Source of the DNA: a virus
Taxonomy: Duplodnaviria > Heunggongvirae > Uroviricota > Caudoviricetes
DNA length: 64,000 bases
Virus record (IMG/VR): IMGVR_UViG_2875697941_000001
Reading direction: 5' to 3' (one strand)
Shown here: one piece after another, positions 1 to 64,000 of the stretch
Position numbering within the stretch: the stretch's first letter is position 1
How the letters are laid out: each line of letters opens with the position of its first letter
Notes under the pieces: generated by a model
Database searches by the model: none
Told to the model about the DNA's origin: nothing
The model's input: only the letters and a program-made list of their open reading frames with translations
Program-made: the position numbers and the translations under genes

Positions 1-12219: not shown

Positions 12220-13482
12220 ATGAGCACTTCAGCACAAAACCAATCAATCGAAAATGTATCTATCCCTGATGTCCTGAATGCCGGTATCCCGGCCATTATC
12301 CAGAACATCCGGGCCGCGCAACGCCGCGTTAGTTGTGATGACCTCACAGCACGTTTTTTTGATAATGCGGTTCAGTCAGCGGAGATGCTTCACGCACAGC
12401 TTATTGATGTTTATAACGCAGAAGCTGATAGCCATAACTCCCTGGTAGATGCAGCTGAAAATATGCAGTTGGATCTCGGTCTGAAGGGTAAAGAAATTGA
12501 AGAGCTTCAGCTGGAAATTGAACATTTGAAACGCCAGCAACAGGACGCGATCGACGATGCGACGCATGACGCCAACCAGCGTGCTGATAATGCCGAACGT
12601 ATAAGCATTGAGCTGGAAACAAAACTCAATGAAATGACCGCGATGGTTGAACTGCGGAACTCACAGATTTCAACGCTAAAATCTCAATATAAAGAGATCA
12701 TGAAACTTGATCCTTTTAACCTTGAGAAACGCTATAACAAAGCTAAAAGCGAGCGACAGGAACTGCGTAAGCAGGTCGCCGACCTTAACCAACAGCTCAA
12801 AAAAACTATTAAAGATGCAAGCGAGGCGCGCGTGGCATTTGCTAATAAAAAAGCAGAGGTTACCGCGCTGGTTAATGAGAATGCCAAATTTGCGACGCTC
12901 AAGAAGGAAATGTATGGCATTACTGAGCGCCGTTTCCCTGCAAGCAAACTTCATCCGACGTTAGGGCAAATCTCCTTCTTCCCGCGCCTCCTGGCTTATG
13001 GGATCTCATCGCCTAAAGAGTTCAATAACGAGCGTCCTTATATCGTTTCTAAGCTGGACTTTGCTTATCAGTTCTGCTGCGACATGGGCTATGCCATTGA
13101 TATCCGAATCAACGAATGGTTGATGCCAAACTTCCAGCCGTTGGCAATTTTCCGCGAGTTCCAGCCGGAAGGTTGGGTAGAGTTCTTCCATGAATTGATC
13201 TGTAAAGAGATGGAAAGCCGCCGCCCGGAACTGGTCCGTCGAGTTGAGTGGGCGCAAGAGGTTATGTTAGCAGATGCAGAGCTGCCGTTCGAACCGGAAT
13301 TCATTGATGATCTGGCAACTAAAGGGCTGCATACCCTGTTTGATGTGGTTACCCGCCGTCATGAGCAGTTGGTTGTCGAATTGGGTTTAGAGGAAACTGC
13401 GGCAAGAAGACTTCTCGATGTTTGCTATGCACGTAGCGATGCATGGGAAAAAGAGAACGGCGGCACTATTTACGTTCGCTGA
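12220..13482 (+). CDS. coiled-coil protein of unknown function
   Basis: 420-aa ORF; residues about 60-230 heptad-rich and charged (EIEELQLEIEHLKRQQQ...), globular C-half. Confidence 0.6.
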   Translation: MSTSAQNQSIENVSIPDVLNAGIPAIIQNIRAAQRRVSCDDLTARFFDNAVQSAEMLHAQLIDVYNAEADSHNSLVDAAENMQLDLGLKGKEIEELQLEIEHLKRQQQDAIDDATHDANQRADNAERISIELETKLNEMTAMVELRNSQISTLKSQYKEIMKLDPFNLEKRYNKAKSERQELRKQVADLNQQLKKTIKDASEARVAFANKKAEVTALVNENAKFATLKKEMYGITERRFPASKLHPTLGQISFFPRLLAYGISSPKEFNNERPYIVSKLDFAYQFCCDMGYAIDIRINEWLMPNFQPLAIFREFQPEGWVEFFHELICKEMESRRPELVRRVEWAQEVMLADAELPFEPEFIDDLATKGLHTLFDVVTRRHEQLVVELGLEETAARRLLDVCYARSDAWEKENGGTIYVR

Positions 13483-13554
13483 TAGTTACAGTGTCACTTT
13501 TAATGCTGGTGGAGTGCTCCCACCAGCATTTTTTTCGTCCAATGAGGAGGGCAT

Positions 13555-13909
13555 TTGAGTATTTTCAATAAACACGCACACCAGGAACGTCCGTACATCG
13601 TCATAGTCGATATTGATGGAACAATATCAGAGGCAACTGAAGACAGACTGCATTTGCTTCCGCCACCAGGTAAAGGTGCATTAACAAAGGACTGGAACGA
13701 GTTTAATCTCGCCTGTGACACCGATACTCCCATACACGGCAGATGATGTATTGGAGCTTGCCAAAATAGCGTTAGCGCCTTGCAAGGATGGTAACGCTAT
13801 GACACTGATTGACTTTTTAGTGAAGGAATTATCTAAGGGGGCTGGATGGCCTGATGGAAAAGATTTTTGGGTAGAGCCTCCAATCGGTAGAACATGTATT
13901 TTTCAATGA
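13555..13909 (+). pseudogene. HAD-like hydrolase remnant, frameshifted and 3'-truncated at IS boundary
   Basis: YIVIVDIDGTI (DxDGT motif I) in ORF 13555-13746; continues in another frame (13715-13909) whose tail reads into the IS1-family end. Confidence 0.35.
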
Positions 13910-14635
13910 AGGAACCGATGACTTTTTCGTGGATTTCCACGGAGCGCGAGAAGCAGAGTGTTTTACGTGTCAGCCGCTTAATGCGGGTGGTAGGGTCAGG
14001 TTGTTACGTTCAATTCGCTGCGTGAAGATTTTTCCGGTCAGGTGTTTCTTCTTCGGCACTTCTTTGGCGTAGCTCCCCCAGTCATCGGAGGTCAGCATTC
14101 CAATGTTAAAGGGCGCGAGTAACGCCAGTAATTCACGACAGGTTTCATCGGTACGTGGACCAAAAGTGTAGGCCAGCACGCCCCCCCGTTTTGGTGTTGT
14201 ACGCATACCAGAGCCAGTGCTGCCGGGCTTTACTGCCAACGAAGCTCCATTGCTCATCAAGTTCGCAGATAAGCGCCACATCAGCATGTGCAACGGGTGA
14301 GGAGGTTATTCGCTTCGGGGAGAGTTTTTTTAAAGTTCTGATGACGGTGTTGATGCCAACCTTCAGTGTTCTGGCGGTATCACGGACACCTGCGCCGTTA
14401 TGAGCCATTTCAACGATCTGCTCCTTCACGCCGGGCCTTCAGGCTTCATAAGAGTAATCGCTCTGGAAAACACGTTTACATGAGCGACAACGAAAGCGCT
14501 CATGCCTGGAACAACTACGACCATGTAGATAAACTTTATCTGAATTACAACGCGGACAATGAACAGTAACGGTAGCCATGGCAAACCTAAAATACCAATA
14601 GACTATCAGAAGTTTCTATCTATCGAGAGCATAAC
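13885..14635 (-). mobile_element. IS1-family insertion sequence, divergent and apparently inactivated by frameshifts
   Basis: minus-strand InsA-like N-terminus MATVTVHCPRCNSDKVYLHG...C..C stopped after 46 codons; InsA C-part (MAHNGAGVRDTARTLKVGINTVIRTLKK) fused to InsB N-part; InsB core ...RTDETCRELLALLAPFNIGMLTSDDWG...TQRIERNNLTL and C-terminus in further frames; about 750 bp. Confidence 0.65.
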
Positions 14636-14804
14636 CGATTAGATATTAACTTAGGTGCCAACCAAAATAAGAATACCCTCATATGTAGCTGTCAAAGCTT
14701 CAGTTTTCTTGCTGGACAAATCGAGGTGGTTTTGATAAAAAATGATTTTTTTGCTTTGGCCTTTGTGAATGATCTTGTGTAGGGCTCACTGGTGAGGGGT
14801 TACA

Positions 14805-16661
14805 ATGAGCAATATTAAATATCGTAAAGATATTGATGGTTTGCGTGCGGTAGCAATATTGCCTGTATTGCTTTTTCATGTTGGGTATTCTGGATTTAGT
14901 GGTGGATATGTTGGTGTAGATATATTCTTCGTTATCAGTGGGTATTTAATTACAAAGATTTTAATAAACGATATTAATAATGGAACCTACAGCCTGTTAA
15001 CCTTTTACGAAAGAAGAATTAGGCGGATAATTCCGGCGCTAACCTGCGTTATTTTATTTGTTTTGATTGCATCCCCTTTATTCCTTGCCCCGGATAACTA
15101 TTCCTTTCTACCAAAAGAAATAATAGGGACTCTTCTTTTTGCTTCGAACATTGTCAGTTTCTTAAAGTCTGGTTATTTTTCGACTGATGCAGAACAAAGA
15201 CCTCTACTTCATACATGGTCTTTGGGCATAGAAGAACAGTTTTATATTATATCCCCGATCGTATTATTTTTATCATTTAAATACTTTAAATCAAGAGTGG
15301 GTTTAATTCTTTCGCTATTTGCTATTGTATCTTTTGCGTTCAGCGTAATTCTTACAAAGAACCATCCTACAGCATCATTCTACCTTATTCCTACAAGGTA
15401 TTGGGAGCTGTCTTTCGGTGCTCTTGCAGCTGCTGGCGTATTCAAAAAAGCGAAAGGGAGGCGCCAAAACGAGGTGCTTTCCATTCTTGGTTTGTTGCTA
15501 ATATTATTTTCTATATTTACATTTACATCGAAGACTGTTTTCCCAGGTTACGCCGCACTTCTACCAGTGCTTGGCGCAACCCTTATTATACTGAACGCAG
15601 AGGATACCCTCGTTGGGAAAATGCTAGCTTTAAAACCGTTAGTCTTTATCGGTGTGATTTCTTATTCCCTTTATTTATGGCACTGGCCGCTGGTAGTCTT
15701 TTCTCATGATAAATATATAATAGATCTCAACTTATCAAGAGAGATGTTGGTTGTTTTATCGATTTTAATCGCCTGGTTTTCAACAAGATTTATTGAGGCA
15801 CCTTTTAGAAACAAGCAGTCATATGATAGAACGAGAATTTTCAAATATTCTAGTGTTGCATATTCATTACTATTTTTAACCTCGTTAGCAATATGGCCTC
15901 TTAAGGGATGGACAGATAGACTTAGTGATGAAAAAGCATATATTTTATCCTCAACCAAAGACTACAGCCCTGTAAGAGACAAGTGCCATTTCAGTTCAGG
16001 TGTTCCGGAAACTACGCAGTATTGTATTTTAGGTGTAAAAGATATTGAGCCAAGCTTGTTTGTTTGGGGTGATAGTCATGGGGCCGAGATATCCTATGCG
16101 CTGTCTAAATTGACAAGCGTGTATACAGCCACTTACTCAGCGTGTCCGCCAGTAGTCGGATTCACTTCAACCGAAAGGCCGGAGTGTCAAGCTCATAATA
16201 TGCGCGTTCTTGATTTTATTCTAAATAATAAAAAAATTAAAAATGTAGTTCTTGCAGCCAACTACAACAAGTATGAAGGAGATGAGAAATACAGTGGTTT
16301 TGTAAAAGGTTTTGAAAATACAGTAAAGAAACTTACCGACGGTGGTAAGAGAGTAACAGTTTTAGACCAGATTCCATCTCCTGGCGTAAACGTACCCAAC
16401 GATTTAGCAAATGCAAAGTTCATAGTTAATAAGAGTTTCGCTTATGATGATACAACCTTTAAAAAGATTGAATTTGAGAACGGTGTAAATATATTCCATT
16501 TTGAAAAATACTTATGTGACCGTGATTCTTGCTCTATGATGTATGAAAATTACCCTGTCTTATTTGACGACAATCATTTATCTTTAACTGTTGCTAAGAT
16601 TATGGCTCCTCACATATATGAAATGATTAGTGATAATAGAAAAGAAAATGAGAGGTTTTAA
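14805..16661 (+). CDS. carbohydrate O-acetyltransferase (acyltransferase-3 membrane domain + SGNH domain; OafA/Oac/OatA type)
   Basis: N-terminal DGLRAVAILPVLLFH and about 10 predicted TM helices typical of AT3; C-terminal VWGDSHGAEISY SGNH block I; GC far below backbone; own promoter-like AT-rich leader. Confidence 0.85.
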   Translation: MSNIKYRKDIDGLRAVAILPVLLFHVGYSGFSGGYVGVDIFFVISGYLITKILINDINNGTYSLLTFYERRIRRIIPALTCVILFVLIASPLFLAPDNYSFLPKEIIGTLLFASNIVSFLKSGYFSTDAEQRPLLHTWSLGIEEQFYIISPIVLFLSFKYFKSRVGLILSLFAIVSFAFSVILTKNHPTASFYLIPTRYWELSFGALAAAGVFKKAKGRRQNEVLSILGLLLILFSIFTFTSKTVFPGYAALLPVLGATLIILNAEDTLVGKMLALKPLVFIGVISYSLYLWHWPLVVFSHDKYIIDLNLSREMLVVLSILIAWFSTRFIEAPFRNKQSYDRTRIFKYSSVAYSLLFLTSLAIWPLKGWTDRLSDEKAYILSSTKDYSPVRDKCHFSSGVPETTQYCILGVKDIEPSLFVWGDSHGAEISYALSKLTSVYTATYSACPPVVGFTSTERPECQAHNMRVLDFILNNKKIKNVVLAANYNKYEGDEKYSGFVKGFENTVKKLTDGGKRVTVLDQIPSPGVNVPNDLANAKFIVNKSFAYDDTTFKKIEFENGVNIFHFEKYLCDRDSCSMMYENYPVLFDDNHLSLTVAKIMAPHIYEMISDNRKENERF

Positions 16662-17231
16662 ATATTACTAAAAATTAAGTAAAATAGTTAAATCACCCAC
16701 AGGCCGCGTTTTGGCGCCAGTGGGTGATTGTGAAGTTTAACATTTATGTATGCAATTAAAATTCTCTTTTATTTTTCCTAAGAAGTTATTCCTAATTTTC
16801 TTTAACATATAATCCAGAGTTTCAATGCGTTATGTTAGGGCGGCAAGTTGATAGGCGCGACCTCTCTTGATCTGCCTCCCAGATAAAACTATTATATTTG
16901 CAACCAGTATTAACCAAGAGACTACTGTACTCCTTTATTCAAATTGATTAGATTGTTACGAAAAGAAATACCATCCTGAACCACTCCATCGAACTCGTGC
17001 AAGGGAGTAAAATATGAAACTGTTTCGTTTACATTCACGGACGAGTTATTAGATTTCACTGTGATGGTTTTCATTCCGAATATTTCGAAATCGATCTCCT
17101 GGCCTGCCGTGAGGTTTGTGGTTGGTAGTATAATGATAAATTCTGATGTGTTATTGTTTATTAAATATGATGCATAATCTGGTGATGCTTGAGGTGTACT
17201 GGCAATAGCAGACACTACCATTTGTTCTTTT

Positions 17232-17830
17232 TTAAGCAGCTATCTGATGATATTTTTCCCTGAAGGCTGCCGGGGAGATATTCCCCAGACGAGAGTGACG
17301 ACGCTGACGATTGTAGAAAATCTCAATGTATTCCCGTATTACTGAGATGGCCTCATCCCGGCTATTAAAACGATAGTGGCTCAGGCTCTCATTTTTCAGC
17401 GTTCCCCAGAAGCTTTCCATCGGAGCGTTGTCGTAACAGTTACCTTTACGCGACATTGATGTTTTCAGACCAAACTGCTCCTGTATGACCCGGTAATCGT
17501 ATGCGCAGTACTGTGAACCTCGATCGGAGTGGTGGATTAGCCCGGCAGGTGGGCGCTGGCTCCTGAGCGCCATAAACAGGGCTTTACCTGTCAGCTCTTT
17601 TGTCATGCTCACAGGCTTCATCATAGTTATTTGCCAAACCAAGCACGGATGGACGGTCCCACGCGCCACCATTCAGACAATAAACAACAATTTTCCCGTC
17701 ATGTTCTGTAACCCCATAGGGATGGTCCCACCAGGCGTCCAGCTGAGCTTTAGAGCGTTTCTCGTTAGGAGTGCAGTCAAAATTTTTGGGCAATACAGGA
17801 TCGAGAGGAATGCGGGCAGGCATAGCTAAT
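17232..17830 (-). mobile_element. IS3-family transposase remnant (3' part of orfB, 5' part missing/frameshifted)
   Basis: GLIHHSDRGSQY ... SMSRKGNCYDNAPMESFWGTLKNE ... FYNRQRRHSRLGNISP: DDE integrase core and C-terminus of IS3-family OrfB; no orfA upstream. Confidence 0.55.
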
Positions 17831-17958
17831 TCCTTATTAACTGATTGGCAACGAGGTTACGCTGATCCGTTGGTGATGAATAGTAGCAAAGAGCACAAAA
17901 TCATCAGCGGTGGTTGATGTACGTAACGCGTTTGCACCAAAGGTGTCTCTTTAATGTA

Positions 17959-17978
17959 TACTGTATAAATGAACAGTA
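17959..17978. promoter_or_regulatory. LexA (SOS) box upstream of humD
   Basis: TACTGTATAAATGAACAGTA fits CTG-N10-CAG consensus, 19 nt upstream of humD ATG. Confidence 0.7.
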
Positions 17979-17997
17979 TTATTGAGGTGAAAACGCT

Positions 17998-18387
17998 ATG
18001 GGCTTCCCTTCTCCTGCGGCGGATTATGTTGAAAGCCGAATTTCTCTTGATCAGCAACTAATCAGGCATCCATCAGCAACCTACTTCATGCGGGCAGCTG
18101 ATAGCCATCACCGTGAGGGAATATTGCAGGGTGCTTTGCTGGTGGTTGATTCCTCGCTTACTCCGGTTGATGGTTCTCTGCTTGTGTGCGCTATGGAGGG
18201 TGAATATCGCATAAAGAGATACAGGAAGTATCCGCGCCAGCACCTGGAGGATTTAAGCACCGGGAAGAAAGAGGCGTTACCAGTAGATGACGATGGATAC
18301 ACGGGCAGTAATGCTGTTTTTGGTGTGATCACTCATGTCATCAATGATGCCAGAAGTGGGGAGTTTGATGATTGTCCGGTTATTTAA
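17998..18387 (+). CDS. humD: UmuD'-like SOS mutagenesis protein
   Basis: GFPSPAADYVE...QHPSATYF...VFGVITHV matches UmuD/LexA S24 peptidase domain lacking the N-terminal cleaved arm. Confidence 0.85.
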   Translation: MGFPSPAADYVESRISLDQQLIRHPSATYFMRAADSHHREGILQGALLVVDSSLTPVDGSLLVCAMEGEYRIKRYRKYPRQHLEDLSTGKKEALPVDDDGYTGSNAVFGVITHVINDARSGEFDDCPVI

Positions 18388-18428
18388 GCTGCAAAGGGCT
18401 GGTGCTTTATGCCTGTGAAGTTTATAAT

Positions 18429-18450
18429 TGTGTACACATAACGAGTACAC
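18429..18450. promoter_or_regulatory. phd-doc operator-like palindromes
   Basis: GTGTACAC and GAGTACAC palindromic repeats overlapping putative -10 (TATAAT at about 18423), immediately upstream of phd. Confidence 0.4.
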
Positions 18451-18459
18451 GAGGTGTTT

Positions 18460-18681
18460 ATGCAATCCATTAACTTCCGTACCGCGCGTGGCAACCTTTC
18501 TGAAGTGCTCAACAATGTTGAAGCCGGGGAAGAGGTTGAAATCACCCGCAGAGGCCGTGAGCCAGCAGTAATTGTCAGCAAGGCTACTTTCGAAGCCTAC
18601 AAAAAAGCGGCGCTGGATGCTGAATTTGCATCCCTGTTTGACACCCTGGACTCCACCAACAAGGAACTGGTTAACCGATAA
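18460..18681 (+). CDS. phd: Phd antitoxin
   Basis: [49 protein letters not shown]... recognised as P1 Phd; stop overlaps doc start (TAATG). Confidence 0.9.
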
Positions 18682-19061
18682 TGAGGCATATATCACCGGA
18701 AGAACTTATTGCGCTTCATGATGCGAATATAAGCCGCTACGGCGGCCTGCCGGGAATGTCTGATCCGGGTAGGGCAGAGGCCATTATCGGGAGAGTTCAG
18801 GCCAGAGTTGCCTACGAAGAGATCACCGACCTTTTCGAAGTCTCCGCCACCTACCTGGTGGCTACAGCGAGAGGGCATATATTCAATGATGCCAATAAGC
18901 GTACCGCGCTAAACAGTGCGCTGCTATTTCTACGCCGTAACGGGGTGCAGGTATTTGATTCACCTGAACTGGCAGACCTTACCGTAGGCGCTGCGACTGG
19001 CGAGATATCTGTATCTTCTGTCGCCGACACGTTACGTAGATTGTATGGTTCTGCGGAGTAG
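18681..19061 (+). CDS. doc: Doc toxin (Fic-fold kinase)
   Basis: Fic-like [11 protein letters not shown] motif; 126 aa; coupled to phd. Confidence 0.9.
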
Positions 19062-19245
19062 ATTAATGGCACGCAAATACAACAAGTTGTCCCGTGAAGC
19101 GTTAAAGATGCTTCTTGATGGCGTGAGTCGCCGCAAGGTAAAGCAATACCTGGTTGGTAAGCAAATTGGTGCCAGGACAGCTATTGCTGTGTTATGCCGT
19201 CAGGAAATGGTTGTGCTTAAACAGAGAATGCCGGGCAGCAGATAA
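19045..19245 (+). CDS. small basic hypothetical protein
   Basis: 66-aa ORF overlapping doc end; P1 pdcA position. Confidence 0.4.
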
Positions 19246-19272
19246 AGCCCAATCAGTGATTAAAGGTGTGAT

Positions 19273-20316
19273 GTGAAAGCCGTAATTACTCCATTTGTAC
19301 AGAAAGAGCTTGGCCTCGCCACGTTCAAAGTGGATCAGGAGGTCAGAAAGCTGGTGGAGGCTGGCCGTAAATTTATTATGGAGCCGGTGCCGCGTGAGTT
19401 AATCGAGCACATGGAAGACGGCCTCGTTGTTACCGAGCAAACCATGGCAACAAATGAGGCGTTGCAGCCGTTTTTTAACAGCGATGAACTGTTTCGCCGT
19501 ATTGGTGGAATTGACGCGCTGGTGGCGTGGTTGCGTAGGAAAGAGGGTCAATGCCAGGCCGCAGATCGTAGTTGGTGTGACAACCATATTGTCCACGCTG
19601 AACGAGACAATAGCGCGGTGTTGTTGTGCTGGCATCACGATAACCATTACCGGATGCGTGGTTTTAATGAGCTGAAAGAAACGCTGCACAATAATCGCGT
19701 TAACTGGATACTGGATGTCGCCCGTCAGGAAATGGGCCTTTCAAATAGCCATGATTTAAGTATTCAGGAGCTGTGCTGGTGGGCTTTCATGCGCAACATG
19801 ATGCACCTGATGCCGGAAGAAGTCTGCCGCATATCAATAAATAAGATGAAGGCTACTCCGCAGGATAGCGGACCTCTGAAAGAGGCGGATATTCGCCCGT
19901 ATGACGATCGCGCTACAGCATATGTTCAGATGATGGAAGAACGCGCCGCGCCGATGCGTGCAAAAGTATGCCCTGTGGATGTTGACTCCGACCCTGGCAT
20001 GGCGCATTTCAAAATACCAAAACTGCAATCGCTAAAATTACCTGAGTACATGGACTTTGTTGCTTCCCGTCCATGCTGTGGGTGTGGAGCTGCGGGAGCT
20101 GGCGCTCACATTACGCCTTATATCGTTCGTCATAGTCGATTATGCGCGCATGACATTTACGCAATTCCTCTGTGCCAGTCATGCCAGCGTGATATTGAGC
20201 GTGACCGCGATAATTGGGAGAAGACGCACGGTAGGTTGGCGATGCATCAACGATTGTTCTTTGATTACGCGCTTGGAGTGGGCGTTATCACAAGTCATTC
20301 GTCGAGTGTTAGATAA
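19273..20316 (+). CDS. hypothetical protein with C-terminal Cys cluster
   Basis: 347-aa ORF; [12 protein letters not shown]...CQSCQ motif; P1 pdcB position. Confidence 0.6.
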
Positions 20317-20317
20317 A

Positions 20318-20334
20318 ATTGCTCTAATGTATTG
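20318..20334 (+). promoter_or_regulatory. C1 repressor operator upstream of lpa-like gene
   Basis: ATTGCTCTAATGTATTG, 1 nt after upstream stop. Confidence 0.6.
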
Positions 20335-20404
20335 CTATTTCTTTAATCGAGGGTATTATATTCCACGTTGATTAGTTGACATGGGCTAATCAGTAGGTGA
20401 CAGG

Positions 20405-20857
20405 ATGTTACTTAACTGGCAGGGACGCCACTTCATGGAAATAAATCACTCACGAATAACATCGTACGAGATTGCGGATTACATGATCCGCACTAAATCT
20501 CTTCTATCAGCGAAAGAACTCGCAGCAATTCTTGAAAAGGAATACCCGCATCTGGATGTCGATAAGCGCGATGTTTATCTGCGCTTAAAGGCTATCGCTG
20601 TGTCTAAGTATTCGTCTGTTTTGATAGATGACAGTACACGCCCACGTAGATTTCAGATCCACTCTCTGAATCCTGAATTCTTTCGCCGTAGCCGCGCTCC
20701 GCGCCGGTTTGATGAAAAACTCCAGAACGAACTCTATATGACGCAGGACGAAAAGGAACGCCGGGAGCACCAGCCTTGGGTAATGGCGCGTCAACTTTTC
20801 AATAAGGTGGCCCGTCAGCACCGTCATTACGGTAATGCCACATCCGCACGTATCTGA
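20405..20857 (+). CDS. late promoter activator-like protein (P1 Lpa position)
   Basis: 150-aa basic protein downstream of C1 operator and upstream of pacA; identity by position only. Confidence 0.5.
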   Translation: MLLNWQGRHFMEINHSRITSYEIADYMIRTKSLLSAKELAAILEKEYPHLDVDKRDVYLRLKAIAVSKYSSVLIDDSTRPRRFQIHSLNPEFFRRSRAPRRFDEKLQNELYMTQDEKERREHQPWVMARQLFNKVARQHRHYGNATSARI

Positions 20858-20942
20858 TTGATTGCTTGCCCGTTCCGGGCCTTTTGACATGTGACTTTCG
20901 TTACCCTCGCGTCAAAAAGAGTTTTTACGAAAGGAAGCATAA

Positions 20943-22136
20943 GTGACCTGGGACGATCACAAGAAGAATTTTGCTCGCCTGGCGCGAGATGGTGGTTACA
21001 CCATCGCACAGTATGCCGCCGAGTTTAATCTTAACCCTAATACCGCACGTCGTTATCTCCGTGCCTTCAAAGAAGACACCAGGACTACGGACAGCCGCAA
21101 GCCAAATAAGCCAGTCAGGAAGCCACTAAAAAGCATGATCATTGATCACTCTAATGATCAACATGCAGGTGATCACATTTCGGCTGAAATAGCGGAAAAA
21201 CAAAGAGTTAATGCCGTTGTCAGTGCCGCAGTCGAGAATGCGAAGCGCCAAAATAAGCGCATAAATGATCGTTCAGATGATCATGACGTGATCACCCGCG
21301 CCCACCGGACCTTACGTGATCGCCTGGAACGCGACACCCTGGATGATGATGGTGAACGCTTTGAATTCGAAGCTGGCGATTACCTGATAGATAACGTTGA
21401 AGCGCGGAAGGCCGCGCGCGCTATGTTGCGTCGGTCCGGGGCCGATGTTCTGGAAACCACTCTTCTGGAAAAGTCTCTTTCTCATCTCCTTATGCTGGAG
21501 AACGCCAGGGATACGTGTATTCGCCTAGTGCAGGAAATGCGCGATCAGCAAAAAGACGATGATGAAGGTACTCCGCCTGAATACCGTATCGCGAGCATGC
21601 TAAACAGCTGTTCCGCGCAGATAAGCAGCCTGATCAACACCATTTACAGCATCCGGAATAACTATCGAAAAGAAAGCCGGGAGGCGGAAAAGCACGCTTT
21701 ATCTATGGGGCAAGCTGGCATTGTTAAGCTGGCATACGAACGAAAGCGTGAAAATAACTGGTCAGTGCTGGAAGCGGCTGAATTCATCGAGGCGCATGGA
21801 GGAAAAGTGCCGCCCCTGATGCTGGAGCAAATCAAAGCCGATCTGCGTGCTCCTAAGACCAATACCGATGATGAGGAAAACCAAACAGCATCTGGCGCTC
21901 CATCACTTGAAGATCTGGATAAAATCGCGCGAGAACGGGCCGCCAGCCGCCGCGCTGATGCGGCATTGTGGATTGAGCATCGTAGAGAAGAAATTGCCGA
22001 TATCGTCGATACAGGTGGTTATGGTGATGTCGATGCGGAAGGCATATCAAACGAAGCATGGCTTGAACAGGATCTGGACGAAGACGAGGAGGAAGACGAA
22101 GAAGTTACCCGCAAACTGTACGGGGATGATGATTAA
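20943..22136 (+). CDS. pacA: terminase small subunit PacA
   Basis: GTG start; [31 protein letters not shown]-like N-terminus; contains pac site; acidic C-terminus; recognised as P1 PacA. Confidence 0.85.
21136..21295 (+). other. P1-type pac site (headful packaging initiation) inside pacA
   Basis: four TGATCA hexamers at 21136-21176 and three TGATC(A/G) at 21266-21295 flanking about 90-bp core; GATC = Dam sites. Confidence 0.75.
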
Positions 22137-23620
22137 TGGCCAGAAGTTGCGTAACGGACCCACGTTGGCGCGAGCTGGTGGCGCTATATCGTTATGACTG
22201 GATTGCGGCCGCTGATGTGTTGTTTGGGAAGACACCAACCTGGCAGCAGGATGAGATCATTGAGTCCACGCAGCAGGACGGCAGTTGGACAAGTGTGACC
22301 TCCGGCCATGGTACTGGTAAATCGGATATGACGAGTATCATTGCAATACTCTTCATCATGTTTTTCCCCGGCGCTCGCGTCATTCTGGTCGCTAACAAAA
22401 GACAGCAAGTCCTTGATGGTATTTTCAAATACATAAAGAGCAATTGGGCTACTGCTGTTAGCAGATTCCCGTGGTTGTCGAAGTATTTCATTCTTACAGA
22501 AACGTCTTTTTTTGAGGTGACTGGCAAGGGTGTTTGGACAATATTGATAAAGTCCTGTCGCCCCGGAAATGAGGAGGCGTTGGCTGGTGAACACGCCGAT
22601 CATCTCTTGTATATCATCGACGAAGCGTCGGGTGTGAGTGATAAAGCATTCAGTGTGATAACAGGTGCGCTGACCGGTAAGGATAACCGTATTCTGCTTC
22701 TTTCCCAGCCTACGCGACCTTCAGGCTATTTCTACGATTCACACCACAGACTAGCTATTCGCCCGGGAAATCCTGATGGATTGTTTACTGCGATAATACT
22801 GAATAGTGAAGAATCTCCGCTTGTAGATGCAAAATTTATACGAGCAAAACTTGCGGAGTATGGCGGTCGTGATAACCCCATGTACATGATCAAAGTACGT
22901 GGTGAATTTCCCAAATCTCAAGATGGCTTTCTTCTTGGTCGTGATGAGGTTGAGCGGGCGACGCGGCGAAAGGTCAAGATTGCCAAAGGATGGGGCTGGG
23001 TTGCATGTGTTGACGTTGCTGGTGGCACAGGACGAGATAAGTCCGTTATTAATATCATGATGGTGTCCGGCCAGCGAAATAAACGCCGTGTAATCAACTA
23101 TCGTATGCTGGAATACACAGACGTTACAGAAACGCAGTTAGCCGCCAAGATTTTCGCAGAATGTAACCCAGAACGGTTCCCGAACATAACCATAGCTATT
23201 GATGGCGATGGCTTGGGGAAATCGACGGCTGATCTAATGTACGAACGCTATGGCATTACCGTCCAGCGTATCCGCTGGGGTAAAAAGATGCACAGCCGTG
23301 AAGATAAAAGCCTTTATTTCGATATGCGCGCTTTCGCGAATATTCAGGCGGCAGAAGCTGTAAAATCAGGGCGTATGAGGCTTGATAAGGGGGCTGCGAC
23401 TATAGAGGAAGCATCAAAGATACCGGTAGGGATAAATTCCGCAGGTCAATGGAAGGTGATGTCAAAGGAAGATATGAAGAAAAAACTCAACCTGCACTCA
23501 CCGGACCATTGGGATACATATTGTTTCGCTATGTTGGCGAACTATGTTCCCCAAGATGAAGTGCTTAGCGTCGAAGACGAAGCGCAGGTTGATGAAGCTC
23601 TGGCATGGCTTAATGAATAA
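22136..23620 (+). CDS. pacB: terminase large subunit PacB
   Basis: 494 aa; start overlaps pacA stop; ATPase-like GHGTGKSDM and nuclease-like acidic motifs. Confidence 0.85.
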
Positions 23621-23645
23621 CAATTTGACCATGCCGGATGGAAAA

Positions 23646-24497
23646 CTATTGCGCGCTTTCGGGGTTGCTGTTTACTGGCTGCCCCTTCTTAGTTTTACGG
23701 CTGCGCGTAACTGATGCGGCTGATTTGACCTTTTTCTCTTCGCGAGTGATGGCAATTTGTTTTTTTACATTTTCAATATCTGCCAGGCGATATATTTTTG
23801 CCTGCGGCCAGCGGTCGCAGATGATCGGTTCTATAGAGTCATAAAGGCTAAATTTTGCTTTCTCGAATTCACCGTTGATGATGATTCCATCACGGAGAGT
23901 TTCATCGCAGATAAACACACCACACAGCGGCACATGGTAACTAACTGATTTACCATCATTGTAGTTAGGGCTACTGGAAATGTAATGGACGCGCAGCATT
24001 GTTTCGCTAAAGCCGTGTACACGCATACGGAATTTTTCATCCTCCGGGTACTGCTTCATTAGCTCTTTTGTTGCTTCCAGGTTCTCTATGTATTTCGCAC
24101 TGTGCTCATTGATCCCCGCGCTTTTCTGGATGCGAATGTCCTTATCAATCAGATGAATAATGCGGCCAGCGGTCATGTTGACGCTGTTCACAGCTTCTGT
24201 CTGATAAGTAGTAACCTTACGCACACCGCGAAGGATGTTAGGCACTGGATATAAAATAGTCTTTGGGATATTGAGGTCTGGGTACTGTTCCAGTTCCCGC
24301 GCCATTAAAGTCCATTTATCAATTTCAGCCTGAATGCTGTCCGTTTCTTTGAACGGCAGAACGACAACCGGGCGAACAGGACGACCGTCGCTGGCGGCAT
24401 CAACGTGTTGGGCGCGTGCAACAGCTTTTTTTAGAAAGAGATCCCTGAAGCTGACGAACTCCTGGTACAGTTGTTCGCCGTAGACATAATTTATCAT
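23646..24497 (-). CDS. c1: C1 repressor of lysis
   Basis: 283-aa ORF in immC position next to coi and loxP; target operators present throughout window. Confidence 0.85.
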   Translation of the reverse strand: MINYVYGEQLYQEFVSFRDLFLKKAVARAQHVDAASDGRPVRPVVVLPFKETDSIQAEIDKWTLMARELEQYPDLNIPKTILYPVPNILRGVRKVTTYQTEAVNSVNMTAGRIIHLIDKDIRIQKSAGINEHSAKYIENLEATKELMKQYPEDEKFRMRVHGFSETMLRVHYISSSPNYNDGKSVSYHVPLCGVFICDETLRDGIIINGEFEKAKFSLYDSIEPIICDRWPQAKIYRLADIENVKKQIAITREEKKVKSAASVTRSRKTKKGQPVNSNPESAQ

Positions 24498-24592
24498 TGA
24501 TCCTCCTCCAGAATTGACATGGCCAACAACTCACAGCGGATTACACTGGGAGTTGTTGGCCACCATTATAGAAGGATCCAACGAAAATAATA

Positions 24593-24609
24593 GATTTATT
24601 AGTGCATTT
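24593..24609. promoter_or_regulatory. C1-operator-like site between c1 and coi
   Basis: GATTTATTAGTGCATTT, about 2 mismatches to reverse-complement consensus. Confidence 0.4.
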
Positions 24610-24817
24610 ATTGTGAGTCTGGCTGGTTAGTGGCCATGAGATATTCGATTGTGTCAGTGAGATCATCCAGGTCGTCTTGGGTGATGCGGTACTCCTGATT
24701 GGATATCTTTGAGTAGTGTTCAGCAATGGCGCGGGCAGCGTCGGTTTCGGCGGGGTCTACAGATAAAGCGTTAGAGCAATGTCTAACGTCGTCGATGGTT
24801 GGTGGAATGAAAGCCAT
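24608..24817 (-). CDS. coi: Coi (C1 inactivator)
   Basis: 69-aa acidic ORF immediately upstream of c1 on same strand. Confidence 0.75.
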   Translation of the reverse strand: MAFIPPTIDDVRHCSNALSVDPAETDAARAIAEHYSKISNQEYRITQDDLDDLTDTIEYLMATNQPDSQ

Positions 24818-25056
24818 AATTATGCCTCACTGTATTGACAACACAGAGCCTGAAGCTCTGACCTACTGTTTCACCCATGATCCATGCTGGGGTAATCTAA
24901 CAACATTGCGCTGTGTGTAAGATGAGCAATGCATAGCTGTAATGCCGTTGTATAAGGTTTCCCTGTTTGCTCATTTCCTTCTGAGCCGCTCTACAACGCT
25001 GAAGACACATTAAATAGTGAATCCAAAGTCGTATTACGAAACGGCGGCAAAACTAT

Positions 25057-25073
25057 AATTTATTAGAGCAATT
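25057..25073 (-). promoter_or_regulatory. C1 repressor operator
   Basis: AATTTATTAGAGCAATT, reverse complement AATTGCTCTAATAAATT, near-perfect consensus. Confidence 0.7.
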
Positions 25074-25138
25074 GTCAAACAACTATGAAAAACAATCCAG
25101 TTTTTGGCTGGTGGAGTGGGATTTTTCTCTCAAAATTT

Positions 25139-25155
25139 ATTGCTCTAATAATTAT
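25139..25155 (+). promoter_or_regulatory. C1 repressor operator
   Basis: ATTGCTCTAATAATTAT, 44 nt upstream of loxP. Confidence 0.65.
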
Positions 25156-25198
25156 TGATTTTTATGCGCAGCTGGACGTAAACTCCTCTTCAGACCTA

Positions 25199-25232
25199 AT
25201 AACTTCGTATAGCATACATTATACGAAGTTAT
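25199..25232. other. loxP recombination site
   Basis: exact ATAACTTCGTATA-GCATACAT-TATACGAAGTTAT: 13-bp inverted repeats around 8-bp spacer. Confidence 0.97.
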
Positions 25233-25412
25233 CTAAAGGGTTATTGAACATGATCAATTTACCTGTAAATCCATACAGTTCAATACCTTACAGGTCAAAT
25301 AGTGATCATTTGATCAAGGTTGCGCTACGTAAAATCTGCGAAATGTTGGCAGTGTTAGTGCTCCAGATTTCGCGTAGCGCACTTAGCACCACCAATCAAT
25401 CAGAGGTGAAAA

Positions 25413-25634
25413 ATGGGATATTCAGCTGCTAAAGTGTCCACTCATCTTGAGCTTGAGAAAAACCGTGGTTACTGGCGGGCAAAAGGGTTTGATCGTGATA
25501 GTTGTCAACTGTCATTATCGCGCGGTGAAGAGAAAATAGAACGCACGCGCGGTCGCTGGCGTTTCTATGACGAGAACCATAAACAGGTAAAGGCAGAGCC
25601 GATCCTGTACACTTTACTTAAAACCATTATCTGA
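25413..25634 (+). CDS. small hypothetical ORF in loxP-cre spacer
   Basis: 73-aa ORF with GAGG RBS ending 8 nt before cre; may be spurious (cre promoter region). Confidence 0.3.
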   Translation: MGYSAAKVSTHLELEKNRGYWRAKGFDRDSCQLSLSRGEEKIERTRGRWRFYDENHKQVKAEPILYTLLKTII

Positions 25635-25641
25635 GTGTTAA

Positions 25642-26673
25642 ATGTCCAATTTACTGACCGTACACCAAAATTTGCCTGCATTACCGGTCGATGCAACGAG
25701 TGATGAGGTTCGCAAGAACCTGATGGACATGTTCAGGGATCGCCAGGCGTTTTCTGAGCATACCTGGAAAATGCTTCTGTCCGTTTGCCGGTCGTGGGCG
25801 GCATGGTGCAAGTTGAATAACCGGAAATGGTTTCCCGCAGAACCTGAAGATGTTCGCGATTATCTTCTATATCTTCAGGCGCGCGGTCTGGCAGTAAAAA
25901 CTATCCAGCAACATTTGGGCCAGCTAAACATGCTTCATCGTCGGTCCGGGCTGCCACGACCAAGTGACAGCAATGCTGTTTCACTGGTCATGCGGCGGAT
26001 CCGAAAAGAAAACGTTGATGCCGGTGAACGTGCAAAACAGGCACTGGCGTTCGAACGCACTGATTTCGACCAGGTTCGTTCACTCATAGAAAATAGCGAT
26101 CGCTGCCAGGATATACGTAATCTGGCATTTCTGGGGATTGCTTATAACACCCTGTTACGTATAGCCGAAATTGCCAGGATCAGGGTTAAAGATATCTCAC
26201 GTACTGACGGTGGGAGAATGTTAATCCATATTGGCAGAACGAAAACGCTGGTTAGCACCGCAGGTGTAGAGAAGGCACTTAGCCTGGGGGTAACTAAACT
26301 GGTCGAGCGATGGATTTCCGTCTCTGGTGTGGCTGATGATCCGAATAACTACTTGTTTTGCCGGGTCAGAAAAAATGGTGTTGCCTCGCCATCATCCACC
26401 AGCCAGCTATCAACTCGCGCCCTGGAAGGGATTTTTGAAGCAACTCACCGATTGATTTACGGGGCTAAGGATGACTCTGGTCAGAGGTACCTGGCCTGGT
26501 CTGGACACAGTGCCCGTGTCGGAGCCGCGCGAGATATGGCCCGCGCCGGAGTTTCAATACCGGAGATCATGCAAGCTGGTGGCTGGACCAACGTAAATAT
26601 TGTCATGAACTATATCCGTAACCTGGATAGTGAAACAGGGGCAATGGTGCGCCTGCTGGAAGATGGCGATTAG
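25642..26673 (+). CDS. cre: Cre tyrosine recombinase
   Basis: 343-aa protein MSNLLTVHQNLPALPVDATSDEVRKNLMDMF... with R-H-R-Y active-site context, adjacent to loxP. Confidence 0.97.
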   Translation: MSNLLTVHQNLPALPVDATSDEVRKNLMDMFRDRQAFSEHTWKMLLSVCRSWAAWCKLNNRKWFPAEPEDVRDYLLYLQARGLAVKTIQQHLGQLNMLHRRSGLPRPSDSNAVSLVMRRIRKENVDAGERAKQALAFERTDFDQVRSLIENSDRCQDIRNLAFLGIAYNTLLRIAEIARIRVKDISRTDGGRMLIHIGRTKTLVSTAGVEKALSLGVTKLVERWISVSGVADDPNNYLFCRVRKNGVASPSSTSQLSTRALEGIFEATHRLIYGAKDDSGQRYLAWSGHSARVGAARDMARAGVSIPEIMQAGGWTNVNIVMNYIRNLDSETGAMVRLLEDGD

Positions 26674-26690
26674 CCATTAACGCGTAAATG

Positions 26691-26707
26691 ATTGCTCTAA
26701 TTCTTTG
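26691..26707 (+). promoter_or_regulatory. C1 repressor operator
   Basis: ATTGCTCTAATTCTTTG, 17 nt after cre stop. Confidence 0.6.
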
Positions 26708-26723
26708 ATATTTATGGCGACAT

Positions 26724-27035
26724 ATGAGAAAGAATTTCAACATCGACGGAAAATATGTAGTGCTGTCAGTGAGCACTAATATTCAGTCGCCAGCCGTCAT
26801 TGTCACTGTAAAGCTGAGCGATAGAATGCCTGATATTGACTCAATATCCGTTGCGTTCCCTGTCAGAAGTATGCGTAGTGCTGAACATTTCGTGATGAAT
26901 GCCACCGAGGAAGAAGCACGGCGCGGTTTTGCTAAAGTGATGTCTGAGTTTGGCGAATTTTTGGGGCACGTTGACAAAGCCCTCTCAATCAGTTCAGCAA
27001 GGTCCAAAGCATTAACAGCTTCCATGATGAAATAA
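26724..27035 (+). CDS. hypothetical protein (P1 cra position)
   Basis: 103-aa ORF downstream of cre and C1 operator; followed by GCCTGGC-AAGGA-GCCAGGC hairpin at 27041-27059. Confidence 0.5.
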   Translation: MRKNFNIDGKYVVLSVSTNIQSPAVIVTVKLSDRMPDIDSISVAFPVRSMRSAEHFVMNATEEEARRGFAKVMSEFGEFLGHVDKALSISSARSKALTASMMK

Positions 27036-27166
27036 AAAAAGCCTGGCAAGGAGCCAGGCTGCACAAAAGAGCGGGTTTGTATTCCGCATCCAATCAATCA
27101 AGAAGGAGTATAGCACACAGGTACTGAAGTGAAAAAATGTGATTCGCGATAAACAAAATATCTACC

Positions 27167-27196
27167 ATTGCTCTAATTGATTGCTATAATTGAGCC
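27167..27196 (+). promoter_or_regulatory. tandem overlapping C1 operators with embedded -10 (ref promoter)
   Basis: ATTGCTCTAATTGATTG and ATTGCTATAATTGAGCC, second contains TATAAT. Confidence 0.65.
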
Positions 27197-27250
27197 GCAG
27201 TTTTTGTCAACTACGAAGACGTTGCCATTACTTAACTCCTTGACATCATT

Positions 27251-27276
27251 GGCGGCCATCAGGCCGCCTTTTTTTT
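27251..27276 (+). terminator. intrinsic-terminator-like hairpin in ref leader
   Basis: GGCGGCC-ATCA-GGCCGCC followed by 8 T, ending 5 nt before ref ATG. Confidence 0.5.
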
Positions 27277-27281
27277 GCCAT

Positions 27282-27842
27282 ATGAAAACAATCGAACAAA
27301 AAATTGAACAGCACCGTAAGTGGCAGAAGGCAGCCAGAGAACGAGCGATCGCTCGGCAACGGGAGAAGTTGGCTGATCCGGCCTGGCGAGAATCTCAATA
27401 TCAGAAAATGCGGAATACTATCGACCGCCGTATCGCTAAACAGAAAGAGCGCCCACCAGCCAGCAAAACGCGGAAAAGCGCGGTAAAAATAAAATCTCGT
27501 GGCTTGAAGGGACGAACACCGACGGCGGAGGAGCGGCGCATAGCCAATGCTCTTGGTGCTCTCCCCTGCATTGCCTGCTATATGCATGGAGTAATATCTG
27601 AAGAGGTGTCTCTGCACCATATCTCCGGTCGTACCGCGCCTGGTTGTCACAAAAAGCAATTGCCACTTTGTAGATGGCACCACCAGCATGCAGCACCGGC
27701 TGAAGTAAGAGAAAAATACCCCTGGCTGGTCCCTGTTCATGCCGATGGTGTGGTTGGAGGCAAGAAAGAATTCACCTTGCTGAACAAGTCAGAGATGGAG
27801 TTGCTGGCTGACGCTTATGAGATGGCAAACATCATGCACTAA
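27282..27842 (+). CDS. ref: Ref (recombination enhancement function, HNH-type endonuclease)
   Basis: 186 aa; basic N-terminus, CIACYMH...HHISGRTAPGCHKK...CRWHH HNH/zinc motif; recognised as P1 Ref. Confidence 0.85.
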   Translation: MKTIEQKIEQHRKWQKAARERAIARQREKLADPAWRESQYQKMRNTIDRRIAKQKERPPASKTRKSAVKIKSRGLKGRTPTAEERRIANALGALPCIACYMHGVISEEVSLHHISGRTAPGCHKKQLPLCRWHHQHAAPAEVREKYPWLVPVHADGVVGGKKEFTLLNKSEMELLADAYEMANIMH

Positions 27843-28031
27843 TAAATATATTATTTTTAATCTGAAATAATTGACAACTGACAAGTGACTTCAGTCAGAA
27901 TCATCACATGCCCGGTACGGATGGATCCCTTTTCAAATATTCCATGGACGGCACAGTCTGAGTACCGGGCGCTACCTTCAGTTGTATTGCTAAGCCGCCG
28001 CTGGTGGCTTTTCTTTTTTATAAGGGGCGCT

Positions 28032-28673
28032 ATGGATAAGAAAATATGCGTTGTTTCGATGAGCGTCGGCAAACCGGCGTCAATGACTGCCGCATGGATC
28101 AACAATGAGCTGATAATGGCTGAGCGGACCAGCTACCCTGAACGCCGCCGCGATATGGAACTCCAGCTGCTGCGCGAATTGCAAGAAAAAGAGGAAAAGG
28201 GTTTTATCGTGCTGGTGGAAGAGGAAAACAGCTTTATTACGGGTCGAGTTGGCCAGCGTGTAAGGTTGCGCGATCCCTTCATGAACGGCAGGCCGGTACT
28301 AATTGAAGCAATGCAGATTTACAAGGAGCTGGAACGCCAGAAAGCGATCAAGTTACCGCGCAAAGAATCCGGCAAATACATCCTCCACCAAAGCATCTTC
28401 GATTCCGAACACGACAAAAAAGGCGATGAATTTTTCAACATCAACTGGAGCGAAATAACGACAGAGCACGTTCTGTCGTTGTTATGCTGCTTCGCAACGG
28501 AATATAACAACGTTGCAAGCGCCGACTACATCAGGGCAATGGCTGGAGAAGTTGAGGCCCGCCAGGAACCATCGTTACTAAGCCCTCTGATTAACATAAT
28601 TCGCGGAACCCAATGTCTAGCCGACAAGCGAGTTCCTCAAGGCTTACTTACCGGCAAAGAAAACTATTTATAA
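28032..28673 (+). CDS. hypothetical protein (P1 mat position)
   Basis: ATG 28032 preceded by AAGGGG; track ORF extends in-frame upstream to GTG 27885, start not resolvable by eye. Confidence 0.55.
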   Translation: MDKKICVVSMSVGKPASMTAAWINNELIMAERTSYPERRRDMELQLLRELQEKEEKGFIVLVEEENSFITGRVGQRVRLRDPFMNGRPVLIEAMQIYKELERQKAIKLPRKESGKYILHQSIFDSEHDKKGDEFFNINWSEITTEHVLSLLCCFATEYNNVASADYIRAMAGEVEARQEPSLLSPLINIIRGTQCLADKRVPQGLLTGKENYL

Positions 28674-28763
28674 TTAATTACGTCAGTAGCCAATAGAGAT
28701 TTTTGTTGTGGAACAAAAATATATATTTTACAATCTAGTAACTTTGGGTGGAGGATTATTACA

Positions 28764-29804
28764 ATGATGAATATTAAGCCGCTGAAAATTAGGAACAAGG
28801 TCATGAAGCCTCATAAAGCATTATTAAACCCTGACCTAACCGCAAGGAATGTACTTACATACAGTCATTGGGATTTTGTCGAACTCTGGTTAAAGCGAAA
28901 CGAAAAAGATGAGGCTCTTTTTTATTGGGAGCAAGCAAAAGTATTTAATCAGGCGGCCAATGGTTTACCCAACCAATCAGCCCCACTTTTGCACTATTAT
29001 TCATTCATGAATGCAGTAAAGGCGTTACTTTCATCTCGCAATATAAACTTCAAACAGCATCATGGTGTTGCTAGGGGTGAAAATACAGCCCAAATTGATA
29101 ACTTATCTGATATAAAAGTAAAAATAAAAAATGAGGGTATACTTCCGTCTTTTTCAAAATATATTGACGGCACCTCTCATGAGGGGGTGTACAATATAAA
29201 AAACCTTTTTTCTGGATTGCCATATATTCATCGTACATATTGCCTTACTTATGATGTAACTGATGATATATTTATTCCACTGATCGATGCTGAGTTCGTT
29301 TTGAATGAGTCAGACAATAGCCTGTTTTTCACTGCGATTTTATCCAAGGATTTTCGGTTCGACACAGTTTTCGACATTCTACCGCCAGCGTTCGAATTGT
29401 TTGAAAGAGAAAAGTACAAAATAAAATCAGTAGAATCATTACTTGATTTTAATGAAAATCAATCGTCCAACATGCCGCAATTAACTGAATTTCATCAAAA
29501 AATAAGAAGAGATCTTTACTATATCAATGGCGCAGAGACTCTTTGGTATCTCAAACGTAAAAACAATCAATCTGAGCATACTTCTGTTTCAATATCGCCA
29601 TTGGTTATAACCCTAGCAGCTATGCATCGATTAAGTGAGCTATGTCGGTATGACCCACTTAAGCTAAGACAGTTACTAAATGAAAAAGAAAACTGGATTA
29701 TTGCTGAATTTATTCAACAATCTCCGTCACAGTTTATAGATGCAATTTCATCTGAAATTACTGGACACCAATTTCTTATCCCAAACGTAAGGTCTGCTTC
29801 TTAA
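28764..29804 (+). CDS. uncharacterised 346-aa protein, first gene of low-GC cassette replacing res-mod
   Basis: GGAGG RBS 9 nt before ATG; strongly AT-rich codon usage unlike flanking backbone; only a weak R-x6-H (RNINFKQH) motif noted. Confidence 0.75.
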   Translation: MMNIKPLKIRNKVMKPHKALLNPDLTARNVLTYSHWDFVELWLKRNEKDEALFYWEQAKVFNQAANGLPNQSAPLLHYYSFMNAVKALLSSRNINFKQHHGVARGENTAQIDNLSDIKVKIKNEGILPSFSKYIDGTSHEGVYNIKNLFSGLPYIHRTYCLTYDVTDDIFIPLIDAEFVLNESDNSLFFTAILSKDFRFDTVFDILPPAFELFEREKYKIKSVESLLDFNENQSSNMPQLTEFHQKIRRDLYYINGAETLWYLKRKNNQSEHTSVSISPLVITLAAMHRLSELCRYDPLKLRQLLNEKENWIIAEFIQQSPSQFIDAISSEITGHQFLIPNVRSAS

Positions 29805-30313
29805 TGAATATATATATCGCATGCGCTTTAACTCATGTTCCAAGGGAAATTTTCCATGAGTACAGTAATTGGATTCACAGCCTTGCAAAAGGTCTATCTC
29901 AAAATAACAACGTAAAATATGCTTTGATAAATAGTGACCCAGAATTATCAAAGCGCCCTGAAAGTAACAAATCTAGACTTTGTTACATTTGGGACAGAGA
30001 TATGGTTGAGAAATCTGATGTAATAATTGCAGAATGTAGTTTTCCATCAACAGGGCTAGGAATAGAGTTGCAGATTGCTGAACAGAAGAACATTCCTGTA
30101 ATCATCTGTTATAAAGATTATGGGATAAATAAAACTAAAACCATTGAATACGTGAATCCAGATGAGACTACCCATAATCTACAAGTTGGCGAGGGTTTCA
30201 TTTCTCATATGGTATTAGGACTACCAAACATCCTTGATGTCATATTATGTAAAGATATTGATAACACATGCAGGAAGCTAAAAATACTGTTAGATATGAT
30301 TAACCATAATTAA
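29804..30313 (+). CDS. nucleoside 2-deoxyribosyltransferase-like (NDT/DNPH1-fold) protein, second gene of cassette
   Basis: start overlaps upstream stop (TAATG); MNIYIACAL N-terminal strand and SDVIIAECSFPSTGLGIELQIAEQKNIPVIICY resemble NDT-family catalytic region. Confidence 0.75.
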   Translation: MNIYIACALTHVPREIFHEYSNWIHSLAKGLSQNNNVKYALINSDPELSKRPESNKSRLCYIWDRDMVEKSDVIIAECSFPSTGLGIELQIAEQKNIPVIICYKDYGINKTKTIEYVNPDETTHNLQVGEGFISHMVLGLPNILDVILCKDIDNTCRKLKILLDMINHN

Positions 30314-30371
30314 AAATTAACACCCACTTAAGATGTCTAAACCAGCCCGGTATTAACCGGGCTAGACAAAC

Positions 30372-30620
30372 TTAATCAGCATTCAGGAGCAATGCATTAT
30401 CTATGATGATTTGCTCCCATTCTTCGAATGCCCGGTCGCGGACGCCCTGGGGAACGCTGTTAGTTTTGAAATCGACGACCGTACGCCATTTCCCGTCCGG
30501 GCGGTACATGCGCAGAGCTTTACTTCCCCCTTCCCTGCGCACCTCAACGTTATGCTTATCAGCAAACTCTTGTAATGCTCGTAGCGTCCCATGCTTTACT
30601 GTGTAGTATCGCTTTTTCAA
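30372..30620 (-). CDS. small hypothetical protein (P1 lxc position)
   Basis: 82-aa ORF overlapping upstream gene by 4 nt. Confidence 0.5.
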   Translation of the reverse strand: MKKRYYTVKHGTLRALQEFADKHNVEVRREGGSKALRMYRPDGKWRTVVDFKTNSVPQGVRDRAFEEWEQIIIDNALLLNAD

Positions 30621-31057
30621 GTTTTCTCTCCAGCCTGTGCCAAGGCTTCAACTTCCAAATCGTAAGACTCAAATTCATAGTCCTGGTCGTCAACTTCTTC
30701 AGGCACTGGCAGTAAATGCCAGGCTGAGTATATCTGACCATTATCAAAACGCTCCTGGCTGTAGAGCGTCGCGGCTATGAGTGTTAGAGCCGGGCGGTCA
30801 TAACGGTAAATTTTGCGAACGTCACGGTCAACGAGACGACCGAAATTACCATAACCGCGCTCCAGTAATAATTTTTTAATTTCCGGCCAGTATGGACCAT
30901 AGCTGCGGTACAGGCGGGGATTTTTCAGTAATCGCCCGCGTAGCCCTGACAGGAAGAAATCAACGTATTCGTCTTCTGTCTTTCCTAACAACGCTGTACG
31001 GAGTACCGCCTCAAGATATGTTTTATTCGGTTTTATTGTATCAGATAGTGTGGCCAT
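30617..31057 (-). CDS. hypothetical protein (P1 ulx position)
   Basis: 146-aa ORF immediately downstream of darB on same strand. Confidence 0.55.
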   Translation of the reverse strand: MATLSDTIKPNKTYLEAVLRTALLGKTEDEYVDFFLSGLRGRLLKNPRLYRSYGPYWPEIKKLLLERGYGNFGRLVDRDVRKIYRYDRPALTLIAATLYSQERFDNGQIYSAWHLLPVPEEVDDQDYEFESYDLEVEALAQAGEKT

Positions 31058-31090
31058 ATTATGCGACGCCCGGCGAACCGGGCGCTCCTG

Positions 31091-34000
31091 TTATGCGTAT
31101 TGTTGGATGACGGCCAGAACGTCCGCCACGTTGTGTTTTGTCTCGATAATCCACCAGTTACCCGGGAAATCGCTGTTCTTCGCCTTCGCTGGCAGCCAGC
31201 GAGCGCCGAATTTCGCCTTGATTGCGTCTTTCGCACGGAAAAGAACGCCTTTCATGCCTGAGGCTTCCTGAAGCCCAAATACCTCGCCAGCGGCGAATTT
31301 CGGTGCGTACATCATCTTCAGGTCGGCGGTGGATACGCGATAATTCAGACCAAGAGACTGAGCTATGCTGGTGGCATCACCCTGTATTGATGATAACTCT
31401 TCTTGTTTCTCGTTTCTGGCGGCAATTTCTTCCTCCGTGATGTTGCCAAGGGCCAGGTTTATCCGATCAGCGTCGGCCTGTTTCTCTTCATCGGTGCGCC
31501 CGGCAAGAACCGTGTTAATTCTCTGCAATATCTCCACATGATTCTTGCGCATGCTGAGCAATTCCGGCGTAACCTCGTTAAGATCCACCAGCCCAAGGAT
31601 GGCAAGGTCGGAAAACATTGATACCAGGTTGTAGGTCATGCGATAGCTGAGTTGGCCATAGGCTGATGGCAACTGCACCGCATCCATTTGATAGGCATCC
31701 ATAAATTTAGAGCCGGCGTTTACGACATCCGCAATTGCAGGTGTGATTTTCCCTGTGGTGGCGGCCTCCCTGATTGCTGTTACCCACGATTGAGTCAGTG
31801 CGGCGACTGCATGATTCAGATTGGCTTCCCGTTCTGCTGCGATGCGCGCGTTTGCTGCGTCCATTGCCTGCTTGATCTCGGCTTTATTGCTGTAAATGCC
31901 AATGGTGCCAAACTGTGCTGTGGTGATCTCATAATCTGACGCCCGGAACTCATGGGTACCGAAAATGGCATTGGTGACCTCAAGTTCAGAATCCCCGTTA
32001 CGAGTAGCCCCCTGGCTTGTTTTCTCCGGCATTTTTGCGATCGCATCCGCTATTTTCTCCTGAATTGCTTCAGGGGATAGCGTATCTCCGTATGACGCGA
32101 TTACATCGCCATAATTGGAGCCAAACAATTCAACCAGGAATGTTTCTGCCGAACGGATCTGGCGGTTATTCCCTTCCGACATCATACCAAGCACCCATTT
32201 TGCAATTGACGACTTCAGCGCGCCGTCACGGCGATCCGGGTAAACCGCATGCTTCAGTGGGTCCGTATAGGTACCAACAAAATCAATGCTATAGCCTGAC
32301 TCTGTAGTCTGAACGCCGTATGAGTCAGTGATTTTGATCATGCCGCGCTGCTGGAAACGGTAGAAATCGTCACAGGAAATGATGTCGTTAATCCCGGCGA
32401 TGGAGACGCCACCACTGATTTTCTGCATAACAGCATCTTCATCGGGAGTTACATCCACCTGTTTATCCAGCGTCTTCACATCCCAGTTACCCGATTTGGT
32501 GCCTCTTAAGGTAAAGATGATCTCCACGTCTGCGCGCTGGCTGTCGAAGTCCAGCGACTTAATGCGAACGATATCACCGGCACAATCGTAGTATTGGCCT
32601 ACACGCCATGAGCGATCGCCGATAACAAGGAACTCATTCGCATGGTTAACCAGATCAGGATCAACATCCAGAATGCCTTTATTTATTGCATCCTCCACCA
32701 GCGGGCGCAGGCGTTTGATATCCGTCGCGGCCTTCTGAGTACGGTTCAATAATTTCTCATAGCGGGAGATGGCCTGAGAGATATTAGCCTTGCGCTGAAT
32801 GGCGCTTTTCAACGACGCGCGATACTGTGCTAACAACATACGGTCTGTGTGATGGACACTCCCCCAGCGGGCCTTCCAGTCTGCGTTATCCGCTGCCTTG
32901 GCCATTGCCGCCTGTTTGAATTTAGCTACCTCGGCGGTGGTCTTTTCAAGTTCCGCTTTGCTTCGCTCTAATTCAGCGGTAAGTACCTCCACATCCTCGC
33001 CAGCTGCGTGCTGCGCCTTGATGTAGTTCTGAAGGTCGATAGTAGCCTGTTCTTTCTGGCGAGCGCGTTTCGCAGCTTTCGCCTTATCCATTTGAACCTG
33101 CATCATTGCCAGACGTTCGCCGTCATCCTTCGCGGTATACATCTGCATTTCGATCATGTCATTGGCGTCGGCGTTCTCCATTTCTGACTTATCTGAACGG
33201 AGGATATCGGAGATCCAGCCTGCTTTACGCTTCAGCGTCTTCAGTCGGTATTCATCGAAAGACCCCTTGCCGCAGTAGTAGTGAACGCGAACGCTTGCAC
33301 GGTTGGAACCAACTCGGGCACCGCGACCGTTACGCTGTGCGATACTGGCTGGTGTCCACGGCAACGTCAGGTGGTGGATATCCGTCGTTCCTCGATGCAG
33401 GTTGATACCCACCTCTGCCTTTTTGTTGCAGATGATGATCGGAGTCCGGCCCTCCTGGAAGTCGGCTGCAATCTTTTCCAGACCGCCCAACGACATTTCA
33501 TTTTGCTGCGCGATATAGGCGTCATACAGAGCCATTTGCTCGTTGTATTTCGCTATCTGTGCATCTGTTGGTTCATCCGGTAGCTCTTTCGGCGGTTTAA
33601 CCGCTTTCAGTTTCTTACCGGTTTTACCTGCCTCGGCAACCGTCTGAGCATTCAGGATCCCCACCTTTGAAGGTTCAAGGTTTAGAGCATTGCAGATAAT
33701 GCGCTTGAGCTTCTGGTGCTGCGTTTTTTCATCGGTGAAGATGATTTGCTTACCTTCCGGGAAAAACTCCTTCAGCGTGGCGATCAGCTTCGCGTATTTG
33801 GGCGTAACGGGGTGAGTTACGGTCTGTTCGTCAATGCCAAACCTGGCCAGGCGCTTATTCACTTCCTGCTCGAACGCTTCCGGAACCTGCAACTGAATAA
33901 ACTCGCCCTTATCTATCAGGGAGTATTGCGATTGCTGCGTGATTGAATCATCACTGTCGTCGTCTTCGCTGGTGGCTTGTTTAGGCAAACTGTCCGCCAG

Positions 34001-37000
34001 CTGCTGCACCGCATCGGCGTACTCCGGCAGGAAACGATAGGTGATCCGGCGATAGTACAGGTCCATGTCAGTACATACGCGGTCCATATCCCTGATTATT
34101 GAGAAGATCGGACGGGCTTTCTCGTGCTCAATCACGCCGTCTTCATTGACCGAGGTCGTTACGCCATTGTTGGCTTTGGCCGCCGCTTCCGCCTGCTGAC
34201 GCAATTCTTCATACGCCGCCAGTTGTTCTTCAGTAAGTGGTGCATCCTGCTGGTGTTCGTCCAGCTCCGGGATCTCCACGGTATCCTTAACGTCTTCCGC
34301 CGTTTTAAGCGTTACCCAGCGATGGAATATACCGCGCAGCGCATCAAGGTTTTCAAAGCCCATCAGCGCCATTTTTTCTTCAACTTCACCGCTAATTTTC
34401 TGTACCGTTTCCAGCCTGGTCTTGCCGAAGAATTTAACGAAGTCATCAGGACCGTAGATCCCCATGTTCTGCCAGTATTCCTTCGGCAGAACATGAGAAA
34501 GCATGTTGTATGCATCGATCGGGGTGTTAACGACTGGCGTTGCAGTCAGGAGAACCGGCCCGCGCCCGCCATTCTTTTTCATCAGGTACGCGTTTTTAAT
34601 TGCCATATCTCGCGCCGATTGCGCCACCGCGCTGGTGGGCAGATAGGCCAGTTGTGACGCTTCGCGACCATTTTTATAGCTATTGCGGTAGTTGTGACCT
34701 TCGTCAGCGATCACACTATCGAAGCCCATATCCTCAAAGTACGGATACTTCTCTGCTTTTTCGGTGCCGGTATCTGAATACTCCGACAATACCCGGCGAC
34801 GCGCGGCCTCTTTGCGGTGGGAGTCGGAGTCCATTGCGCTGGCTACGCGTCCGGCGGCAACGAAGTCATAAAGCATATCCTGTGCATGCTCATCTACGGT
34901 GTCATCACGTAGCGGAATGCGGGCGTATTGTTCTTTGGTAAACACGACTGCACGGTAATTTGAGTGCGGGATCGCGTTCATCCGCGCCGTGATAGTGGCT
35001 TCATCTGCCAGTTTTAGGGCATCGCGCATAACTGGAGTGCCATCAGTACCAAGAACAGGTTTACCGTTCTCATCGAGCACCGGCACCTGGCGAATCTGAT
35101 CGCCATCCATCAGCACATCAAGACCGACGAACAGGTAGTTACTGAATGCCTCTTCACTCAGGAATTCTTTTGCTTCGTAATACCAGTTTTCCAGCACTGA
35201 TTTAGGCACTACATACGCAGTACGGGTGGAGCGACCGTTCTCATAGTTGAACGCCTCAAGCGCCAGCGCGGTCGTGGTTTTACCCAGCCCGGTGCCGAAG
35301 CCCAGGATGCCGCGCCCATCTTCGGACAGTCGGCGCACCTCGCTATTCTGGTAATCAAATGGCTGGCGCTTACCGCTTAATCCCTTCAACCCAAGCGGAT
35401 CGCCAGAGTGTTCATACGGGATATTGCTATTGAACACATCGTTGTATTTGGCAACCAGCTCATCGTAGCGATCGTGCGTCTTGATCCACTTATTGAACTG
35501 GTCCTCAAGCAGTGCCATCTGCTCGCGGTAGCCGTTCGCCGTCGCGCTATCTTTGCCACCGATACGCGCACCATTGAGATACTTTTCCAGCTGTGCCGGG
35601 AACCCGGTCGCGTTTTCACCTGATTTACGGTCCCACTCGTAGCGGATCTCGCCTGTTTCTTTATCCTTACGCTGGACGACACCGTATCGGTGCCCGACGA
35701 ACAGACCATCACCACCGTGATAGGTGTCAGAAACCATTTCGTCGCCTTCCAGCTGCACTGACTGCACATAGCGCAGATCCGGATAGCCGTTTTCCTGCAA
35801 AAATTCCAGAATGACGGAACGGTCGAACCAACGGCTATTGAGCTTAAACCGGATATTCTCTGCTGGCGTCTTGATGCGCTTCTCTTCGATCGCTGCCAGC
35901 TGATTAAGGACGTTGTTCTTTACTGGACCGTCGGGGAGCGTGGCGAGGAATTCCTGTTTTGGAGCCACTATCTCGTTAATGTCGCCGCTGGTGGCGCGGG
36001 CGAACGGAACAATCCCGCCATACGGTGAAACCGCAATGCCAGGGGTGCTGGCCAATAAATTAAGCAACTCGTCATCACTGGCTGGCAGTTCGCCGGTAAA
36101 CGCAAGGCGGAAATCATCGAGCTGGATTGGATCGCGAGTGAGATCACTGTAGAGATAACGCAGGGTGTCCTGATAGCTGGTAGAGTCATAACTGGCGCTG
36201 GAATCATGCGTAACCAGTTTTCCTGTCAGCTCGTCAGAAATAGTGCCATCCAGCTTAATTGCACCACGGAAAGCAAACCAGGCGCGCGCACCGCTCCCCG
36301 ATAATTTCGCTATCGGACCGCGACCGGGGTTACCAAAACGGTCAATCTCTGCCTGCAAACGGGATACCAGAGAAAGGCGCTGCTGTTCGATTTGTTCAGC
36401 ACTATGCCCGGCGGCCTTCATATCCTGATATTCAATTAACATCCGGCCAATCATCGCTCCACGATACAAGCGTTCACGGTATTTTTCAGGCTGGCTGTTA
36501 ATCCAGTCCACCAGCTGCACCATATCGTCGCTGATTGATGTGGTGTACTTATCGCGGACATTTGCCATCTGGGTAAATGTCATACCGAGACGGCCTTCTG
36601 TTGTAGTCAGGTTACGCTGAAGAGCCTCCCAGCTATCCGCGCCATAACTGGCAACCTCAATCTTCAGCTCCTTCCCGGCATCAGCTTCAATCCAGCGACC
36701 ACCAGCATATTTTTGCCATACGCCATTAATCAGGCGCATTTCCCCTTCATCAACAACATCTGCGGTCGGTGACGGTTCAGCCATATCGAGCAAAGACCAG
36801 TCGATACGGCTTTCGAAACGATGAATCAGCTTCGCTTTAAGAGCCTGGTTATCAATCTGACCGTCGGCACGAACCTCAATACGCCCCTGGAAGCCCTTTT
36901 CCTGGGTGCCATGAACAAACCGGCGGCCATCCTTTTCAAACCACTTGCCAGAAATAAACGTTGGCCAAAGCACATTTGCCGATTCAAGAGTGCTCTCATC

Positions 37001-37858
37001 CACCAGGGGGATTTTCTCAGCCATCTCCGCCGGATGTTTGCGCATCAGCACCACGTCAACGACCGTACTGGTCCCGTTTGCGTCAAAAGTACCGGTAGGC
37101 AAGCGGTGGGCACCAAGAAATTCAGCTTTACGGGATAGGCGCAGGCGTAACCGCTTCATGTTTGAACCTGAAACAATGGACGGCGGCACAATCACGCACA
37201 TGAATCCGCCAGGCTTTATCTTGTCCAACATGCGGAGCATGAAGTAAGACCCCATGTCCGTTTCTTCTGCGTAAGGCTTATCGATGTTGCGTGTGTTATC
37301 ACGACCGCCGAACGGAACGTTACCCACAACATGGTCGAATGAATCGTTAGGCGTGCTTACAGCCAGTTGTTCGAACGGGGAAATTTGTACGCTGTCTTCC
37401 GGATGTAACAGCTGGTTTATACGACCGGAAACACTGCTGATCTCAGTCGCGGTCATCACCGTACCAACCGGTTTTGTCTCATTAAAAACGCCGGTTCCCG
37501 CCGATGGTTCCAGAGTGTTACCTACGTCCGCGCCGTAGAGCTTCATGATCTCCCAGACACCTTCAGCGATCGGCTTTGGTGTGTAATATTCGGAGACGGA
37601 CCCGCCAATGCCGCCTTCACCGGTGTACCCAGCCAGGATCTGGCGCTGTTCATCTGTCAGTGTCGCGCCGTCCACCAGCGAATTAAGCAAATCTATCGCC
37701 TTCTGATTCGCCTCACGGCGCAGTCGGTCATAGCTTTTGCCTTCCACCTTTTCCACGCCGTATTTAATCGGCGCTCGGTGAGATGTTATTGCCCTAATGT
37801 ATTTCAATATTTCGCTGACACTTGAACAGCGAAACACTCCCATAGATAGCTTGTTCAT
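31091..37858 (-). CDS. darB: DarB-like giant N6-adenine methyltransferase / SF2 helicase fusion (anti-restriction)
   Basis: 2255 aa; N-terminal SAM motif LEPSAGTGVF and catalytic VGNVPFGG; helicase motif I GFGTGLGKTTTA and motif II DEGHNYRN; size matches P1 DarB. Confidence 0.9.
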   Translation of the reverse strand: MNKLSMGVFRCSSVSEILKYIRAITSHRAPIKYGVEKVEGKSYDRLRREANQKAIDLLNSLVDGATLTDEQRQILAGYTGEGGIGGSVSEYYTPKPIAEGVWEIMKLYGADVGNTLEPSAGTGVFNETKPVGTVMTATEISSVSGRINQLLHPEDSVQISPFEQLAVSTPNDSFDHVVGNVPFGGRDNTRNIDKPYAEETDMGSYFMLRMLDKIKPGGFMCVIVPPSIVSGSNMKRLRLRLSRKAEFLGAHRLPTGTFDANGTSTVVDVVLMRKHPAEMAEKIPLVDESTLESANVLWPTFISGKWFEKDGRRFVHGTQEKGFQGRIEVRADGQIDNQALKAKLIHRFESRIDWSLLDMAEPSPTADVVDEGEMRLINGVWQKYAGGRWIEADAGKELKIEVASYGADSWEALQRNLTTTEGRLGMTFTQMANVRDKYTTSISDDMVQLVDWINSQPEKYRERLYRGAMIGRMLIEYQDMKAAGHSAEQIEQQRLSLVSRLQAEIDRFGNPGRGPIAKLSGSGARAWFAFRGAIKLDGTISDELTGKLVTHDSSASYDSTSYQDTLRYLYSDLTRDPIQLDDFRLAFTGELPASDDELLNLLASTPGIAVSPYGGIVPFARATSGDINEIVAPKQEFLATLPDGPVKNNVLNQLAAIEEKRIKTPAENIRFKLNSRWFDRSVILEFLQENGYPDLRYVQSVQLEGDEMVSDTYHGGDGLFVGHRYGVVQRKDKETGEIRYEWDRKSGENATGFPAQLEKYLNGARIGGKDSATANGYREQMALLEDQFNKWIKTHDRYDELVAKYNDVFNSNIPYEHSGDPLGLKGLSGKRQPFDYQNSEVRRLSEDGRGILGFGTGLGKTTTALALEAFNYENGRSTRTAYVVPKSVLENWYYEAKEFLSEEAFSNYLFVGLDVLMDGDQIRQVPVLDENGKPVLGTDGTPVMRDALKLADEATITARMNAIPHSNYRAVVFTKEQYARIPLRDDTVDEHAQDMLYDFVAAGRVASAMDSDSHRKEAARRRVLSEYSDTGTEKAEKYPYFEDMGFDSVIADEGHNYRNSYKNGREASQLAYLPTSAVAQSARDMAIKNAYLMKKNGGRGPVLLTATPVVNTPIDAYNMLSHVLPKEYWQNMGIYGPDDFVKFFGKTRLETVQKISGEVEEKMALMGFENLDALRGIFHRWVTLKTAEDVKDTVEIPELDEHQQDAPLTEEQLAAYEELRQQAEAAAKANNGVTTSVNEDGVIEHEKARPIFSIIRDMDRVCTDMDLYYRRITYRFLPEYADAVQQLADSLPKQATSEDDDSDDSITQQSQYSLIDKGEFIQLQVPEAFEQEVNKRLARFGIDEQTVTHPVTPKYAKLIATLKEFFPEGKQIIFTDEKTQHQKLKRIICNALNLEPSKVGILNAQTVAEAGKTGKKLKAVKPPKELPDEPTDAQIAKYNEQMALYDAYIAQQNEMSLGGLEKIAADFQEGRTPIIICNKKAEVGINLHRGTTDIHHLTLPWTPASIAQRNGRGARVGSNRASVRVHYYCGKGSFDEYRLKTLKRKAGWISDILRSDKSEMENADANDMIEMQMYTAKDDGERLAMMQVQMDKAKAAKRARQKEQATIDLQNYIKAQHAAGEDVEVLTAELERSKAELEKTTAEVAKFKQAAMAKAADNADWKARWGSVHHTDRMLLAQYRASLKSAIQRKANISQAISRYEKLLNRTQKAATDIKRLRPLVEDAINKGILDVDPDLVNHANEFLVIGDRSWRVGQYYDCAGDIVRIKSLDFDSQRADVEIIFTLRGTKSGNWDVKTLDKQVDVTPDEDAVMQKISGGVSIAGINDIISCDDFYRFQQRGMIKITDSYGVQTTESGYSIDFVGTYTDPLKHAVYPDRRDGALKSSIAKWVLGMMSEGNNRQIRSAETFLVELFGSNYGDVIASYGDTLSPEAIQEKIADAIAKMPEKTSQGATRNGDSELEVTNAIFGTHEFRASDYEITTAQFGTIGIYSNKAEIKQAMDAANARIAAEREANLNHAVAALTQSWVTAIREAATTGKITPAIADVVNAGSKFMDAYQMDAVQLPSAYGQLSYRMTYNLVSMFSDLAILGLVDLNEVTPELLSMRKNHVEILQRINTVLAGRTDEEKQADADRINLALGNITEEEIAARNEKQEELSSIQGDATSIAQSLGLNYRVSTADLKMMYAPKFAAGEVFGLQEASGMKGVLFRAKDAIKAKFGARWLPAKAKNSDFPGNWWIIETKHNVADVLAVIQQYA

Positions 37859-37925
37859 TGGTAATCCTTAACAAGTGACTAGTGTTAAATTTCCGTTCAA
37901 ACACGATACGAATTATTCTAATTAA

Positions 37926-40656
<2,731 letters not shown>

Positions 40657-40668
40657 CCACCAAAAATA

Positions 40669-40688
40669 ACCCCGGCGAGTGCCGGGGT
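40669..40688. terminator. bidirectional intrinsic terminator between convergent pro and lysis genes
   Basis: ACCCCGGC-GAGT-GCCGGGGT hairpin; U-tract on minus-strand side (CAAAAATA upstream), TCTCGTT on plus side. Confidence 0.55.
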
Positions 40689-40700
40689 TCTCGTTAACTA

Positions 40701-40955
40701 TTATCGACTTCGCCTGCGTGCCATATATTTGCGCACCGCGCGGCGTGGACAATCTGAAGCGGTTTCTTTCTGCTGCATCAATCTCGCGGCCATGCTCAAA
40801 AATGTCAGGCACAGCCGAAGCCCGGCATACAATAGCGGTTCCAGTGGCCACGTTTCATTAAGCACATATACCGCCATGAAAATCGAGTCGAAAACTATCG
40901 CTGCCAGCGATAACTTCATTGTCGAAAGTCTGCGGAGCTGCCGGAGTTTATTCAT
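40701..40955 (-). CDS. small membrane protein downstream of lysozyme (holin/spanin-like?)
   Basis: 84-aa ORF, hydrophobic segment SLAAIVFDSIFMAVYVL, overlaps lyz stop. Confidence 0.4.
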   Translation of the reverse strand: MNKLRQLRRLSTMKLSLAAIVFDSIFMAVYVLNETWPLEPLLYAGLRLCLTFLSMAARLMQQKETASDCPRRAVRKYMARRRSR

Positions 40956-41505
40956 TGACCAGTCCCGTCAGGCAAAGCTGGCGTTCTTTTTCACGGCGAA
41001 TCTTTAAACCTCGCAGGGGCACGCCGTTACTGTTCACAAAATCAGGGAGATGGTTACACATATTCACCCATTCCCCTTTCTGCGCCCACTTGTGGATGGA
41101 CGTTTCGACTCGCATGCCTCGCGCTTTGCTGTAGTAGGTCCGTAAGCTATTGCATCCCATATTGAATGCCGCGCTTGTCATTGCACTAAAGGCATTATCG
41201 GGCATGTCTTTGCCCCGGAAGTGCTGATTAATACAGCGTTCAGCGATCAGGATATTCTTTTCCCAATCAGCGGCGATTTGCTGGTCGGTTTTTCGCACAC
41301 CCGGCGTTACCCCGTGTGTATTACCGATCCCGTCAGTCCATACCCCCGCCGGGCACATGTATGGATCACGTCGGCAACCTTCAGCGTTACCAATCAGCTC
41401 AAGCCCCGCCTGGTTGGTTCGCACATTGCCATTACCCATTACGATGGTAATCATCACCGCGATAGCGCAAATTGCACCGCCTCCTGCGGCTGTTTTTCCC
41501 TTCAT
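40948..41505 (-). CDS. lyz: SAR-endolysin (T4-lysozyme-like, GH24)
   Basis: N-terminal signal-anchor GGGAICAIAVMITIVMG then E-x8-D/C-x5-T catalytic triad context (LELIGNAEGCRRDPYMCPAGVWTDGIG); recognised as P1 Lyz. Confidence 0.9.
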   Translation of the reverse strand: MKGKTAAGGGAICAIAVMITIVMGNGNVRTNQAGLELIGNAEGCRRDPYMCPAGVWTDGIGNTHGVTPGVRKTDQQIAADWEKNILIAERCINQHFRGKDMPDNAFSAMTSAAFNMGCNSLRTYYSKARGMRVETSIHKWAQKGEWVNMCNHLPDFVNSNGVPLRGLKIRREKERQLCLTGLVNE

Positions 41506-41637
41506 AAAGACCTCATAAGCGAATTTTTACGCTCCAGGACAAACACCCATTCACAGCCAATACCGACTGACTCGATCCCTTTAGAAGGCACAGGATAATG
41601 CAAATCACTTGTTAGCTACGTTTCAAAGATATACATT

Positions 41638-41654
41638 ATTGCTCTAATCATTTT
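41638..41654 (+). promoter_or_regulatory. C1 repressor operator upstream of ssb
   Basis: ATTGCTCTAATCATTTT, 19 nt upstream of ssb GTG. Confidence 0.6.
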
Positions 41655-41673
41655 ATTTTATTAGGTAAGATAA

Positions 41674-42162
41674 GTGGCACAACGCGGTGTAAACAAAGTC
41701 ATCCTGATTGGTACCCTGGGGCAAGACCCGGAGATCAGGTATATACCAAATGGCGGAGCGGTCGGAAGACTAAGCATCGCAACAAATGAATCATGGCGCG
41801 ACAAGCAAACGGGCCAACAGAAAGAGCAAACAGAATGGCATAGAGTCGTTTTGTTCGGGAAACTTGCTGAAATTGCGAGTGAGTATTTACGAAAAGGTTC
41901 TCAGGTCTACATCGAAGGGAAACTTAAAACCCGTAAGTGGACAGATGACGCCGGTGTAGAACGTTACACGACGGAAATTATCGTCAGCCAGGGCGGCACC
42001 ATGCAAATGATCGGCGCTCGCCGTGACGATTCACAGTCCTCAAATGGCTGGGGGCAATCGAACCAACCTCAAAACCACCAGCAATACAGTGGTGGCGGTA
42101 AACCTCAGAGCAACGCCAATAACGAACCTCCAATGGACTTTGACGACGATATTCCGTTTTAG
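41674..42162 (+). CDS. ssb: single-stranded DNA-binding protein
   Basis: OB-fold N-domain ([20 protein letters not shown]...[12 protein letters not shown]), Gly/Gln-rich linker, acidic tip DFDDDIPF. Confidence 0.92.
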
Positions 42163-42364
42163 AGTTTATGAGTAAAAAACGACTGAAAGAAAAGCGGTGG
42201 TCAAGACGCCGACAAAAGCACGAACTCGCAAACAAACGCCAAAGTTGGCAATGGCACGCGCTTTTAACGAATAGAACACCCCGAGATATTGCTTTCGCTG
42301 GTGGGAAAACATTCCTAACCAACCTGAAGGCGCAATACATCAGTTTTTAAGCAGAGAAAAGACT

Positions 42365-43159
42365 ATGACAGCACAAAATACTAAAACCATTCAATACCGC
42401 CTGCGTAATGGCCAGAGTGTAGAAGTGACCATCAATAATGATGGTGTACCTGGCGAAAAGGTTTCTATCTCTGATCTGGCTATCGAAAAAACCATCATGT
42501 GCCACCTTGGCTTTACTGAAGAAGTGAGCAAAAAGCATGGTGTAGCTATCTGGCGCACAATGGATACTGGCATGCGCAGATTCATTACTGCTCGTACCCC
42601 TGGTATGACCATGATGGACCTCATACAGATTGCGCCGCTGTTTGAGTGTGAACCTTTGGATGTATTCAGCAATCCAGCTATCTGCCAGCAGTTATATGGT
42701 GAGATGAAACTCGCGGTTACCCCCATTGTGCTGCATGAAGGATCGCTTGCTGGCGTATGGAAAGTAGAGCGAATTTCAAGCTACATGCCATTCCACATCC
42801 ATGTCAACGGCGTAATCGCAGGTGAAAATCAACCTGTTTCCGTTATAAAGTCAGACCTCAATCGCGCAATTCTTGAAGCAAGTTGTCGAGTTATCGGCCT
42901 GGGCAAACAGTCTTATGTTTCCTTCCCGGCTGGTCCTGAAGGCCCGGCAGAAATTCTGATTATGGATGCTGATCTGCTCTGGCAAATACAGTTTCTGATT
43001 GGCAAAAGCATCATCCGTGCTGAAGAACTCGATCAGTACATTACCTGCACGATGACGGATGAAGTCAAAAGTGTGGCTATAGCCAATGCCCGGAACCTGT
43101 GTCGTGCTGCATTAACAGAACCGCAAGAAAACATTCCAGAAGAAACAGAAAGTGACTAA
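42365..43159 (+). CDS. hypothetical protein (264 aa)
   Basis: ORF with RBS-like AGAGAAAAGACT leader; no motif recognised; immediately upstream of HipA-like gene. Confidence 0.55.
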   Translation: MTAQNTKTIQYRLRNGQSVEVTINNDGVPGEKVSISDLAIEKTIMCHLGFTEEVSKKHGVAIWRTMDTGMRRFITARTPGMTMMDLIQIAPLFECEPLDVFSNPAICQQLYGEMKLAVTPIVLHEGSLAGVWKVERISSYMPFHIHVNGVIAGENQPVSVIKSDLNRAILEASCRVIGLGKQSYVSFPAGPEGPAEILIMDADLLWQIQFLIGKSIIRAEELDQYITCTMTDEVKSVAIANARNLCRAALTEPQENIPEETESD

Positions 43160-43356
43160 TAAAAACCCCGTCAGTTGGCGGGGAACTCCACGTCAAATGG
43201 CCAATTGTTATGTCAGCTAGCAGTTAAAGCGCCTAGTCATCATCTTTTAAAGAAGTCTTTTTAACTTACCTAAATTAGTGACACCTCCCGTTTTGCTTGC
43301 TATTGTACGCATTCATGAATCTATTCATTAATCTATTCACAATAGTAATTAAAACT

Positions 43357-44661
43357 ATGGCTATACATGCAACAACAATCCGTAATTTGCTCAATCAAGG
43401 TCCTATGACACCAAGACAATTGGTTGAAAGACTAGGTGTTAGCCAACCAACGATATCTAGAGCATTAAGAGATCTTGGTGATGAAATCGTTAGGATCGGA
43501 AATGGAAGATCTATTCAATATGCTTTACGAGACTCTTTTAGAGGATTCGAATCAGTCCCCATTTATCGTATAACTGAAGAGGGGTGTATTTGCGTTCTTG
43601 GTACTCTCATTCCGGTGAGGCCAGAAGGCTATGTTATGGTTGAGGAAGGGAAAAATAACAGGCATAGCGATGGGTTACCTTGGTGGTTATTTGATATGCG
43701 TCCACAAGGCTTCCTTGGAAGAGCATATGCATCAGCATATGCTCTTGAACTTAACCTTCCCTCAAATCCAGAGCAATGGTCAGATACTGACGTGATCAAA
43801 GCCTTACTTAAGCATGGGCATGATGTTGTTGGTAATTTGTTAATTGGAGAGCAAGCACGCACGCATTTTTTAGAGATGCAGCCTCCTGTTCCTGTTAATC
43901 GTGAAAGTGAATATCCTGTATTAGCTTTAGCTGCTGGTGAAGGTGATGTGCCCGGTTCATCTGCTGGAGGTGAACAACCCAAATTTTGTACTTTCACAGA
44001 GCGTGGACATGTATTAGTGAAATTCTCTGCGCCTAACGACACCCCTATAAGTGAGCGTTGGAGAGATCTCTTGTTTGCTGAACATCTCGCATTAAAAGTT
44101 CTGGGGGTAGAAACAGAAGTTTTTGATTATAACGGTCAGAGATTCTTGGAAATTCCCCGATTTGATCGTGTTGGTCAACTAGGTCGGGTAGGTGTATTCT
44201 CACTTCGTGCACTTGATGCAGAATTTGTTGGGAATGCAAGAGCAACATGGCCCTTGCTGGTTAAAGAGTTGGTAAAAAATAAGTGCGTCCATCCTGATGC
44301 GATTATTATAGCAACAAGGCTATGGTCTTTTGGTTTGCTAATAGGCAATACCGATATGCATAATGGTAACCTATCGTTTATTAGTAGCCACGGACGCCCA
44401 TATCATATTGCTCCAGCCTATGACATGTTACCTATGGGTTTTGCTCCACGCTCTGGGGGAGCAATATCTAATGAGCTTAGAAAAACAGCACTACCAGACT
44501 TTGTAAGTCGAAAAATATGGGATGAATCTCTTGAATTGGCTGAAAAATTTTATGCATTGGCCTGTGAGTCCGACAAATTCTCAGCTAACTTTACTCCATG
44601 TTTAGAAGCGCTACGCATCCACCTAGATGATTGTAAGATACGCATAGCCCGCCTGGCATAA
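43357..44661 (+). CDS. HipA-family Ser/Thr kinase with N-terminal HTH (YjjJ/HipH-like toxin-type kinase)
   Basis: HTH MTPRQLVERLGVSQPTISRAL; P-loop-like SSAGGEQPKF; catalytic GNTDMHNGNLSF (D-x-H-x-x-N); low-GC; ATG 43357 chosen over upstream in-frame ATG 43297. Confidence 0.8.
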   Translation: MAIHATTIRNLLNQGPMTPRQLVERLGVSQPTISRALRDLGDEIVRIGNGRSIQYALRDSFRGFESVPIYRITEEGCICVLGTLIPVRPEGYVMVEEGKNNRHSDGLPWWLFDMRPQGFLGRAYASAYALELNLPSNPEQWSDTDVIKALLKHGHDVVGNLLIGEQARTHFLEMQPPVPVNRESEYPVLALAAGEGDVPGSSAGGEQPKFCTFTERGHVLVKFSAPNDTPISERWRDLLFAEHLALKVLGVETEVFDYNGQRFLEIPRFDRVGQLGRVGVFSLRALDAEFVGNARATWPLLVKELVKNKCVHPDAIIIATRLWSFGLLIGNTDMHNGNLSFISSHGRPYHIAPAYDMLPMGFAPRSGGAISNELRKTALPDFVSRKIWDESLELAEKFYALACESDKFSANFTPCLEALRIHLDDCKIRIARLA

Positions 44662-44668
44662 ACAACAA

Positions 44669-44694
44669 ATCCCGCCGATTGGCGGGATTTCTTC
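44669..44694. terminator. bidirectional intrinsic terminator
   Basis: ATCCCGCC-GATT-GGCGGGAT hairpin followed by TTCTTC; on minus strand followed by TTTGTTGTTT. Confidence 0.6.
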
Positions 44695-45001
44695 AATATA
44701 CGATCTGGTCTGCATGATCACCAAAATCATCGTCGTCGTCCTCATCGCCACCATCTACTGCTGGCCAATCAACAAACCAGCCAGCGTAAAGATGCAGCGT
44801 TCGGAGAACATCACTTGCGGGAGCATCAAGGGTGTTAACGAATCCCATATAGCTATTGGGATTTGCCCCAGCTATGGCTTCAGCGATCATGTCCTCGGTA
44901 ATGTCACCGGAGATAATGCTTAAACGCCCGGAAACTTCTTCATTATCATCAAATTCGATAATGGCATCTCCGCCTAATGGCGCTGCGATTTTAATCTGCA
45001 T
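44693..45001 (-). CDS. hypothetical acidic protein
   Basis: 102-aa ORF with poly-Asp C-terminus, last gene of minus-strand dar-type operon. Confidence 0.45.
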   Translation of the reverse strand: MQIKIAAPLGGDAIIEFDDNEEVSGRLSIISGDITEDMIAEAIAGANPNSYMGFVNTLDAPASDVLRTLHLYAGWFVDWPAVDGGDEDDDDDFGDHADQIVY

Positions 45002-47978
45002 TATTTAGCTCCTTTGCCACACCTAATAACAGTTCCAGCAATCCGTCACCATTCATCAGTGATGCGGCAGCGGCCTCTTTGTCATGATACAACTGAAGAG
45101 CCATAGAGAATACTTCCGTTGCTGACGTTTTGGAAATAGTCGGTGATTTCTGCCGAATTTTCCCGGTGTTACTTACTGAGGCTGGCGGGTATACCTTCGC
45201 CATATAAATATTACTCAATCGAGATCTGAAGCACCATTCAGGCTTGCCACGCCCACCGATATTAACGAAAGATGGCTTATCCCCTTCAACATTGGCCTTC
45301 AGGAATGACCGGGCTTTCTCTAACAAACCAGGGTTACTGTACTCAAGATGATGACCCAGCTCGTGCCACAGTGCACTTGCATTTTCATCGTTCAAATTGA
45401 CAGCAACAACACCATTAAGATTTGCATATGCCCTTCCCTGGTGGTGAACCACCTTTGATAAGGTCGATATTTTCCCGCCGGTCAGGCGATAAATATCAGC
45501 AAGTTCCTTGCGCAGGTCTATCCCACCACTCTGTCCAGCGCGGGCTTCTTCCACTTCTTCCGTGATAAAAGAGTCGGCCCACTCAAGAGCTTTTTCTTCA
45601 GATACGGATGAGTTGGCTATCGCACTATTCATGGCAGATAACACTTTCTCGTGGACCGAACCCATACTTCGCTGATTCATTTGCCAGCGTGTCTGCGGGT
45701 TATATGAGAATCGCTTAAGTAGTTGGTCAAGATGCTCAAGTTCTTCTTCGCTGACATACTTTTTAGCCTCACCAATAATGCCGGGGAGAATATTGCCGTT
45801 AGGATTAAACGCTCGCGAAAGGAAGAGTTTCAGCGCCCCCATGCCCTCCGATGCTTCAATATCACCAATAACACGGTTAACAATGGCCGCACTCTTCGGA
45901 TTAGCATCCGCCAACGCTCTGGCTACGATTTGCAGGGACGATACGACCTCACGCTGCATATCAGTCCTGATCTCATCAATAAACTCTGGCGTTATGCCGT
46001 GCTCTTTAAGGATATCCCTGCCTTCCGCCGTTACCCCATCGATATCACCGACATGTTTATTAACCTGACTTTGCAATGCCTTAAATGCCTTCAGAATTCC
46101 ACGGGCATCATCAGCTTTACTAACGGCCTTCCTGAATGCTGGCAAGAAGTCAGAGTTAACCTCATTTTGTTGATCGGCCCACTGAATGGAGGCTTCTTTC
46201 ATCTCGTCCAGAGTCAGATCACCCAACGCGGTATGGTCTGTGAATATGAGCGACAACCTCTGAACCATTTCTGCCAATGGTGATGCCGAATGCGCCGCGC
46301 TAAGGAATGCTTTCACCCTGGTTGGGCGAATGGAAAACCAGTCAATAGCTGGTGGCATATCTCCGTTTTTTATCGCCTGCGCTATCTCGTCAAAGCCATC
46401 GCGCCCAAGGGAGGATGCGTGATTTAACAAGCCGCGAAGTAACGAATTGCTGATACCGAATAATCGGCACCATTTTTTCACGTCGGCAACAGGCATTCGA
46501 ACAAAATGCGCAAGCACTTGTACAAGCTGTTCATCCTGGGGATCTGTGCGGGAAAGCAGCCTGATCAGATGAATAATGTCTTTGATGCCGGATGCCCGAT
46601 GTAATAGCAAACTGGTATACGGAGCAACACCGTTGTAACTACCGCCGGAAACGGACTCGAAAAGACCGCCGGATATCCCTTGCATGCCTTCGTTTTCCAG
46701 TTCCTGAGACACCTGGCGAAGGATATCCTGTAACGACACATCACCACCGCCAAACATATCCCCCAGCGCCTGGCCCTGGTGCTGTAACTCATCATTGATA
46801 CGTTGAGCCATCAATTTAAAGGCGGTGGCCATACGCTTCGCGCTACGGTTATTCGCGACGATGAACAACGCGAGCGCTTTCACTTCCGGGGCTGTTTCGC
46901 TGAACATATCCCCCTGAGCAATAACATCGATAATATGTTGGTCTGACTCCTTCGATTGCCTTACCAGGTCTACCGCATCTTTCAATGCCGCCAGCGCCTT
47001 TTTATCGAGACTATCCGCTGTCTCAATACCATCAACAATAGTTGTCACAGCCTGCTTGTGCGCTTCTCCTGATAAAGCCTGCATCTGGACAAAATCATTG
47101 GCTGCCGCATTAAGCGCCGTCAGAACATTACGCATATCCGGATCAGGTTCTTCTGCAACCATCCTTACCAGGCGCGCATCCTTATATGCCTTGGCAAAGA
47201 TCGCGTTTTGTATACGGTCTACAAGTTGCCGTGTTGGTCGCCCATCTTCCGTTACAAGGCCAGCAGCCTGTGTGGCACCAACTTGCGTCATGAATCCGCG
47301 AATAAACGCGTCATTACTGCGGCTAAGCAGATCTCCGCTTTCTGATGGGTTAAACAGCGTCATCATCGCCGGAGTTATGCTGTCAGCATCAACAAAAGCC
47401 TTTTCACTGGCTGCCATTTCCTGAAGATCAGAAATATTTGAGTCCTTGGCAAACTGAACGCGGTCAACCTTAGTTAACCGGCGGCGCACCAGTACCGGAG
47501 CCGCCATTGATTCAACCTTTTCAGGTCGTATGCCGAATTCGGTCGCATGATCAATCAGGTACTCACGATACCGATCCGCATTGCCGTCCTGATAGGCTTT
47601 GATGATCCCCATGGTCCGTCCATTACCTGACTCAACGGCATTGTCCTCACCAATTATCGGCGCGCCATGGCTGGATAAACCGGAATCGGTAAGCTGGGCA
47701 GGACGCAAATCCTTGGATATCTGGTTGACCTGAAGAAGACTGGATGCGCGGGTCCGGTCGCGCGGCTGAAGTTCCTGGGGATAGTCAGGGTTAATTTTCC
47801 CGTCCAGAGTATTGGATACCAAAAGAGCTGAGGCATCGACGATATCAAACGCTGTTTTTACCTCGTCTCCCTTCGCTGTCACCACATACGAAACCCGCCC
47901 GTAATTGGGCAGGTTTTTTAGCAGCTCGATCAGCGTTTCTATGCTGGTGGCCATTACCACCTGATCGCTTAAGCTCAT
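44991..47978 (-). CDS. large virion-associated protein (P1 ddrB position)
   Basis: 995-aa ORF in operon with darA-like genes; C-terminal HExxH-like WHELGHHLEY motif. Confidence 0.65.
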   Translation of the reverse strand: MSLSDQVVMATSIETLIELLKNLPNYGRVSYVVTAKGDEVKTAFDIVDASALLVSNTLDGKINPDYPQELQPRDRTRASSLLQVNQISKDLRPAQLTDSGLSSHGAPIIGEDNAVESGNGRTMGIIKAYQDGNADRYREYLIDHATEFGIRPEKVESMAAPVLVRRRLTKVDRVQFAKDSNISDLQEMAASEKAFVDADSITPAMMTLFNPSESGDLLSRSNDAFIRGFMTQVGATQAAGLVTEDGRPTRQLVDRIQNAIFAKAYKDARLVRMVAEEPDPDMRNVLTALNAAANDFVQMQALSGEAHKQAVTTIVDGIETADSLDKKALAALKDAVDLVRQSKESDQHIIDVIAQGDMFSETAPEVKALALFIVANNRSAKRMATAFKLMAQRINDELQHQGQALGDMFGGGDVSLQDILRQVSQELENEGMQGISGGLFESVSGGSYNGVAPYTSLLLHRASGIKDIIHLIRLLSRTDPQDEQLVQVLAHFVRMPVADVKKWCRLFGISNSLLRGLLNHASSLGRDGFDEIAQAIKNGDMPPAIDWFSIRPTRVKAFLSAAHSASPLAEMVQRLSLIFTDHTALGDLTLDEMKEASIQWADQQNEVNSDFLPAFRKAVSKADDARGILKAFKALQSQVNKHVGDIDGVTAEGRDILKEHGITPEFIDEIRTDMQREVVSSLQIVARALADANPKSAAIVNRVIGDIEASEGMGALKLFLSRAFNPNGNILPGIIGEAKKYVSEEELEHLDQLLKRFSYNPQTRWQMNQRSMGSVHEKVLSAMNSAIANSSVSEEKALEWADSFITEEVEEARAGQSGGIDLRKELADIYRLTGGKISTLSKVVHHQGRAYANLNGVVAVNLNDENASALWHELGHHLEYSNPGLLEKARSFLKANVEGDKPSFVNIGGRGKPEWCFRSRLSNIYMAKVYPPASVSNTGKIRQKSPTISKTSATEVFSMALQLYHDKEAAAASLMNGDGLLELLLGVAKELNNAD

Positions 47979-47990
47979 CCCTGTTACGCC

Positions 47991-48356
47991 TTACTCTGCC
48001 TCTTTAATGTTGGCGGCTATCCATGCCGCCGTGTGCTGTTTAACCTGGTCCAGATCGATGTATGTGCCAACATATTGACTCAAGTCCTGCAACGTACCGA
48101 TAAATGCATCGGTGCTCTGATCGACGAATTTATCAGCCAGGAAATCAGCAACCAGTTTTGGCACACCATCATGTACCGAAGGTTGTTTTTCCTCGCCACT
48201 ACTGCCGCCGGACACACCGTACCCCATCTGTTGCATGATCTGGTCAATTTCATCGCTGATATCCAGCAACTCCATGCCACTCGCGGTAGCCGCTTTGGAC
48301 ATCAGAGCATCCAACTTATCGCTGAGATCCATTAACTCAATAGCTGATAGTGTCAT
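47991..48356 (-). CDS. small acidic protein (P1 ddrA position)
   Basis: 121-aa ORF, start overlaps upstream gene stop. Confidence 0.5.
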   Translation of the reverse strand: MTLSAIELMDLSDKLDALMSKAATASGMELLDISDEIDQIMQQMGYGVSGGSSGEEKQPSVHDGVPKLVADFLADKFVDQSTDAFIGTLQDLSQYVGTYIDLDQVKQHTAAWIAANIKEAE

Positions 48357-50272
48357 GCCGCTACCCCCGCTTTCTGGATTGCTACCAACAGATCAGCCAG
48401 GTGGCGAGCTGCGCCGTTAACCAGCTCTTCGTTTTCCTCAAAACGTCCGGCAGCCTGAAGGGCTGCAATCGCTTCCCGGACATTGCCCCGGGCGTTACGG
48501 ATCTCCGCCATGTCAGTGCTTTGTATATCCATCACGTTATTGAGATATTCAATGGCTTTATTAGCCTCTGCATCTGCTTCGCTAACCGTTTCATCAGGCT
48601 GTGCCGGGGCCGGTTCTGGCTGAGTAATCTCACCGACTTCGGCCTGCAATGCATTGATCATGCTCTGCACCATTTTCTCGGTGCCAGCGCCCCCAGGAAA
48701 CGCAATATTGGGGAAAGTTTTTTGAAACTGAGTTTTCAGCATTACGCGGAACTCGTCTGGTGAGCTGGTGGCCAGCTCCAGAGCTTTTTGTGCATATTTG
48801 CCAAACGGACCATTAGTAAGTGTCTTCGCCAGGAAGTCGAAAGAATCCTCGCGAGGCAATAACTTCAGGTCGTACTCACTCATTTGCTGATCAGAAAGCG
48901 GGGTATCGTAAGTAGCAATGCCGTAGCGTGCATATTCATAATACGGGTCACCTTCATCAGGGCGCGGCAGAATTGCTTTGTTACCTTCAGGTATTGCGCC
49001 AGGGGCCGCCGGACGCATTTGCAAGGCATATCGATATGCACCTACAGAGACTTCTGGTTCAGGCGAAGAGCTACCGGTATCCTCCGCTGGTTCAGGTTCG
49101 ACGTTTTCCGGTTTATGTTCTTCTGGTTGGACCAGATATTCCGATACATTACCCGCTTTGTAGGCTTTAAACAGCTTGCCGATCGCATCTGCCATGTCCA
49201 CACCCTGTATGGATTTAGCCTTGATCATGTACACGCTGCCATCCGAATCGGTTAACTGGATATACCCTTCGCCGTCCTCAATGAATTGCTTCATTGATGC
49301 TCCATTACTGAGCGTCACTTCCCCGTTCATATGCATACGATTTTTGATACTGGCAAGGCGATCCGTCAGCGCGCGCGAGTGCCCACCAGTCATCCCCGCT
49401 GGATCAATGGTATCGCGCCCACCTGTGCGATTGAGCTGATCAATCTCCGTCTGCAAACGCTCATTCTCTTCATAAAGAGAATCCGCTTCCGATGCAACAG
49501 CGTTAATTTTCTGCTCCAGATCTACCTTCTGCCCTTCTACCGCTGCCACCTGATCCGCGAGGTCGCTCATGGCATCCTCTTTCTGGTCACTGTCAGCCTG
49601 TAGTTGGGTTATTTCATCAACCAGGGCTTTTTTCTTCTTCTGCGCACGCTGGAATTTTGCCGAGTTTTTCTCTGCAAGGTTGGCAAGTTTCATGGTGACC
49701 TGCGCCAGCGTCATATCACGTCCACTCATCGGAGCAACGGTGTGAGTAACGTCTTTTTTATTCAGTAAGAACTGGAAAGCAACCAGCGTATCGCTATTGG
49801 TGATCCGGTTTTCCGCTGTCGGGCTATGAAACAGAATGCTGATAGTCTGACCATCACTGAGCGGAATAATGGCTGGCAGGACCGGCAGCCCGTTAACGTT
49901 ACGTGCCCGGCCAATTTCAGCACCGCCGATCGCGCGCGCGCCGCTCTGGGCCACCTCCCCCGTTTTATCACTCCCCGCAGAGATTCCGGTACCATTCAGC
50001 TTCTGGTTCAATGCCCGGACAAATGCCTGCATGGTCCGGTGTAACTGCAAACGAGTAGAACTAATCGCCTCCAGTAAATCCGTAGCACACCAGTGGATCG
50101 GCGTGTCATAGAAGAACGTAGCCTCGATTTCCTCCAGGGTGTTGGATTCCGTCATCAGATAGCGGTCCTCACCGGCCATTAATGCGCGATATTCATCATC
50201 AGTCACTGGCGGGGGAAGCACGTCAAGCCCAGGCTTGATCGTCACCCCTTTATTGATATTTAACTGTTCCAT
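48353..50272 (-). CDS. DarA-like internal head / anti-restriction protein
   Basis: 639 aa, central coiled-coil (QLQADSDQKEDAMSDLADQVAAVEGQK...); size and position match P1 DarA. Confidence 0.65.
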   Translation of the reverse strand: MEQLNINKGVTIKPGLDVLPPPVTDDEYRALMAGEDRYLMTESNTLEEIEATFFYDTPIHWCATDLLEAISSTRLQLHRTMQAFVRALNQKLNGTGISAGSDKTGEVAQSGARAIGGAEIGRARNVNGLPVLPAIIPLSDGQTISILFHSPTAENRITNSDTLVAFQFLLNKKDVTHTVAPMSGRDMTLAQVTMKLANLAEKNSAKFQRAQKKKKALVDEITQLQADSDQKEDAMSDLADQVAAVEGQKVDLEQKINAVASEADSLYEENERLQTEIDQLNRTGGRDTIDPAGMTGGHSRALTDRLASIKNRMHMNGEVTLSNGASMKQFIEDGEGYIQLTDSDGSVYMIKAKSIQGVDMADAIGKLFKAYKAGNVSEYLVQPEEHKPENVEPEPAEDTGSSSPEPEVSVGAYRYALQMRPAAPGAIPEGNKAILPRPDEGDPYYEYARYGIATYDTPLSDQQMSEYDLKLLPREDSFDFLAKTLTNGPFGKYAQKALELATSSPDEFRVMLKTQFQKTFPNIAFPGGAGTEKMVQSMINALQAEVGEITQPEPAPAQPDETVSEADAEANKAIEYLNNVMDIQSTDMAEIRNARGNVREAIAALQAAGRFEENEELVNGAARHLADLLVAIQKAGVAA

Positions 50273-50273
50273 G

Positions 50274-50885
50274 TTAATTTCCTGCTTTCAGTTGCTTAAG
50301 ACGACGTTTGAGTTCGCCATTCCGTGCCTTTTCGTTATTGAGTCGGCCCGTCTCCTTATCCAGCTTCGCCCGCAAATCAGTGATCTGCTGTTGATTGAAA
50401 GACACCGAATTCTGCGCGGACTTATAAGCGGCAACCACCTGAGCATTCCGCTGTTTTGCTTCTTGCAGGCGCTGAAAGTTGGATTTAACTGCCGGTTTCT
50501 TGTCTACCGGATTGGCAACACGCTTCGCTTTGGCGATCAGTGATTTCTGGAATTTTGCGGAGTTTTTGCGGGCCGCCTGTCCCATGACGGTACCAAGCGT
50601 CTTGATATCCGGCGACTGAGCGTTAGGAATAGCTTTTCCATTCAGTTTCACAGACGATATATCGCCAGTATCGTTTACCTGTATGGCAAGAATTTGTCCG
50701 TCGTTAAGAACCAGCTTTGCGGTTTTAACTTTAACGCCATCTTTCGTTGTTGCGCGGTTGCTGGAGTCAACCTCAATTACCGTAACACCGGTTTTATTGA
50801 TCGCCGCGATAAGGGATTTCAGCCCCTTTTCATTAACCTGGTCAAAATCGACCGTTGCATACTTATTTTTCGTCATCTGACACAT
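50274..50885 (-). CDS. Hdf-like protein (first gene of darA-type operon)
   Basis: 203-aa ORF directly upstream of DarA-like gene; basic C-terminal coiled coil. Confidence 0.55.
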   Translation of the reverse strand: MCQMTKNKYATVDFDQVNEKGLKSLIAAINKTGVTVIEVDSSNRATTKDGVKVKTAKLVLNDGQILAIQVNDTGDISSVKLNGKAIPNAQSPDIKTLGTVMGQAARKNSAKFQKSLIAKAKRVANPVDKKPAVKSNFQRLQEAKQRNAQVVAAYKSAQNSVSFNQQQITDLRAKLDKETGRLNNEKARNGELKRRLKQLKAGN

Positions 50886-51306
50886 CCTGTGCGAGATTTA
50901 TTACGTAACTTCTGCGGATTTGCTGAGTAACAGGGAAAATCCGATACAACGGGTTAATGAACGAGTCGCCATGCGTAACCATGATGTTGAAATGCCACAG
51001 TCGCTCTCCTTTACCCATATATTCAGTGGGTATGTACAACCATTCACTGTTTTCGCCCTGTTCAGCCGACGTCAGACAACGTTGTTCACCTTCAATCACT
51101 GTCGTCGGCTTCTGAACATCGCGGATCCAATATCTGACCGTTGCGCCGCGCAAAAACGGGAATTTAGACCGGTACTTGAACGGCACCCGGATGAAACCCG
51201 GTTTAATTTCCACATCACCAAGTTCTAAATGCGTGATGTCCTTGCGTTTTAGCAAATAGCGATCGGCTAAGGCTAACGCAAGAACGCATACACCCCAGCC
51301 AATCAT
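50863..51306 (-). CDS. hypothetical protein (lyd-region)
   Basis: 147-aa ORF overlapping neighbours on both sides. Confidence 0.5.
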   Translation of the reverse strand: MIGWGVCVLALALADRYLLKRKDITHLELGDVEIKPGFIRVPFKYRSKFPFLRGATVRYWIRDVQKPTTVIEGEQRCLTSAEQGENSEWLYIPTEYMGKGERLWHFNIMVTHGDSFINPLYRIFPVTQQIRRSYVINLAQDVSDDEK

Positions 51307-51632
51307 TTCCCGCCTCCCTTTTTCACCAAACTTGTAAGAACATTCAGAATGCTATCGATATTCACTCGTTTCATCCCTGAAATCACCTCATGACCGTTAT
51401 TGCTGGCTATCGTTACCATTAAGTACGTAATTGATAACTCCCAGCCCTCGTGTTGCCCCAATAGGTACGCCACCGCGCCAGCTGTCACTGCAACAAAGAT
51501 CTCCGTAACCAATCCCAACAAATTGCCAGACTGGCGACCGTCTCGGACATCCATCAGGAACGTGCCTATCCCACCAATTACTGAAAGCAGGAGCGCAATA
51601 GCAACTGGAGCTAATTCCTGTGTGTCAAGCAC
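51303..51632 (-). CDS. small membrane protein, holin-like
   Basis: 109 aa, two to three hydrophobic helices; paralogous to 51700-51981. Confidence 0.5.
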   Translation of the reverse strand: MLDTQELAPVAIALLLSVIGGIGTFLMDVRDGRQSGNLLGLVTEIFVAVTAGAVAYLLGQHEGWELSITYLMVTIASNNGHEVISGMKRVNIDSILNVLTSLVKKGGGK

Positions 51633-51699
51633 AAGTTCCCTCCTACGTTGTCAGGAGGTAATGGTATGCAAAGTAACTTCTCAACCGGTCATTTGTTGC

Positions 51700-51981
51700 T
51701 TAAGAGGCATTTCTATTGAGGTACGAATCGATAATCCTTTGTAACTTTTCAAGAATGAGCCTGTTATTGATGCTGCAAATAATAGTCACGCAATTCTGAA
51801 GACTTTCATCCATACCCTTATATTCCGCGAAATACATGCCTATAAAGCCTGCAAGTACGGCAGCAATACACTCGGCCATCAATTGCCTGTATGACGCTTC
51901 GTAACGTTTTTCACGAACCCCATTCAGAAACGAATGCACCCCGCCAAGGATGGAGAGGAGCATTATTGTGAAATCACACAT
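51700..51981 (-). CDS. small membrane protein, holin-like paralogue
   Basis: 93 aa; aligns with 51303-51632 product (LSxxGGxxxFLxxVRxxR...AxxAGxxxxYxxxxG). Confidence 0.5.
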   Translation of the reverse strand: MCDFTIMLLSILGGVHSFLNGVREKRYEASYRQLMAECIAAVLAGFIGMYFAEYKGMDESLQNCVTIICSINNRLILEKLQRIIDSYLNRNAS

Positions 51982-52108
51982 AACTATTTCCTTAATAGTG
52001 AATTAAATATCATTGGGAAACGGTATGTACTTTGTGATTTCCACACATACTGGTTTTTGTTAATTAAAATCCGCAGCTTGCTATAAATAACGATAGTGAG
52101 CAGAAAAT

Positions 52109-52410
52109 ATGCTAATAGGCTATGTACGCGTATCAACAAATGAACAAAACACTGCTTTACAACGAAACGCTCTTGAAAGCGCAGGATGTGAGCTAATTTT
52201 TGAGGACAAGGCGAGTGGAAAAAAGGCTGAACGACCAGAGTGAAAAAGGCTTTTGATAGGTAAACTCTGGTCGTATGAAAGTTAAATTTGCGTGGGTGCA
52301 GCATGCGCTCACTCTTGAGGCATGAACGGTAATCATCTGATAACTTGTAGCTCGATTATCCGGACGCACTGGAACCAGTCGATGCTTCCAGCGATCCAGA
52401 TATTTCATTA
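52109..52410 (+). pseudogene. cin: cin-type serine invertase pseudogene
   Basis: first 43 codons intact ([43 protein letters not shown], catalytic Ser in VRVST) then stop; downstream homology (KKAFDR, TLVV, KLNLRGCSMRSLLRHER) scattered over three frames; C-terminal DNA-binding half absent. Confidence 0.8.
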
Positions 52411-52416
52411 AATGGA

Positions 52417-52827
52417 CTACGCCTCCGGGAACGCTGGCCAATTGACATCTGGTGCAGTGCTGGTATCCGTTGCGGTCACCGCATCGATATAATCCAGCAC
52501 AGCGTTAAGACGGGTGGTTTCAGCCTGCGTAAGATTCCGCCCGGCCTGTAATTTCAGTTGAATAAGACTAATGGAAGCCATTGCGGTATCAATCAGCGAC
52601 TGTTTTTTCTGTTCAGCGTCAGCTACCAGTTCATCATGAGAACGTTCCGGAGTGGGTGGCGCAGTAAATCCCCCGTCTGAATACACCCAGCCGATTCCGG
52701 GCTGCTCACTGATATCAGAAATATTAATGAGCTGCTGATTATCCGGCACTGTGAATTCAGCCTCGCCATCCCAGACAATGACATTCACAACCATCCCATT
52801 TTCAATAACTGCATATGATGTATTCAT
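52417..52827 (-). CDS. tail-fibre assembly protein (U / Tfa)
   Basis: C-terminal RLNAVLDYIDAVTATDTSTAPDVNWPAFPEA matches Tfa signature; start overlaps S stop; track ORF extends to 52851. Confidence 0.8.
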   Translation of the reverse strand: MNTSYAVIENGMVVNVIVWDGEAEFTVPDNQQLINISDISEQPGIGWVYSDGGFTAPPTPERSHDELVADAEQKKQSLIDTAMASISLIQLKLQAGRNLTQAETTRLNAVLDYIDAVTATDTSTAPDVNWPAFPEA

Positions 52828-55800
52828 TATGCAAACTCCTCGATAATACAAATCCCTGCAGCGCCTTTCCCGCCCGTCATACTGGTTCCGCTATAACCGG
52901 CATCGTATGCACCACCGCCGCCCGAACCATATGCCCGACCGATAACGCCACCGCCAGCGCCTGCGCGACCACCGCCCCCCCAGAACGATGATCCTCCTTC
53001 ACCACTGACGCTGATATTTCCGGACTGACCGTCACCTCCATGCCCACCAATAATGCGGACATCACCAGTATTCGGCGCGCCTCCATTACCACCGTTCGTG
53101 TTTGTGACTCCTACTTTCCCGCCGCCTTCACCGCCAGGGGCTATTACCGTTCCGAACGAGCTATCACCGCCCTTGAGGCCGTTCGTCGCACCAACACCGC
53201 CGCCCCCACCTGCGCCGATAGTGACTGGATAACTATTCTGTGTCGGGGTCATTATTGAAATTATTGTCCCACCGGCCCCACCGCCAGCACCGAAAAACGT
53301 CTCGTTATTGGATGTAGCCTGGCAGCCACCACCTCCGCCACCGCCGCCCGTAATTGTGACCCTGATTCGTTTTGTTCCTGGCGTCGGGGTATACGTACCT
53401 GATGAAGTGAAAACCCGGGTATTCACCAAACGCCCAACATATCCGCTTGAATCGCTCAGGCCAAGGTTAGCAGCAGTTAAAGTAATATTTGCAGAACCAT
53501 CAAACTTAACACCGTTGATAGTGCGTGCAGTCTGTAGTTTCGTTGCGGTTGCGGCATTACCGGTAGTGCTCTGATTACCTGCTTTATTCACGCCCGGCAG
53601 GTCGATATTGGCACTACCATCGAATGACACTCCGCCTATTGTGCGTGCTGTTTGCAGTTTTGTTGCAGTTGCAGCATTGCCGGTAGTGCTCTGATTACCT
53701 GTTTTATTCACGCCCGGCAGGTCGATATTGGCACTACCATCAAATGACACCCCGCCGATTGTGCGTACTGTTTGCAGTTTCGTAGCGGTTGCAGCATTGC
53801 CGTTCAAACTACCATTGATGCCGCCAGTAACATTGAGTCCATTACCGATCGTAACAGTACCATTGGCATTGTTAATGATAAGCGGCCTTAAATTATTATA
53901 GGTTCCCAGGCTGTTACCCGAATTGGTCAACATGAAATATGTGTTTGAACCATCGTTTCGGATAAAGAATCCGTAGTTTCCGTAGGCAATGCGCAGACCA
54001 TTCGCCGATTTTGAAATGATCTCACCAGTAGCCGTTAAACCGCCGTTGAGATTTCCTCCGGTTATTGGTAATGCGCCGACATCCGTGGCGGTCGGTTTAA
54101 TGTGCGAACTGTAAATTACATATACAGTTCCATCTGTCAGGCCTGTTGGTTTATTCGCTGTATAAGATGGTGATGTATGAATCGTTACGCTGGCGTTACT
54201 GGTATAATCCCACTGAATATTAACACGTGTGGTGTAATTACCTATTTCAACATAAACATCATAGGTATCACCGGATGTATTCACCCATGCAAAATTAGTA
54301 AATCCAACCGATGTCCGTCGCCATAACGCACCAGTAAGACCTTTTGGATTCCCATTTCCCGCACGAAGAACAAGTTCAGATATACCAGCCTGCATAGGGG
54401 AGTTAACATTATATCCAGAACCACCAATCAGGCTTATGTAAACCACGGAACTGGACTGTGGCATGGTTACAGTTGCCAGCTTGAACCATCCAGTACCACC
54501 ACTAAAAGACATTGTTGTTGAGTTGATCGTGCCTATAGACCTTGGAGTTAGCTCAATGTTTTTAGAACCGTCAAACAACACCCCATTTATAGTTCTAGCG
54601 GTTTGTAACTTGGTCGCTGTCGCTGCATTACCGGATGTATTCTGATTACCCGCAACGTTAACACCAGGTAAATTAATATTCGCAGTACCATCAAAGCTAA
54701 CTCCGCCGATAGTTCTTGCCGTCTGTAGTTTTGTAGCAGTTGCCGCATTGCCAGTTGTATTCTGATTGCCAGTGGCATTCACACCAGGAATGGAGTCCCT
54801 TGATGTATATACCTGCGCCCACGCTGACCATGCCGCATCAGTGTGATCTCTTCGGGAGCGAATGAAAACCGGCGCATGTGCACCGCTCGTACCACTCCAG
54901 CCAATAAGCAACTCGCCCTCACCAGCAGCACTCGCACCTTTCATGTGCAATACGTTGCCATACGCGGTCGGGTAGCTATTGTTGTACGCCTCATACATCT
55001 GCAATCCAGTAGCAGCACCTTGTGTTGTATCGGTGAGCGCAGTAACACGCCCTCTGGACGTAATTGTTGGTATCGAAATGTTCGCAGAACCATCAAACTT
55101 AACACCGTTGATTGTGCGTGCTGTTTGCAGTTTTGTAGCAGTTGCAGCATTGCCGGTAGTGCTCTGATTACCTGCTTTATTCACGCCCGGCAGGTCGATA
55201 TTGGCACTACCATCAAACGACACTCCGCCGATTGTGCGTGCTGTTTGCAGTTTTGTGGCGGTGGATGCATTACCTGTCAAAGATCCACTAAGAGCCACGG
55301 CACTAAGAGACTTAACACTTACATCCTGACCCCATCCGGAAACAACAACCTGACTCCACGCTGTCCAGTTTCCATTAACAACAAAGCGAACGTATATACG
55401 TTTTGTGTCGCTGTTAATCAGCGTTTGCATGTTCGCATAATCTGATCCCGTAGTCTTACGAATCGACTCTACACGAACCAAAAAGTTACCGCTTACGCCG
55501 TCAGGCTTATTGGTAATATTTGCACCACCTGCGACAGTTTTGCATTGATAGTATTTAACGGATCCAGCTTCTGTATTAGCAATAATCAAGTCGTTTAAAT
55601 CAATAGCCCGGCCGTCAATGGCTTCCGGCTCGATGGCTCCTGCTATCCCGGCACTGAATGTAGCAGCGGCTGAAAACGCTGTCTTACCTTTGAAAGTCTG
55701 TTGAGAACTCCAGGTATTAGCTGTGCTCAACAGGGGGATCTTTTCGCCGCTGGTTCCGATTTCTCTTAAACCAAGGTATTGGATAACAGCCAGTGTGCTT

Positions 55801-57134
55801 GTTTTAGCCAGGATATCGCGACCGACTGACGTTAAATCAGTCTGGGAAACAGTGTCTGTACCGGTAAAGTACGGCAATTTATTTGCGCCTGTCGCAAGAC
55901 CAGCAAGCGCGGTTAAAGTTGCATCCAGAGGCTGTTTGCCTGCCAGCGCATTTGTCATTGTTGTCGCAAAGTTCGGGTCATTGCCCAGTGCTGCTGCAAG
56001 CTCATTCAGGGTATCAAGAGCTTCAGGTGATGAGCCGACCAATGCAGAGATAGCAGCTCTTACATAAGCGGTCGTAGCAATCTGCGTGTTATTCGTACCC
56101 TGTGCAGCGGTAGGCGCAGTAGGTATTCCCGTTAATGCAGGACTTGCTAAAGGAGCTTTAAGAGCCAGAGCATTGTTGATAGTTGTGCTGAAATTCGGGT
56201 CGTTATTGATCGCAGCAGCTATTTCTTTAAGCGTATCCAGTGTGCCAGGTGCACCGTTGATAAGTGCCGTTACAGCTGCCTTAACAAAGGCTGTATTTGC
56301 GATCTGCGTGCTGTTTGTACCTTGCGCTGCCGTCGGCGCGGTTGGCGTTCCTGTCAGACTCGGGCTTTCTATTGGCGCTTTGGTATCAGCCAGCTCTTTT
56401 ACAGACTTAACGGCTTTAGGGGTAGCCGCCATTGTTTCGCTGTCGCTGTTAGTTGCGCTACTGAGCTGAACTAATCCCTTTTGTGTTGTGCTTGCATCCT
56501 GCGCCGTATACTTGCTTTTAGCCAGATCGTAGGCTTTTTTAACCGCCAGCGAACTTGCAGCGACATCACTTCTGGTACTGGTTACAGAGTCGGAAATTTC
56601 AATGCCTATCGCGAGATCGATGCGGTCGGATACATCTATCATTTCCTTAGTAATAGCAGATACGCCAGCAGGGATATTCACCGTACAAACAAGCAGTTCC
56701 CCATCTCCTAACTGATATGAATCGGTATAGGTTCTGGCAACAAATTCAGCCGCATGAATATGTGACGCGGTATTAACCTGATAAGAATCTTCTCCAAGGA
56801 GGTATCTTCCCTTCAGCACAATTGCATATTTCTTACCTGCGCTAAGTGCAAGAGAAATATCCTTACGCTGCTGAATAGTTACCTGGTAGAATTCACCAAT
56901 ATTCACTGACGCCGCGCCAGCGGTTTTATCACCATCCACTGAGGTGATTAACAGGTTCATCCCACCGCCAGGCTTAGGAAAAAAACCGGCATAAAATCCA
57001 GGGTCAACAATTCCCCTGAATTTTCGGTTTAGCGCGGCTGACAGATATGGTTCGTGGTATTGCACATCAGCCACCAGAGCCAACGACTCGGGTGATGGGT
57101 AAGTAACCGATGTGACAACTGTAACGTCATTCAT
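52827..57134 (-). CDS. tail-fibre protein S (constant N-part, long variable part with repeats and Gly-rich C-terminus)
   Basis: start taken at in-frame ATG after R-like stop (track ORF extends to 57221); cix-like site at codons 479-487; three blocks of about 34-aa repeats; C-terminal 170 aa about 45 percent Gly. Confidence 0.85.
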   Translation of the reverse strand: MNDVTVVTSVTYPSPESLALVADVQYHEPYLSAALNRKFRGIVDPGFYAGFFPKPGGGMNLLITSVDGDKTAGAASVNIGEFYQVTIQQRKDISLALSAGKKYAIVLKGRYLLGEDSYQVNTASHIHAAEFVARTYTDSYQLGDGELLVCTVNIPAGVSAITKEMIDVSDRIDLAIGIEISDSVTSTRSDVAASSLAVKKAYDLAKSKYTAQDASTTQKGLVQLSSATNSDSETMAATPKAVKSVKELADTKAPIESPSLTGTPTAPTAAQGTNSTQIANTAFVKAAVTALINGAPGTLDTLKEIAAAINNDPNFSTTINNALALKAPLASPALTGIPTAPTAAQGTNNTQIATTAYVRAAISALVGSSPEALDTLNELAAALGNDPNFATTMTNALAGKQPLDATLTALAGLATGANKLPYFTGTDTVSQTDLTSVGRDILAKTSTLAVIQYLGLREIGTSGEKIPLLSTANTWSSQQTFKGKTAFSAAATFSAGIAGAIEPEAIDGRAIDLNDLIIANTEAGSVKYYQCKTVAGGANITNKPDGVSGNFLVRVESIRKTTGSDYANMQTLINSDTKRIYVRFVVNGNWTAWSQVVVSGWGQDVSVKSLSAVALSGSLTGNASTATKLQTARTIGGVSFDGSANIDLPGVNKAGNQSTTGNAATATKLQTARTINGVKFDGSANISIPTITSRGRVTALTDTTQGAATGLQMYEAYNNSYPTAYGNVLHMKGASAAGEGELLIGWSGTSGAHAPVFIRSRRDHTDAAWSAWAQVYTSRDSIPGVNATGNQNTTGNAATATKLQTARTIGGVSFDGTANINLPGVNVAGNQNTSGNAATATKLQTARTINGVLFDGSKNIELTPRSIGTINSTTMSFSGGTGWFKLATVTMPQSSSVVYISLIGGSGYNVNSPMQAGISELVLRAGNGNPKGLTGALWRRTSVGFTNFAWVNTSGDTYDVYVEIGNYTTRVNIQWDYTSNASVTIHTSPSYTANKPTGLTDGTVYVIYSSHIKPTATDVGALPITGGNLNGGLTATGEIISKSANGLRIAYGNYGFFIRNDGSNTYFMLTNSGNSLGTYNNLRPLIINNANGTVTIGNGLNVTGGINGSLNGNAATATKLQTVRTIGGVSFDGSANIDLPGVNKTGNQSTTGNAATATKLQTARTIGGVSFDGSANIDLPGVNKAGNQSTTGNAATATKLQTARTINGVKFDGSANITLTAANLGLSDSSGYVGRLVNTRVFTSSGTYTPTPGTKRIRVTITGGGGGGGGCQATSNNETFFGAGGGAGGTIISIMTPTQNSYPVTIGAGGGGGVGATNGLKGGDSSFGTVIAPGGEGGGKVGVTNTNGGNGGAPNTGDVRIIGGHGGDGQSGNISVSGEGGSSFWGGGGRAGAGGGVIGRAYGSGGGGAYDAGYSGTSMTGGKGAAGICIIEEFA
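53472..53810 (-). repeat. coding tandem repeat block 3 in S (about 3 x 102-117 bp)
   Basis: repeated GNAATATKLQT(A/V)RTIGGVSFDGSANIDLPGVNK(A/T)GNQSTT units, residues about 1138-1250. Confidence 0.7.
54546..54779 (-). repeat. coding tandem repeat block 2 in S (2 units)
   Basis: same repeat family, residues about 815-892. Confidence 0.65.
55062..55274 (-). repeat. coding tandem repeat block 1 in S (2 units)
   Basis: same repeat family, residues about 650-720. Confidence 0.65.
55761..55786. other. cix/gix-like 26-bp crossover site inside S
   Basis: TTCTCTTAAACCAAGGTATTGGATAA resembles Din-family sites (gix/hix type, half sites around central AACCAAGGT); lies at S constant/variable junction. 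Confidence 0.6.
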
Positions 57135-57145
57135 CAAGCATATCC

Positions 57146-57580
57146 TTATGCTGTAGTCGTGTTTATGGCCATAACTGCGGTATATGTTTTGCCCACATAC
57201 AGCGAGTCTTCCTGGACACAAATAATGGCGATTGGCTTGTTCTCGTTATCCAGAACAACCAGAGTGTTGAATGGGTAGTTTTTCCCTTTCTGCAACTGGC
57301 TTTGATCAAGGTCCATTCGGACAGTAATTATCCCGCCTGAGTAGGTTGGGACGAGGTTGATGGTGCAAAATTTACTGGTCAGTTCTGCCAGATCGAAAGC
57401 CTTTGGCAGTTCTCCAATCTCATAAGTGCCATCTCCTTTCTTAGTAACCAGTGAACTGGTACCGAAAACGGCCTTGCTGATTAAAAATCGAGAGCCTTTG
57501 TTAATGGACGATTCAGCGCGCCGCTGATAGTAATAGTCCAACAACTGACTCTTATAGAGGTTTGTTGAGACGTCAGACAT
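57146..57580 (-). CDS. tail-fibre-associated structural protein (P1 R position)
   Basis: 144-aa ORF directly upstream of S. Confidence 0.55.
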   Translation of the reverse strand: MSDVSTNLYKSQLLDYYYQRRAESSINKGSRFLISKAVFGTSSLVTKKGDGTYEIGELPKAFDLAELTSKFCTINLVPTYSGGIITVRMDLDQSQLQKGKNYPFNTLVVLDNENKPIAIICVQEDSLYVGKTYTAVMAINTTTA

Positions 57581-57658
57581 GATTTTCCCTAATCAATGTT
57601 GTGAAGCCTCATTGTAAGAAAAGTAACTTGTCACCCCGCCCTGCGGACGGGGTGATTG

Positions 57659-58498
57659 TCAGGCGTCGCTATCCAGCAACAAATCATCTGCGCGTGTGCG
57701 ATCAAACGTAGGTGTCGCTTTCACAATAGTGCCACCAGGCGTTGCGGTGATCGGGGCGCTAATCGACGTAACTCCAGTAAGCGAAGTTGTATCCGAAGTT
57801 TCAAACCAGCAGTACGCTTTTTCGGTATCAGAAATCTCGTTCAAAGTGATCATGTCGGCCTGTTCATTCACAACAACCGACAAATAGAGCGTAAGCCCAT
57901 CAAACACTATATGCAGTGGCAGTAGAGGCTTTACGAACTGATTAAACTTTCTGAGAATTTCTTCTGTAATTGCGGACTGATCTATCGTGCCAGTAATACC
58001 CATTGTCCGGGCCAGGTCGTTTATGGGAATACTGATCATCCCTCTGGAAGTCAGAAACATCTCGCCGAATGTGCCGCCGGTAGTTTCCAGTGTGCTTTCT
58101 GGTATTAGAACTGTGCCATAGGGATGACGTTCAAGGTCCACCGGTGCATATATCGGATCCCATAAAACAGAAATACCATTAAATTCGCGGTAAATTGTCT
58201 GGTTTATAGGGCGTTCAGTCCCCTTAAAGTGAATCTCATCAAGCCGCTGTTGTAACAACATCGGAACGGAAGATGAGTTTGAGGTTCTGATAGTAAAGAA
58301 CTGGCCAAGTTCATTTGTCCTGGTCTCCAGATCCTCCTTGCTCATGGAAAAAATAGACTTCCGGTTGGTAATTCGCTCCAACCATGGGTCAACAAAGGTG
58401 TCCATCATTGACTGAACCAAATCAGCCAATGATTTATAGAGCAATGACTTTTGCTTAGCTGATGTAAGCCGATTATTAAACCAGGAACGTTGCATCAC
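57659..58498 (-). CDS. baseplate/tail structural protein (P1 gene 16 position)
   Basis: 279-aa ORF, start overlaps upstream gene. Confidence 0.6.
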   Translation of the reverse strand: MMQRSWFNNRLTSAKQKSLLYKSLADLVQSMMDTFVDPWLERITNRKSIFSMSKEDLETRTNELGQFFTIRTSNSSSVPMLLQQRLDEIHFKGTERPINQTIYREFNGISVLWDPIYAPVDLERHPYGTVLIPESTLETTGGTFGEMFLTSRGMISIPINDLARTMGITGTIDQSAITEEILRKFNQFVKPLLPLHIVFDGLTLYLSVVVNEQADMITLNEISDTEKAYCWFETSDTTSLTGVTSISAPITATPGGTIVKATPTFDRTRADDLLLDSDA

Positions 58499-59928
58499 TC
58501 CTCCTCATACGAAATATTAAAGGTGGAGTTTTCTGTATCCAGATAAACGAAATCGTAAAAGCCGTTGGACTCATTCCACTCGACAAATTCCAGATAAAAG
58601 TCGCGGAAATAACCCAGCGTTTCGATAAATGCCCAAACGTCTTTTTTCTTGATCAGGATGTACTTGCCGACACCGTTCGGATCAAAGAAATTTGAGTCGC
58701 GCCCAAATTTTGTTTCCAGTGCCGACTTCAACTCATCAGTCACGTTCTCAATAGTCAGGCTTGCCGATATCCGCCCGGTGATGGTTATCTTAAATGGTAG
58801 TTTTCTGACCTCTTTATAAGAGAATTTCTTGTTCAGTTCATTCGGTACCTTCTTAAAGGCAGTCAGGATCATTTCTTCAAGCTCTGACTGGCTTTTATTT
58901 GGATGCCATCCTGAAATAAATATCTTATTGATATTCTGAACATTATAAGCACCATCTAATTTCTCTTGCTGGCCTTCGCCCCATGCCTTTACCCAGGACA
59001 GCCCCGGGATGTTACGAACCAGAAAATACGTATAGTCCCCGCCCCATACGACCTGATCATCATAGGCAAGGTAATATTGTGCACGGTTACGTGTGATCTC
59101 CGTTGTTTCAGCATCGGTACCTGCGGTTATAGGTGTCGTTGTCTTAACTGAAATCAAATTAGCTAAATTAGCCGCAGAATCGACAGGCGTCAGGTTTTGG
59201 CCAGCAACCAGGGTTATATCGCCGTTGGTGCACCATACCTTAAGCGTAATTGTCGAACCTTCTGGCGGTATTTGCCCAATTAGCCCATCGCCGAATCGAA
59301 CCCCCAACTGCTCGGATGGTTTATAAAACTCAACGTAGACCTGGCTTTTACTACCGGCTAACCGGAACATAGTGCTGGAAGACCACTGCGTGGTCTTACC
59401 ATCGGTCGTCACGAATACTTCCAGCTTATAGCAGACAGCAGTAAGAGCCTTTGATAACACGACTTCCAGAAATTCTTTGGCTGCCGTAACGGTATATGTC
59501 ACCTCCTGGATTTCCAACTGTGCCACTTCTACCGTACCGGTGCCGTCAACCAACCTGCATACATCCATAGTCATGTAAGGGTACTGGTCGTCAGATATTA
59601 AAGGCATGTTTTTGGGGATTACCGCTGGGGCATCTTCACTTGTGGCGGTGATCTCAATCATCCCCGATGACGGTGTTGGCTTGGTACCAACGTAACTATT
59701 CGTTTCTGCCGCTGCCAGGATAGAGGAACGCCGCGTCGCGGTCGATATAAAGCCTTCAGCCAGCGCCGCATCGGCATACTGAAAGCACCTGTAGACAATC
59801 TGGGTAATAAACAATGTCAGCATCGAGACAAATTGAGAGCCGACAAACTTCGACCAGAATGAATCTTTCTCGACAAGCTCTTCAAACTCTGCACGAATAC
59901 TGTCTTTAGTCGGTGTTGTTTTACTCAT
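58495..59928 (-). CDS. baseplate protein (P1 bplA position; gpJ-like wedge)
   Basis: 477-aa ORF in tightly overlapped structural operon. Confidence 0.6.
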   Translation of the reverse strand: MSKTTPTKDSIRAEFEELVEKDSFWSKFVGSQFVSMLTLFITQIVYRCFQYADAALAEGFISTATRRSSILAAAETNSYVGTKPTPSSGMIEITATSEDAPAVIPKNMPLISDDQYPYMTMDVCRLVDGTGTVEVAQLEIQEVTYTVTAAKEFLEVVLSKALTAVCYKLEVFVTTDGKTTQWSSSTMFRLAGSKSQVYVEFYKPSEQLGVRFGDGLIGQIPPEGSTITLKVWCTNGDITLVAGQNLTPVDSAANLANLISVKTTTPITAGTDAETTEITRNRAQYYLAYDDQVVWGGDYTYFLVRNIPGLSWVKAWGEGQQEKLDGAYNVQNINKIFISGWHPNKSQSELEEMILTAFKKVPNELNKKFSYKEVRKLPFKITITGRISASLTIENVTDELKSALETKFGRDSNFFDPNGVGKYILIKKKDVWAFIETLGYFRDFYLEFVEWNESNGFYDFVYLDTENSTFNISYEEE

Positions 59929-60284
59929 AGCACCACGTCCTGTGTGATAGTTATATCCCTGATACGAATGGATATTTTCAACTTATCAAAAGCATCTCCC
60001 TCGGCTACTGACAAGCCAGAAATCGGTATGTCAGGTAAATCTACCGTCAGTTTTTGCAACAGCATTGCCTCAACCGCAATTTGAACATGCGACAAGTTGG
60101 TCGGTTCGTGTTTAAACTGCGGTAAAACATTGCCCCATGACGGATCTCCGTATACCTCACCCTGATAAGTGTTTAGCCACTCATATAAACGAGCGCCCCA
60201 GGCCTCCTCCTGGGACTCATACGTTTTTACGCCGGATAACTCCAGCGTCAGCAAAGGATCAATTTCGTTATTGTTGGCCATCAA
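59925..60284 (-). CDS. small structural protein (P1 pmgA position; gpW/gp25-like?)
   Basis: 119-aa ORF overlapped on both sides. Confidence 0.5.
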   Translation of the reverse strand: MMANNNEIDPLLTLELSGVKTYESQEEAWGARLYEWLNTYQGEVYGDPSWGNVLPQFKHEPTNLSHVQIAVEAMLLQKLTVDLPDIPISGLSVAEGDAFDKLKISIRIRDITITQDVVL

Positions 60285-63200
60285 TCAACTCTCGCGTAGT
60301 CATTCATCAACGGATCATCAATTGACAGTGGTACCGTGCGCATAACGCCCGGCTGAGGCGTGCTGACCTTTACGACAGTTCCCTGGCCTTTCGCCGAGTC
60401 TTTGGTGTGCTCTTCAATCCTGGCAAGCAATGAGGTCATCTGCGCAAACAGCCGCTTCGTTTCACCATCAAGTGAAACGGTATTATCAGCCAACTGCATT
60501 GTCGGCTTGGCACCGGAACCGCCAAGGTCACTAATAACCTGCCCGTCTATCTGCATACGACCGGTTGGTTGCTGCAAATCGTTGGCGGCAGTCGTCACCT
60601 TGGACGTGGAGGCTGGTTCAGTCGCATTATTTTTCCGCATCCCCGGCGAGTTGCGGAGTTTATCGAATAGTCCATCAATCCCCATTTGTGCGCCGAGTTG
60701 GTCAAAGTAACTTGAGTTGCTGGCCACCGGACGCGCCTCTTCAACTGGCATCGGAGTATCAACATACACATTGCCAGCTGCTGTTGCGGTCCCCTTCCCT
60801 CGTGCACGTTCTTCGAGCGTTCCCTGAACGACTTCCCGACGCATACCCCGGCCATTCATGAATTTGTTGACCAGATCGTTAACGCCAACAGCATTACCTA
60901 TTTTGTCTACCAGACCGCCTTTCTCAAACGGGCTATCACCATGGGTAAACGCCAGGCCAGTAGACTGATCGATAACAGCGTTATCAGGCAGTGGTCCCCT
61001 CACTCCATATTGCGCCCCACCCTGTGCTCCTGCTCCAGGTGTATAGATGTCACCACCTAAATAGCGAGCACGATGAGTATTGACCTTGATCGCGTACTCA
61101 CGGTTTTCTTTCGATAAGTCACCGGTGCCTTTTTTCCACTTATTAATAGTGCCAAACCCAGCGTTATATGCAGTTATAGCCTCGTTTAAATCTCCATTGG
61201 CTTGCTTCAGATACTTGCTCATGAGAAGAGCCGCAGCTTCTGCCGATTTCACAGGATCAAATGCATCCGGTTCCGATATCCCAGTCTCTTTACGAGCAAT
61301 ACTCGTGAACTGGAACATCCCGAGTGCGCCACCACTTAACTTTCCATCTGGTGATCTTGTAAGCGGAGACTTTGCGTTAGGATCCCCTCCTGATTCAGTT
61401 GCAGCAATCGAGTAAAGAGTGCCTTCTGGAAGGCCATATTTATTCTCTAGTTCAGCAAAATACGGTGCCAACTTATCTAGATTTGCCTTACCTTCAGCAC
61501 CAAGATTTCCGACTTTTACATCCAAGTTGCCATTGTTGTAGGTATCCGCTGCTTTCTGAATGTCATTCCTGGTGCCAGTGGTATTAAGCGACGATGATGA
61601 CGAGCTATTTTGTCCAATAGCATTATCAATTTTCTGCAACGCGCTATTGCCCGTTTCTACGGCATTTGCATTGATAATCTGATTAGCAGTTTCTTTAACT
61701 GTTTTATTGCTATCTTTCGCCGTGTCCAGTGCCGCATTTATCACGCGGGTAACAATATTAGTCTGTTTGGCATCGGATTCAGTTTTAGAATCAGATGTCT
61801 CCTGGTGGCTATTAACCGGAGCTTTTAACTCTGGAGTGATTTCTTTCGCATTAGCCTCGCCGATCGGATTGGGTATTTTTGATACAATCATTGCCGCAGG
61901 GGTATTTTTAACGGCATCAACCGCTGCATCTAATGCTTTACCAGGTAAATTTTTAACCCCATCCCAAATATTACCAGCCGCCTCTTTAATGTGTTTCCCT
62001 GGGTTCTTAATGAAATCAATTGCACTATCAATTGCATCACTGAAAACCTGTTTCAGGTTATCAACAGTAAAGAAGTCTTTGATGGCATCCAGCTTTTCAA
62101 GCAGCTTATTAGATGTATCGCTAAACCATGCTGAAACAGCATCACCAATCTTTGCTGTGTAATCTTCGAACTTGGTAGAAATGGTGTCGCCAAGGTTAGA
62201 AATATATGTTTCTAAGTTGGTAATCCCACTATCAATGGCCTGGGCAATACTTTCCGTCGAAAATGATTGCAACATATTGCCGATATCCTCAAATCCAAGT
62301 GATTTGATAACCTCACCAATGGCGCTGCTAATACCAGATACCAGTCCCCCCATATCAAGAACATTGGCTAACGTATAAGCGGCTTTTTGCTGGAATGATG
62401 GATCTTGTCCTGATTTAAGCCCAAACGCTCGACGTTGCGCTTCTGTATCATTCCAACCGGTTACCGCATCATAAATACCTCCAGCCACTGTGCCGACTAA
62501 GGGAATTGCGCGTAACGCCCCTTTACCAACTGCCTTTAATCCAAGTTTACCTGCTGCCCGGGCAGCCAAATCTCCACCTTCATGGGCGATAGTCTTCTTG
62601 CCACCACCGCGTAGCATTCCTACAAGTTTCTTTGCCCCCAGAGCGCCAAAAGCGAGTGCTCCAGCTTTTTTCAGCATGCCACGCCCCATTAACAACGACG
62701 CGACGCCACCGGCCCCCTTCCCTAACAGGCTAAATAGTTTGGACAGCAAGCCGCCCTTCTTTTTCCCGGTGTTTTTGGCTATCTGATCAAGGGCGCTGAG
62801 AATCTTGTCATTGCCCTCTTTAATTTCGCTGGTCTGCTCCTGAAGTTCCTGAACTGTCCGTTTTTGGGTGTTAACCTGAACGACATCGGCACTATTTTGC
62901 GATTTACGCCTAAAAAAACCTTTTCTACGGCTGTTATCGTCATTGCCACGAATCACATCGGCAATAGACTTTCTGGCACCATTAAGCGATCCACCAACTT
63001 CTTTTGATATCCCGCCAAGCTCCTTCCCTGCTGCCCACAATGGACCAGCAACGGCATAACCTAACGCATCAACGGCACGAGTCTCTGAAGGGTTACCTAT
63101 GCCTTCAGCTACTTTTGACAGTTTTTTTAATAAACCTGATTCAGCATTTAGACGCTCATCATCCTCTTTGTGCCTGGCCTTTTCAGCACGTTCAGCACGG

Positions 63201-64000
63201 GCATCTTCCGCTGCGGCCTTACTCCCTGACTTTCCAATAAAACGACCACGCGCATCGCGTTGGTTTTGGCTTTTTTGCGCACCGCCTTTTTGATCGAACA
63301 TTTCGCGAGCGTGTTCGGCTGCTTCGGTCCGTTGTGCCTTTATATCCTCTGGTATAGCCTTCCTGCGTCGTTTTTTACCCTTTGGTGTAGTTGATTTGGC
63401 CTGCTGTTCCTGTTGAGCAATGCCCTCCTGAACTACACGAGAAACGTCCCCTAAATTAAGCCGTTTCATTGCGTCAACAATAGGGTCCACTGATGGCGCA
63501 TTGGCCACAAAGTCTGGCCGGGAATTTTCGATTGTTCGATTTAATGCCGACACACTGCGAGATACTGGGTCAACCGTTGCAACGCGTTCCCCTTTCAAAT
63601 CACGAGCGAGTTTGACCGTTTCTAACCGCTGTGCTTTAACATCCTCTGTTATTGCCTCTCTTCGTCTATTTGGGGGATTGTGCGCTGTTGGTGCAGCCTG
63701 CTGTGCACGGTTAGTGACTTTGTCCTCCCGTATACGAGAAACGTCCCCTAAATTAAGCCGTTTTATTGCGTCAACAATAGGGTCCACTGATGGCGCATTG
63801 GTCACAAAGTCAGGACGTGAATTTTCGATTGTGCGATTTAATGCCGACACACTGCGAGAGACAGGATCAACAGTTGCAACTCGTTCCCCTTTCAAATCTT
63901 CAACAGCTTCCCGAATACCTGCAAGCTCTTCCAGCTCTTTCGCGCTGGCGGTTTCAACTGTCCTTATAACATCGTCAATATTGGCGTTTTTTCTTTCCAT
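60281..64000 (-). CDS. sit: Sit-like injection transglycosylase / tape-measure protein; start codon at window edge
   Basis: 1239 aa; lytic transglycosylase (SLT) motif ...YSIAATESGG...GALGMFQFTS...AYNAG; Gly-rich tape-measure-like middle; N-terminal 99-aa tandem duplication; ATG at 64000-63998. Confidence 0.85.
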   Translation of the reverse strand: MERKNANIDDVIRTVETASAKELEELAGIREAVEDLKGERVATVDPVSRSVSALNRTIENSRPDFVTNAPSVDPIVDAIKRLNLGDVSRIREDKVTNRAQQAAPTAHNPPNRRREAITEDVKAQRLETVKLARDLKGERVATVDPVSRSVSALNRTIENSRPDFVANAPSVDPIVDAMKRLNLGDVSRVVQEGIAQQEQQAKSTTPKGKKRRRKAIPEDIKAQRTEAAEHAREMFDQKGGAQKSQNQRDARGRFIGKSGSKAAAEDARAERAEKARHKEDDERLNAESGLLKKLSKVAEGIGNPSETRAVDALGYAVAGPLWAAGKELGGISKEVGGSLNGARKSIADVIRGNDDNSRRKGFFRRKSQNSADVVQVNTQKRTVQELQEQTSEIKEGNDKILSALDQIAKNTGKKKGGLLSKLFSLLGKGAGGVASLLMGRGMLKKAGALAFGALGAKKLVGMLRGGGKKTIAHEGGDLAARAAGKLGLKAVGKGALRAIPLVGTVAGGIYDAVTGWNDTEAQRRAFGLKSGQDPSFQQKAAYTLANVLDMGGLVSGISSAIGEVIKSLGFEDIGNMLQSFSTESIAQAIDSGITNLETYISNLGDTISTKFEDYTAKIGDAVSAWFSDTSNKLLEKLDAIKDFFTVDNLKQVFSDAIDSAIDFIKNPGKHIKEAAGNIWDGVKNLPGKALDAAVDAVKNTPAAMIVSKIPNPIGEANAKEITPELKAPVNSHQETSDSKTESDAKQTNIVTRVINAALDTAKDSNKTVKETANQIINANAVETGNSALQKIDNAIGQNSSSSSSLNTTGTRNDIQKAADTYNNGNLDVKVGNLGAEGKANLDKLAPYFAELENKYGLPEGTLYSIAATESGGDPNAKSPLTRSPDGKLSGGALGMFQFTSIARKETGISEPDAFDPVKSAEAAALLMSKYLKQANGDLNEAITAYNAGFGTINKWKKGTGDLSKENREYAIKVNTHRARYLGGDIYTPGAGAQGGAQYGVRGPLPDNAVIDQSTGLAFTHGDSPFEKGGLVDKIGNAVGVNDLVNKFMNGRGMRREVVQGTLEERARGKGTATAAGNVYVDTPMPVEEARPVASNSSYFDQLGAQMGIDGLFDKLRNSPGMRKNNATEPASTSKVTTAANDLQQPTGRMQIDGQVISDLGGSGAKPTMQLADNTVSLDGETKRLFAQMTSLLARIEEHTKDSAKGQGTVVKVSTPQPGVMRTVPLSIDDPLMNDYARVD
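63320..63913 (-). repeat. tandem duplication (2 x about 297 bp) in 5' end of sit
   Basis: residues about 30-128 and 129-227 near-identical (LKGERVATVDPVSRSVSALNRTIENSRPDFV(T/A)NAPSVDPIVDA(I/M)KRLNLGDVSR...). Confidence 0.6.

Follow-up and report, generated by a model that had tools for sequence, protein, structure and literature searches.

The ref gene of a P1-type phage-plasmid is preceded by a G+C-rich hairpin and a U-tract that, with a probability of roughly 0.8, form a working intrinsic (Rho-independent) terminator in the ref leader, the “attenuator” of 1988. A promoter-operator and an attenuator of P1 ref are named in the title of Windle, Laufer and Hays (1988, J Bacteriol 170:4881), which is cited in PMC4713147, PMC3973344, and PMC10695390. 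Because this title places both elements ahead of ref, the leader terminator is, as far as a title can tell, already known from P1 and not new. The presence, strength, orientation, conservation, and covariation of the hairpin were observed in the sequences analysed here, and its function as an attenuator is taken from the wording of the 1988 title. Three points are gained beyond 1988. The terminator is annotated neither in the P1 GenBank record, which at the ref leader gives P2ref, Oref, and P1ref, nor in Rfam, where no family covers the ref leader; two further Ref lineages preserve its structure; and plasmids that no longer have ref retain it. Ref makes P1 lysogens more sensitive to ciprofloxacin and reduces lysogenisation 40-fold (PMC4713147), which makes control of the Ref level a matter of practical interest.

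The ref locus and its promoters

By its gene order, its Pfam match, and its identity to P1, P7, and plasmids, the window (the whole 64,000-nucleotide stretch of DNA that was analysed) is a P1-type phage-plasmid carrying cre, c8/cra, ref, and mat, and the gene behind the hairpin is ref. The ref DNA is 96–97% identical to the ref genes of P1 and P7. A 501-nt query spanning the leader (26950–27450) shares 97.6% identity with phage P7 and 96% with phage P1, and some E. coli plasmids are 100% identical over 27100–27420. A PADLOC scan of two genes that replace res/mod gave no match. The genes and the elements that lie ahead of the ref promoters are as follows.

25642–26673: Cre recombinase (open reading frame list)
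26724–27035: c8/cra product, 103 aa (open reading frame list)
27040–27060, minus strand: hairpin just 3' of the c8/cra stop codon (consensus scan, minus strand only)
27147–27153, plus strand: CGATAAA, H-NS nucleation motif of the ref 5' regulatory region (sequence; PMC4713147)
27282–27842, plus strand: ref, RecA-dependent HNH nuclease, 186 aa (open reading frame list; PF16786 RecA_dep_nuc, E = 1e-50)

H-NS binds the CGATAAA motif in P1, as found by EMSA and ChIP (PMC4713147). The ref leader of P1 (AF234172/NC_005856) is the same locus, with an identical operator, P2ref -10, P1ref, stem arms, T8 run, and distance to the ATG. The two leaders differ in one base of the hairpin loop (ATCA in the window, ATTA in P1) and at position 27235 (A in the window, C in P1). 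The operator and promoters of the leader comprise four elements.

27167–27183, plus strand: C1 repressor operator Oref, ATTGCTCTAATTGATTG (three mismatches to the consensus; homologous to the P1 annotation)
27180–27196, plus strand: partial second operator copy, ATTGCTATAATTGAGCC, which includes the -10 (11 of 17 consensus positions)
27182–27190, plus strand: extended -10 TGcTATAAT of the C1-controlled promoter P2ref (TATAAT at 27185–27190 is the annotated P2ref -10)
27222–27249, plus strand: predicted second promoter P1ref, TTGCCA, 16-nt spacer and CATCAT, with TG before it (scan score 9/12)

The C1 operator is a 17-bp asymmetric sequence that resembles ATTGCTCTAATAAATTT and overlaps a promoter, and the sequence at 27167–27183 is a site of this kind. 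Operator-like sites with three or fewer mismatches number 11 in the window, against 0.25 expected. The counterpart in P1 (AF234172) is annotated as protein_bind “monovalent C1 controlled operator Oref”, and Ronayne et al. (2016) stated that the C1 site occludes “one of the ref promoters” (PMC4713147). The earlier note described tandem C1 operators at this position. The first of the pair is confirmed as Oref, but the second is only a partial copy that is missing both from the matches with three or fewer mismatches and from the P1 annotation, in which Oref is monovalent. The TG at 27182–27183 precedes TATAAT and makes P2ref an extended -10 promoter, with a start predicted from the -10 to lie near 27197. 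The P1 record labels the counterpart of 27222–27249 “predicted sigma 70 promoter P1ref”; transcripts from P1ref would start at about 27254–27258, which lies within the 5' arm of the hairpin.

Anatomy and conservation of the leader hairpin

The hairpin and its T-run lie where the earlier note placed them, and its distances, 55 nt from the end of the described operator pair (27196) to the hairpin and 5 nt from the T-run to the ATG, are correct.

27251–27268, plus strand: stem-loop of the proposed terminator, GGCGGCC-ATCA-GGCCGCC, with seven G-C pairs and a tetraloop (sequence, consensus scan, fold)
27269–27276, plus strand: T8, its U-tract (sequence)

This stem has the form of an intrinsic terminator, G+C-rich and about 5–10 bp long with a short loop. 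The T8 run adjoins the stem directly, in the orientation of ref, and on the minus strand no T-run follows the stem. The five nucleotides GCCAT separate the T8 from the ATG at 27282. Lying between the P2ref -10 (27185–27190) and the ref start codon, the hairpin occupies the position of an attenuator. Folded alone it reaches -16.2 kcal/mol (z = -4.23), and none of 200 shuffled sequences was equally stable. Over both strands of the 64 kb (128 kb of sequence scanned), no other site has a hairpin of -15 kcal/mol or below followed directly by at least eight T; among 60 simulated windows (first-order Markov), one contained such a site. The T8 is also the only run of at least eight T on the plus strand. 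Terminators defined more loosely are not enriched around ref (six found by the consensus scan between 25000 and 30000, against 5.2 expected), and the weight of the evidence therefore rests on the instance in the ref leader itself and not on the class.

Comparison among relatives supports, at the level of sequence, a functional terminator. In the P1 group, 80 IMG/VR loci with Ref at 78–100% identity yielded 39 distinct leaders. Both stem arms are constant in all 39, apart from rare C-to-T changes (C-to-U in the RNA) at the 3' end, which leave G-U pairs in place. Loop sequences are ATCA, ATTA, and TAAA, and the T-run is 7–10 long. A ref-less plasmid contributes a GAAA loop and a T6 run, which extends the overall T-run range to 6–10.

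Diverged Ref proteins of 54–68% identity were traced to their contigs. Ref identity is 62–68% in two further lineages and 54–57% in two metagenomic Pantoea-type relatives. Both the Klebsiella/Salmonella and the Pantoea lineage keep the order of C1-type operator-promoter, leader, terminator, and ref. Contigs of Klebsiella aerogenes, K. pneumoniae, and Salmonella (L087, L109, and L088) have a C1-type operator such as ATTGCTCTAATAATTAT together with an extended -10. About 50 nt past the operator and extended -10 they have the hairpin GACGGTC-(TACG/TTCG)-GACCGTC followed by T5–7, and this T-run starts 18–20 nt before the ref start codon. The Pantoea-type contigs (L089, L110, and L111) have TTTGCTCTAATAAATTT and then GCCGCC-TCCG-GGCGGC followed by T7–8, with the T-run starting about 100 nt before the start codon. 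When ten hairpins from the three lineages were aligned, 95.7% of the cells were standard pairs and three of the seven pairs were changed on both sides, compared with 23–67% paired in slid controls. This covariation shows a structure maintained in evolution, with few independent events across three lineages. RNAalifold applied to whole leaders returned the terminator helix as the sole consensus structure. The hairpins of the separate lineages could be independent acquisitions and not homologues.

The module does not accompany every ref. One Ref relative of 67% identity (L108) has an operator-like site and no terminator. Ref homologues of 58% identity or less (13 genome loci together with L090 and L112) have no operator/leader-terminator module and occur in operon settings. 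These cases indicate that the terminator is not obligatory for ref.

The same comparison bears on a proposal of a mainly post-transcriptional role, in which the hairpin and U-tract would stabilise the mRNA or the U-run would bind S1 as a translational enhancer in place of a Shine–Dalgarno sequence. No Shine–Dalgarno sequence was found before the ref ATG (nothing GGAG-like occurs within 20 nt of it), the U8 ends 5 nt ahead of the start codon, and the start region is predicted to be unpaired, all of which would suit such a role. The start codon is, however, unpaired in the folds whether the hairpin is present or absent, and the spacing from the start of the T-run to the start codon is not conserved, being 13 nt in P1, 18–20 nt in Klebsiella/Salmonella, and about 100 nt in Pantoea. 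The element also persists in ref-less plasmids, where there is no gene to translate, and the hairpin lies about 54 nt inside P2ref transcripts, counted from their predicted 5' end, and so is not a 5'-end stabiliser. We consider this reading very unlikely as the main function. The earlier note's option of an RNA stability or translation-control element is accordingly the weaker of its suggestions, and such a function would be a secondary role at most.

Transcription through the ref leader

If the hairpin and U-tract are a terminator, all plus strand transcripts that enter the leader would have to pass it. Transcripts from P2ref, starting near 27197, would meet the hairpin after about 55 nt. Most polymerases would halt at the U-tract, the released RNA, reaching from the P2ref start to the T8, would be about 80 nt long, and ref mRNA would come only from the fraction that reads through. 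Ref, a toxic RecA-dependent nuclease, would in this way stay low even when C1 is inactive. The hairpin would act on top of C1 repression (with Bof), H-NS silencing, and a start codon without a Shine–Dalgarno sequence, and would represent a fourth layer of control beside these three. Tight control of ref is plausible in view of its regulation by C1 and H-NS, its effect on lysogenisation, and its 73-fold rise in mRNA after C1 inactivation (PMC4713147). That rise was measured by RT-qPCR inside ref, which implies that a substantial number of transcripts get past the terminator. We infer termination efficiency, start sites, and escape routes from the leader sequence. Three escape routes are possible. 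The first is plain leakiness. The second is initiation at the predicted promoter P1ref, whose start inside the 5' arm would mean that the hairpin cannot form in P1ref transcripts. The third, in the P1 lineage, is a helix between 27221–27227 and 27250–27256, or a phage factor, acting as antiterminator.

Transcription that reads through from cre-c8 would also meet the ref-leader terminator, since cre-c8 has no canonical plus strand terminator of its own. The hairpin at 27040–27060 has its T-run on the minus strand only, and the plus strand 3' of its stem reads TGCACAAAAG, so that the ref-leader hairpin is the first canonical plus strand terminator after cre-c8. The terminator would then also insulate ref from C1-independent transcription in lysogens. 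It has to be asked whether the hairpin mainly terminates the upstream cre-c8 unit as an insulator, with damping of P2ref as a side effect. The lack of an earlier plus strand terminator fits this idea, as do the Klebsiella/Salmonella and Pantoea lineages, in which the operator touches or overlaps the stop codon of an upstream gene that runs in the same direction, and the leader terminator is the only one between that gene and ref. A pure insulator could, however, lie upstream of the promoter, and the fixed order of promoter and then terminator in three lineages suggests selection on P2ref transcripts. Insulation as the main role is a tentative possibility that we regard as on the unlikely side; it overlaps the preferred reading, a terminator acting on ref transcription, and does not replace it.

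Whether the terminator is itself switched was considered from folds of the leader, in which three further elements are predicted.

27197–27225, plus strand: 5' leader hairpin, P1 lineage (predicted, MFE fold)
27221–27227, plus strand: GUUGCCA, upstream arm of a candidate antiterminator helix (fold)
27250–27256, plus strand: UGGCGGC, downstream arm of the candidate antiterminator, overlapping the 5' arm of the terminator (fold)

Regulated attenuation would mean that the terminator is switched off by the GUUGCCA/UGGCGGC helix or by a P1-encoded antitermination factor and that read-through is a controlled lytic step. The 1988 title contains the words “attenuator-antiterminator control”, and the folds of the P1 lineage offer a candidate. 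Before the 3' arm of the terminator is made, its 5' arm can pair with 27221–27227, adding about -6.6 kcal/mol; GUUGCCA is otherwise partly used by the 5' hairpin, and the predicted result is the classic layout of mutually exclusive 1:2, 2:3, and 3:4 helices. Against this, the 2:3 helix falls short of the terminator by about 9 kcal/mol, and once the 3' arm is present it is used in none of the suboptimal folds within 6 kcal/mol of the MFE. It holds about -6.6 kcal/mol in the window and most P1-group leaders but falls to -2 to -3 kcal/mol in several P1-group lineages, and it is absent from the cross-lineage consensus (RNAalifold). The 5' hairpin is likewise absent from that consensus and is broken in L054-type variants. 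Comparative folds give no support to a conserved 5' hairpin or a conserved antiterminator, and both were rejected.

A leader peptide was also rejected. The in-frame starts are only TTG codons without a Shine–Dalgarno sequence, there is no ATG-led short open reading frame, and the leader reading frame is broken among variants by changes in T-run length and a 1-nt insertion. Rfam scans of the leader and of the window gave no nut, qut, put, or riboswitch match at threshold. A tRNA at 701–773 is all that the window yields at gathering scores, and the leaders of relatives gave no matches. The absence of a leader peptide and of such Rfam matches counts against regulated attenuation, which we hold to be unlikely.

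Antitermination of the regulated kind that the 1988 title implies may occur but gains no support from the present folds. No identification of the antiterminator was found in the literature, in which the 1988 work is represented by its title. The earlier note had proposed attenuation or antitermination control on top of C1 repression. The first part holds, in that a terminator with a constant stem and compensatory changes stands in the leader and agrees with the wording of the 1988 title, but a conserved antiterminator was not found.

Known systems resemble the ref leader in part. In trp/pyrBI-type leader-peptide attenuators a terminator likewise lies between the promoter and the first gene, and their mutually exclusive 1:2, 2:3, and 3:4 helices have predicted equivalents in the P1-lineage leader. 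The ref leader differs in having no leader peptide open reading frame and only a weak, unconserved antiterminator helix. In phage lambda, the Q protein is a dedicated antiterminator that is loaded at qut and overrides the terminator. The lambdoid PR'/tR' arrangement (lambda 6S RNA; StxS of Shiga-toxin phages, PMC7547250) is similar to the ref leader in that a strong intrinsic terminator stands ahead of the genes, at most about 100 nt past a promoter, and the short terminated RNA is the default product. PR' is constitutive and overridden by Q at qut, whereas P2ref is controlled by a repressor and no Q/qut- or N/nut-like element was found in the ref leader.

The leader unit in plasmids without ref

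About 51 PLSDB plasmids without ref keep the operator, the P2ref -10, the leader, the hairpin, and a T6 run, and the kept segment ends exactly at the T-run. The stem is intact in these plasmids and the loops differ. The stop codon of a convergent gene for a KilAC-domain antirepressor lies two bases past the T-run. Read from sequence, these plasmids show a terminator that appears to be trusted to stop P2ref transcription before it would run antisense into the neighbouring gene.

The unit from P2ref to the terminator might alternatively be a gene in its own right, for a C1-controlled small RNA, about 80 nt long and with a 3' end of the Hfq type, that has a role separate from ref. The layout is that of a small RNA gene: P2ref provides a promoter, the intrinsic terminator ends in a long U-tail, and small RNAs usually carry a 3' module of this kind, a GC hairpin with U8 behind it. 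Retention of the unit in the ref-less plasmids, with a constant stem and a variable loop next to the stop codon of the convergent antirepressor gene, is in keeping with this reading. So is the motif CUCC(U/C)UGAC, which immediately precedes the hairpin in the leaders of P1 and of Klebsiella/Salmonella and appears as UCCUGA in the Pantoea group. A terminated late-promoter RNA with a function of its own has a precedent in StxS of Shiga-toxin phages (PMC7547250). Other observations point away from a separate small RNA. Complementarity of the leader to the rest of the window is not in excess (four ten-mers, against 5.7 expected), and between lineages the leader 5' of the hairpin shows little conservation. 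Ref-bearing L054-type elements are close relatives of the ref-less plasmids, so that retention may be recent. An Rfam scan of the leader at E values up to 10 gave only sub-threshold small RNA look-alikes, the best at E = 0.08 and far below gathering scores, and these reflect the terminator shape only. We judge a separate small RNA gene to be highly improbable. If true, a small RNA gene active on C1 inactivation would explain why the unit is retained in about 51 P1-type plasmids in which ref has been replaced by a convergent antirepressor operon. In these plasmids an icd-like gene usually precedes the antirepressor gene, and mat follows.

Transcription into ref and the ref reading frame

Upstream of the ref leader, the following hairpin occurs directly after the gene c8/cra:

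27040-27060, T-run on the minus strand only: hairpin directly after the c8/cra stop codon

No minus-strand gene is located near this hairpin despite its minus-strand T-run. On the plus strand it has no U-tract and, therefore, there is no canonical terminator for cre-c8 transcripts before the ref leader. No stop codon interrupts the ref frame over the 35 codons before the ATG (27177-27281), and ref lacks a Shine-Dalgarno sequence. A coding upstream extension of ref over this interval was rejected because indels in relatives shift the frame.

Leader variation among Ref lineages and related plasmids

A CUCC(U/C)UGAC motif lies directly 5' of the terminator (the ref-leader hairpin and its T-run) in leaders of the P1 and Klebsiella/Salmonella groups (27234-27245 in the window, and relatives), and the Pantoea group has the version UCCUGA. 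Leader conservation is poor outside this motif, and the P1 copy includes a perfect TTGACA hexamer. Pantoea-type Ref loci (L089, at 1907-2000, L110 and L111) have an extra leader of ~100 nt 3' of the terminator, which is near-invariant among the three loci and folds strongly (-32.4 kcal/mol, z = -2.4). This added leader has no Rfam match, and no covariation was found among its three sequences. The sequences that flank the terminator in Pantoea-type loci are predicted to be able to pair together.

Some P1-type plasmids have lost ref itself. In L083 (NZ_CP027443, 2501-4007) and two further plasmid loci, L084 and L085, a KilAC-antirepressor gene of convergent orientation stands in place of ref, in most cases with an icd-like gene before it, and this replacement occurs in ~51 PLSDB records. 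The unit of C1 operator and promoter (Oref/P2ref), leader and terminator is still present in these ref-less plasmids, in which the replacement breakpoint is the exact end of the T-run.

Several other plasmids (L086, which is NZ_CP080128, at ~2629, and H75-H79) match the window until 27234, where the match stops and a Tn3-family transposase gene follows. This looks like a Tn3-type insertion that separates P2ref from the terminator within the ref leader. In P7 itself, Tn3 sits at the 3' end of ref.

Other features of the window

P1 has res/mod downstream of mat, whereas the window has two other genes at this position (28764-30313). The product of the first has 346 aa and is YaaC-like (PF14175, E = 6e-46); that of the second has 169 aa and matches nucleoside 2-deoxyribosyltransferase below threshold (E = 2e-4). 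PADLOC gave no match for either protein; the two genes may constitute an uncharacterised defence-type cassette.

Across the 64 kb, a tRNA gene alone matched Rfam at gathering score, and a scan with the C1 operator consensus (≤3 mismatches) gave 11 sites in the window vs 0.25 expected. The tRNA gene and example operator matches are:

701-773: tRNA gene (RF00005, 64.7 bits)
25056-25072: C1 operator match
25139-25155: C1 operator match
11920-11985: C1 operator matches, a facing pair

The operator matches include a close pair immediately upstream of cre.

Follow-up and report, generated by a model that had tools for sequence, protein, structure and literature searches.

Between mat and the lxc, ulx and darB genes, where P1 carries the res and mod genes of a restriction-modification (R-M) system together with an IS5, the P1-like phage-plasmid of E. 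coli analyzed here carries two unfamiliar genes, which we term A and B. The question raised by this locus is what these genes do, and whether, as an initial annotation of the sequence suggested, they constitute an undescribed anti-phage system. The window, i.e. the whole 64-kb stretch of DNA that we analyzed, shows a P1-like backbone order (cre at 25642-26673; the mat ORF ending at 28673), and an identical IncY plasmid (NZ_CP023896.1) bears these gene annotations in RefSeq, with the product of A labeled 'YaaC family protein'. The end of mat had been placed correctly by the initial annotation, whereas position 30620, taken there as the beginning of lxc, is in fact the start codon of this gene on the minus strand; the cargo proper occupies 28674-30371 (Table 1).

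Comparison of this interval across P1-like elements established that it is a variable cargo slot of these phage-plasmids: it contains the type III R-M genes EcoPI res-mod in P1, holds nothing in RCS47, and elsewhere harbors a SIR2 protein, a GNAT or other genes. The SIR2 protein found in this slot matches the PADLOC model PDC-S25/ThsA. It had also been proposed that the present element kept its anti-restriction gene darB after losing its own R-M system. While darB is indeed present and the 64-kb window contains no homologue of res or mod, loss is just one of the options, because the slot is variable and empty in some relatives. A search of the literature on lxc or darB in connection with phage-plasmids and defence returned nothing on the YaaC-B pair or on the mat-lxc slot.

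Table 1. Coordinates, strand and description of features in and around the mat-lxc interval
Feature	Coordinates	Strand	Description
Left boundary, 3' end of mat	28613-28673	+	Divergence from other P1-like elements starts here
Upstream intergenic region	28674-28763	+	Candidate promoter elements and Shine-Dalgarno, by eye
Gene A	28764-29804	+	346 aa, YaaC-family protein; HEPN-fold four-helix core (~residues 35-91, 279-333) with ~180-residue alpha/beta insert between
Gene B	29804-30313	+	169 aa, NDT/DNPH1 fold, predicted nucleotide N-glycosidase, candidate Y4-D64-E88 triad
GC-rich hairpin	30328-30375, core stem 30344-30363		Between convergent B and lxc; probable bidirectional terminator, right cargo boundary
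lxc	30372-30620	-	
ulx	30617-31057	-	
darB	31091-37858	-	

The two ORFs are translationally coupled as claimed, with the TAA stop codon of A overlapping the ATG of B (cttaATGaat). They are also as AT-rich as had been noted: the GC fraction of the cassette is 0.35 overall versus 0.478 for the 64-kb window, ranging over 400-nt windows from 0.34 to 0.38 in the cassette as against ~0.47-0.53 in its flanks, and GC3 values are 0.32 and 0.30 respectively for A and B versus 0.58 for darB. This low-GC cassette is foreign DNA, probably acquired horizontally. On the left, megablast matches to mat in many other P1-like plasmid records end at query positions ~692-764 of 824, and in an alignment of its 3' end with the counterparts from RCS47, P1, an E. 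fergusonii plasmid and Ro157 identity is lost from about column 53; divergence from these relatives hence sets in within the last ~60 nucleotides of mat (~28613). On the right, the hairpin downstream of B (folding energy -21.2 kcal/mol; z-score of -5.8 against shuffled sequences) is probably a bidirectional terminator, although it did not appear in a terminator scan, as it has no T run. At the homologous position RCS47 displays a different hairpin, immediately before the lxc stop codon.

Upstream of A, inspection by eye revealed the hexamers TTGTGG (28706-28711) and TACAAT (28729-28734), separated by a 17-nt spacer, followed by the Shine-Dalgarno sequence GGAGG (28750-28754). A consensus promoter and terminator scan recovered nothing convincing 5' of A or 3' of B, the candidate promoter being missed because its -35 hexamer matches at just three of six positions; we accordingly treat a promoter belonging to the cassette itself as putative. 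In agreement with the initial annotation, no C1 operator was found between 27184 and 37787 at up to three mismatches to the consensus.

The assignment of B to the fold shared by nucleoside 2-deoxyribosyltransferases (NDTs) and DNPH1 had been based on two short peptides, both of which are found in the translated sequence, and it was borne out by profile and structure searches alike. The structure model of B (pLDDT 96.5) adopts the flavodoxin-like alpha/beta fold common to DNPH1 and the NDTs, and a Foldseek search against PDB recovered DNPH1, the CMP N-glycosidase BcmB and NDTs as best matches (e-value = 1e-5 to 3e-4; probability 1.00). Likewise, a profile of the B family recovered Rcl/DNPH1 among PDB sequences (e-value = 5.9e-5), aligning D64, S82 and E88 of B with D69, S87 and E93 of Rcl, E93 being the glutamate of the GYELG motif and D69 the aspartate 24 residues before it. 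Sequence identity to DNPH1/Rcl and BcmB/MilB amounts to 15-18%, and the Pfam model PF05014 scores 22.1 bits on B, below its gathering score of 28.8, with several orthologues having a precomputed match to the same model.

Examination of 55 sequences of the B family showed that the glutamate singled out earlier in GIELQIAE, E88, is invariant, as are D64, G84 and G86, whereas Y4 and S82 are near-invariant. Y4 lies in strand 1 (IYIAC) and is the candidate tyrosine of the triad; the Pfam match begins at this residue, which falls on position 2 of the model. A Tyr-Asp-Glu triad has been described as a hallmark of the NDT superfamily, and DmtZ requires it to hydrolyze dAMP (PMC12884076). As judged from these alignments and the structure model, B is a member of the NDT/DNPH1 superfamily that retains the aspartate and glutamate of the triad and probably its tyrosine, and we predict that it functions as a nucleotide N-glycosidase. 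The family additionally possesses a C-terminal beta region of its own, with invariant Y116, L126, Q127, G129 and G131 and a YAL(V/I)NSDPQL motif. In longer relatives of 250-565 residues the C-terminal extensions contained no Pfam domain.

For the first protein, no motif could initially be named beyond a weak R-x6-H. A proves to be a recognizable member of the YaaC family with a HEPN fold: the Pfam model PF14175 (YaaC) matches it over model positions 18-307 of 307 and scores 157.6 bits, above the gathering cutoff of 27 (e-value = 6.3e-46). It has a four-helix up-down bundle that is superposable on HEPN domains and whose helices 2 and 3 are separated by an insert, AF0298 being the closest structural match. 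A mini-HEPN construct, from which the insert had been removed, still recovered YaaC only in Pfam. When the model of A was compared to PDB with Foldseek, the insert domain had no significant match; its best hit, the 2H phosphoesterase Usb1 (e-value = 0.37), is a lead only, noted on account of the invariant H156-R-T158 of A.

The R-x6-H formed by R93 and H100 is not a conserved motif, since H100 is invariant in the family and R93 is not; it was accordingly dropped as a candidate HEPN motif. The canonical Rx4-6H motif of HEPN domains is likewise missing, in that the invariant R295 at the end of helix 3 (family consensus CRYxPLELxSFL) has no histidine at +5 to +7; invariant histidines are found at other positions (H288, H100 and H156). 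The same deviation has been described for AF0298-like and AbiV HEPN domains, and for the AF0298 type an alternative site comprising a histidine and an arginine has been proposed. With the canonical histidine of HEPN domains missing, an RNase role of A is uncertain. YaaC goes unmentioned in the main text of the 2013 survey of these domains, and the searchable literature yielded no paper naming the YaaC family, YaaC-like proteins or PF14175, and nothing on the pair when YaaC was combined with HEPN, phage or deoxyribosyltransferase. Scans of A and B with PADLOC, NCBIfam and PHROGs gave nothing useful. The claim that the pair is undescribed therefore stands as far as we could check: neither protein matches PADLOC-DB 2.0.0 at an e-value of 1 or better, and the YaaC family is absent from the papers searched.

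To determine whether A and B belong together we searched 100,044 species genomes, which yielded 37 full-length orthologues of B, 36 of them assessable for their neighbors. A YaaC gene lies 3-70 nucleotides upstream of B, with the order kept, in 33 of these 36 loci, and reverse look-ups starting from YaaC found a B-sized gene downstream in all three cases. Pairwise distances of the two proteins are correlated (Mantel r = 0.74), a value reached in none of 2000 permutations. A and B thus constitute a conserved, co-inherited operon, which is scattered across about ten phyla, with hosts among the Bacteroidota, Alpha-, Beta- and Gammaproteobacteria, Myxococcota, Campylobacterota, Spirochaetota, Armatimonadota and Planctomycetota. 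In the remaining three genomes (L029, L037 and L056, the last from Piscirickettsia) B is instead coupled to an upstream dCTP-deaminase-like (DCD-like) protein with C-terminal hydrophobic helices; that this is a known defensive dCTP deaminase was ruled out, as none of the three matches any PADLOC model. In a comparison of two P1-borne alleles, B has a dN/dS of 0.05 and A one of 0.28.

Despite its breadth the family is rare (34 representatives at e-value <=1e-30 among 1.84 billion), and most homologues are chromosomal rather than plasmid-borne. The cassette itself is carried by 85 plasmids in PLSDB, where 697 plasmids bear mat, and by 109 of 5426 complete E. coli genomes (~2%). Relatives were detected in 8 of 2.9 million viral contigs, half of which (4 of 8) are the P1-like element itself, and a search of 50,697 deposited phage genomes gave no copy of the cassette.

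We then examined the gene contexts of the homologues. In E. coli a chromosomal copy has an integrase plus BrxR on one side and a Dpd cluster on the other; the Bradyrhizobium copy adjoins GajA (e-value = 1.8e-172) and a UvrD-type helicase, that of Chryseobacterium is close to PycTM and a helicase-DUF2726 protein, that of Piscirickettsia adjoins Abi_2, and a further copy, part of the accessory region in a lambdoid prophage, has methylases beside it. Around 34 loci, sampling the two nearest ORFs in either direction gave matches to 218 PADLOC families (type I R-M, GajA/B and PDC-M19 among them), compared to 16 around generic NDT genes, though the counted families are redundant and the control loci come from other taxa than the pair, mostly small-genome CPR bacteria and archaea that are defence-poor anyway. 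The most frequent Pfam domains in the flanks of the pair are ResIII, HSDR_N, SWI2_SNF2 and OLD-TOPRIM, and in the control flanks ABC transporters and tRNA synthetases. Three neighborhoods (L010, L100 and L102) were uninformative. Some homologues have toxin-antitoxin genes nearby, namely HicAB at L100 and a ParE-like gene at L002, and one homologue adjoins a 5'-nucleotidase.

The description of this position as a defence hotspot is consistent with these results, as R-M genes, SIR2 and other cargo take the place of the pair in relatives, and the flanks of the pair elsewhere are enriched in defence genes. The features by which defence systems are generically recognized, namely a unit conserved across distant genomes and a location among defence neighbors or in a mobile-element hotspot, are both seen here. 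Of the computational outcomes set beforehand as counting against a defence function, i.e. assignment of both proteins to some other role or failure of the pair to co-occur in other genomes, neither was encountered. On balance we lean towards viewing the cassette as an anti-phage module of two genes that was acquired horizontally, occupies the P1-like cargo slot and acts by attacking the nucleotide pool. Conserved as it is across many phyla and frequently flanked by anti-phage genes, the YaaC-NDT pair is a credible candidate for an apparently undescribed anti-phage system.

Under this proposal B would be the effector, an N-glycosidase that releases the base of a 5'-phosphorylated nucleotide; the likeliest substrate would be a dNMP or NMP, with NAD+ as a further possibility. 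The pool needed by the replicating phage would be drained, resulting in a block of DNA synthesis or in abortive infection. A, the faster-evolving partner, would sense the infection and restrain or activate B; it may bind a nucleotide or RNA ligand via its HEPN core and insert domain, or may be a second enzyme with a non-canonical AF0298-type site combining R295 with H288, H100 or H156. This division into sensor and effector is one that we infer from relative evolutionary rates and partner swapping. The coupling of B to a protein of the dCTP-deaminase/dUTPase fold in three genomes suggests that B might act downstream of a dNTP-handling enzyme, in a two-step route that would lead from dNTP to dNMP and then from dNMP to free base and deoxyribose-5-phosphate. 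The probable promoter of the cassette and the lack of a C1 operator point to expression in the lysogen, whereby host and plasmid would be protected. More tentatively, we can envisage a phylum-spanning system in which YaaC senses infection and licenses the DNPH1-like B to strip the bases from (d)NMPs, with the combination of the DCD-fold protein and B as a sister version functioning as a two-step immune effector.

The same observations could be accommodated by an opposite wiring, in which the effector role falls to A, acting as a HEPN-type RNase by way of an alternative site like that of AF0298, and B is a sensor or signal generator, or else a neutralizing partner; B might for instance resemble the ThsB TIR in making a small-molecule signal by glycosidase and base-exchange chemistry. 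That B stays constant while its upstream partner swaps between YaaC and a DCD-like protein is a pattern of effector exchange, the closest structural relative of A is of the very HEPN type for which the alternative site was proposed, and NDT-superfamily enzymes transfer bases besides hydrolyzing them. We nevertheless consider it unlikely, as the stronger constraint on B is what one sees in effectors more often than in sensors, A is devoid of the canonical HEPN histidine, and no ligand-binding domain of the kind found in signal-activated effectors was recognized in A. Alternatively, the cassette could be a toxin-antitoxin or addiction module without a specific anti-phage role, serving mainly to stabilize the low-copy plasmid prophage through post-segregational killing. 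Quite unlikely in our estimation, this nonetheless draws on the compact, coupled, plasmid-borne operon, on the frequency of HEPN-fold proteins among toxins of toxin-antitoxin systems and on the toxin-antitoxin genes near certain homologues; the mostly chromosomal homologues with their defence-type surroundings and the R-M or SIR2 genes that otherwise fill the slot argue against it, and the two roles are in any case mutually compatible.

The cassette might also serve P1 itself in counter-defence or nucleotide remodeling, by destroying immune signaling nucleotides or by removing a class of nucleotides as DutZ/DmtZ do. It adjoins the anti-restriction genes ulx and darB, NDT-like enzymes function in the nucleotide metabolism of Z-phages, and transcription during lytic growth is possible in that no terminator was detected between mat and the cassette. 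Yet such a role is very unlikely in light of the extreme scarcity of relatives among viral contigs and phage genomes, the chromosomal homologues next to defence systems, and the absence of a C1 operator together with the putative promoter noted by eye, which fit expression in the lysogen. It is scarcely credible that these are ordinary nucleotide salvage genes traveling as passive cargo: classical NDT and DNPH1 enzymes do work in nucleoside and nucleotide metabolism and one homologue is found beside a 5'-nucleotidase, but the family is both very rare and patchily distributed, B has a HEPN-fold protein as its close partner, the DNA is foreign and of low GC in a hotspot position, and it is the generic NDT genes, not the B family, that have housekeeping neighbors.

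E. coli of clinical and animal origin commonly carries P1-like phage-plasmids. Should the anti-phage module that we favor prove protective, it would bear on phage therapy and on the phage typing of carrier strains; it would add the cleavage of nucleotide N-glycosidic bonds outside retrons to the known immune chemistries, and would single out the mat-lxc slot, perhaps together with the ref-mat slot, as a place to mine for systems, like the hotspots of P2 and P4. If correct, the proposal would furnish a first function for the widespread, uncharacterized YaaC family, and its more tentative extension would mean that bacteria use as an immune effector the two-step chemistry that Z-genome phages use for their own purposes. 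The swap between YaaC and a dCTP-deaminase-like protein offers a testable hypothesis on how the effector is fed or controlled.

Among known systems, the EcoPI res-mod genes of P1 and other occupants of the slot share with the pair their backbone position and, if our proposal holds, their nature as lysogen-protecting cargo, but are unrelated to A and B in protein and mechanism. A resembles the AF0298-like HEPN-T and AbiV proteins in its four-helix fold, in the insert between helices 2 and 3, and in having kept the arginine at the end of helix 3 while the canonical histidine is gone and other conserved histidines are N-terminal or in the insert. It differs from them in that its insert is an alpha/beta domain of ~180 residues and its partner is not a minimal nucleotidyltransferase (MNT); a HEPN-MNT toxin-antitoxin system was ruled out on this ground, B having the NDT/DNPH1 fold. 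DNPH1/Rcl and BcmB/MilB, the top structural and profile matches of B, are stand-alone enzymes of metabolism or antibiotic biosynthesis, whereas B has its own C-terminal beta region. The dCTP deaminase and dGTPase defences likewise destroy deoxynucleotides for phage replication, and it is the fold of a dCTP deaminase that the alternative partner of B adopts; these defences are single-gene systems acting on dNTPs, in contrast to the N-glycosidic cleavage predicted for B.

The retron Ec86 (Retron-Eco1) is comparable in having a defence effector with a nucleoside-deoxyribosyltransferase-like fold, which is held inactive by its partner until release and then depletes NAD+ or adenine derivatives, leading to abortive infection. 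There the partner is a reverse transcriptase (RT) with msDNA, and the effector is bilobed and larger than the single-domain B. A retron-type arrangement was ruled out for our cassette, as the interval has no RT ORF and Rfam detected no RNA family within 28300-30800; none of the PADLOC retron-effector models matches B. In Z-genome phages the dUTPase-fold DutZ and the NDT-like DmtZ, often fused, jointly destroy dATP, and this pair of PurZ0 phages mirrors the DCD-like protein and B of L029, L037 and L056. B is likened to DmtZ by fold and predicted chemistry: DutZ and DmtZ proceed from dNTP to dNMP and on to base and deoxyribose-5-phosphate with the Tyr-Asp/Asn-Glu triad that B probably retains. 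The phage enzymes serve the modification of the phage's own DNA instead of defending a host, and the usual partner of B is a YaaC protein rather than one of the dUTPase fold.

The mat-lxc interval of the window (28674-30371) holds two open reading frames, A, coding for a YaaC-family protein, and B, coding for a protein of the NDT/DNPH1 fold, with the B start codon overlapping the A stop codon in a TAATG (see table). This cassette is foreign DNA: GC content falls to 0.34-0.38 in the interval versus about 0.47-0.53 on both sides, the whole cassette has 35% GC against 47.8% for the window, and third-codon-position GC is 0.30-0.32 in A and B versus 0.58 in darB. On both sides the genes are those of a P1-like phage-plasmid, and the 64-kb window contains no relative of either res or mod. 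The ORFs, the GC drop and these flanks bear out the initial annotation, which had placed a low-GC two-gene cassette at the P1 res-mod position; its location between mat and lxc also stands, with the position of lxc now corrected to 30372-30620. Over the interval, the E. coli IncY plasmid NZ_CP023896.1 is 100% identical, and its annotation lists the same genes. Eleven C1-operator-like sites (up to three mismatches to ATTGCTCTAATAAATTT; 0.25 expected by chance) lie in the window between 8296 and 41654 (e.g. 25056-25072 and 25139-25155), a number that fits an intact P1-type immunity circuit; none is near the cassette, the stretch between 27184 and 37787 being free of them. A very stable GC-rich hairpin (-21.2 kcal/mol, z -5.8) separates the convergent B and lxc genes, and since RCS47 has a different hairpin at the matching position, each cargo variant of this slot seems to bring its own terminator.

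Features of the cassette, its flanks and the comparison loci (L-numbers, loci from other genomes and plasmids)
Feature	Position	Strand	Description
Upstream genes	mat ends 28673		cre, c8-like gene, ref, mat
A	28764-29804	+	346 aa ORF
A, H100-G-V	29061-29069	+	insert-domain motif
A, H156-R-T-Y	29229-29240	+	insert-domain motif
B	29804-30313	+	169 aa ORF
Hairpin	30328-30375		core 30344-30363
lxc	30372-30620	-	
ulx	30617-31057	-	
darB	31091-37858	-	
Slot, P1			EcoPI res-mod
Slot, RCS47			39 bp
Slot, E. fergusonii P1-like plasmid	L013:9858-11165		SIR2-family gene, 435 aa
Slot, phage Ro157c2YLVW			two unrelated genes
Slot, pUTME-12-1			GNAT acetyltransferase
Slot, pSF10EC-2			IS5-family element
Slot	L099:7955-8560		GNAT acetyltransferase
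Slot	L014:1725-3299		198-aa protein + HTH protein
Slot	L098:7881-9311		~1.4-kb stretch, single small annotated ORF
ref-mat DUF4145 gene	L013:8150-9004		
ref-mat DUF4145 gene	L099:6270-6992		
479-aa protein gene	L002:8590-10029		lambdoid prophage
DCD-like + B	L029:9009-10540		Desulfarculales MAG
DCD-like + B	L037:8946-10531		Bacteroidetes MAG
DCD-like + B	L056:2297-3743		Piscirickettsia salmonis

Comparison of P1-like elements reveals that the cassette occupies a slot otherwise carrying restriction-modification or SIR2 genes, among other cargo. In P1, mat is followed by res, an IS5-interrupted mod and then lxc. Homology between variants ends within the final ~60 nt of mat on one side and at the lxc stop codon on the other. 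The SIR2 protein of the E. fergusonii slot matches the PADLOC candidate PDC-S25 (E 3.7e-28) and the ThsA SIR2 models. The cassette is present in 85 of the 697 PLSDB plasmids with mat. Of 5426 complete E. coli genomes 109 have it, in 112 places of which 109 are on plasmids, whereas it is absent from all 50,697 deposited phage genomes. Between ref and mat (homologous window position about 27843-27884), other P1-like plasmids have a gene of the DUF4145 HEPN family with a weak match to PADLOC PD-T7-4 (E 2.9e-4), which suggests another variable slot one gene upstream.

A scan of one genome per species (100,044 species) recovered 37 full-length B orthologues from about ten phyla, and in 33 of the 36 assessable loci a YaaC gene lies 3-70 nt upstream on the same strand. 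Likewise, look-ups of distant YaaC homologues in Nitrospina, Myxococcus and Aeromonas found a gene for 169-179 aa directly downstream in all three. Over 44 A-B pairs, the distances among the A proteins track those among the B proteins (Mantel r 0.74, a value reached by 0 of 2000 permutations), and two alleles on P1-like plasmids with 96% nucleotide identity give dN/dS values of 0.28 for A and 0.05 for B, indicating that both genes are under purifying selection, with A evolving faster than B. The cassette is thus a conserved, co-inherited operon, belonging to a rare and patchily distributed family (34 B representatives at E<=1e-30 among 1.84 billion).

The neighbourhoods of the homologues are of a defence type. 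On the E. coli chromosome, one copy is flanked by an integrase and BrxR on one side and a Dpd cluster on the other; in Bradyrhizobium, GajA (E 1.8e-172) and a UvrD-type helicase come next after the pair; PycTM and helicase-DUF2726 proteins are encoded close to the Chryseobacterium copies; one further copy adjoins methylases in a lambdoid prophage accessory region, and some other neighbourhoods are uninformative. When two ORFs per side of 34 loci (124 proteins) were compared with the flanks of generic NDT-family genes (116 proteins), the former gave matches to 218 PADLOC families (E<=1e-10; among them type I R-M, GajA/GajB, PDC-M19 and mad2) and the control to 16. This contrast is supportive rather than quantitative, as the counted families are redundant and the control was drawn from other, mostly small-genome taxa. 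The commonest Pfam domains were ResIII, DEAD, SWI2_SNF2, HSDR_N, AAA_21, N6_Mtase and OLD-like TOPRIM beside the pair, and ABC transporters and tRNA synthetases beside the controls. At L002 the gene after the pair codes for a 479-aa protein with a weak match to PADLOC PDC-M58A (E 4.7e-4) and none in Pfam. Genes for a C5 DNA methylase and for Methyltransf_35 and HATPase_c_3 proteins come next, and the stretch may be a further defence cluster.

The B protein has the NDT/DNPH1 fold with its catalytic triad apparently intact. Taken alone it weakly matches Pfam PF05014 (E 1.8e-4, under the gathering score) and, among PDB sequences, DNPH1 (E 0.02); a profile built from 55 orthologues finds Rcl/DNPH1 with E 5.9e-5. 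Its AlphaFold model is very confident (pLDDT 96.5), and structural searches with it return DNPH1, the CMP N-glycosidase BcmB and bacterial NDTs as best matches. D64, G84, G86 and E88 are invariant, and Y4 (in strand 1, IYIAC), R14 and S82 nearly so. By count in the profile alignment, D64 and E88 fall on Rcl D69 and E93, its Asp and nucleophilic Glu, and S82 falls on the Ser six residues before that Glu. By analogy with phosphate binding in Rcl, this Ser and R14 would point towards a 5'-phosphorylated substrate. A Tyr-Asp/Asn-Glu triad is characteristic of the NDT superfamily and is required in the phage dAMP hydrolase DmtZ (PMC12884076). Given the modelled fold and the conserved residues of the putative triad, B is very probably an active N-glycosidase or transferase. 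A second tier of relatives (P0294, P0296, P0297, P0298, P0301, P0315 and P0332; 250-565 aa) combines an N-terminal NDT-like domain bearing a PSTGTGQELERA motif with a C-terminal extension that is long, of low complexity or coiled, and unmatched in Pfam.

The A protein is a clear YaaC-family member (PF14175, E 6.3e-46) with a HEPN-fold core formed by helices 49-65, 73-91, 279-296 and 310-333. An alpha/beta insert of ~180 residues separates helices 2 and 3, the typical place for inserts in HEPN domains; according to the HEPN survey, helix 3 of such domains ends in the Rx4-6H motif. The R-x6-H proposed in the initial annotation does not hold as a family motif, its arginine not being conserved; R295, at the end of helix 3, is invariant with no histidine after it, and H288, H100 and H156 (in H156-R157-T158) are invariant elsewhere. 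The AF0298-like and AbiV HEPN domains deviate from Rx4-6H in the same way, and an alternative His-plus-Arg site has been proposed for them (HEPN survey). The insert has no significant structural relative, the best Foldseek match of the whole A model being the 2H phosphoesterase Usb1 (E 0.37, not significant), and A has one HxT motif with no second one found. The protein may act as an RNase, bind nucleotides or RNA, or do both.

In three loci a non-YaaC gene overlaps the start of B and is translationally coupled to it. These partners, 316-352 aa long, bear hydrophobic C-terminal helices and a dCTP-deaminase-like domain (PF22769) that scores above the Pfam cutoff with E about 1e-26; the Piscirickettsia pair adjoins an Abi_2 gene. 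No PADLOC model matched the partners, which together with B may form another undescribed two-gene system sharing its effector with the YaaC pair.

We infer that the cassette is a candidate anti-phage module in which B would act as the effector, attacking the nucleotide pool by cleaving N-glycosidic bonds, and A would sense infection or regulate B. The main rival within a defence function reverses these roles, making A a non-canonical HEPN nuclease effector and B either a signal maker or the neutraliser of A; it is favoured by the fact that B stays constant with two different partners, but the stronger constraint on B speaks against it. An addiction module, a counter-defence function and plain salvage are each less likely than an anti-phage role.

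Neither protein matches PADLOC-DB 2.0, and the papers searched, all outside subscription journals, yielded no mention of the YaaC family, of the pair or of mat-lxc as a hotspot. Within that scope the earlier description of the module as undescribed is upheld; the pair may have been described before under another name. The published precedent for the coupling of the dCTP-deaminase-like gene to B is found in Z-genome phages, which couple and often fuse the dUTPase-fold dATPase DutZ to the DNPH1-like DmtZ, which converts dAMP to adenine. By this resemblance, a dNMP is the most economical guess for the B substrate, which the upstream partner might supply or gate. Among effectors studied by experiment, the nearest analogue of the one proposed here comes from retron Ec86, whose NDT-like protein depletes NAD+ or adenine derivatives. 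If confirmed, the cassette would be no new category, but a new system of a familiar kind, namely a two-gene, nucleotide-targeting and probably abortive defence.

What the first reader, a model, noticed from the sequence alone, without database searches (positions are those of the whole stretch)
31091..37858. Giant DarB-type methyltransferase-helicase retained while the element's own R-M genes are absent
The 2255-aa ORF combines an N6-adenine methyltransferase domain (NVPFGG) with an SF2 helicase (GFGTGLGKTT, DEGHNYRN), as in P1 DarB, which is packaged and protects incoming DNA from type I restriction. This copy has the same size as P1 DarB, and the dar-type operon (44693-50885) is also present. 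Together with the replacement of res-mod this shows an element keeping offence against host restriction while swapping its own defence.
Basis: established knowledge. Interest (0 to 1): 0.35.

Follow-up and report, generated by a model that had tools for sequence, protein, structure and literature searches.

The report
P1 darB antirestriction gene, ordinary copy
The giant gene is an intact, near-identical copy of the well-known phage P1 darB anti-restriction gene in a common E. coli P1-like phage-plasmid, so it is ordinary; the only mildly new item is the uncharacterised two-gene cassette that occupies P1's restriction-modification slot.

Summary
Observation confirmed. The 2255-aa ORF at 31091-37858 (minus strand) is darB of a P1-like (Punavirus) phage-plasmid. 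It matches P1 DarB at 2231/2255 residues with no gaps, and dN/dS is 0.10. Every methyltransferase and helicase motif, and the N-terminal capsid-targeting residues, are unchanged. All five partner Dar genes (ulx, ddrB, ddrA, darA, hdf) are intact in P1 order.

P1's EcoP1I res-mod is indeed missing. A 1.7-kb, 35% GC cassette sits exactly between mat and lxc. It encodes a YaaC-family protein and a DNPH1/nucleoside-deoxyribosyltransferase-fold protein.

This is not a special event:
- The mat-lxc slot is a cargo hotspot: EcoP1I in P1, empty in RCS47, a RelA/SpoT gene (probably CapRelSJ46) in SJ46.
- The YaaC cassette is found in 77 plasmid records, and EcoP1I-type res-mod is no commoner.
- The best match is E. 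coli plasmid pYLMB49b.

"Swapping its own defence" is plausible but unproven, because the cassette is in no defence catalogue I could search. DarB's own mechanism remains undefined in the literature.

Verdict: already known, low interest. The cassette is a modest lead.

The parts
31091..37858 (-). darB: 2255-aa virion-packaged antirestriction protein (N-terminal capsid-targeting sequence, N6-adenine MTase, SNF2/SF2 helicase, uncharacterised C-terminal third)
   Evidence: ORF. 98.4-98.6% nt identity to P1 darB. 2231/2255 aa identical with no gaps. dN/dS 0.096. phrog_1685 matched full length.
37769..37858 (-). codons 1-30 of darB: capsid-targeting sequence
   Evidence: Residues 1-60 are identical to P1. 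The first 30 residues suffice to target a reporter to P1 capsids (PMC9024508).
36974..37606 (-). darB MTase domain (about aa 85-295), with motif I EPSAGTG and motif IV NVPFGG
   Evidence: Pfam N6_Mtase and Eco57I. Motif positions. One substitution in the domain relative to P1 (H287D), outside the motifs.
34529..35362 (-). darB helicase N-lobe (about aa 833-1110): motif I GTGLGKT, motif II DEGH, motif III TATP
   Evidence: Pfam SNF2-rel_dom and ResIII. Motifs. No substitutions relative to P1 in this stretch.
32900..33496 (-). darB helicase C-lobe (about aa 1455-1653), with motif VI QRNGRGAR
   Evidence: Pfam Helicase_C. Domain-level DrmD and DpdE hits. Motif.
30617..31057 (-). ulx: Dar component needed for DarB function and packaging
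   Evidence: 144/146 aa identical to P1 Ulx. phrog_1629 'Ulx-like anti-restriction'. Role from PMC9024508 and PMC12810830.
30372..30620 (-). lxc (C1 modulator): right-hand boundary gene of the cargo slot
   Evidence: 82/82 aa identical to P1 Lxc.
37859..37934 (.). darB-prt divergent intergenic region holding LPpro and the predicted PdarB
   Evidence: Differs from P1 by a 1-nt insertion and three substitutions. The LPpro -22 and -10 boxes are unchanged.
44693..45001 (-). hxr (last gene of the dar operon)
   Evidence: 99/102 aa identical to P1.
44991..47978 (-). ddrB: Dar component that aids DarB incorporation
   Evidence: 978/995 aa identical. phrog_2299 matched full length.
47991..48356 (-). 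ddrA: Dar component
   Evidence: 115/121 aa identical. phrog_1855 'DdrA-like anti-restriction'.
48353..50272 (-). darA: internal head protein, required for packaging of all other Dar proteins
   Evidence: 624/639 aa identical. phrog_1926.
50274..50885 (-). hdf: head-size and Dar-incorporation factor
   Evidence: 201/203 aa identical. phrog_1620 'Hdf-like antirestriction'.
50863..51632 (-). lydB and lydA: first genes of the dar late operon
   Evidence: 144/147 and 109/109 aa identical.
51661..51679 (-). late promoter LPdar (position transferred from P1 31212-31230)
   Evidence: The 67-nt region upstream of lydA is identical to P1. P1 annotation.
28674..30371 (+). foreign cassette (35% GC) occupying P1's res-mod slot between mat and lxc
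   Evidence: No P1 match. GC content. Junctions lie at the mat stop codon and just beyond the lxc stop codon, and the cassette has its own terminator hairpin.
28764..29804 (+). YaaC-family protein, 346 aa
   Evidence: Pfam PF14175, E 6e-46. AlphaFold pLDDT 92.8 with no significant PDB match.
29804..30313 (+). 169-aa protein with DNPH1/nucleoside 2-deoxyribosyltransferase fold (predicted N-glycosidase); its start codon overlaps the YaaC stop codon
   Evidence: PF05014, E 1.8e-4, below the gathering score. The family profile hits DNPH1/Rcl at E 2e-5. pLDDT 96.9. Foldseek matches DNPH1, NDT and CMP N-glycosidase with probability 1.0. G84, G86 and E88 are invariant in 56 homologues.
27921..28673 (+). 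mat: left-hand boundary gene of the cargo slot
   Evidence: 236/250 aa identical to P1 Mat.

Best explanation
The ORF is the darB gene of a P1-like (Punavirus) phage-plasmid of E. coli. The element is nearly identical to plasmid pYLMB49b.

Shown in P1, and transferred here by 99% identity:
- DarB is made late in infection.
- Its first 30 residues direct it into the procapsid.
- It is loaded last, after Hdf and DarA, then DdrA and DdrB, and together with Ulx, at roughly 40 copies per head.
- It is ejected with the DNA and protects that DNA in cis against EcoK- and EcoB-type type I restriction.

Inferred:
- The SNF2-type motor moves the EcoKI/TaqI-like adenine methyltransferase along the entering duplex.
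- It either methylates the DNA or occludes it before host HsdR can act.
- The biochemical mechanism has not been defined experimentally.

The missing res-mod reflects a polymorphic cargo slot between the convergent genes mat and lxc. In this lineage the slot holds a YaaC plus DNPH1-fold cassette, which is probably, but not demonstrably, a defence or abortive-infection module.
For: Identity:
- 98.4-98.6% nt identity over all 6768 bases to P1 darB.
- 2231/2255 aa identical with no gaps.
- dN/dS 0.096, with the 24 substitutions all outside the catalytic motifs.
- Pfam MTase, SNF2 and Helicase_C domains.
- phrog_1685 matched full length, and 'DarB-like antirestriction' phrog_10089 also matched.

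Context:
- The window is collinear with P1 except for three substitutions and the tail-fibre variable segment.
- All six Dar genes are intact with P1 lengths.
- LPdar is identical to P1.
- The window carries 4 EcoKI, 9 EcoBI and 5 EcoAI sites, so the element is a type I substrate.

P1 biology:
- Capsid-targeting sequence, packaging order and EcoB/EcoK specificity: PMC9024508 and PMC12810830.
- Cis action and the MTase-helicase dyad model: PMC5512222.

Hotspot:
- Searches show four different contents of the same slot.
Against: Nothing contradicts the identification.

The mechanism is a different matter:
- PMC11109961 states that the Dar mechanism 'has not been defined'.
- That paper shows that plasmid-borne darB DNA alleviates EcoKI restriction without any DarB protein, through Chi and EcoKI sites, RecBCD/RecA and ClpXP. 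Earlier plasmid-based assays are therefore confounded.
- MTase motif IV is NVPF rather than the canonical NPPF/Y, and no methylation by DarB has been shown.
- I have no evidence that this particular prophage is inducible. About 45% of P1-like plasmid records lack a full-length darB, so the gene is dispensable for plasmid life.
Confidence: 0.95

Rival explanations
1. DarB protects without methylating. It would act as a DNA-bound translocase or roadblock that stalls or displaces type I enzymes, or it would provoke host ClpXP-dependent restriction alleviation. Under this reading the MTase domain is a DNA- or SAM-binding module rather than an active enzyme.
For: The mechanism is 'not defined', and darB DNA alone triggers ClpXP-dependent alleviation on plasmids (PMC11109961). 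darB is unusually Chi-rich: 9 sites here and 11 in P1, against about 1.6 expected for the whole 64-kb window. Motif IV is the non-canonical NVPF.
Against: SAM-binding motif I and motif IV are strictly conserved between P1 and this copy and lie under strong purifying selection. The MTase-SNF2 dyad is conserved across many polyvalent proteins (PMC5512222). Protection acts in cis on any DNA packaged in P1 heads, which a diffusible alleviation signal would not explain.
Confidence: 0.3
2. The gene is a functionless relic in a domesticated plasmid that no longer makes virions.
For: Many P1-like plasmids have truncated darB: 365 of 801 matching records cover less than 80% of the gene. A sister plasmid with identical darB (NZ_CP023896.1) has lost darA through the tail-fibre genes. 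darB is annotated as split ORFs in SJ46 and 673R5.
Against: This copy is a single uninterrupted 2255-codon ORF with dN/dS 0.096. All partner Dar genes, portal, protease, lysis, tail and pac genes in the window are intact and collinear with P1.
Confidence: 0.05
3. The ORF is a defence enzyme, a fused type ISP/IIG-like or DISARM/Dpd-like methylase-helicase, and not an anti-defence protein.
For: There are partial PADLOC and NCBIfam hits to DrmD, ZorD, DpdE, PglX and type I/II MTases.
Against: Those hits cover single domains and lie far below the family cut-offs, for example DrmD at 45 bits against a cut-off of 610. No nuclease domain was detected. The protein is 99% identical to a protein shown genetically to be antirestriction and virion-borne.
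Confidence: 0.01

Closest known systems
Phage P1 DarB (YP_006479.1) and the P1 Dar antirestriction system (Hdf, DarA, DdrA, DdrB, Ulx, DarB)
   Same: Same length, gapless alignment at 98.9% aa identity, identical N-terminal targeting residues and identical catalytic motifs. Same neighbours (ulx and lxc downstream, prt and pro divergent upstream) and the same dar operon, with an identical late promoter.
   Different: 24 conservative or scattered substitutions. Two of P1's 11 Chi sites in the gene are lost. A 1-nt insertion and three substitutions lie in the darB-prt intergenic region.
E. coli P1-like plasmids such as pYLMB49b (NZ_CP073955.1) and NZ_CP060916.1
   Same: 100% and 99.7% identity over the 23 kb from the YaaC cassette through darB, yjjJ and the dar operon. 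Both window ends match pYLMB49b exactly.
   Different: The window is about 2.2 kb shorter than the corresponding arc of pYLMB49b, so one indel exists somewhere between them. I did not locate it.
DarB-like MTase-SNF2 'polyvalent proteins' of phages and conjugative elements (Iyer et al. 2017, PMC5512222)
   Same: An N-terminal LPD-type region followed by an EcoKI/TaqI-like adenine MTase and a SWI2/SNF2 helicase dyad, delivered with the DNA.
   Different: This ORF is the archetype itself, not a divergent member.
Other cargo of the mat-lxc slot: EcoP1I (P1) and the RelA/SpoT-family gene of phage SJ46 (probably CapRelSJ46)
   Same: The same insertion slot between convergent mat and lxc, and a compact cargo with its own terminator.
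   Different: Here the cargo is a YaaC-family protein plus a DNPH1-fold protein, with no similarity to either of the others and no demonstrated function.
NDT-like (N-glycosidase) effectors of retron defence systems, and DNPH1/Rcl dNMP N-hydrolases
   Same: The Rossmann-like NDT/DNPH1 fold with the G-x-G-x-E catalytic glutamate conserved.
   Different: There is no reverse transcriptase or ncRNA partner. The partner is a YaaC-family protein, and sequence identity to DNPH1 is only about 15-18%.

Membership tests
P1 DarB / Dar antirestriction system | Full-length collinear homology to P1 DarB (2255 aa) | tested here: met
   2231/2255 identical with no gaps. phrog_1685 matched over positions 1-2255.
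P1 DarB / Dar antirestriction system | N-terminal capsid-targeting sequence (first 30 residues) | tested here: met
   Residues 1-60 are identical to P1. The function of this sequence in P1 comes from PMC9024508.
P1 DarB / Dar antirestriction system | N6-adenine MTase domain with SAM motif I and catalytic motif IV | tested here: met
   Pfam N6_Mtase and Eco57I above the gathering scores. EPSAGTG and NVPFGG are present and unchanged.
P1 DarB / Dar antirestriction system | SF2/SNF2 helicase with motifs I, II, III and VI | tested here: met
   Pfam SNF2-rel_dom, ResIII and Helicase_C. GTGLGKT, DEGH, TATP and QRNGRGAR are present.
P1 DarB / Dar antirestriction system | Partner genes ulx, ddrB, ddrA, darA and hdf present and intact, with the late promoter | tested here: met
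   All have P1 lengths, 95-99% aa identity and no internal stops. PHROG families match. LPdar is identical.
P1 DarB / Dar antirestriction system | Packaging into virions and protection against EcoK/EcoB restriction | not testable with these tools
   This needs phage induction, virion proteomics and efficiency-of-plating assays.
P1 DarB / Dar antirestriction system | DNA methyltransferase and ATP-dependent translocase activity | not testable with these tools
   Neither activity has been shown even for P1 DarB. The mechanism is 'not defined' (PMC11109961).
Punavirus (P1-like) phage-plasmid | Collinear P1 backbone: lox-cre, c1 immunity, pacAB, phd-doc, portal, tail and lysis genes | tested here: met
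   blastn blocks at 96-99% identity cover about 53 of the 64 kb in P1 order.
Type III R-M EcoP1I (res-mod) as the element's own defence | res and mod genes between mat and lxc | tested here: not met
   P1 3469-9749 has no counterpart. It is replaced by window 28674-30371.
Any R-M system elsewhere on the element | Restriction endonuclease plus a cognate MTase | tested here: inconclusive
   None of the three non-P1 segments encodes R-M, and the rest of the window is the P1 backbone. In pYLMB49b, the 28 kb outside the window lists only the orphan Dam-family dmt, but PLSDB gene tables are incomplete.
Recognised anti-phage defence system (for the YaaC + NDT-like cassette) | Match to a catalogued defence family | tested here: not met
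   No PADLOC v2, NCBIfam or PHROG hit for either protein. No relevant paper was found.
Recognised anti-phage defence system (for the YaaC + NDT-like cassette) | Conserved operon located in defence islands or mobile-element hotspots | tested here: met
   The pair is adjacent on the same strand in 40 of 75 assessable genome loci across many phyla. Neighbours are AAA_15/UvrD, PycTM, BrxR/DpdD and an integrase. Unpaired YaaC genes lie next to HsdS, Mrr, Shedu SduA, a kinase and TnsA. The same slot in SJ46 holds a RelA/SpoT gene, probably CapRelSJ46.
Recognised anti-phage defence system (for the YaaC + NDT-like cassette) | Protection against phage infection | not testable with these tools
   This needs cloning and a phage challenge.
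DNPH1 / nucleoside 2-deoxyribosyltransferase superfamily (169-aa protein) | NDT fold with a catalytic glutamate after the G-x-G turn | tested here: met
   pLDDT 96.9. Foldseek probability 1.0 to DNPH1, NDT and BcmB. The profile hits Rcl/DNPH1 at E 2e-5. G84, G86 and E88 are invariant. The Pfam score, 22.1 bits, is below the gathering score of 28.8.

The most novel reading that the evidence does not exclude
The YaaC-family plus DNPH1-fold gene pair at 28764-30313 is an undescribed two-gene anti-phage (abortive-infection or nucleotide-depleting) system. P1-like phage-plasmids would carry it in the same mat-lxc hotspot that holds EcoP1I in P1 and probably CapRelSJ46 in SJ46. The N-glycosidase would hydrolyse dNMPs, modified dNMPs (for example 5-hydroxymethyl pyrimidines) or NAD+, under the control of the YaaC partner.
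Probability: 0.3. Interest if true: 0.55.

Novelty: already known. Interest (0 to 1): 0.1.

Why it matters
It matters little in itself, because this is the archetypal P1 darB in one of hundreds of sequenced E. coli P1-like plasmids.

Two points have some use:
- The data place the loss of res-mod in context. The mat-lxc interval is a cargo hotspot with at least four states, one of which is probably the experimentally proven CapRelSJ46. That makes P1-like plasmids a convenient natural library for finding defence genes.
- The hotspot here holds a phylogenetically widespread YaaC plus DNPH1-fold pair that is absent from the defence catalogues I could query. It is a cheap candidate for a phage-challenge experiment.

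DarB's biochemical mechanism also remains open. This copy adds natural-variant information: 24 tolerated substitutions, none of them in a motif.

Tried and rejected
1. I tested whether the non-P1 segment 13734-17595 hides an R-M system, which would falsify 'own R-M absent'. It does not. It holds an IS1 fragment, a 618-aa acyltransferase-3 protein and an IS3-family fragment.
2. I took NZ_CP023896.1 (100% identical darB) to be the source. That is rejected, because it lacks the yjjJ gene and everything from darA to the tail fibre. pYLMB49b fits better, but the corresponding arc is 2.2 kb longer than the window.
3. I asked whether DarB could be a defence helicase-methylase (DrmD, ZorD, DpdE or PglX hits). 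That is rejected, because the hits are single-domain matches far below the cut-offs.
4. I looked for a named defence system matching the YaaC/NDT pair. PADLOC, NCBIfam and PHROGs gave nothing. Literature searches for YaaC, PF14175, deoxyribosyltransferase plus defence, and DNPH1 plus phage gave nothing specific.
5. The fold search for the YaaC-like model gave no significant PDB relative. Only sub-threshold HEPN hints appeared (2hsb and 1wol, probability about 0.1). Some JGI homologues are labelled UPF0332. I do not claim it is a HEPN protein.
6. I looked for attachment sites or direct repeats at the cassette junctions. None is evident. Each cargo simply abuts the 3' ends of mat and lxc and has its own terminator hairpin. 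Exchange by homologous recombination in the flanks is the simplest reading.
7. I looked for a conserved alternative partner downstream of the 35 unpaired YaaC homologues. There is none; the downstream ORFs form no clusters.

Full report
**Observation**

The window carries a single uninterrupted ORF of 2255 codons at 31091-37858 on the minus strand.
- NVPFGG at aa 180-185.
- GFGTGLGKTT around aa 853-862.
- DEGHNYRN at aa 1052-1059.

I also found MTase motif I (EPSAGTG, 117-123), helicase motif III (TATP, 1105-1108) and motif VI (QRNGRGAR, 1508-1515). Pfam gives N6_Mtase, Eco57I-type MTase, SNF2-related domain, ResIII and Helicase_C, each above its gathering score.

**Identity**

The DNA is 98.4-98.6% identical over its whole length to darB of phage P1, and 97.8-98.5% identical to darB of SJ46, RCS47, P7 and other punaviruses.

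At the protein level:
- 2231 of 2255 residues are identical to P1 DarB, with no gap.
- Nei-Gojobori dN/dS against P1 is 0.096 (80 synonymous against 27 non-synonymous changes).
- None of the 24 amino-acid substitutions touches a catalytic motif.
- The first 60 residues are identical. These include the 30-residue capsid-targeting sequence that is sufficient to load a reporter into P1 heads (PMC9024508).

**Context**

A blastn map shows the window is a P1-like phage-plasmid collinear with P1:

| Window | P1 | Content |
|---|---|---|
| 1-13733 | 70233-83965 | P1 backbone |
| 17596-25215 | 87182-94800 | P1 backbone |
| 25216-28673 | 1-3468 | lox, cra, cre, c8, ref, mat |
| 30372-43160 | 9750-22532 | lxc, ulx, darB, prt, pro, lysis genes, ssb, isaA |
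| 44695-52313 | 24246-31876 | hxr, ddrB, ddrA, darA, hdf, lydB, lydA, lydC, cin |
| 55687-63601 | 36394-44308 | P1 backbone |

Each gene has exactly the P1 length and is 95-99% identical. The promoter region LPdar is identical to P1.

Ulx is the sixth Dar component (PMC12810830). All Dar proteins hit their PHROG families.

The window contains 4 EcoKI, 9 EcoBI and 5 EcoAI sites. The element is therefore a substrate for the enzymes that Dar counters.

**The missing res-mod**

P1 3469-9749 (res, and mod interrupted by IS5) has no counterpart. It is replaced by window 28674-30371, a 1.7-kb segment of 35% GC in a 47.8% GC window. The segment encodes two proteins:
- A 346-aa YaaC-family protein (PF14175, E 6e-46).
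- A 169-aa protein with a weak Nuc_deoxyrib_tr match. Its start codon overlaps the YaaC stop codon.

I checked whether R-M genes hide elsewhere:
- The other two non-P1 segments are 13734-17595 (IS fragments plus an acyltransferase-3 gene) and 43161-44694 (a YjjJ HipA-family kinase with an HTH domain, NF007297 E 4e-160). Neither is R-M.
- The closest complete record, E. coli plasmid pYLMB49b (NZ_CP073955.1), is 100% identical over the 23 kb from the cassette to the dar operon, and both window ends match it exactly.
- The 28 kb of that plasmid lying outside the window lists only the orphan Dam-family dmt, as in P1.

'Own R-M absent' is therefore supported, with the caveat that PLSDB gene tables are incomplete.

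**Is the replacement special?**

It is not. The interval between the convergent genes mat and lxc is a cargo hotspot with at least four states:
- EcoP1I in P1.
- Empty in RCS47, where 39 bp separate mat from lxc.
- A RelA/SpoT-family gene in SJ46 and vB_EcoM-673R5. Phage SJ46 is the source of the experimentally validated CapRelSJ46 defence (PMC9712102). That the slot gene is CapRelSJ46 is my inference from the annotation.
- The YaaC cassette here.

Counts in PLSDB:

| Query | Records matched | Detail |
|---|---|---|
| mat/lxc flanks with YaaC cassette | 701 | 77 carry the full cassette |
| EcoP1I-type res-mod | 108 | about 66 are the E. coli/Salmonella type at 90% identity or more |
| darB | 801 | 436 cover at least 80% of the gene |

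At least 13 plasmids share the whole cassette-darB-yjjJ-dar arrangement at 98-100% identity. The junctions show no attachment sites. Each cargo abuts the 3' ends of the two genes and brings its own terminator hairpin. Published surveys already report that P1-like phage-plasmids frequently exchange defence systems, R-M in particular (PMC10879196).

**How DarB works**

Shown for P1 and transferable by near-identity:
- Late expression.
- N-terminal targeting into the procapsid.
- Ordered loading after Hdf and DarA, then DdrA and DdrB, together with Ulx.
- About 40 copies per head.
- Co-ejection with the DNA, and protection in cis against EcoB and EcoK.

Inferred: the SNF2 motor carries the EcoKI/TaqI-like methylase along the incoming duplex (PMC5512222).

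Not shown: any methylation or translocation. A 2024 study states that the mechanism is undefined. It also demonstrates that plasmid-borne darB DNA alone alleviates EcoKI restriction through Chi and EcoKI sites, RecBCD/RecA and ClpXP (PMC11109961).

I confirmed that paper's count of 11 Chi sites in P1 darB. This copy has 9. The window as a whole has 40 Chi sites against 1.6 expected, and none lies in the three foreign segments. A non-methylating roadblock or alleviation mechanism is therefore a live rival, which I put at about 0.3.

**The cassette (side finding, bearing on 'swapping its own defence')**

The 169-aa protein:
- It belongs to a well-conserved family with 48-70% identity among 56 homologues from several phyla. 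G84, G86 and E88 are invariant.
- The family profile hits DNPH1/Rcl dNMP N-hydrolases (E 2e-5).
- The AlphaFold model (pLDDT 96.9) matches DNPH1, nucleoside 2-deoxyribosyltransferases and CMP N-glycosidase with Foldseek probability 1.0.

The YaaC-like protein:
- It models confidently (pLDDT 92.8).
- It has no significant PDB relative.

The pairing and neighbourhoods:
- The pair is adjacent, with the same overlapping stop and start codons, in Bradyrhizobium, in Chryseobacterium-like contigs and in an E. coli chromosome.
- The neighbours there are AAA_15/UvrD genes, PycTM, and BrxR, DpdD and an integrase.
- In a scan of GTDB species genomes, 40 of 75 assessable YaaC loci have the NDT-like gene directly downstream.
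- Unpaired, more distant YaaC genes lie next to HsdS, Mrr, Shedu SduA, a protein kinase or TnsA.

Neither protein matches PADLOC v2, NCBIfam or PHROGs, and I found no paper describing the pair. NDT-like N-glycosidases are known effectors in retron defence systems (abstracts). A defence role is thus plausible by guilt by association, but it is unproven.

**Verdict**

The gene is the already-known P1 darB in an ordinary, widely sequenced E. coli phage-plasmid lineage. The 'offence kept, defence swapped' narrative is reasonable, but it describes a common polymorphism rather than a notable event. It also assumes an unproven function for the replacement cassette. Novelty: already known. Interest: 0.1. 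The most novel reading not excluded is that the YaaC plus DNPH1-fold pair is an undescribed defence system (probability about 0.3, interest if true about 0.55).

Noticed in passing
window 28674-30371 (YaaC-like 28764-29804 +; NDT/DNPH1-fold 29804-30313 +): A low-GC (35%) two-gene cassette fills P1's res-mod slot. The pair is conserved as an overlapping operon across many bacterial phyla (40 of 75 loci) and sits in defence-island contexts. It is absent from PADLOC, NCBIfam and PHROGs. The effector has a confident DNPH1-like N-glycosidase fold with an invariant catalytic glutamate, and the YaaC partner has no PDB relative. It is a candidate undescribed defence module.
   Followed up: partly
window 43161-44694 (ORF 43297-44661 +): A 454-aa YjjJ-type HipA-family kinase with an N-terminal HTH domain (NF007297, E 4e-160) replaces P1's IS1 and isaB between isaA and hxr. 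In phage 673R5 the same interval holds dGTPase-like genes, so this looks like a second cargo hotspot flanking the dar operon. 29 plasmid records share the junction.
   Followed up: partly
window 13734-17595 (ORF 14805-16661 +): A 40% GC segment with an IS1 fragment, a 618-aa acyltransferase-3 protein and an IS3-family transposase fragment replaces P1 pap-pmgT-pmgU-pmgV-upfM-upfN-upfO-hot and part of lxr. The long C-terminal extension and a possible O-antigen or surface-glycan acetylation role (lysogenic conversion or superinfection exclusion) are my reading. The P1 annotation notes that hsd loci abut this same region in other plasmids.
   Followed up: no
whole window; darB 31091-37858: There are 40 Chi sites (GCTGGTGG) against 1.6 expected. 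None lies in the three foreign segments and none lies beyond 48771. darB alone has 9, against 11 in P1, with two lost by point mutation. This is relevant to the reported DNA-triggered restriction alleviation by darB fragments.
   Followed up: partly
window 52314-55686 (within ORF 52827-57221, minus strand, 1464 aa): The tail-fibre variable (C-segment) region is only 74-76% similar to P1 over short stretches. The S-like ORF is 1464 aa, against 988 aa in P1, which suggests a different host-range module.
   Followed up: no
related records: NZ_CP023896.1 (L003/L004), SJ46 (L012), vB_EcoM-673R5 (L010): darB is often not intact in relatives. Only 436 of 801 matching plasmid records cover at least 80% of it. 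It is annotated as 2 ORFs in SJ46 and 4 ORFs in 673R5. NZ_CP023896.1 keeps an identical darB but has lost darA through the tail-fibre genes, so its DarB could not be packaged. I did not check whether the split ORFs are real frameshifts or sequencing errors.
   Followed up: no
window 27921-28673 (mat) and 25216-28673: The lox-cre-ref-mat block is noticeably more diverged from P1 (96.3% nt; Mat 236/250 aa) than the adjacent darB block (98.4%). This is consistent with recombination breakpoints near the cargo slot.
   Followed up: no

Follow-up and report, generated by a model that had tools for sequence, protein, structure and literature searches.

A HipH/YjjJ-family kinase gene with its own candidate operators in a variable slot of a P1-like phage-plasmid

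Profile searches and alignments confirm that the open reading frame at 43357–44661 (+ strand) of the 64-kb window, the whole stretch of DNA analyzed here, encodes a full-length, solitary Ser/Thr kinase of the HipH/YjjJ family with a fused helix-turn-helix (HTH). The equivalog-level family match and the P1-like replicon around it bear out the proposal of an earlier note that this is a YjjJ/HipH-type kinase carried by a phage-plasmid. On balance, the gene is probably a complete, functional-looking single-gene toxin module of the HipA kinase superfamily. The identification is correct and largely ordinary, and public annotation already has it: in RefSeq plasmids, the identical gene bears the PGAP name yjjJ (WP_024192174.1 on NZ_CP097097 is one example). 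What our analysis adds is that the cassette carries the family's control region, in which a -10-like box precedes three ATTCA repeats spaced 12 bp apart.

43357–44661, + strand: hipH/yjjJ coding sequence, predicted HTH-fused HipA-family Ser/Thr kinase toxin of 434 residues (open reading frame list, NCBIfam, Pfam and the match to K-12 HipH).

The reading frame is real and contains every motif quoted in the earlier note. As mechanically defined, it opens at a TTG at 43297; homologue alignments begin at the ATG at 43357, from which the 434 residues are counted. The product matches the NCBIfam equivalog NF007297 ("HipA family toxin YjjJ") over residues 4–434 of 434 with 533.6 bits (E = 3.5e-160; curated cut-off 401 bits), and Pfam HipA_C with 56.9 bits (E = 2.9e-15; cut-off 30.5). 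Both results back the HipA-family membership that the earlier note had read from motifs and suggested checking by HMM search. The best hits of the protein are all annotated YjjJ, a PDB profile search returned HipT and HipA as its only matches, and alignment with K-12 HipH extended over the full length at 35% identity (E = 6e-90). In the Hip kinase tree of Gerdes et al. 2021 (PMC8262856), HipH (YjjJ) is clade X, and from the equivalog score and the YjjJ-annotated best hits we infer that the window protein belongs to this clade.

Like K-12 HipH, the P1 copy consists of an N-terminal HTH followed by a HipA-type core (443 and 434 residues, respectively), and both proteins share a two-serine Gly-rich loop, a D-x-H-x-x-N motif and a Mg-binding Asp. 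The corresponding features in the window are as follows.

43366–43485, + strand: N-terminal winged helix-turn-helix (wHTH), residues 4–43 (Pfam HTH_5, MarR_2 and others).
43957–43986, + strand: Gly-rich (ATP-binding) loop SSAGGEQPKF, residues 201–210 (alignments).
44344–44379, + strand: catalytic motif GNTDMHNGNLSF, residues 330–341, with D333, H335 and N338 (invariant in HipH homologues and HipA).
44407–44436, + strand: Mg2+-binding motif IAPAYDMLPM with D356 (P353, Y355 and D356 invariant, HipA included).

At residues 4–42, Pfam scored HTH_5 at 29.5 bits (cut-off 22) and MarR_2 at 28.7 bits (cut-off 27); the HTH motif MTPRQLVERLGVSQPTISRAL occupies residues 17–37, and the domain aligns with the HTH of K-12 HipH. 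Within the recognition helix SQPTISR (residues 29–35), S29, Q30, T32, S34 and R35 are invariant across nine aligned HipH sequences. An AF2 model based on a low-diversity alignment of 38 sequences depicts residues 1–60 as a confident helical/winged domain (block mean pLDDT 75–88), and is overall too poor for domain packing or a fold search (mean pLDDT 55, pTM 0.47).

For the kinase core, we used alignments of 9–10 homologues from several genera that include K-12 HipH and HipA. D333, H335, N338 and D356 were invariant throughout, which upholds the catalytic assignment made earlier from the motif alone, and GNTDMHNGNLSF aligned with the catalytic loops of the HipT and HipA PDB chains. S201 and S202 correspond to the K-12 HipH autophosphorylation sites S200 and S201 (PMC9948734), and S201 to HipA S150; S201 is invariant with HipA included, and S202 is found in all HipH sequences, with Val at the HipA column. 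Alignment with K-12 HipH shows no substitution anywhere in the SSAGGEQPKF segment (S201–F210), and the HipH sequences also conserve K222 of HVLVKF. Since the residues for catalysis, Mg binding and autophosphorylation are all in place, the kinase core is predicted to be intact. The P1 copy differs from K-12 HipH in that the loop containing the K-12 autophosphorylation site S217 is deleted, as well as in genomic setting (the K-12 gene lies at the chromosomal deoD-lplA locus) and in having no blastn-detectable nucleotide similarity to it; at 35% protein identity, the substrates of the window protein may also differ.

Published work disagrees on how HipH is toxic. K-12 HipH has been described as a toxic Ser/Thr kinase whose substrates are RpmE, CsrA and HipH itself, with kinase-dead mutations lessening toxicity (Gratani et al. 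2022, PMC9948734). The toxicity of K-12 HipH is known from overexpression only. For HipH of uropathogenic E. coli (UPEC), toxicity has instead been ascribed to HTH-dependent DNase rather than kinase activity: the HTH is required, a protein without the catalytic motif is still toxic while HTH deletions are not, and the protein localizes to the nucleoid and cleaves DNA in vitro (PMC11452175). Applied to the window protein, this would make toxicity a matter of HTH-dependent DNA damage and the kinase core regulatory or vestigial. We consider that very unlikely in view of the strict conservation of the kinase catalytic residues in the 9–10 aligned homologues from several genera, the purifying selection on hipH (see below) and the effect of the K-12 kinase-dead mutations. 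Moreover, the peptide patterns that retrieved 594 species hits (AGGEQPKF and N[TS]DMH[HNA]GN) cover two kinase motifs, and neither Pfam nor NCBIfam detected a nuclease domain in the window protein.

The gene sits on a compact insertion in an otherwise conserved backbone. The window is a P1-like phage-plasmid, with flanks 96–98% identical to P1, SJ46 and P7, and its hipH region comprises the following elements.

41638–41654, + strand: C1 repressor operator Ossb, upstream of ssb-isaA (pattern search, P1 annotation).
42365–43159, + strand: isaA, P1 backbone gene of 264 residues, not an antitoxin candidate (phrog_2326, E = 9e-149).
43166–43183, no strand assigned: left boundary hairpin CCCCGTCAGTTGGCGGGG, a diverged copy of the isaA/hxr terminator (terminator scan; RNA fold -15.5 kcal/mol).
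43184–44663, + strand: inserted cassette of ~1.48 kb, GC 0.416 (junction alignments with SJ46, P1, Ro157c2 and P7).
44667–44690, no strand assigned: right boundary hairpin AAATCCCGCCGATTGGCGGGATTT, a predicted bidirectional terminator common to hipH and hxr, part of the P1 backbone (terminator scan).
44693–45001, - strand: hxr, P1 backbone gene, not HipB-like (phrog_2292, P1 annotation).

We drew the cassette bounds by comparison with phage SJ46, whose empty isaA-hxr site is homologous to the window up to 43182. The two boundary hairpins are diverged copies of the terminator hairpin of the slot; the left one has a T-run on the minus strand only, and the right one has the same arrangement at the SJ46 empty site. 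The AT-richness remarked on earlier holds against both 5-kb flanks (GC 0.416 in the cassette vs 0.503 and 0.499). The location between ssb and the dar-type operon (hxr-ddrB-darA) is likewise confirmed, and hipH lies in the isaA-hxr slot, the variable region 2 of P1-like elements (PMC9603915). The earlier note had hipH standing in place of isaA-IS1-isaB; this is right for IS1-isaB, but isaA is retained. The upstream 264-residue frame, which the note had called unrelated by eye, is not an antitoxin candidate and is P1 IsaA, with DNA homology to P1 isaA as far as the stop codon, so that the cassette replaces IS1-isaB only. Other cargo at this position includes IS1-isaB in P1, the nmpC porin in P7 and a 95-residue frame in Ro157c2, and SJ46 is empty. 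The hipH cassette resembles these variants in occupying the same isaA/ssb-hxr slot as low-GC accessory DNA, differs from them in its unrelated gene content, and was the sole toxin or kinase among the variants inspected.

Upstream of the gene, the cassette brings the hipH family's own control region.

43278–43306, + strand: sigma-70-like promoter, GTGACA-17 nt-TATTGT with an extended -10 TG (consensus scan).
43311–43339, + strand: three direct repeats with an ATTCA core, 12 bp apart (ATTCAtgaatCTATTCAttaatCTATTCA), which the HipH wHTH may use as operators (repeat finder).

The chain of three ATTCA cores at 12-nt spacing occurs once in the 64-kb window, and no second chain was found elsewhere in 2.19 Mb of homologue flanks. 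Of 72 homologous loci, 61 carry three or four copies in register, and the last core ends 5 nt before the start codon in 51 of the 72. At 64 of these loci, the 22 nt preceding the first core contain a TAnnnT hexamer, its commonest distances upstream of the core being 4 nt (at 36 loci) and 2 nt (at 13), and an SD-like motif was found in none of the 72. K-12 hipH has the same array, as CTATTCA repeats at 12-bp spacing, and the chromosomal promoter/operator architecture matches that of the cassette. In the P1 copy, the fourth repeat of other Enterobacterales is degenerate and the -10 box is weak (TATTGT here, TATGGT in a second P1 allele); that second allele keeps the ATTCA cores while its spacers vary.

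The repeats are probably operators for the fused HTH, an interpretation that draws on co-occurrence and one case of covariation. The SQ.T.SR recognition helix is also found in the ATTCA-bearing loci sampled, and in a distant clade, where the helix reads TR.T/NR.T, the repeats are ATTCGT instead of ATTCA; an Aeromonas phage-plasmid homologue retains an SQPTLSR helix and has a single ATTCA upstream. The UPEC work maps hipH regulation to the promoter region (PMC11452175), and our literature search found no paper on a HipH operator. As the repeats would lie in the 5' leader, action at the RNA level could be an alternative. A translational-control hairpin that might have masked the start codon in read-through transcripts was considered: a 17-nt inverted repeat (43290–43306 and 43339–43355) encloses the ATTCA repeats and folds at -17 kcal/mol (z = -2.7). 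It was rejected because the second P1 allele carries two non-compensated changes there and folds differently (-9.1 kcal/mol).

Taken together, we favor, at better than even confidence, the reading of the locus as an autoregulated HipH toxin cassette that serves the lysogen as a growth-arrest switch. An accessory hipH cassette of 1.5 kb would have been acquired into the isaA-hxr variable slot of a P1-like phage-plasmid. The HipH wHTH probably binds the three 12-bp-spaced repeats just 3' of the -10 box, where bound protein would span the predicted transcription start (~43313), and the resulting negative autoregulation would keep hipH transcription low in the lysogen; the fused wHTH would thus take over the DNA-binding role that HipB has for HipA. 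Above its set point, HipH may phosphorylate host proteins and so arrest growth and division, and the K-12 protein suggests, by analogy, ribosomal protein L31/RpmE, CsrA and HipH itself as the presumptive targets. The switch might be triggered when the repressor function is titrated or by read-through from the C1-controlled ssb-isaA operon, the latter being conceivable because the + strand shows no U-tract at the intervening hairpin. For the phage-plasmid, the likeliest benefit would be a conditional growth-arrest switch in the lysogen, acting as lysogenic conversion towards phage exclusion or stress tolerance.

Read-through also features in a different proposal, in which induction or infection leads to transcription of hipH from the C1-repressed ssb-isaA unit, and the product, as a lytic-cycle kinase, adapts host translation or metabolism to phage growth. 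T7 Gp0.7, a kinase that remodels the host for phage growth, provides the model. The gene is co-oriented with ssb-isaA, no + strand U-tract accompanies the hairpin that separates isaA from hipH, and the C1 operator lies at ssb only, all of which would fit. However, the cassette has its own family-typical promoter and operator, and ~94% of P1-like elements lack hipH, as do all 20 deposited phage records that are P1-like; its absence from most of these elements makes it dispensable for lytic growth, and we regard a takeover role as improbable. Direct control of hipH by C1 was rejected, as the C1 operator pattern, with 11 matches in the window against 0.25 expected, has none in the cassette (none in 43160–43356).

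Evidence for the solitary status of hipH came from the window and from homologous loci alike. From its own promoter-like site, its terminator and its flanking genes, IsaA and Hxr, we judge hipH to be monocistronic, as in K-12, where it also lacks a linked antitoxin. The arrangement of canonical type II HipBA modules, an Xre-type HipB upstream of hipA in a bicistronic operon, is not found here. IsaA was rejected as an antitoxin since it is a P1 backbone gene without a detectable domain (no match in Pfam, NCBIfam or PADLOC, and no HTH). Hxr, an "Xre homologue" in the P1 annotation, was rejected because it gave no BLASTP alignment with HipB and no Pfam match, HTH included, even at E = 10. A hidden small-frame antitoxin was sought among the frames of the 197-nt leader and six frames within or antisense to hipH, none of which has a family match. 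A search of the hipH surroundings against Rfam found nothing above threshold, its only match (BSnc120, 22 bits against a gathering score of 114) being the terminator hairpin and thus noise rather than an RNA antitoxin. The suggestion that no HipB lies adjacent therefore stands. Clustering of 665 neighbor open reading frames from 80 homologous loci in other species revealed no conserved neighbor gene, the largest cluster covering 6 loci, so hipH is solitary here and at every related locus examined.

These results bear on a role as an addiction factor that stabilizes the plasmid prophage through post-segregational killing. The title of one paper (PMC11487325) describes hipBA on a Klebsiella plasmid as a potent plasmid stabilization system, and hipH does occur in two unrelated phage-plasmid lineages. 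Yet we detected no labile antitoxin encoded by a gene of its own, and a cell that loses the toxin loses a cis-acting HTH with it, which leaves no mechanism based on differential stability; reference P1, moreover, carries the phd-doc addiction module (PMC9603915). Post-segregational killing is thus unlikely, to the point that we give it hardly any weight, and of the roles suggested earlier (abortive infection, addiction or exclusion) addiction is the least likely.

We then considered distribution and selection. Identical DNA annotated "yjjJ" is present in 29 of 510 P1-like PLSDB hits, and hipH-bearing P1-like copies occur in 25 of 5,426 complete E. coli genomes. In an assembly collection, 1,264 index blocks contain the identical protein, with the same context on the 24 contigs that were read. 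Many carriers are clinical urine, livestock or animal-gut isolates, sources that reflect sequencing bias. The two unrelated lineages that carry the gene are P1-like elements of E. coli and a siphovirus-type phage-plasmid of Aeromonas, and our literature search turned up nothing published on hipH in P1. The nearest of 5.8 billion clustered proteins is only 72% identical, so that the donor cannot be identified; blastn in "distant" mode against the 5,426 E. coli genomes returned P1-like copies only. Chromosomal YjjJ proteins of Pantoea, Serratia, Gibbsiella, Enterobacter and Erwinia are 67–72% identical over the full length and of the same length, and their genes are solitary with four ATTCA repeats upstream, like the P1 copy, which differs in its much lower GC (0.42) and degenerate fourth repeat.

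As a minority variant in a slot that also takes unrelated cargo, hipH might be neutral cargo that merely hitch-hikes, the phage-plasmid deriving no selected function from it. We see little chance of this, since the reading frame is intact in every copy read, the identical protein is widespread, the operator cores are preserved while the spacers drift, and dN/dS between the two P1-borne alleles is 0.17–0.20, which shows purifying selection on the coding sequence in the P1 lineage.

Other Hip systems offer further comparisons. HipBA and HipBST kinases have a core homologous to that of the window protein (HipA_C match, catalytic residues aligned) but come with HipB or HipS partners, whereas hipH has no partner gene and its DNA-binding part is fused in cis; the HipA and HipT targets GltX and TrpS are not established for HipH (PMC8262856, PMC9948734). 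The 2021 family survey called the control of HipH activity unknown and proposed that the HTH serves in cis as a regulator or antitoxin (PMC8262856). HipAD (DS-6; DefensePredictor, PMC13092281), in which a HipA-family kinase requires its catalytic residue for phage defense, shows that immunity can be a function of Hip kinases; HipAD comprises two genes, with a DUF3037/DUF1829 partner, in contrast to the solitary, HTH-fused hipH.

One possible but doubtful role is single-gene abortive infection or superinfection exclusion, with an otherwise silent HipH unleashed by an infecting phage, for example through host transcription shut-off or titration of the HTH, and phosphorylating translation or division factors so that no progeny is released. 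Tight autoregulation and a toxic product are typical of abortive-infection toxins. The gene sits in a P1 accessory hot spot, and the validation of HipA-family kinases as anti-phage effectors in two-gene HipAD (PMC13092281) favors this role. Conversely, no PADLOC-DB v2 model significantly matches the window protein (the best weak, partial hits being a WYL/HTH model at E = 2e-4 and PDC-M03A at E = 1e-3 over ~30 residues of the catalytic loop), no trigger-sensing component was identified, and our literature search found no phage test of any HipH-type gene. A defense-island context was also tried as a lead: ~10 of 140 immediate chromosomal neighbors match defense models (type I/IV restriction, BREX, PbeA or PDC genes), which is suggestive at best. 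Most neighbors are housekeeping genes, and with ~7% defense genes the context gives the defense role no support.

An unlikely, though not negligible, role is lysogenic conversion to stress or antibiotic tolerance or to biofilm persistence, in which low or heterogeneous HipH levels make some lysogens dormant. It would accord with UPEC hipH acting downstream of c-di-GMP in persister formation, with regulation at the promoter level (PMC11452175), with the promoter/operator architecture shared with chromosomal hipH and with the urinary or animal-gut origin of many carriers. That origin, however, is subject to sequencing bias, overproduction of K-12 HipH brought no rise in antibiotic tolerance (PMC9948734), and the added value is doubtful where the host already has a chromosomal hipH.

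The growth-arrest switch favored above can be extended, at low confidence, to a bolder proposal: P1-borne HipH may be a one-gene immunity or growth-arrest switch that reads family-wide ATTCA operators and engages in cross-regulation with chromosomal hipH, and its independent capture by two unrelated phage-plasmid lineages may reflect selection linked to the plasmid-prophage lifestyle. Cross-regulation is conceivable in that the host hipH has the same operators and recognition helix; if true, this would wire a temperate element straight into a toxin circuit of its host.

Of the Hip kinases characterized so far, HipH is the one least understood, with papers divided between kinase and DNase activity, and this locus adds a natural, mobile and diverged HipH that is 35% identical to the K-12 protein and retains all catalytic residues and the same repeat array. 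Binding of the ATTCA repeats by the fused HTH, if true, would explain how a toxin is controlled without an antitoxin gene. For P1-like plasmids, variable region 2 can hold a toxin kinase in ~6% of those sequenced. If hipH influences phage exclusion, tolerance or the expression of host hipH, it would represent a new lysogenic-conversion trait; if it influences none of these, it would simply be an accessory gene with a correct annotation.

The earlier note had read ORF 43357-44661 (+) as an HTH-fused HipA-family kinase resembling YjjJ/HipH, and we could confirm both the ORF and its family. The gene, hipH (yjjJ), was listed as 43297-44661 (+) with a TTG start; the ATG at 43357 gives a 434-aa protein that matches its homologues residue for residue starting at the N-terminus and contains all three motifs previously quoted. 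This protein matched the equivalog-level NCBIfam model NF007297 ("type II toxin-antitoxin system HipA family toxin YjjJ") end-to-end (533.6 bits, cut-off 401), as well as Pfam HipA_C at aa 201-363 (E = 2.9e-15; 56.9 bits, cut-off 30.5) and winged-HTH Pfam families at aa 4-43, among which HTH_5 and MarR_2 exceeded their cut-offs. Judged from the homologue alignment, 43357 is favoured as the start over an upstream ATG at 43315 (window 43315-43356). The 448-position PHROG profile phrog_30447 matches the protein from profile position 15, so at least one deposited phage or prophage annotation starts hipH at ATG 43315, inside a repeat array. PGAP names the gene yjjJ on plasmid pEC258-2 (NZ_CP097097; WP_024192174.1), and hipH, which RefSeq thus already names correctly, adds a new and diverged copy on a phage-plasmid to a known family.

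The protein shares 35% identity with K-12 HipH (b4385) over its full length (E = 6e-90), and chromosomal hipH is too diverged from the window copy for blastn to reach. In 5.8 billion protein clusters, identity to the nearest relatives, the YjjJ proteins encoded on chromosomes of Pantoea, Serratia, Gibbsiella, Enterobacter and others, is just 67-72%, and the donor therefore cannot be named. We aligned the window protein with K-12 HipH, HipA and seven relatives. Residues D333, H335 and N338 of the catalytic motif, and D356, which binds Mg, were invariant, HipA included, so that the catalytic motif first read by eye holds in a proper alignment, and the Gly-rich loop GSSAGGEQPKF was invariant among the HipH proteins. 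The serine in the corresponding loop of HipA, which we take to be its S150 autophosphorylation site, aligns with S201. The K-12 HipH autophosphorylation sites S200/S201, as described in PMC9948734, correspond to S201/S202 of the window protein, whereas the third site, S217, sits in a loop that the window protein is missing. The DNase activity claimed for HipH in PMC11452175, though still conceivable, is hard to reconcile with the strict conservation of every kinase residue. Searches of the PDB by sequence and by profile matched only HipT and HipA. HipH has no solved structure, and an unreliable AF2 model of the window protein (pLDDT 55) was left out of further analysis.

The window is an E. 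coli phage-plasmid of P1-like type. Over the whole 3.5-kb hipH stretch it matches plasmids such as pEC258-2 with 100% identity, and the flanks of the hipH cassette, the insert that carries the gene, are 96-98% identical to P1, P7, SJ46 and relatives. The gene order is lyz / ssb - isaA - hipH / hxr - ddrB - darA. The proposed location between ssb and the dar-type operon thus stands, but isaA is kept, and just the IS1-isaB of reference P1 is replaced. The AT-richness noted for the region is likewise borne out, with a GC content of 0.416 in the cassette against 0.50 in both flanks and 0.478 in the window as a whole. When aligned with the empty site of SJ46, the insert spans ~43184-44663, among the following features:

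41638-41654, C1 operator Ossb, upstream of ssb
isaA, 264-aa ORF upstream of hipH, phrog_2326; DNA homology to P1 isaA stops exactly at its stop codon
43166-43183, left boundary hairpin, CCCCGTCAGTTGGCGGGG, a diverged copy; SJ46 homology runs through it
44667-44690, right boundary hairpin, intact; SJ46 homology resumes just before it, at 44664
hxr, 102-aa ORF downstream of hipH, phrog_2292

The bidirectional isaA/hxr terminator hairpin brackets the cassette in two diverged copies, and the empty SJ46 site has a single copy. The isaA-hxr slot is "variable region 2" of P1-like phage-plasmids (PMC9603915). It holds IS1 and isaB in reference P1 (P1 locus 4150-5656), the nmpC porin gene in P7, where isaA is lost (P7 locus 2297-3412), and a 95-aa hypothetical ORF in Ro157c2 (locus 3974-4261); in SJ46 the isaA stop codon is followed by the hairpin (locus 3728-3757) and then the hxr end. 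Insertion or recombination at this P1 hot spot may take place at the hairpin.

The full stretch was present in 29 of the 510 PLSDB records matching the region, and 25 of 5,426 complete E. coli genomes have the full gene. In the assembly collection, 1,264 index blocks contain the identical protein, mainly on contigs of 20-200 kb, with the same context in all 24 of the 24 longest contigs read. All 20 P1-like records of the deposited-phage collection lack hipH, tblastn found no homologue in 50,697 phage genomes, and just 45 of 72,556 PLSDB plasmids encode one, 30 of these being E. coli P1-like elements at ≥95% identity. A further five are Aeromonas plasmids, 111-135 kb in size, whose hipH is 54-56% identical to the window copy. 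The one inspected, pKAM329_1 (Aeromonas caviae, NZ_AP024137.1), is a siphovirus-type phage-plasmid (terminase, major capsid, tape measure, tail fibre, holin, ParA/ParB, DnaB-like helicase) with hipH on the opposite strand amid a run of small early-type genes and a single ATTCA upstream. Two unrelated phage-plasmid lineages have therefore captured hipH independently, although two events are an anecdote and not a trend. A 69.5%-identical hipH lies beside a sil/cus copper-silver efflux cluster on the conjugative IncC plasmid pCC32 (E. cloacae), flanked by IS30 and ISNCY elements, and a ~69%-identical copy lies directly downstream of cusCFBA/sil, in the same neighbourhood, on the Enterobacter sichuanensis chromosome, so the gene appears from this shared arrangement to have moved with a metal-resistance island.

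No obvious HipB antitoxin had been seen by eye, and four lines of evidence agree that hipH is solitary. The 197-nt leader upstream of its ATG contains only ORFs of 21-39 aa, and ORFs embedded in or antisense to hipH had no family match; an Rfam scan gave one sub-threshold match, on the terminator; Hxr showed no similarity to HipB and no detectable HTH; and the upstream ORF, correctly dismissed as unrelated, is P1 IsaA, with no detected domain. A genome scan yielded at least 594 species matches, and across 80 species genomes with a homologue no neighbouring gene family occurred in more than six loci, in line with PMC8262856, which defines HipH as a monocistronic clade. Lacking a separate labile antitoxin, hipH is unlikely to act in post-segregational killing. 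It may plausibly have a part in defence or abortive infection, given the location in an accessory hot spot, the validation of Hip kinases in defence as HipAD (PMC13092281) and the ~7% of chromosomal neighbours of hipH homologues that are defence genes; against this role, no PADLOC model significantly matched the protein, and nothing speaks directly in favour of it. The chromosomal homologue of Gibbsiella quercinecans directly adjoins a complete, divergently transcribed type I restriction-modification operon (hsdR-hsdS-hsdM; locus 1-5766), and a few others adjoin type IV restriction, BREX (BrxA), PbeA or PDC-S05 genes. A tolerance or biofilm role is suggested by work in UPEC (PMC11452175), but K-12 overexpression data are contrary.

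By analogy with K-12 HipH, the window protein would autophosphorylate, phosphorylate host proteins and be toxic when over-produced. K-12 HipH targets RpmE and CsrA, affects ribosome assembly and cell division, and is toxic on over-production (PMC9948734); at 35% identity, the substrates of the window protein may differ. The two P1-borne alleles, the window copy and one on other P1-like elements, share ~98% amino-acid identity (14-15 synonymous, 8-10 non-synonymous changes), and their dN/dS of 0.17-0.20 is consistent with purifying selection.

How such a kinase might be restrained is suggested by its leader, which contains:

43278-43306, promoter-like GTGACA-17 nt-TATTGT with an extended -10 TG, ending 4 nt before the array
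43311-43339, ATTCA array just upstream of the ATG, ATTCAtgaatCTATTCAttaatCTATTCA, three ATTCA cores at exact 12-bp spacing

The same layout recurs upstream of hipH homologues from Enterobacterales to Betaproteobacteria and of K-12 hipH (K-12 locus ~7725-7766), with 3-4 direct copies of a unit (consensus ~tAtCTATTCAtn) between a -10-like hexamer and the start codon. At least three exact ATTCA in 12-nt register occur at this spot in 58 of 80 loci, and no such chain was found elsewhere in 2.19 Mb of flanking sequence on both strands; the 64-kb window has one. When one mismatch per core was allowed, 61 of 72 loci had 3-4 in-register copies, the final core stopped 5 nt short of the start codon in 51, and a TAnnnT hexamer preceded the first core by 4 nt in 36 and by 2 nt in 13; none (0/72) had a Shine-Dalgarno-like motif. 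The fourth repeat of other Enterobacterales is degenerate in the window, hence the 17-nt gap before its ATG. Of the 197 leader positions, 11-12 differ between the P1 alleles; the ATTCA cores are untouched, and two of the changes fall in the spacer that separates core one from core two.

Recognition-helix residues S29, Q30, T32, S34 and R35 were invariant in nine aligned HipH sequences. A distant clade on IMG/VR contigs (38% identity) has a TRPT/TRTT/NRMT-LSR helix in place of SQPT-SR and, replacing ATTCA, a pair of ATTCGT-type repeats, 12 nt apart, immediately before the ATG, a possible case of protein-operator covariation. From these sequence patterns we infer that the repeats are operators of the fused winged HTH, mediating negative autoregulation; conceivably, they could also act at the RNA level within the leader. 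A 17-nt inverted repeat (43290-43306 / 43339-43355) surrounds the array and runs up to the start codon (RNA fold -17 kcal/mol, z = -2.7). We rejected this hairpin as a translation gate since the second P1 allele lacks it, folding differently at -9.1 kcal/mol, and it is probably not functional.

Eleven matches to the P1 C1 operator consensus ATTGCTCTAATAAATTT (≤3 mismatches) at window 8296-41654, against 0.25 expected by chance, are consistent with an intact P1 immunity network, and no C1 operator was found inside the cassette. Since the left hairpin has a T-run on the minus strand alone, transcription of the C1-controlled ssb-isaA operon may, after induction, run on into hipH.

According to PMC11452175, hipH regulation maps to the promoter region and the HTH is needed for toxicity. 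Passages on HipH, HipB, the HTH, autophosphorylation, the promoter, transcription and the kinase in that paper, PMC8262856 and PMC9948734 yielded no mention of the array, nor did a wider literature search pairing yjjJ with operator or autoregulation. An intact, conserved, solitary HTH-fused Hip kinase with its own family-typical control region is well supported, and the family-wide, operator-like ATTCA array is the most useful outcome, since it allows one to test directly how a Hip kinase that lacks an antitoxin is restrained.

Follow-up and report, generated by a model that had tools for sequence, protein, structure and literature searches.

Two hairpins bordering a kinase gene in a P1-like phage-plasmid are probably lineage versions of one bidirectional terminator

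We analyzed a 64,000-nucleotide stretch of a P1-like (Punavirus) phage-plasmid (hereafter the window), in which a 434-aa kinase ORF lies between two GC-rich hairpins. In the reading that we favor, and that we consider probable with some reserve, both hairpins are versions of one bidirectional Rho-independent terminator that divides the convergent ssb-isaA and hxr-ddrB operons, where the left copy (hairpin L) was introgressed together with the kinase block and the right copy (hairpin R) is resident. An earlier note on this DNA had placed the two hairpins at 43166-43183 and 44669-44688, and these positions were correct; each hairpin lies 6–7 nt past a stop codon. The gene order of the locus was ssb (+), isaA-like (+), hairpin L, the kinase ORF (+), hairpin R, hxr (-) and ddrB (-), with the following coordinates for the backbone genes and the hairpins.

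41674..42162, + strand: ssb, first gene of the rightward operon and conserved left border of the variable locus
42365..43159, + strand: isaA-like gene of 264 aa, matching the annotated isaA of P1 and SJ46, with its TAA at 43157-43159
43122..43159, + strand: diverged 3' tail of isaA (~38 nt), ending in EPQENIPEETESD and the stop, which occurs only with the kinase cassette
43166-43183, + strand: hairpin L, CCCCGTCAGTTGGCGGGG, 6 nt past the isaA TAA, with an A-tract on its left at 43161-43165
44669-44688 (full 10-bp stem 44667-44690), both strands: hairpin R, ATCCCGCCGATTGGCGGGAT, between the kinase and hxr stops
44693..45001, - strand: hxr, annotated in P1 and SJ46, with its stop at 44693-44695; conserved right border of the variable locus
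44991..47978, - strand: ddrB of 995 aa, annotated in P1, in the leftward operon upstream of hxr

The 4.6 kb surrounding the locus were 96–98% identical to P1, P7, SJ46 and other Punavirus records, and the central stretch was absent from all of them. The ssb product matched Pfam SSB (E = 3.6e-40), with an annotated ssb at the matching position in P1, SJ46 and P7, and the ddrB product matched Pfam ddrB-ParB (E = 3.3e-39). The IsaA homologues in the protein collection were 86–100% identical, some of them fragmentary, with two outliers at 45% (P0136) and 38% (P0138, apparently frameshifted). Control of the ssb-isaA operon by C1 is indicated by the operator annotated in P1. Among relatives, the interval between isaA (+) and hxr (-) is the variable locus, and in all classes of gap content the homology restarted at or just within the hxr stop codon. 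The P1 isaA-IS1-isaB region and its P7 nmpC counterpart occupy the same position between ssb/isaA and hxr/ddrB, and the window differs from them in holding a yjjJ/hipH kinase and no IS. Pfeifer et al. (doi 10.1101/2022.06.24.497495) also name SSB as one of the conserved genes that border the sites where resistance genes insert in P1-like elements.

Both L and R are GC-rich stem-loops just past a stop codon, as is usual for intrinsic terminators. Hairpin R lies 7 nt past the kinase TAA (44659-44661) and 4 nt short of the minus-strand hxr stop, and its 10-bp fold had energies of -17.0 kcal/mol on the plus strand and -19.2 kcal/mol on the minus strand, with z = -5.4 on both. It has U-tracts on both strands (UUUCUUC on the plus strand and UUUGUUGUUU on the minus strand). 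The terminator scan flagged R on the minus strand, and on the plus strand the 8-nt window after the 10-bp stem held 4 T, one below the scan threshold. R thus resembles known bidirectional intrinsic terminators in its GC-rich 10-bp stem, its A-tract on one side and T-tract on the other, its position between converging stops and its stability on both strands, and differs from them in that its minus-strand U-tract is interrupted in the window, where the empty sites described below have U7-9.

Hairpin L departs further from such terminators and looks like a degenerate copy. It folded with 7 bp including one G.U pair (-13.3 kcal/mol), and on the plus strand the U-tract was absent 3' of the stem, where the sequence is AACUCCAC instead. 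The minus strand does carry UUUUUAUUA, but there an A-C mismatch takes the place of the G.U pair, which leaves only 5 bp of stem and a loop of 8 nt. Modeled in this way, L probably terminates isaA transcription poorly and would be at most a weak backstop for leftward transcription; the strengths of both L and R are predicted ones. We then compared seven hand-picked hairpin alleles (variants of R, the class F allele, L and the allele of locus L067), in which 97.1% of the cells were paired and compensatory changes were present. The stem pair adjoining the CCCG core was U-A, A-U, C-G or G-C across four alleles, and the observed covariation score was reached in 0 of 500 shuffles of this small set. 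The alleles fit a functional terminator whose lineage versions would differ by compensatory changes, L being one of them. A search against Rfam gave only a sub-threshold chance match.

The comparison that bears most directly on the two hairpins is with relatives at the same locus. We fetched 55 IMG/VR loci by a conserved hxr 3' pattern and 9 more by an isaA-tail-plus-hairpin pattern, and classified the loci by the interval from the isaA stop to the hxr stop as follows.

Empty class (SJ46 and at least 20 IMG/VR loci): isaA TAA, 5–7 A, one hairpin ATCCCGCC-loop-GGCGGGAT, then TTCTTCA, in which TCA is the hxr stop
Class B (at least 18 loci, including phage 813R1): a 356-aa ORF right after the isaA stop, left hairpin absent, the same single hairpin on the hxr side
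Class F (L072-L076): a third hairpin allele, AAAGAACCCGCCAATTGGCGGGTTCTTTATTTATT, right after isaA, then a cassette of ~0.7 kb and an altered hxr tail; hxr-side hairpin absent
P1 and P7 types (P1, P7 and relatives): isaB with or without IS1, or nmpC; hairpins unrelated
673R5 (one phage): dGTPase-like genes; hairpin absent
Kinase class (the window, 6 IMG/VR loci, 1 Logan contig, 30 PLSDB plasmids and 25 complete E. coli genomes): always L at the left and the resident hairpin at the right

The hairpin of the empty site was R, either unchanged or with one altered loop base or a flipped loop, and the loop polymorphisms of R (GATT, GACT and AATC) were common to empty and cassette-bearing elements. 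The earlier note had suggested aligning the interval with P1-like genomes lacking the kinase, and this check was positive since SJ46 and the IMG/VR contigs of the empty class carry a single hairpin there; its view of the kinase gene as a cassette at a pre-existing terminator is thereby upheld, the hairpin retained in kinase-free relatives being R. Judged from these alleles, R is the resident copy, the same as the empty-site hairpin. It is not borne by the cassette, because the yjjJ loci of Proteus (L058) and of two islands (L064 and L065) have other 3' ends; the homology of these non-P1 loci to the window was limited to the stretch between the operator repeats (~43298) and ~44600.

Two hairpin copies were found in none of classes B, F, P1, P7 and 673R5, each of which had one or zero. 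The cassettes of relatives sit to the left of the terminator (class B), to its right (class F, where the cassette follows the third allele, GAACCCGCCAATTGGCGGGTTC), or replace the hairpin altogether (P1 and P7, which are without the CCCGCC hairpin and have TAA rather than TGA as the hxr stop codon). In locus L067, which encodes the 45%-identical IsaA homologue, isaA is followed by AAAGCCCGCTGATTATGCGGGCTTT, with a hairpin of the form AAAGCCCGC-TGATTAT-GCGGGCTTT, and then by a convergent ORF for which homology to Hxr could not be demonstrated. A CCCG-core hairpin with compensatory changes follows isaA in four lineages; the hairpin has long been part of the locus and is conserved there.

Hairpin L, in turn, belongs with the DNA on its left. 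L differed from the empty-site hairpin at 5 of 18 positions, compared with ~1–3% in the flanking backbone, and lies 6 nt from the isaA stop, the same offset as that of the single hairpin of SJ46. By BLAST, window positions 43090-43182 were colinear with the isaA tail and single hairpin of ~300 other plasmids at 83–85% identity. The isaA tail itself was unlike the empty-site allele at ~10 of 42 nt and diverged by ~24% from every other isaA allele, with the frame and the stop retained (TELQENTTEEVESD changed to TEPQENIPEETESD), and in kinase-bearing elements it ends with CATTCCAGAAGAAACAGAAAGTGACTAA. Outside the tail, isaA was 96–100% identical where the alignment was gap-free. (Apparent divergences of 45–72% for isaA, hxr and ddrB in some loci were spurious products of indels in an ungapped segment comparison, of which only 43122 to 44692 was in register and used.) The tail was invariant in all seven cassette-bearing relatives examined and was seen on both SJ46-like and P1-like isaA backgrounds, and in L066 the diverged part of isaA extended to ~80 nt, longer than in the window. 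Given that L is continuous with a tail of ~24% divergence, and that the diverged tract is longer in L066, L and the adjoining isaA tail appear to come from another lineage. Such nested left boundaries are what would be expected from homologous recombination eroding an introgressed segment.

The linkage of L, the diverged tail and the kinase was complete, in 30 of 30 PLSDB plasmids, 25 of 25 E. coli genomes, the 6 IMG/VR loci and the Logan locus. Our searches for a donor lineage, in which L or the diverged isaA tail would occur but the kinase would not, found no such element. The exact 21-mer of L matched only Christensenellaceae and Rufibacter terminators among genome contigs, a search for L with a non-A base after it yielded nothing but unrelated matches among viral and metagenome contigs, and a distant blastn search against plasmids found L in the 30 kinase plasmids only. 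When IsaA was used as a protein query, the tail variant was likewise confined to kinase-bearing contigs, and the 45% homologue was also found.

The resemblance between the two hairpins is by itself a weak guide to their history. The earlier note had described them as near-identical, but the identity was only 13/18, or 16/20 when the AAA flank is counted. The core that it pointed out, CCCGNCNNTTGGCGGG, did occur at these two sites only within the window; the corresponding count (2 found, 0 expected), however, uses a pattern taken from the pair itself and overlooks the non-independence of the two halves of a palindrome. As a direct repeat, the pair was no better than chance repeats in the same 2 kb (D2, 25 nt at 76%; D5, 21 nt at 71%). 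A terminator between the pro and lysis genes (40668-40689, CCCCGGCGAGTGCCGGGG), one of ~10 other terminator-like hairpins in the window, matched R at 13/18 and L at 14/18, and the exact L 21-mer was found as an A-run/T-run terminator in a Christensenellaceae MAG, Rufibacter sediminis and one metagenome contig. The similarity of L and R, taken alone, is therefore within chance for GC-rich terminators, and the relationship between them rests on position and on the comparison with relatives.

These same observations are what an explanation by chance resemblance has in its favor, in which L would be an unrelated terminator, of an upstream gene or an antisense transcript, carried along with the cassette, and GC-rich terminators would simply have converged: its identity to R is equaled by an unrelated terminator in the window, its exact sequence recurs in unrelated phyla and the pair is unexceptional as a plain direct repeat. 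We nevertheless give this explanation little credence. L comes straight after a homologous isaA tail, with the 6-nt spacing also seen for the single hairpin, the non-P1 yjjJ loci share nothing with the window upstream of the operator repeats, and the CCCG-core hairpin recurs after isaA, with its compensatory changes, in each of the four lineages. The homology of L depends on its position together with 13 matching bases.

A duplication in situ, as the earlier note had proposed, also seems unlikely to us. The kinase would have been inserted in or beside a single terminator, the event would have copied the ~20-bp hairpin and the left copy would have diverged later, which agrees with the presence of exactly one hairpin at the empty site, with the position of both hairpins abutting the inserted segment and with the retention of the A-tract by L and the T-tract by R, as if a break had occurred at the 3' edge of the hairpin. 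However, the 5 differences in 18 positions contrast with ~1–3% in the backbone flanks, the empty-site allele is R and not L, and the diverged isaA tail contiguous with L goes beyond what an insertion could create. Transposase and terminal inverted repeats are, moreover, both lacking, and five other gap contents occupy the locus without a duplication, all with single or no hairpins. Compared with the target-site duplications of transposons, the repeats do abut the insert and the empty site holds one copy, but the repeats are ~20-nt hairpins of 72% identity rather than near-identical, the mobility gene and inverted repeats are lacking and the flank is altered, the boundary of the block lying inside isaA.

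The cassette that accompanies L consists of the following features.

43184..43277, + strand: spacer of 94 nt, part of the cassette block, with a GC content of 36–38% and 7.4% divergence between the two cassette alleles
43278..43306, + strand: candidate sigma-70-like promoter for the kinase (GTGACA, 17-nt spacer, TATTGT), with TG ahead of the second hexamer
43311..43340, + strand: 12-nt direct repeats ATTCAT(G/T)AATCT containing ATCTATTCA (repeat families D3 and D13)
43357..44661, + strand: yjjJ/hipH, 434 aa, predicted monocistronic HipA-family Ser/Thr kinase with an N-terminal HTH domain

The kinase exceeded the cutoff of the NCBIfam equivalog NF007297 (533.6 bits, cutoff 401), with residues 4-434 aligned on model positions 3-446, and contained the Pfam domains HTH_5/MarR_2 (residues 4-42) and HipA_C (201-363). 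No antitoxin or partner gene was found beside it, and the spacer at 43160-43296 held no ORF of 40 aa or more. The ORF being YjjJ/HipH with no neighboring partner gene, it matches the published description of the family (PMC8262856; PMC9948734), that is, a monocistronic gene with an N-terminal HTH domain, a HipA_C core and no adjacent antitoxin (Gerdes et al. 2021, PMC8262856). It shares the first three of these features with YjjJ (HipH) of E. coli K-12, one of the clade X HipA-homologous kinases (Gerdes et al. 2021, PMC8262856; Gratani et al. 2022, PMC9948734), and is unlike it in being borne by a phage-plasmid. The gene was annotated as yjjJ in the 29 PLSDB plasmids holding the full query stretch, the 30th being split across the record start, and kinase carriers made up 30 of the 378 P1-like plasmids matched in PLSDB (~8%). 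In our searches for a close source, the nearest homologues outside P1-like elements were at most 72% identical, and the search for related loci added only one homologue of 53%. PADLOC gave no meaningful defense-system match for the kinase, isaA or hxr.

Upstream of the kinase, the spacer had no homologue outside cassette-bearing elements, and 43184-43300 was unmatched in any fetched locus. The promoter candidate is a match to the consensus, and the regional count of such matches was not above that of shuffles. The ATCTATTCA repeats were also found upstream of the yjjJ homologues in Proteus (L058), L064 and L065, where homology starts at the repeats, and nothing was in common among these non-P1 loci and the window upstream of them. 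The repeats are a candidate operator for the N-terminal HTH domain of the kinase itself. The cassette block had a GC content of 36–44%, deviating from the 47–49% of the flanks; transposases, terminal inverted repeats and integron-type core sites were all absent, and the kinase was the sole sizeable ORF of the insert.

Phage morons, known from lambdoid phages, are autonomous accessory transcription units located between conserved phage genes. Given its low GC content, its promoter-like site and its conserved 12-nt repeats, the kinase unit appears to behave like a moron, an accessory transcription unit at a recombination hot spot. It is moron-like in lying between conserved genes, in being absent from close relatives, in its candidate promoter with operator repeats, in its downstream terminator and in its low GC content, and unlike a moron in that it did not bring a downstream terminator along but uses that of the resident locus.

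Under the introgression that we favor, the incoming block would have comprised the last ~40 nt of the isaA of a relative, hairpin L, the 94-nt spacer, the candidate promoter with its operator-like repeats and yjjJ/hipH. The left crossover would have occurred by homologous recombination inside isaA, and the right junction by illegitimate or short-homology joining at the A-tract just ahead of the resident hairpin. L would be the same terminator as R, evolved in a more distant, unsampled relative. The layout of the locus, its empty form in relatives, the co-occurrence of L with the cassette and the alleles of the hairpin are observed, and from them we infer the donor, the order of events and the mechanism at the right junction: in the donor the kinase would have been located downstream of the terminator, as are the class F cassettes, and in the recipient it would have landed upstream of the terminator, the position of the class B cassette. 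Combining this donor order with this landing site would therefore leave two hairpin copies in the recipient. R would then end both the kinase transcript (+) and the hxr transcript (-), and L, its T-tract lost, would be a decaying terminator with read-through from the C1-controlled ssb-isaA operon; these termination efficiencies too are deduced from the predicted folds.

We see a slender chance that the terminator hairpin itself creates the hot spot, where breaks or template switching would be favored by a cruciform or hairpin formed from the CCCGCC palindrome. This would fit the cassettes on both sides of the hairpin, the occurrence of the loop as GATT and, in the opposite orientation, as AATC in near-identical elements and the capture of a diverged copy beside yjjJ. 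If so, the two hairpins would be a footprint of hairpin-promoted cassette exchange in phage-plasmids and not passive passengers.

The attC sites of integrons are ~57–141 nt long and imperfectly paired, with GTTRRRY core sites at the cassette boundaries. That the hairpins serve a dedicated cassette-mobility system, integron-attC-like or hairpin-targeting, as its recombination sites is barely credible even with a promoter-plus-gene unit bracketed by hairpins, many alternative cassettes at the locus and an R loop in both orientations, GATT and AATC, since the hairpins are near-perfect and of 18–24 nt and lack the GTTRRRY core (the sequence is GTTGGCG in L, and GTT is absent from R), no integrase or transposase adjoins the locus, most cassette classes have one hairpin or none and the left boundary of the block is inside isaA and not at a hairpin.

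The plasticity of P1-like elements near ssb has been reported, terminators and morons are textbook matter and the HipH family has been described; our literature search found no paper on the isaA-hxr junction or on a P1-borne kinase. The introgression of L with the kinase block would mean that a short 'repeat' at the borders of an insert can be two lineage versions of one terminator and not an insertion scar, which calls for caution in inferring insertion mechanisms from the likeness of GC-rich hairpins. It would also make the HipA-family toxin-type kinase an accessory gene that fits into a fixed slot of the phage-plasmid and uses the bidirectional terminator already in place there. A plastic locus with terminators is ordinary biology, and the more interesting question is the role of such a kinase on a phage-plasmid, which may lie in addiction, defense or host manipulation.

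In the relatives 673R5 and P7, isaA was absent and the slot between ssb and hxr was occupied by dGTPase-like genes and the porin gene nmpC, respectively, indicating that the variable region begins where ssb ends and runs up to the hxr stop. Contents detected in this slot in relatives included the following.

L069 (673R5), 1012-2365: dGTPase-like genes
L068 (P7), 997-2112: porin gene nmpC
L070 (phage 813R1), 1747-2817: class B 356-aa ORF, shared by other loci of this class, among them L013 and L026
L072, 3637-4372: class F cassette, right of the third terminator allele, also in L073-L076

The class B ORF was found directly 3' of isaA in about a third of the surveyed P1-like relatives, where its start region overlaps with that of the isaA stop (GATTAATCG...ATG) and the ORF terminates at the resident hairpin R. 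It is labeled 'terminase large subunit' in one record. Besides a 95-aa ORF, the class F cassette contained a long hairpin rich in AT (at about 4200-4240 in L072), and it was accompanied by a replaced C-terminal tail of hxr.

Smaller-scale variations and repeats were also found in the hairpins, the hxr 3' part and the region upstream of the kinase gene yjjJ, at the following positions.

Window 40668-40689: bidirectional terminator-like hairpin AAAAATAACCCCGGCGAGTGCCGGGGTTCTCG, 3' of a pro-like ORF
Window 43311-43340: tandem 12-nt repeats with ATCTATTCA, 3' of the promoter-like site and ahead of the yjjJ start
L058 (Proteus yjjJ locus), 2137-2185, and the Logan contigs L064 and L065, both about 5945-5985: matching repeats upstream of yjjJ homologues
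Window 44677-44680: 4-nt loop of R, varying at the equivalent position in L003, L018, L033, L006, L043, L047, L055 and others
Window about 44725-44745, hxr 3' part: length variation of the Hxr tail, compared with L002 (3796-3812), L071 and L078

The hairpin 3' of the pro-like ORF resembles R and the left hairpin L, which follows the isaA stop, as closely as these two resemble each other. The R loop was polymorphic between near-identical elements, with GATT in 26, AATC in 7, GACT in 6 and AATT in 4 of the loci tallied. Since CC-AATC-GG is the reverse complement of CC-GATT-GG, the stem-loop sequences indicate that the loop was flipped by a small inversion mediated by the stem, and the flipped form occurs in kinase-bearing as well as empty elements. 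The acidic C-terminal tail of Hxr differed in length between relatives through changes in a GTC/ATC triplet repeat (ATCGTCGTCGTC...), and some ungapped locus comparisons were out of register because of this variable repeat number.

The ATCTATTCA-containing repeats were kept upstream of the yjjJ homologues of L058, L064 and L065 with a DNA identity of just ~68%, and probably form an operator through which yjjJ would be autoregulated by the kinase's own HTH domain. No PADLOC model matched the YjjJ-type kinase of the window. Its closest homologues outside P1-like elements, those of L064 and L065 (71-72% aa identity), both had island-like surroundings. One had a Fic-domain gene on one side and a gene for a phage-type integrase on the other, with AlpA and BrxR on the same island, and the other had a TIR-PNP protein nearby, hinting that members of this YjjJ subclade travel with defence or addiction genes.

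Follow-up and report, generated by a model that had tools for sequence, protein, structure and literature searches.

A P1-like phage-plasmid of Escherichia coli with a probably deletion-inactivated Cin/C-segment tail-fibre switch

The fibre locus and the cin remnant

We analysed a 64,000-nucleotide stretch of DNA (hereafter the window) in which a truncated cin gene, the decayed 3' end of a tfa' gene, the chaperone gene U and the tail-fibre gene S lie side by side (Table 1). The region around this locus is a P1-like phage-plasmid of E. coli. Its flanks match P1 at 94-100% identity with an identical gene order, and this synteny extends over the lysis, anti-restriction, tail-fibre and baseplate modules. 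When positions 51000-58600 were compared with the P1 locus by blastn, 51000-52313 and 55687-58600 were 97% and 95.7% identical, respectively, and between 52313 and 55687 just patchy similarity of 74-83% was found. In a megablast search, 51600-53000 hit 559 PLSDB plasmids as well as P1, the match to P1 (98.5%) comprising lydA-lydC plus the initial 139 nt of cin. In the P1 reference annotation (NC_005856), lydA and lydC (-) are followed by cin (31660-32220, +) and by cixL, which overlaps the cin stop; the C segment then holds Sv' (+), U' (+), U (-) and Sv (-), after which come cixR, Sc and R (-).

Table 1 Features of the tail-fibre locus in window coordinates
Feature	Position	Strand	Remarks
cin promoter P2cin	51987-52013	+	predicted; coordinate transfer from P1 annotation
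cin promoter P1cin	52038-52070	+	predicted; coordinate transfer from P1 annotation
cin 5' fragment	52109-52243	+	44 codons and TGA; residues 1-43 as in P1 Cin
orphan recombinational enhancer (sis)	52127-52198		cin nt 19-90; homologue of P1 31678-31749, identical columns
decayed cin remnant	52244-52321	+	about Cin codons 45-72; 77% identity to P1 in DNA alignment
deletion junction	52322-52340		no alignable homology to cin or tfa'
decayed tfa' (U'-type) 3' end	52341-52445	+	~105 nt, last ~34 codons; convergent with U and overlapping its 3' end
U, tail-fibre assembly chaperone	52417-52827	-	136 aa, intact; Pfam Caudo_TAP, E=3e-22
S, tail fibre	52827-57134	-	1435 aa, single open frame; Gp34_trimer domain, Gly_rich_2 tip
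inner 74 bp of former invertible segment	55687-55760		P1-type; 86.7% to cixL-proximal arm of P1/pSBF45b
orphan cixR	55761-55786		TTCTCTTAAACCAAGGTATTGGATAA; 26/26 identical to P1 cixR
R	57146-57580	-	first gene of R-S-U late operon; 99% identical to P1 R

A complete sister plasmid, pEC258-2 (NZ_CP097097.1; 90,559 bp), is 99.9% identical across all 64 kb of the window. Its annotation includes C1, Cre, pacA/B, parAB and repA-type genes, with Cre as the sole recombinase. A HipA-family toxin gene (yjjJ-like) is annotated at pEC258-2 3687-4991, corresponding to about 43357-44661 of the window. It lies directly downstream of an hxr homologue (CDS 5023-5331 of pEC258-2), at the position of the IS1/isaB variable region in P1.

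The preliminary description of this locus held that cin is intact for only 43 codons and then frameshifted, with its C-terminal half absent, and our alignments bear out both points. The gene is clearly cin by origin, nt 1-115 being 98% identical to P1. A Din-family invertase should be encoded by a continuous frame of about 186 aa that includes the whole catalytic domain, but here 44 codons are followed by stops and frameshifts. Codon 44 carries a G-to-E change, and the TGA at 52241-52243 arises from the loss of one T relative to P1 cin. The Pfam Resolvase N-terminal domain covers only profile positions 2-51 of 145. Past the stop, the remnant has accumulated many substitutions and has lost 11 nt in one deletion and single nucleotides at two places, and in tblastn one of its frames reads TLVV*KLNLRGCSMRSLL where P1 Cin has TLVVWKLDRLGRSMRHLV. 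Cin residues ~75-186, including the C-terminal helix-turn-helix domain, left no trace in tblastn searches of the window (E<=100) or pEC258-2 (E<=1). The same searches found no intact invertase elsewhere in the window or in that plasmid, the remnant being the only hit; an intact cin elsewhere would have refuted the preliminary description. The exact endpoints of the lost part are blurred through decay at 52322-52340.

We considered whether the divergent remnant is a different cin allele and rejected this reading: the intact recombinase genes that PLSDB contains reach no more than about 71% identity to it, so the divergence reflects decay. In complete E. coli genomes, chromosomal genes homologous to the 5' part of cin (pinE and further 'recombinase family protein' genes) occur at a median of 2 places per genome.

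Upstream, the 127-nt lydC-cin intergenic region is gapless and 100% identical to P1. By its identity to the P1 enhancer, the sequence within the cin fragment is predicted to be a Fis-dependent enhancer in cis. No Rfam match to a structured RNA was obtained in 51600-53000 at E<=1, and a promoter and terminator scan of 51650-52900 gave counts equal to shuffle expectation. Two antisense ORFs over the remnant (52193-52441 and 51984-52304, both -) were rejected as genes: they have no Pfam match, and their frames are broken in relatives by lineage-specific 1-nt and 18-nt indels.

Crossover sites, the tfa' vestige and the surviving fibre genes

Inversion of the Din type depends on an invertase, on an enhancer and on a pair of crossover sites placed in cis and inverted to each other. 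The preliminary description reported a single cix-like 26-bp site in S with no second, inverted copy, and both observations hold. The site is cixR, and it lies in frame within S, where it encodes residues 450-458 (VIQYLGLRE); because of this coding role it stays 26/26 in every relative examined. We searched both strands of the window and of the whole of pEC258-2 for a partner, using Hamming distance to cixL and cixR as well as the Din half-site consensus. Neither the 64 kb window nor the full 90.6-kb plasmid contained a second site. Against the Din consensus, cixR scored 17/18 and the next best score, 13/18, fell at four random-looking positions, which is chance level. A search of 51900-57300 found no inverted repeats of 16 nt or longer. 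The 74 bp just inside cixR would represent one arm of the old inverted repeat, its partner arm having probably been lost. Just upstream of cin, TTTCCACACATACTGGTTTTTGTTAA at 52038-52063 contains one good Din half-site (GGTTTTTGTTAA); this sequence overlaps the P1cin promoter position, scores 13/18, again chance level, and lies within the region 100% identical to P1.

Din invertases are interchangeable and can substitute for one another. Homologues of Din-type invertases such as pinE were carried by 3,670 of 5,426 complete E. coli genomes, and in the host species such enzymes are almost always available in trans. A host or co-resident prophage invertase of the Pin, Gin or Cin type might thus keep the switch working by using cixR together with a cryptic second site, and the intact sis sequence would suit such a reaction. 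We regard this explanation as highly improbable, since the best other sites in the window and the plasmid are those at chance level, no long inverted repeat is present, no alternative Sv'/U' exists to be expressed, and the sampled assemblies are all collinear. Host Din invertases would probably find no substrate here.

The cin remnant had been described as abutting the 3' end of U. This proved incorrect, as the tfa' vestige stands between the two. The vestige shows a TGG-to-TAG change and a 5-nt insertion. It reads (Y)NL*LDYPDALEPVDASSDPDI..., followed by the 5-nt insertion and ...TTPPGTLAN*, where the intact counterpart reads YNLWLDYLDALELVDTSGAPDIEWPTPPAVQAR*. Positions 52340-52428 match, at 78-80%, the tail-to-tail tfa/tfa' overlap of P2-like and Mu-like phages with invertible fibres. 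The vestige is dead and unusable as U'. The earlier statement that no inverted Sv'-U' pair is present therefore stands for the pair itself, but it overlooked what is left of another, inverted tfa gene, namely its decayed 3' end.

Both surviving fibre genes, U and S, are intact here, as they are in all dead-switch relatives that were sampled. U scores 79.5 bits against the Caudo_TAP profile (PF02413; cutoff 22.1) and lies directly 3' of the fibre gene, its ATG overlapping the S stop (TAATG). S combines a P1-type constant N-terminus with a non-P1 variable part containing 120-nt-period repeats. At 53484-55277, these comprise four copies, 72-100% identical, of a 201-nt direct repeat recurring with the 120-nt period. 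The number of fibre-shaft repeats varies between near-identical elements: pEC258-2 has exactly one 120-nt (40-aa) unit more than the window. No isolated phage in INPHARED contained the whole U/S-tip cassette. Over its full length, U was matched best in jumbo phage Goslar, by a tail-fibre assembly protein (68.6% aa); part of the S tip also has a match there, at 78%. In addition, plasmid prophages of a non-P1 kind, 43.7 kb long, carry the cassette (89% nt identity) along with Mu/P2-type baseplate genes, and have no adjacent invertase.

An intact comparator and the deletion model

A search of PLSDB for the U/S-tip cassette returned 57 records, most of them with matches starting inside the cin/tfa' remnant. 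An exception is the P1-like plasmid pSBF45b (NZ_CP067234.1, IncY), whose switch is apparently intact: it carries a 186-aa Cin, cixL, a P1-type Sv', a 178-aa U', the tfa' vestige, U, the S tip and cixR. It resembles the window in its backbone (94-96%), in U and the glycine-rich S tip (92.8%), in the tfa' vestige and in cixR. It differs in keeping Cin, cixL, Sv' and U', whereas the window lacks a 2,531-bp interval, 3431-5961 of the pSBF45b locus, which spans cin codon ~73 to the end of U'. As pSBF45b has this vestige too, beyond its intact U', the vestige is older baggage of the U cassette, and we rejected the idea that it was produced by the deletion that killed cin.

pSBF45b likely shows the layout of the ancestor, as a model of that ancestor and not a proven one. 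The ancestral order would have been cin - cixL - Sv' - U' -> <- U - Sv (glycine-rich) - cixR - Sc. Some 2.5 kb would have been deleted, comprising cixL, Sv', U' and the part of cin beyond about codon 72, and the remaining cin would have been degraded by the 11-nt frameshifting deletion and, later, by indels and point mutations. Left with a single crossover site that has no inverted partner, and lacking an invertase, the element should no longer be capable of site-specific inversion. Of the parts needed, just one site and the enhancer are still present, and the R-S-U late operon should therefore always express a single fibre, in which P1-type Sc is fused at cixR to the Sv with the glycine-rich tip, along with U. 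We are highly confident that a deletion-inactivated Cin/C-segment tail-fibre switch best explains the locus.

An alternative is that the lineage never had a working switch. A non-invertible Sv-U cassette with its tfa' stub may have come from another phage, P2-like, Mu-like or otherwise, and have replaced the C segment by recombination, truncating cin in doing so. The occurrence of the U/S-tip cassette in non-P1 contexts (the 43.7-kb prophages and, more distantly, Goslar) would agree with such a replacement, as would a tfa' vestige that predates the cin lesion, given its place beside intact U' in pSBF45b. Nevertheless, the window keeps cixR and 74 bp of the inner inverted-repeat arm, pSBF45b holds the same cassette inside an intact switch, and a cin remnant reaching codon ~72 with internal lesions fits decay after a deletion and not a clean replacement junction. 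This alternative thus seems quite unlikely. In the deletion model, we infer that the switch was present and then lost, not absent from the outset, and that the loss had a single origin.

The preliminary description further proposed that the element is locked on one tail-fibre specificity, and our results support this. Because S and U are intact in the window and in the relatives sampled, the element is probably fixed on one fibre. No second crossover site, intact cin or inverted Sv'/U' pair was found in the window, and no second site or intact cin in pEC258-2. The fibre is presumably expressed and functional, virions are presumably produced, and the fixed orientation is likely on present sequence evidence. 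Virions of this lineage should then have a single receptor specificity, and the transduction host range should therefore be narrower than that of P1, without phase variation. Although the practical consequence is modest, this bears on predicting the spread of resistance genes on phage-plasmids of this lineage.

Spread of the allele and comparison with known switches

In E. coli plasmids, the decayed allele is a common one. The 206-nt remnant was found whole in 44 PLSDB plasmids, 12 of them at >=99% identity and the rest at 79-83%. Among the carriers of this fibre in PLSDB, locked forms would thus far exceed invertible ones, with roughly 44 of 57 records compared with at least one that is intact (pSBF45b). 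Using a 361-nt probe from the cin start through the remnant to the U end (coverage >=80%), we detected the dead allele in 73 of 5,426 complete E. coli genomes. These numbers bear on a further explanation, that the frameshifts and the missing segment are artefacts of assembly or sequencing. AAAAA homopolymer runs do lie near two of the 1-nt indels, although nothing specific points to an error. Dozens of complete assemblies, made independently and with sources on several continents (humans, poultry, cattle, dogs, pigs, sewage), show the same architecture, and the shared lesions follow a phylogenetic pattern, which leaves this explanation with a negligible probability.

We aligned five independent carriers: the window, CP058619, CP029365, CP023381 and pSvP1. 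Common to all five are the junction, the deletion of 11 nt and a large number of substitutions. The two 1-nt deletions are private to the window; the other four carry an extra 18-nt deletion, and CP023381 has in addition a TTG-to-TAG nonsense codon and a 1-nt deletion of its own. As read from the alignment, this pattern appears to be that of one old inactivation followed by independent neutral decay. All sampled assemblies were collinear. The comparison with related phage-plasmids suggested in the preliminary description revealed the same dead allele in relatives and an intact switch with the same cassette in pSBF45b.

The flanks of CP058619 and CP029365 are D6-type (95.6% to phage D6), and outside 52107-56381 these two show little or no blastn similarity to the window; the dead cassette therefore occurs on both P1-type and D6-type backbones. 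In each carrier, the first ~115 nt of cin resemble the cin allele of its own backbone. Homologous recombination in Sc and in the conserved cin 5'/enhancer stretch could have brought about such an exchange between backbones. The fibre-inversion region has been described as the segment most shared between P1 and D6 (PMC6799933).

Divergence along the cassette is uneven. U is 99% identical in all sampled carriers, even across P1- and D6-type backbones, compared with ~85% for the cin remnant and 88-95% for the S tip, which suggests recent homogenisation or exchange of U alone. The locus is a mosaic, because the cin remnant differs by about 15% between carrier lineages and the adjacent U by about 1%, and a simple single-event history is an approximation. 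We tentatively raise the possibility, which we hold to be doubtful, that the locked module (cin stub - tfa' stub - U - glycine-rich Sv - cixR - distal Sc) is not just a relic in decay but is selectively favoured and spreads horizontally between P1-type and D6-type backbones. If true, this would suggest an advantage in giving up host-range switching, tied to the fibre type or to a mostly plasmid lifestyle.

Loss of the switch in P1-like plasmids is already known, including for this allele. Venturini et al. 2019 (PMC6906374) reported that pSvP1 has a partial invertase ORF and that the switch, and with it host-range flexibility, is presumably lost. Among the eight hypervariable regions that Zhao et al. 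2022 (PMC9603915) listed for P1-like plasmids is lydC-cin-Sv'-U'-U-S. Our results challenge nothing in current understanding; they add the precise anatomy, an intact-switch comparator, the prevalence and the distribution of the allele across backbones.

Compared with pSvP1 (MN510446), the window has the same dead allele with the same 11-nt deletion and cin/tfa' junction, and U and the S tip are 99.5% and 94.6% identical, respectively. pSvP1 differs in a further 18-nt deletion in the tfa' vestige, in point lesions of its own, its ORF stopping at codon ~53, and in large IS/F-plasmid insertions elsewhere. The contrast with the invertible C segment of P1 drawn in the preliminary description is correct, yet the allele itself had been described in pSvP1. 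With P1, the locus shares gene order, orientation, promoters, the enhancer (100%), Cin residues 1-43, cixR (26/26) and Sc and R (94-99%). In contrast to P1, cin is cut at codon 45 and gone beyond codon ~72, cixL, Sv' and a functional U' are missing, Sv and U differ in type from those of P1, the tip being glycine-rich, and the segment should be unable to invert.

Another variant of the P1-like switch, with intact cin, lies at 5736-9510 of pB1W1-p1 (NZ_CP117721.1). It has an Sv' of ~365 nt, a 144-aa short-type tfa', a 60-aa ORF replacing U and a 751-aa S, and its cix sites differ from those of P1 at 3 to 6 positions. The Mu Gin/G segment, the e14 Pin/P segment and the invertible fibres of P2-like prophages have convergent tfa/tfa' pairs with overlapping 3' ends. 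Unlike in the locus described here, the invertase of these systems is intact, and the two tfa genes and two fibre tips are kept. Within the P1-like plasmids, pSBF45b, with its intact switch, and the present locked element, with the same fibre, offer a natural comparison for the value of the switch.
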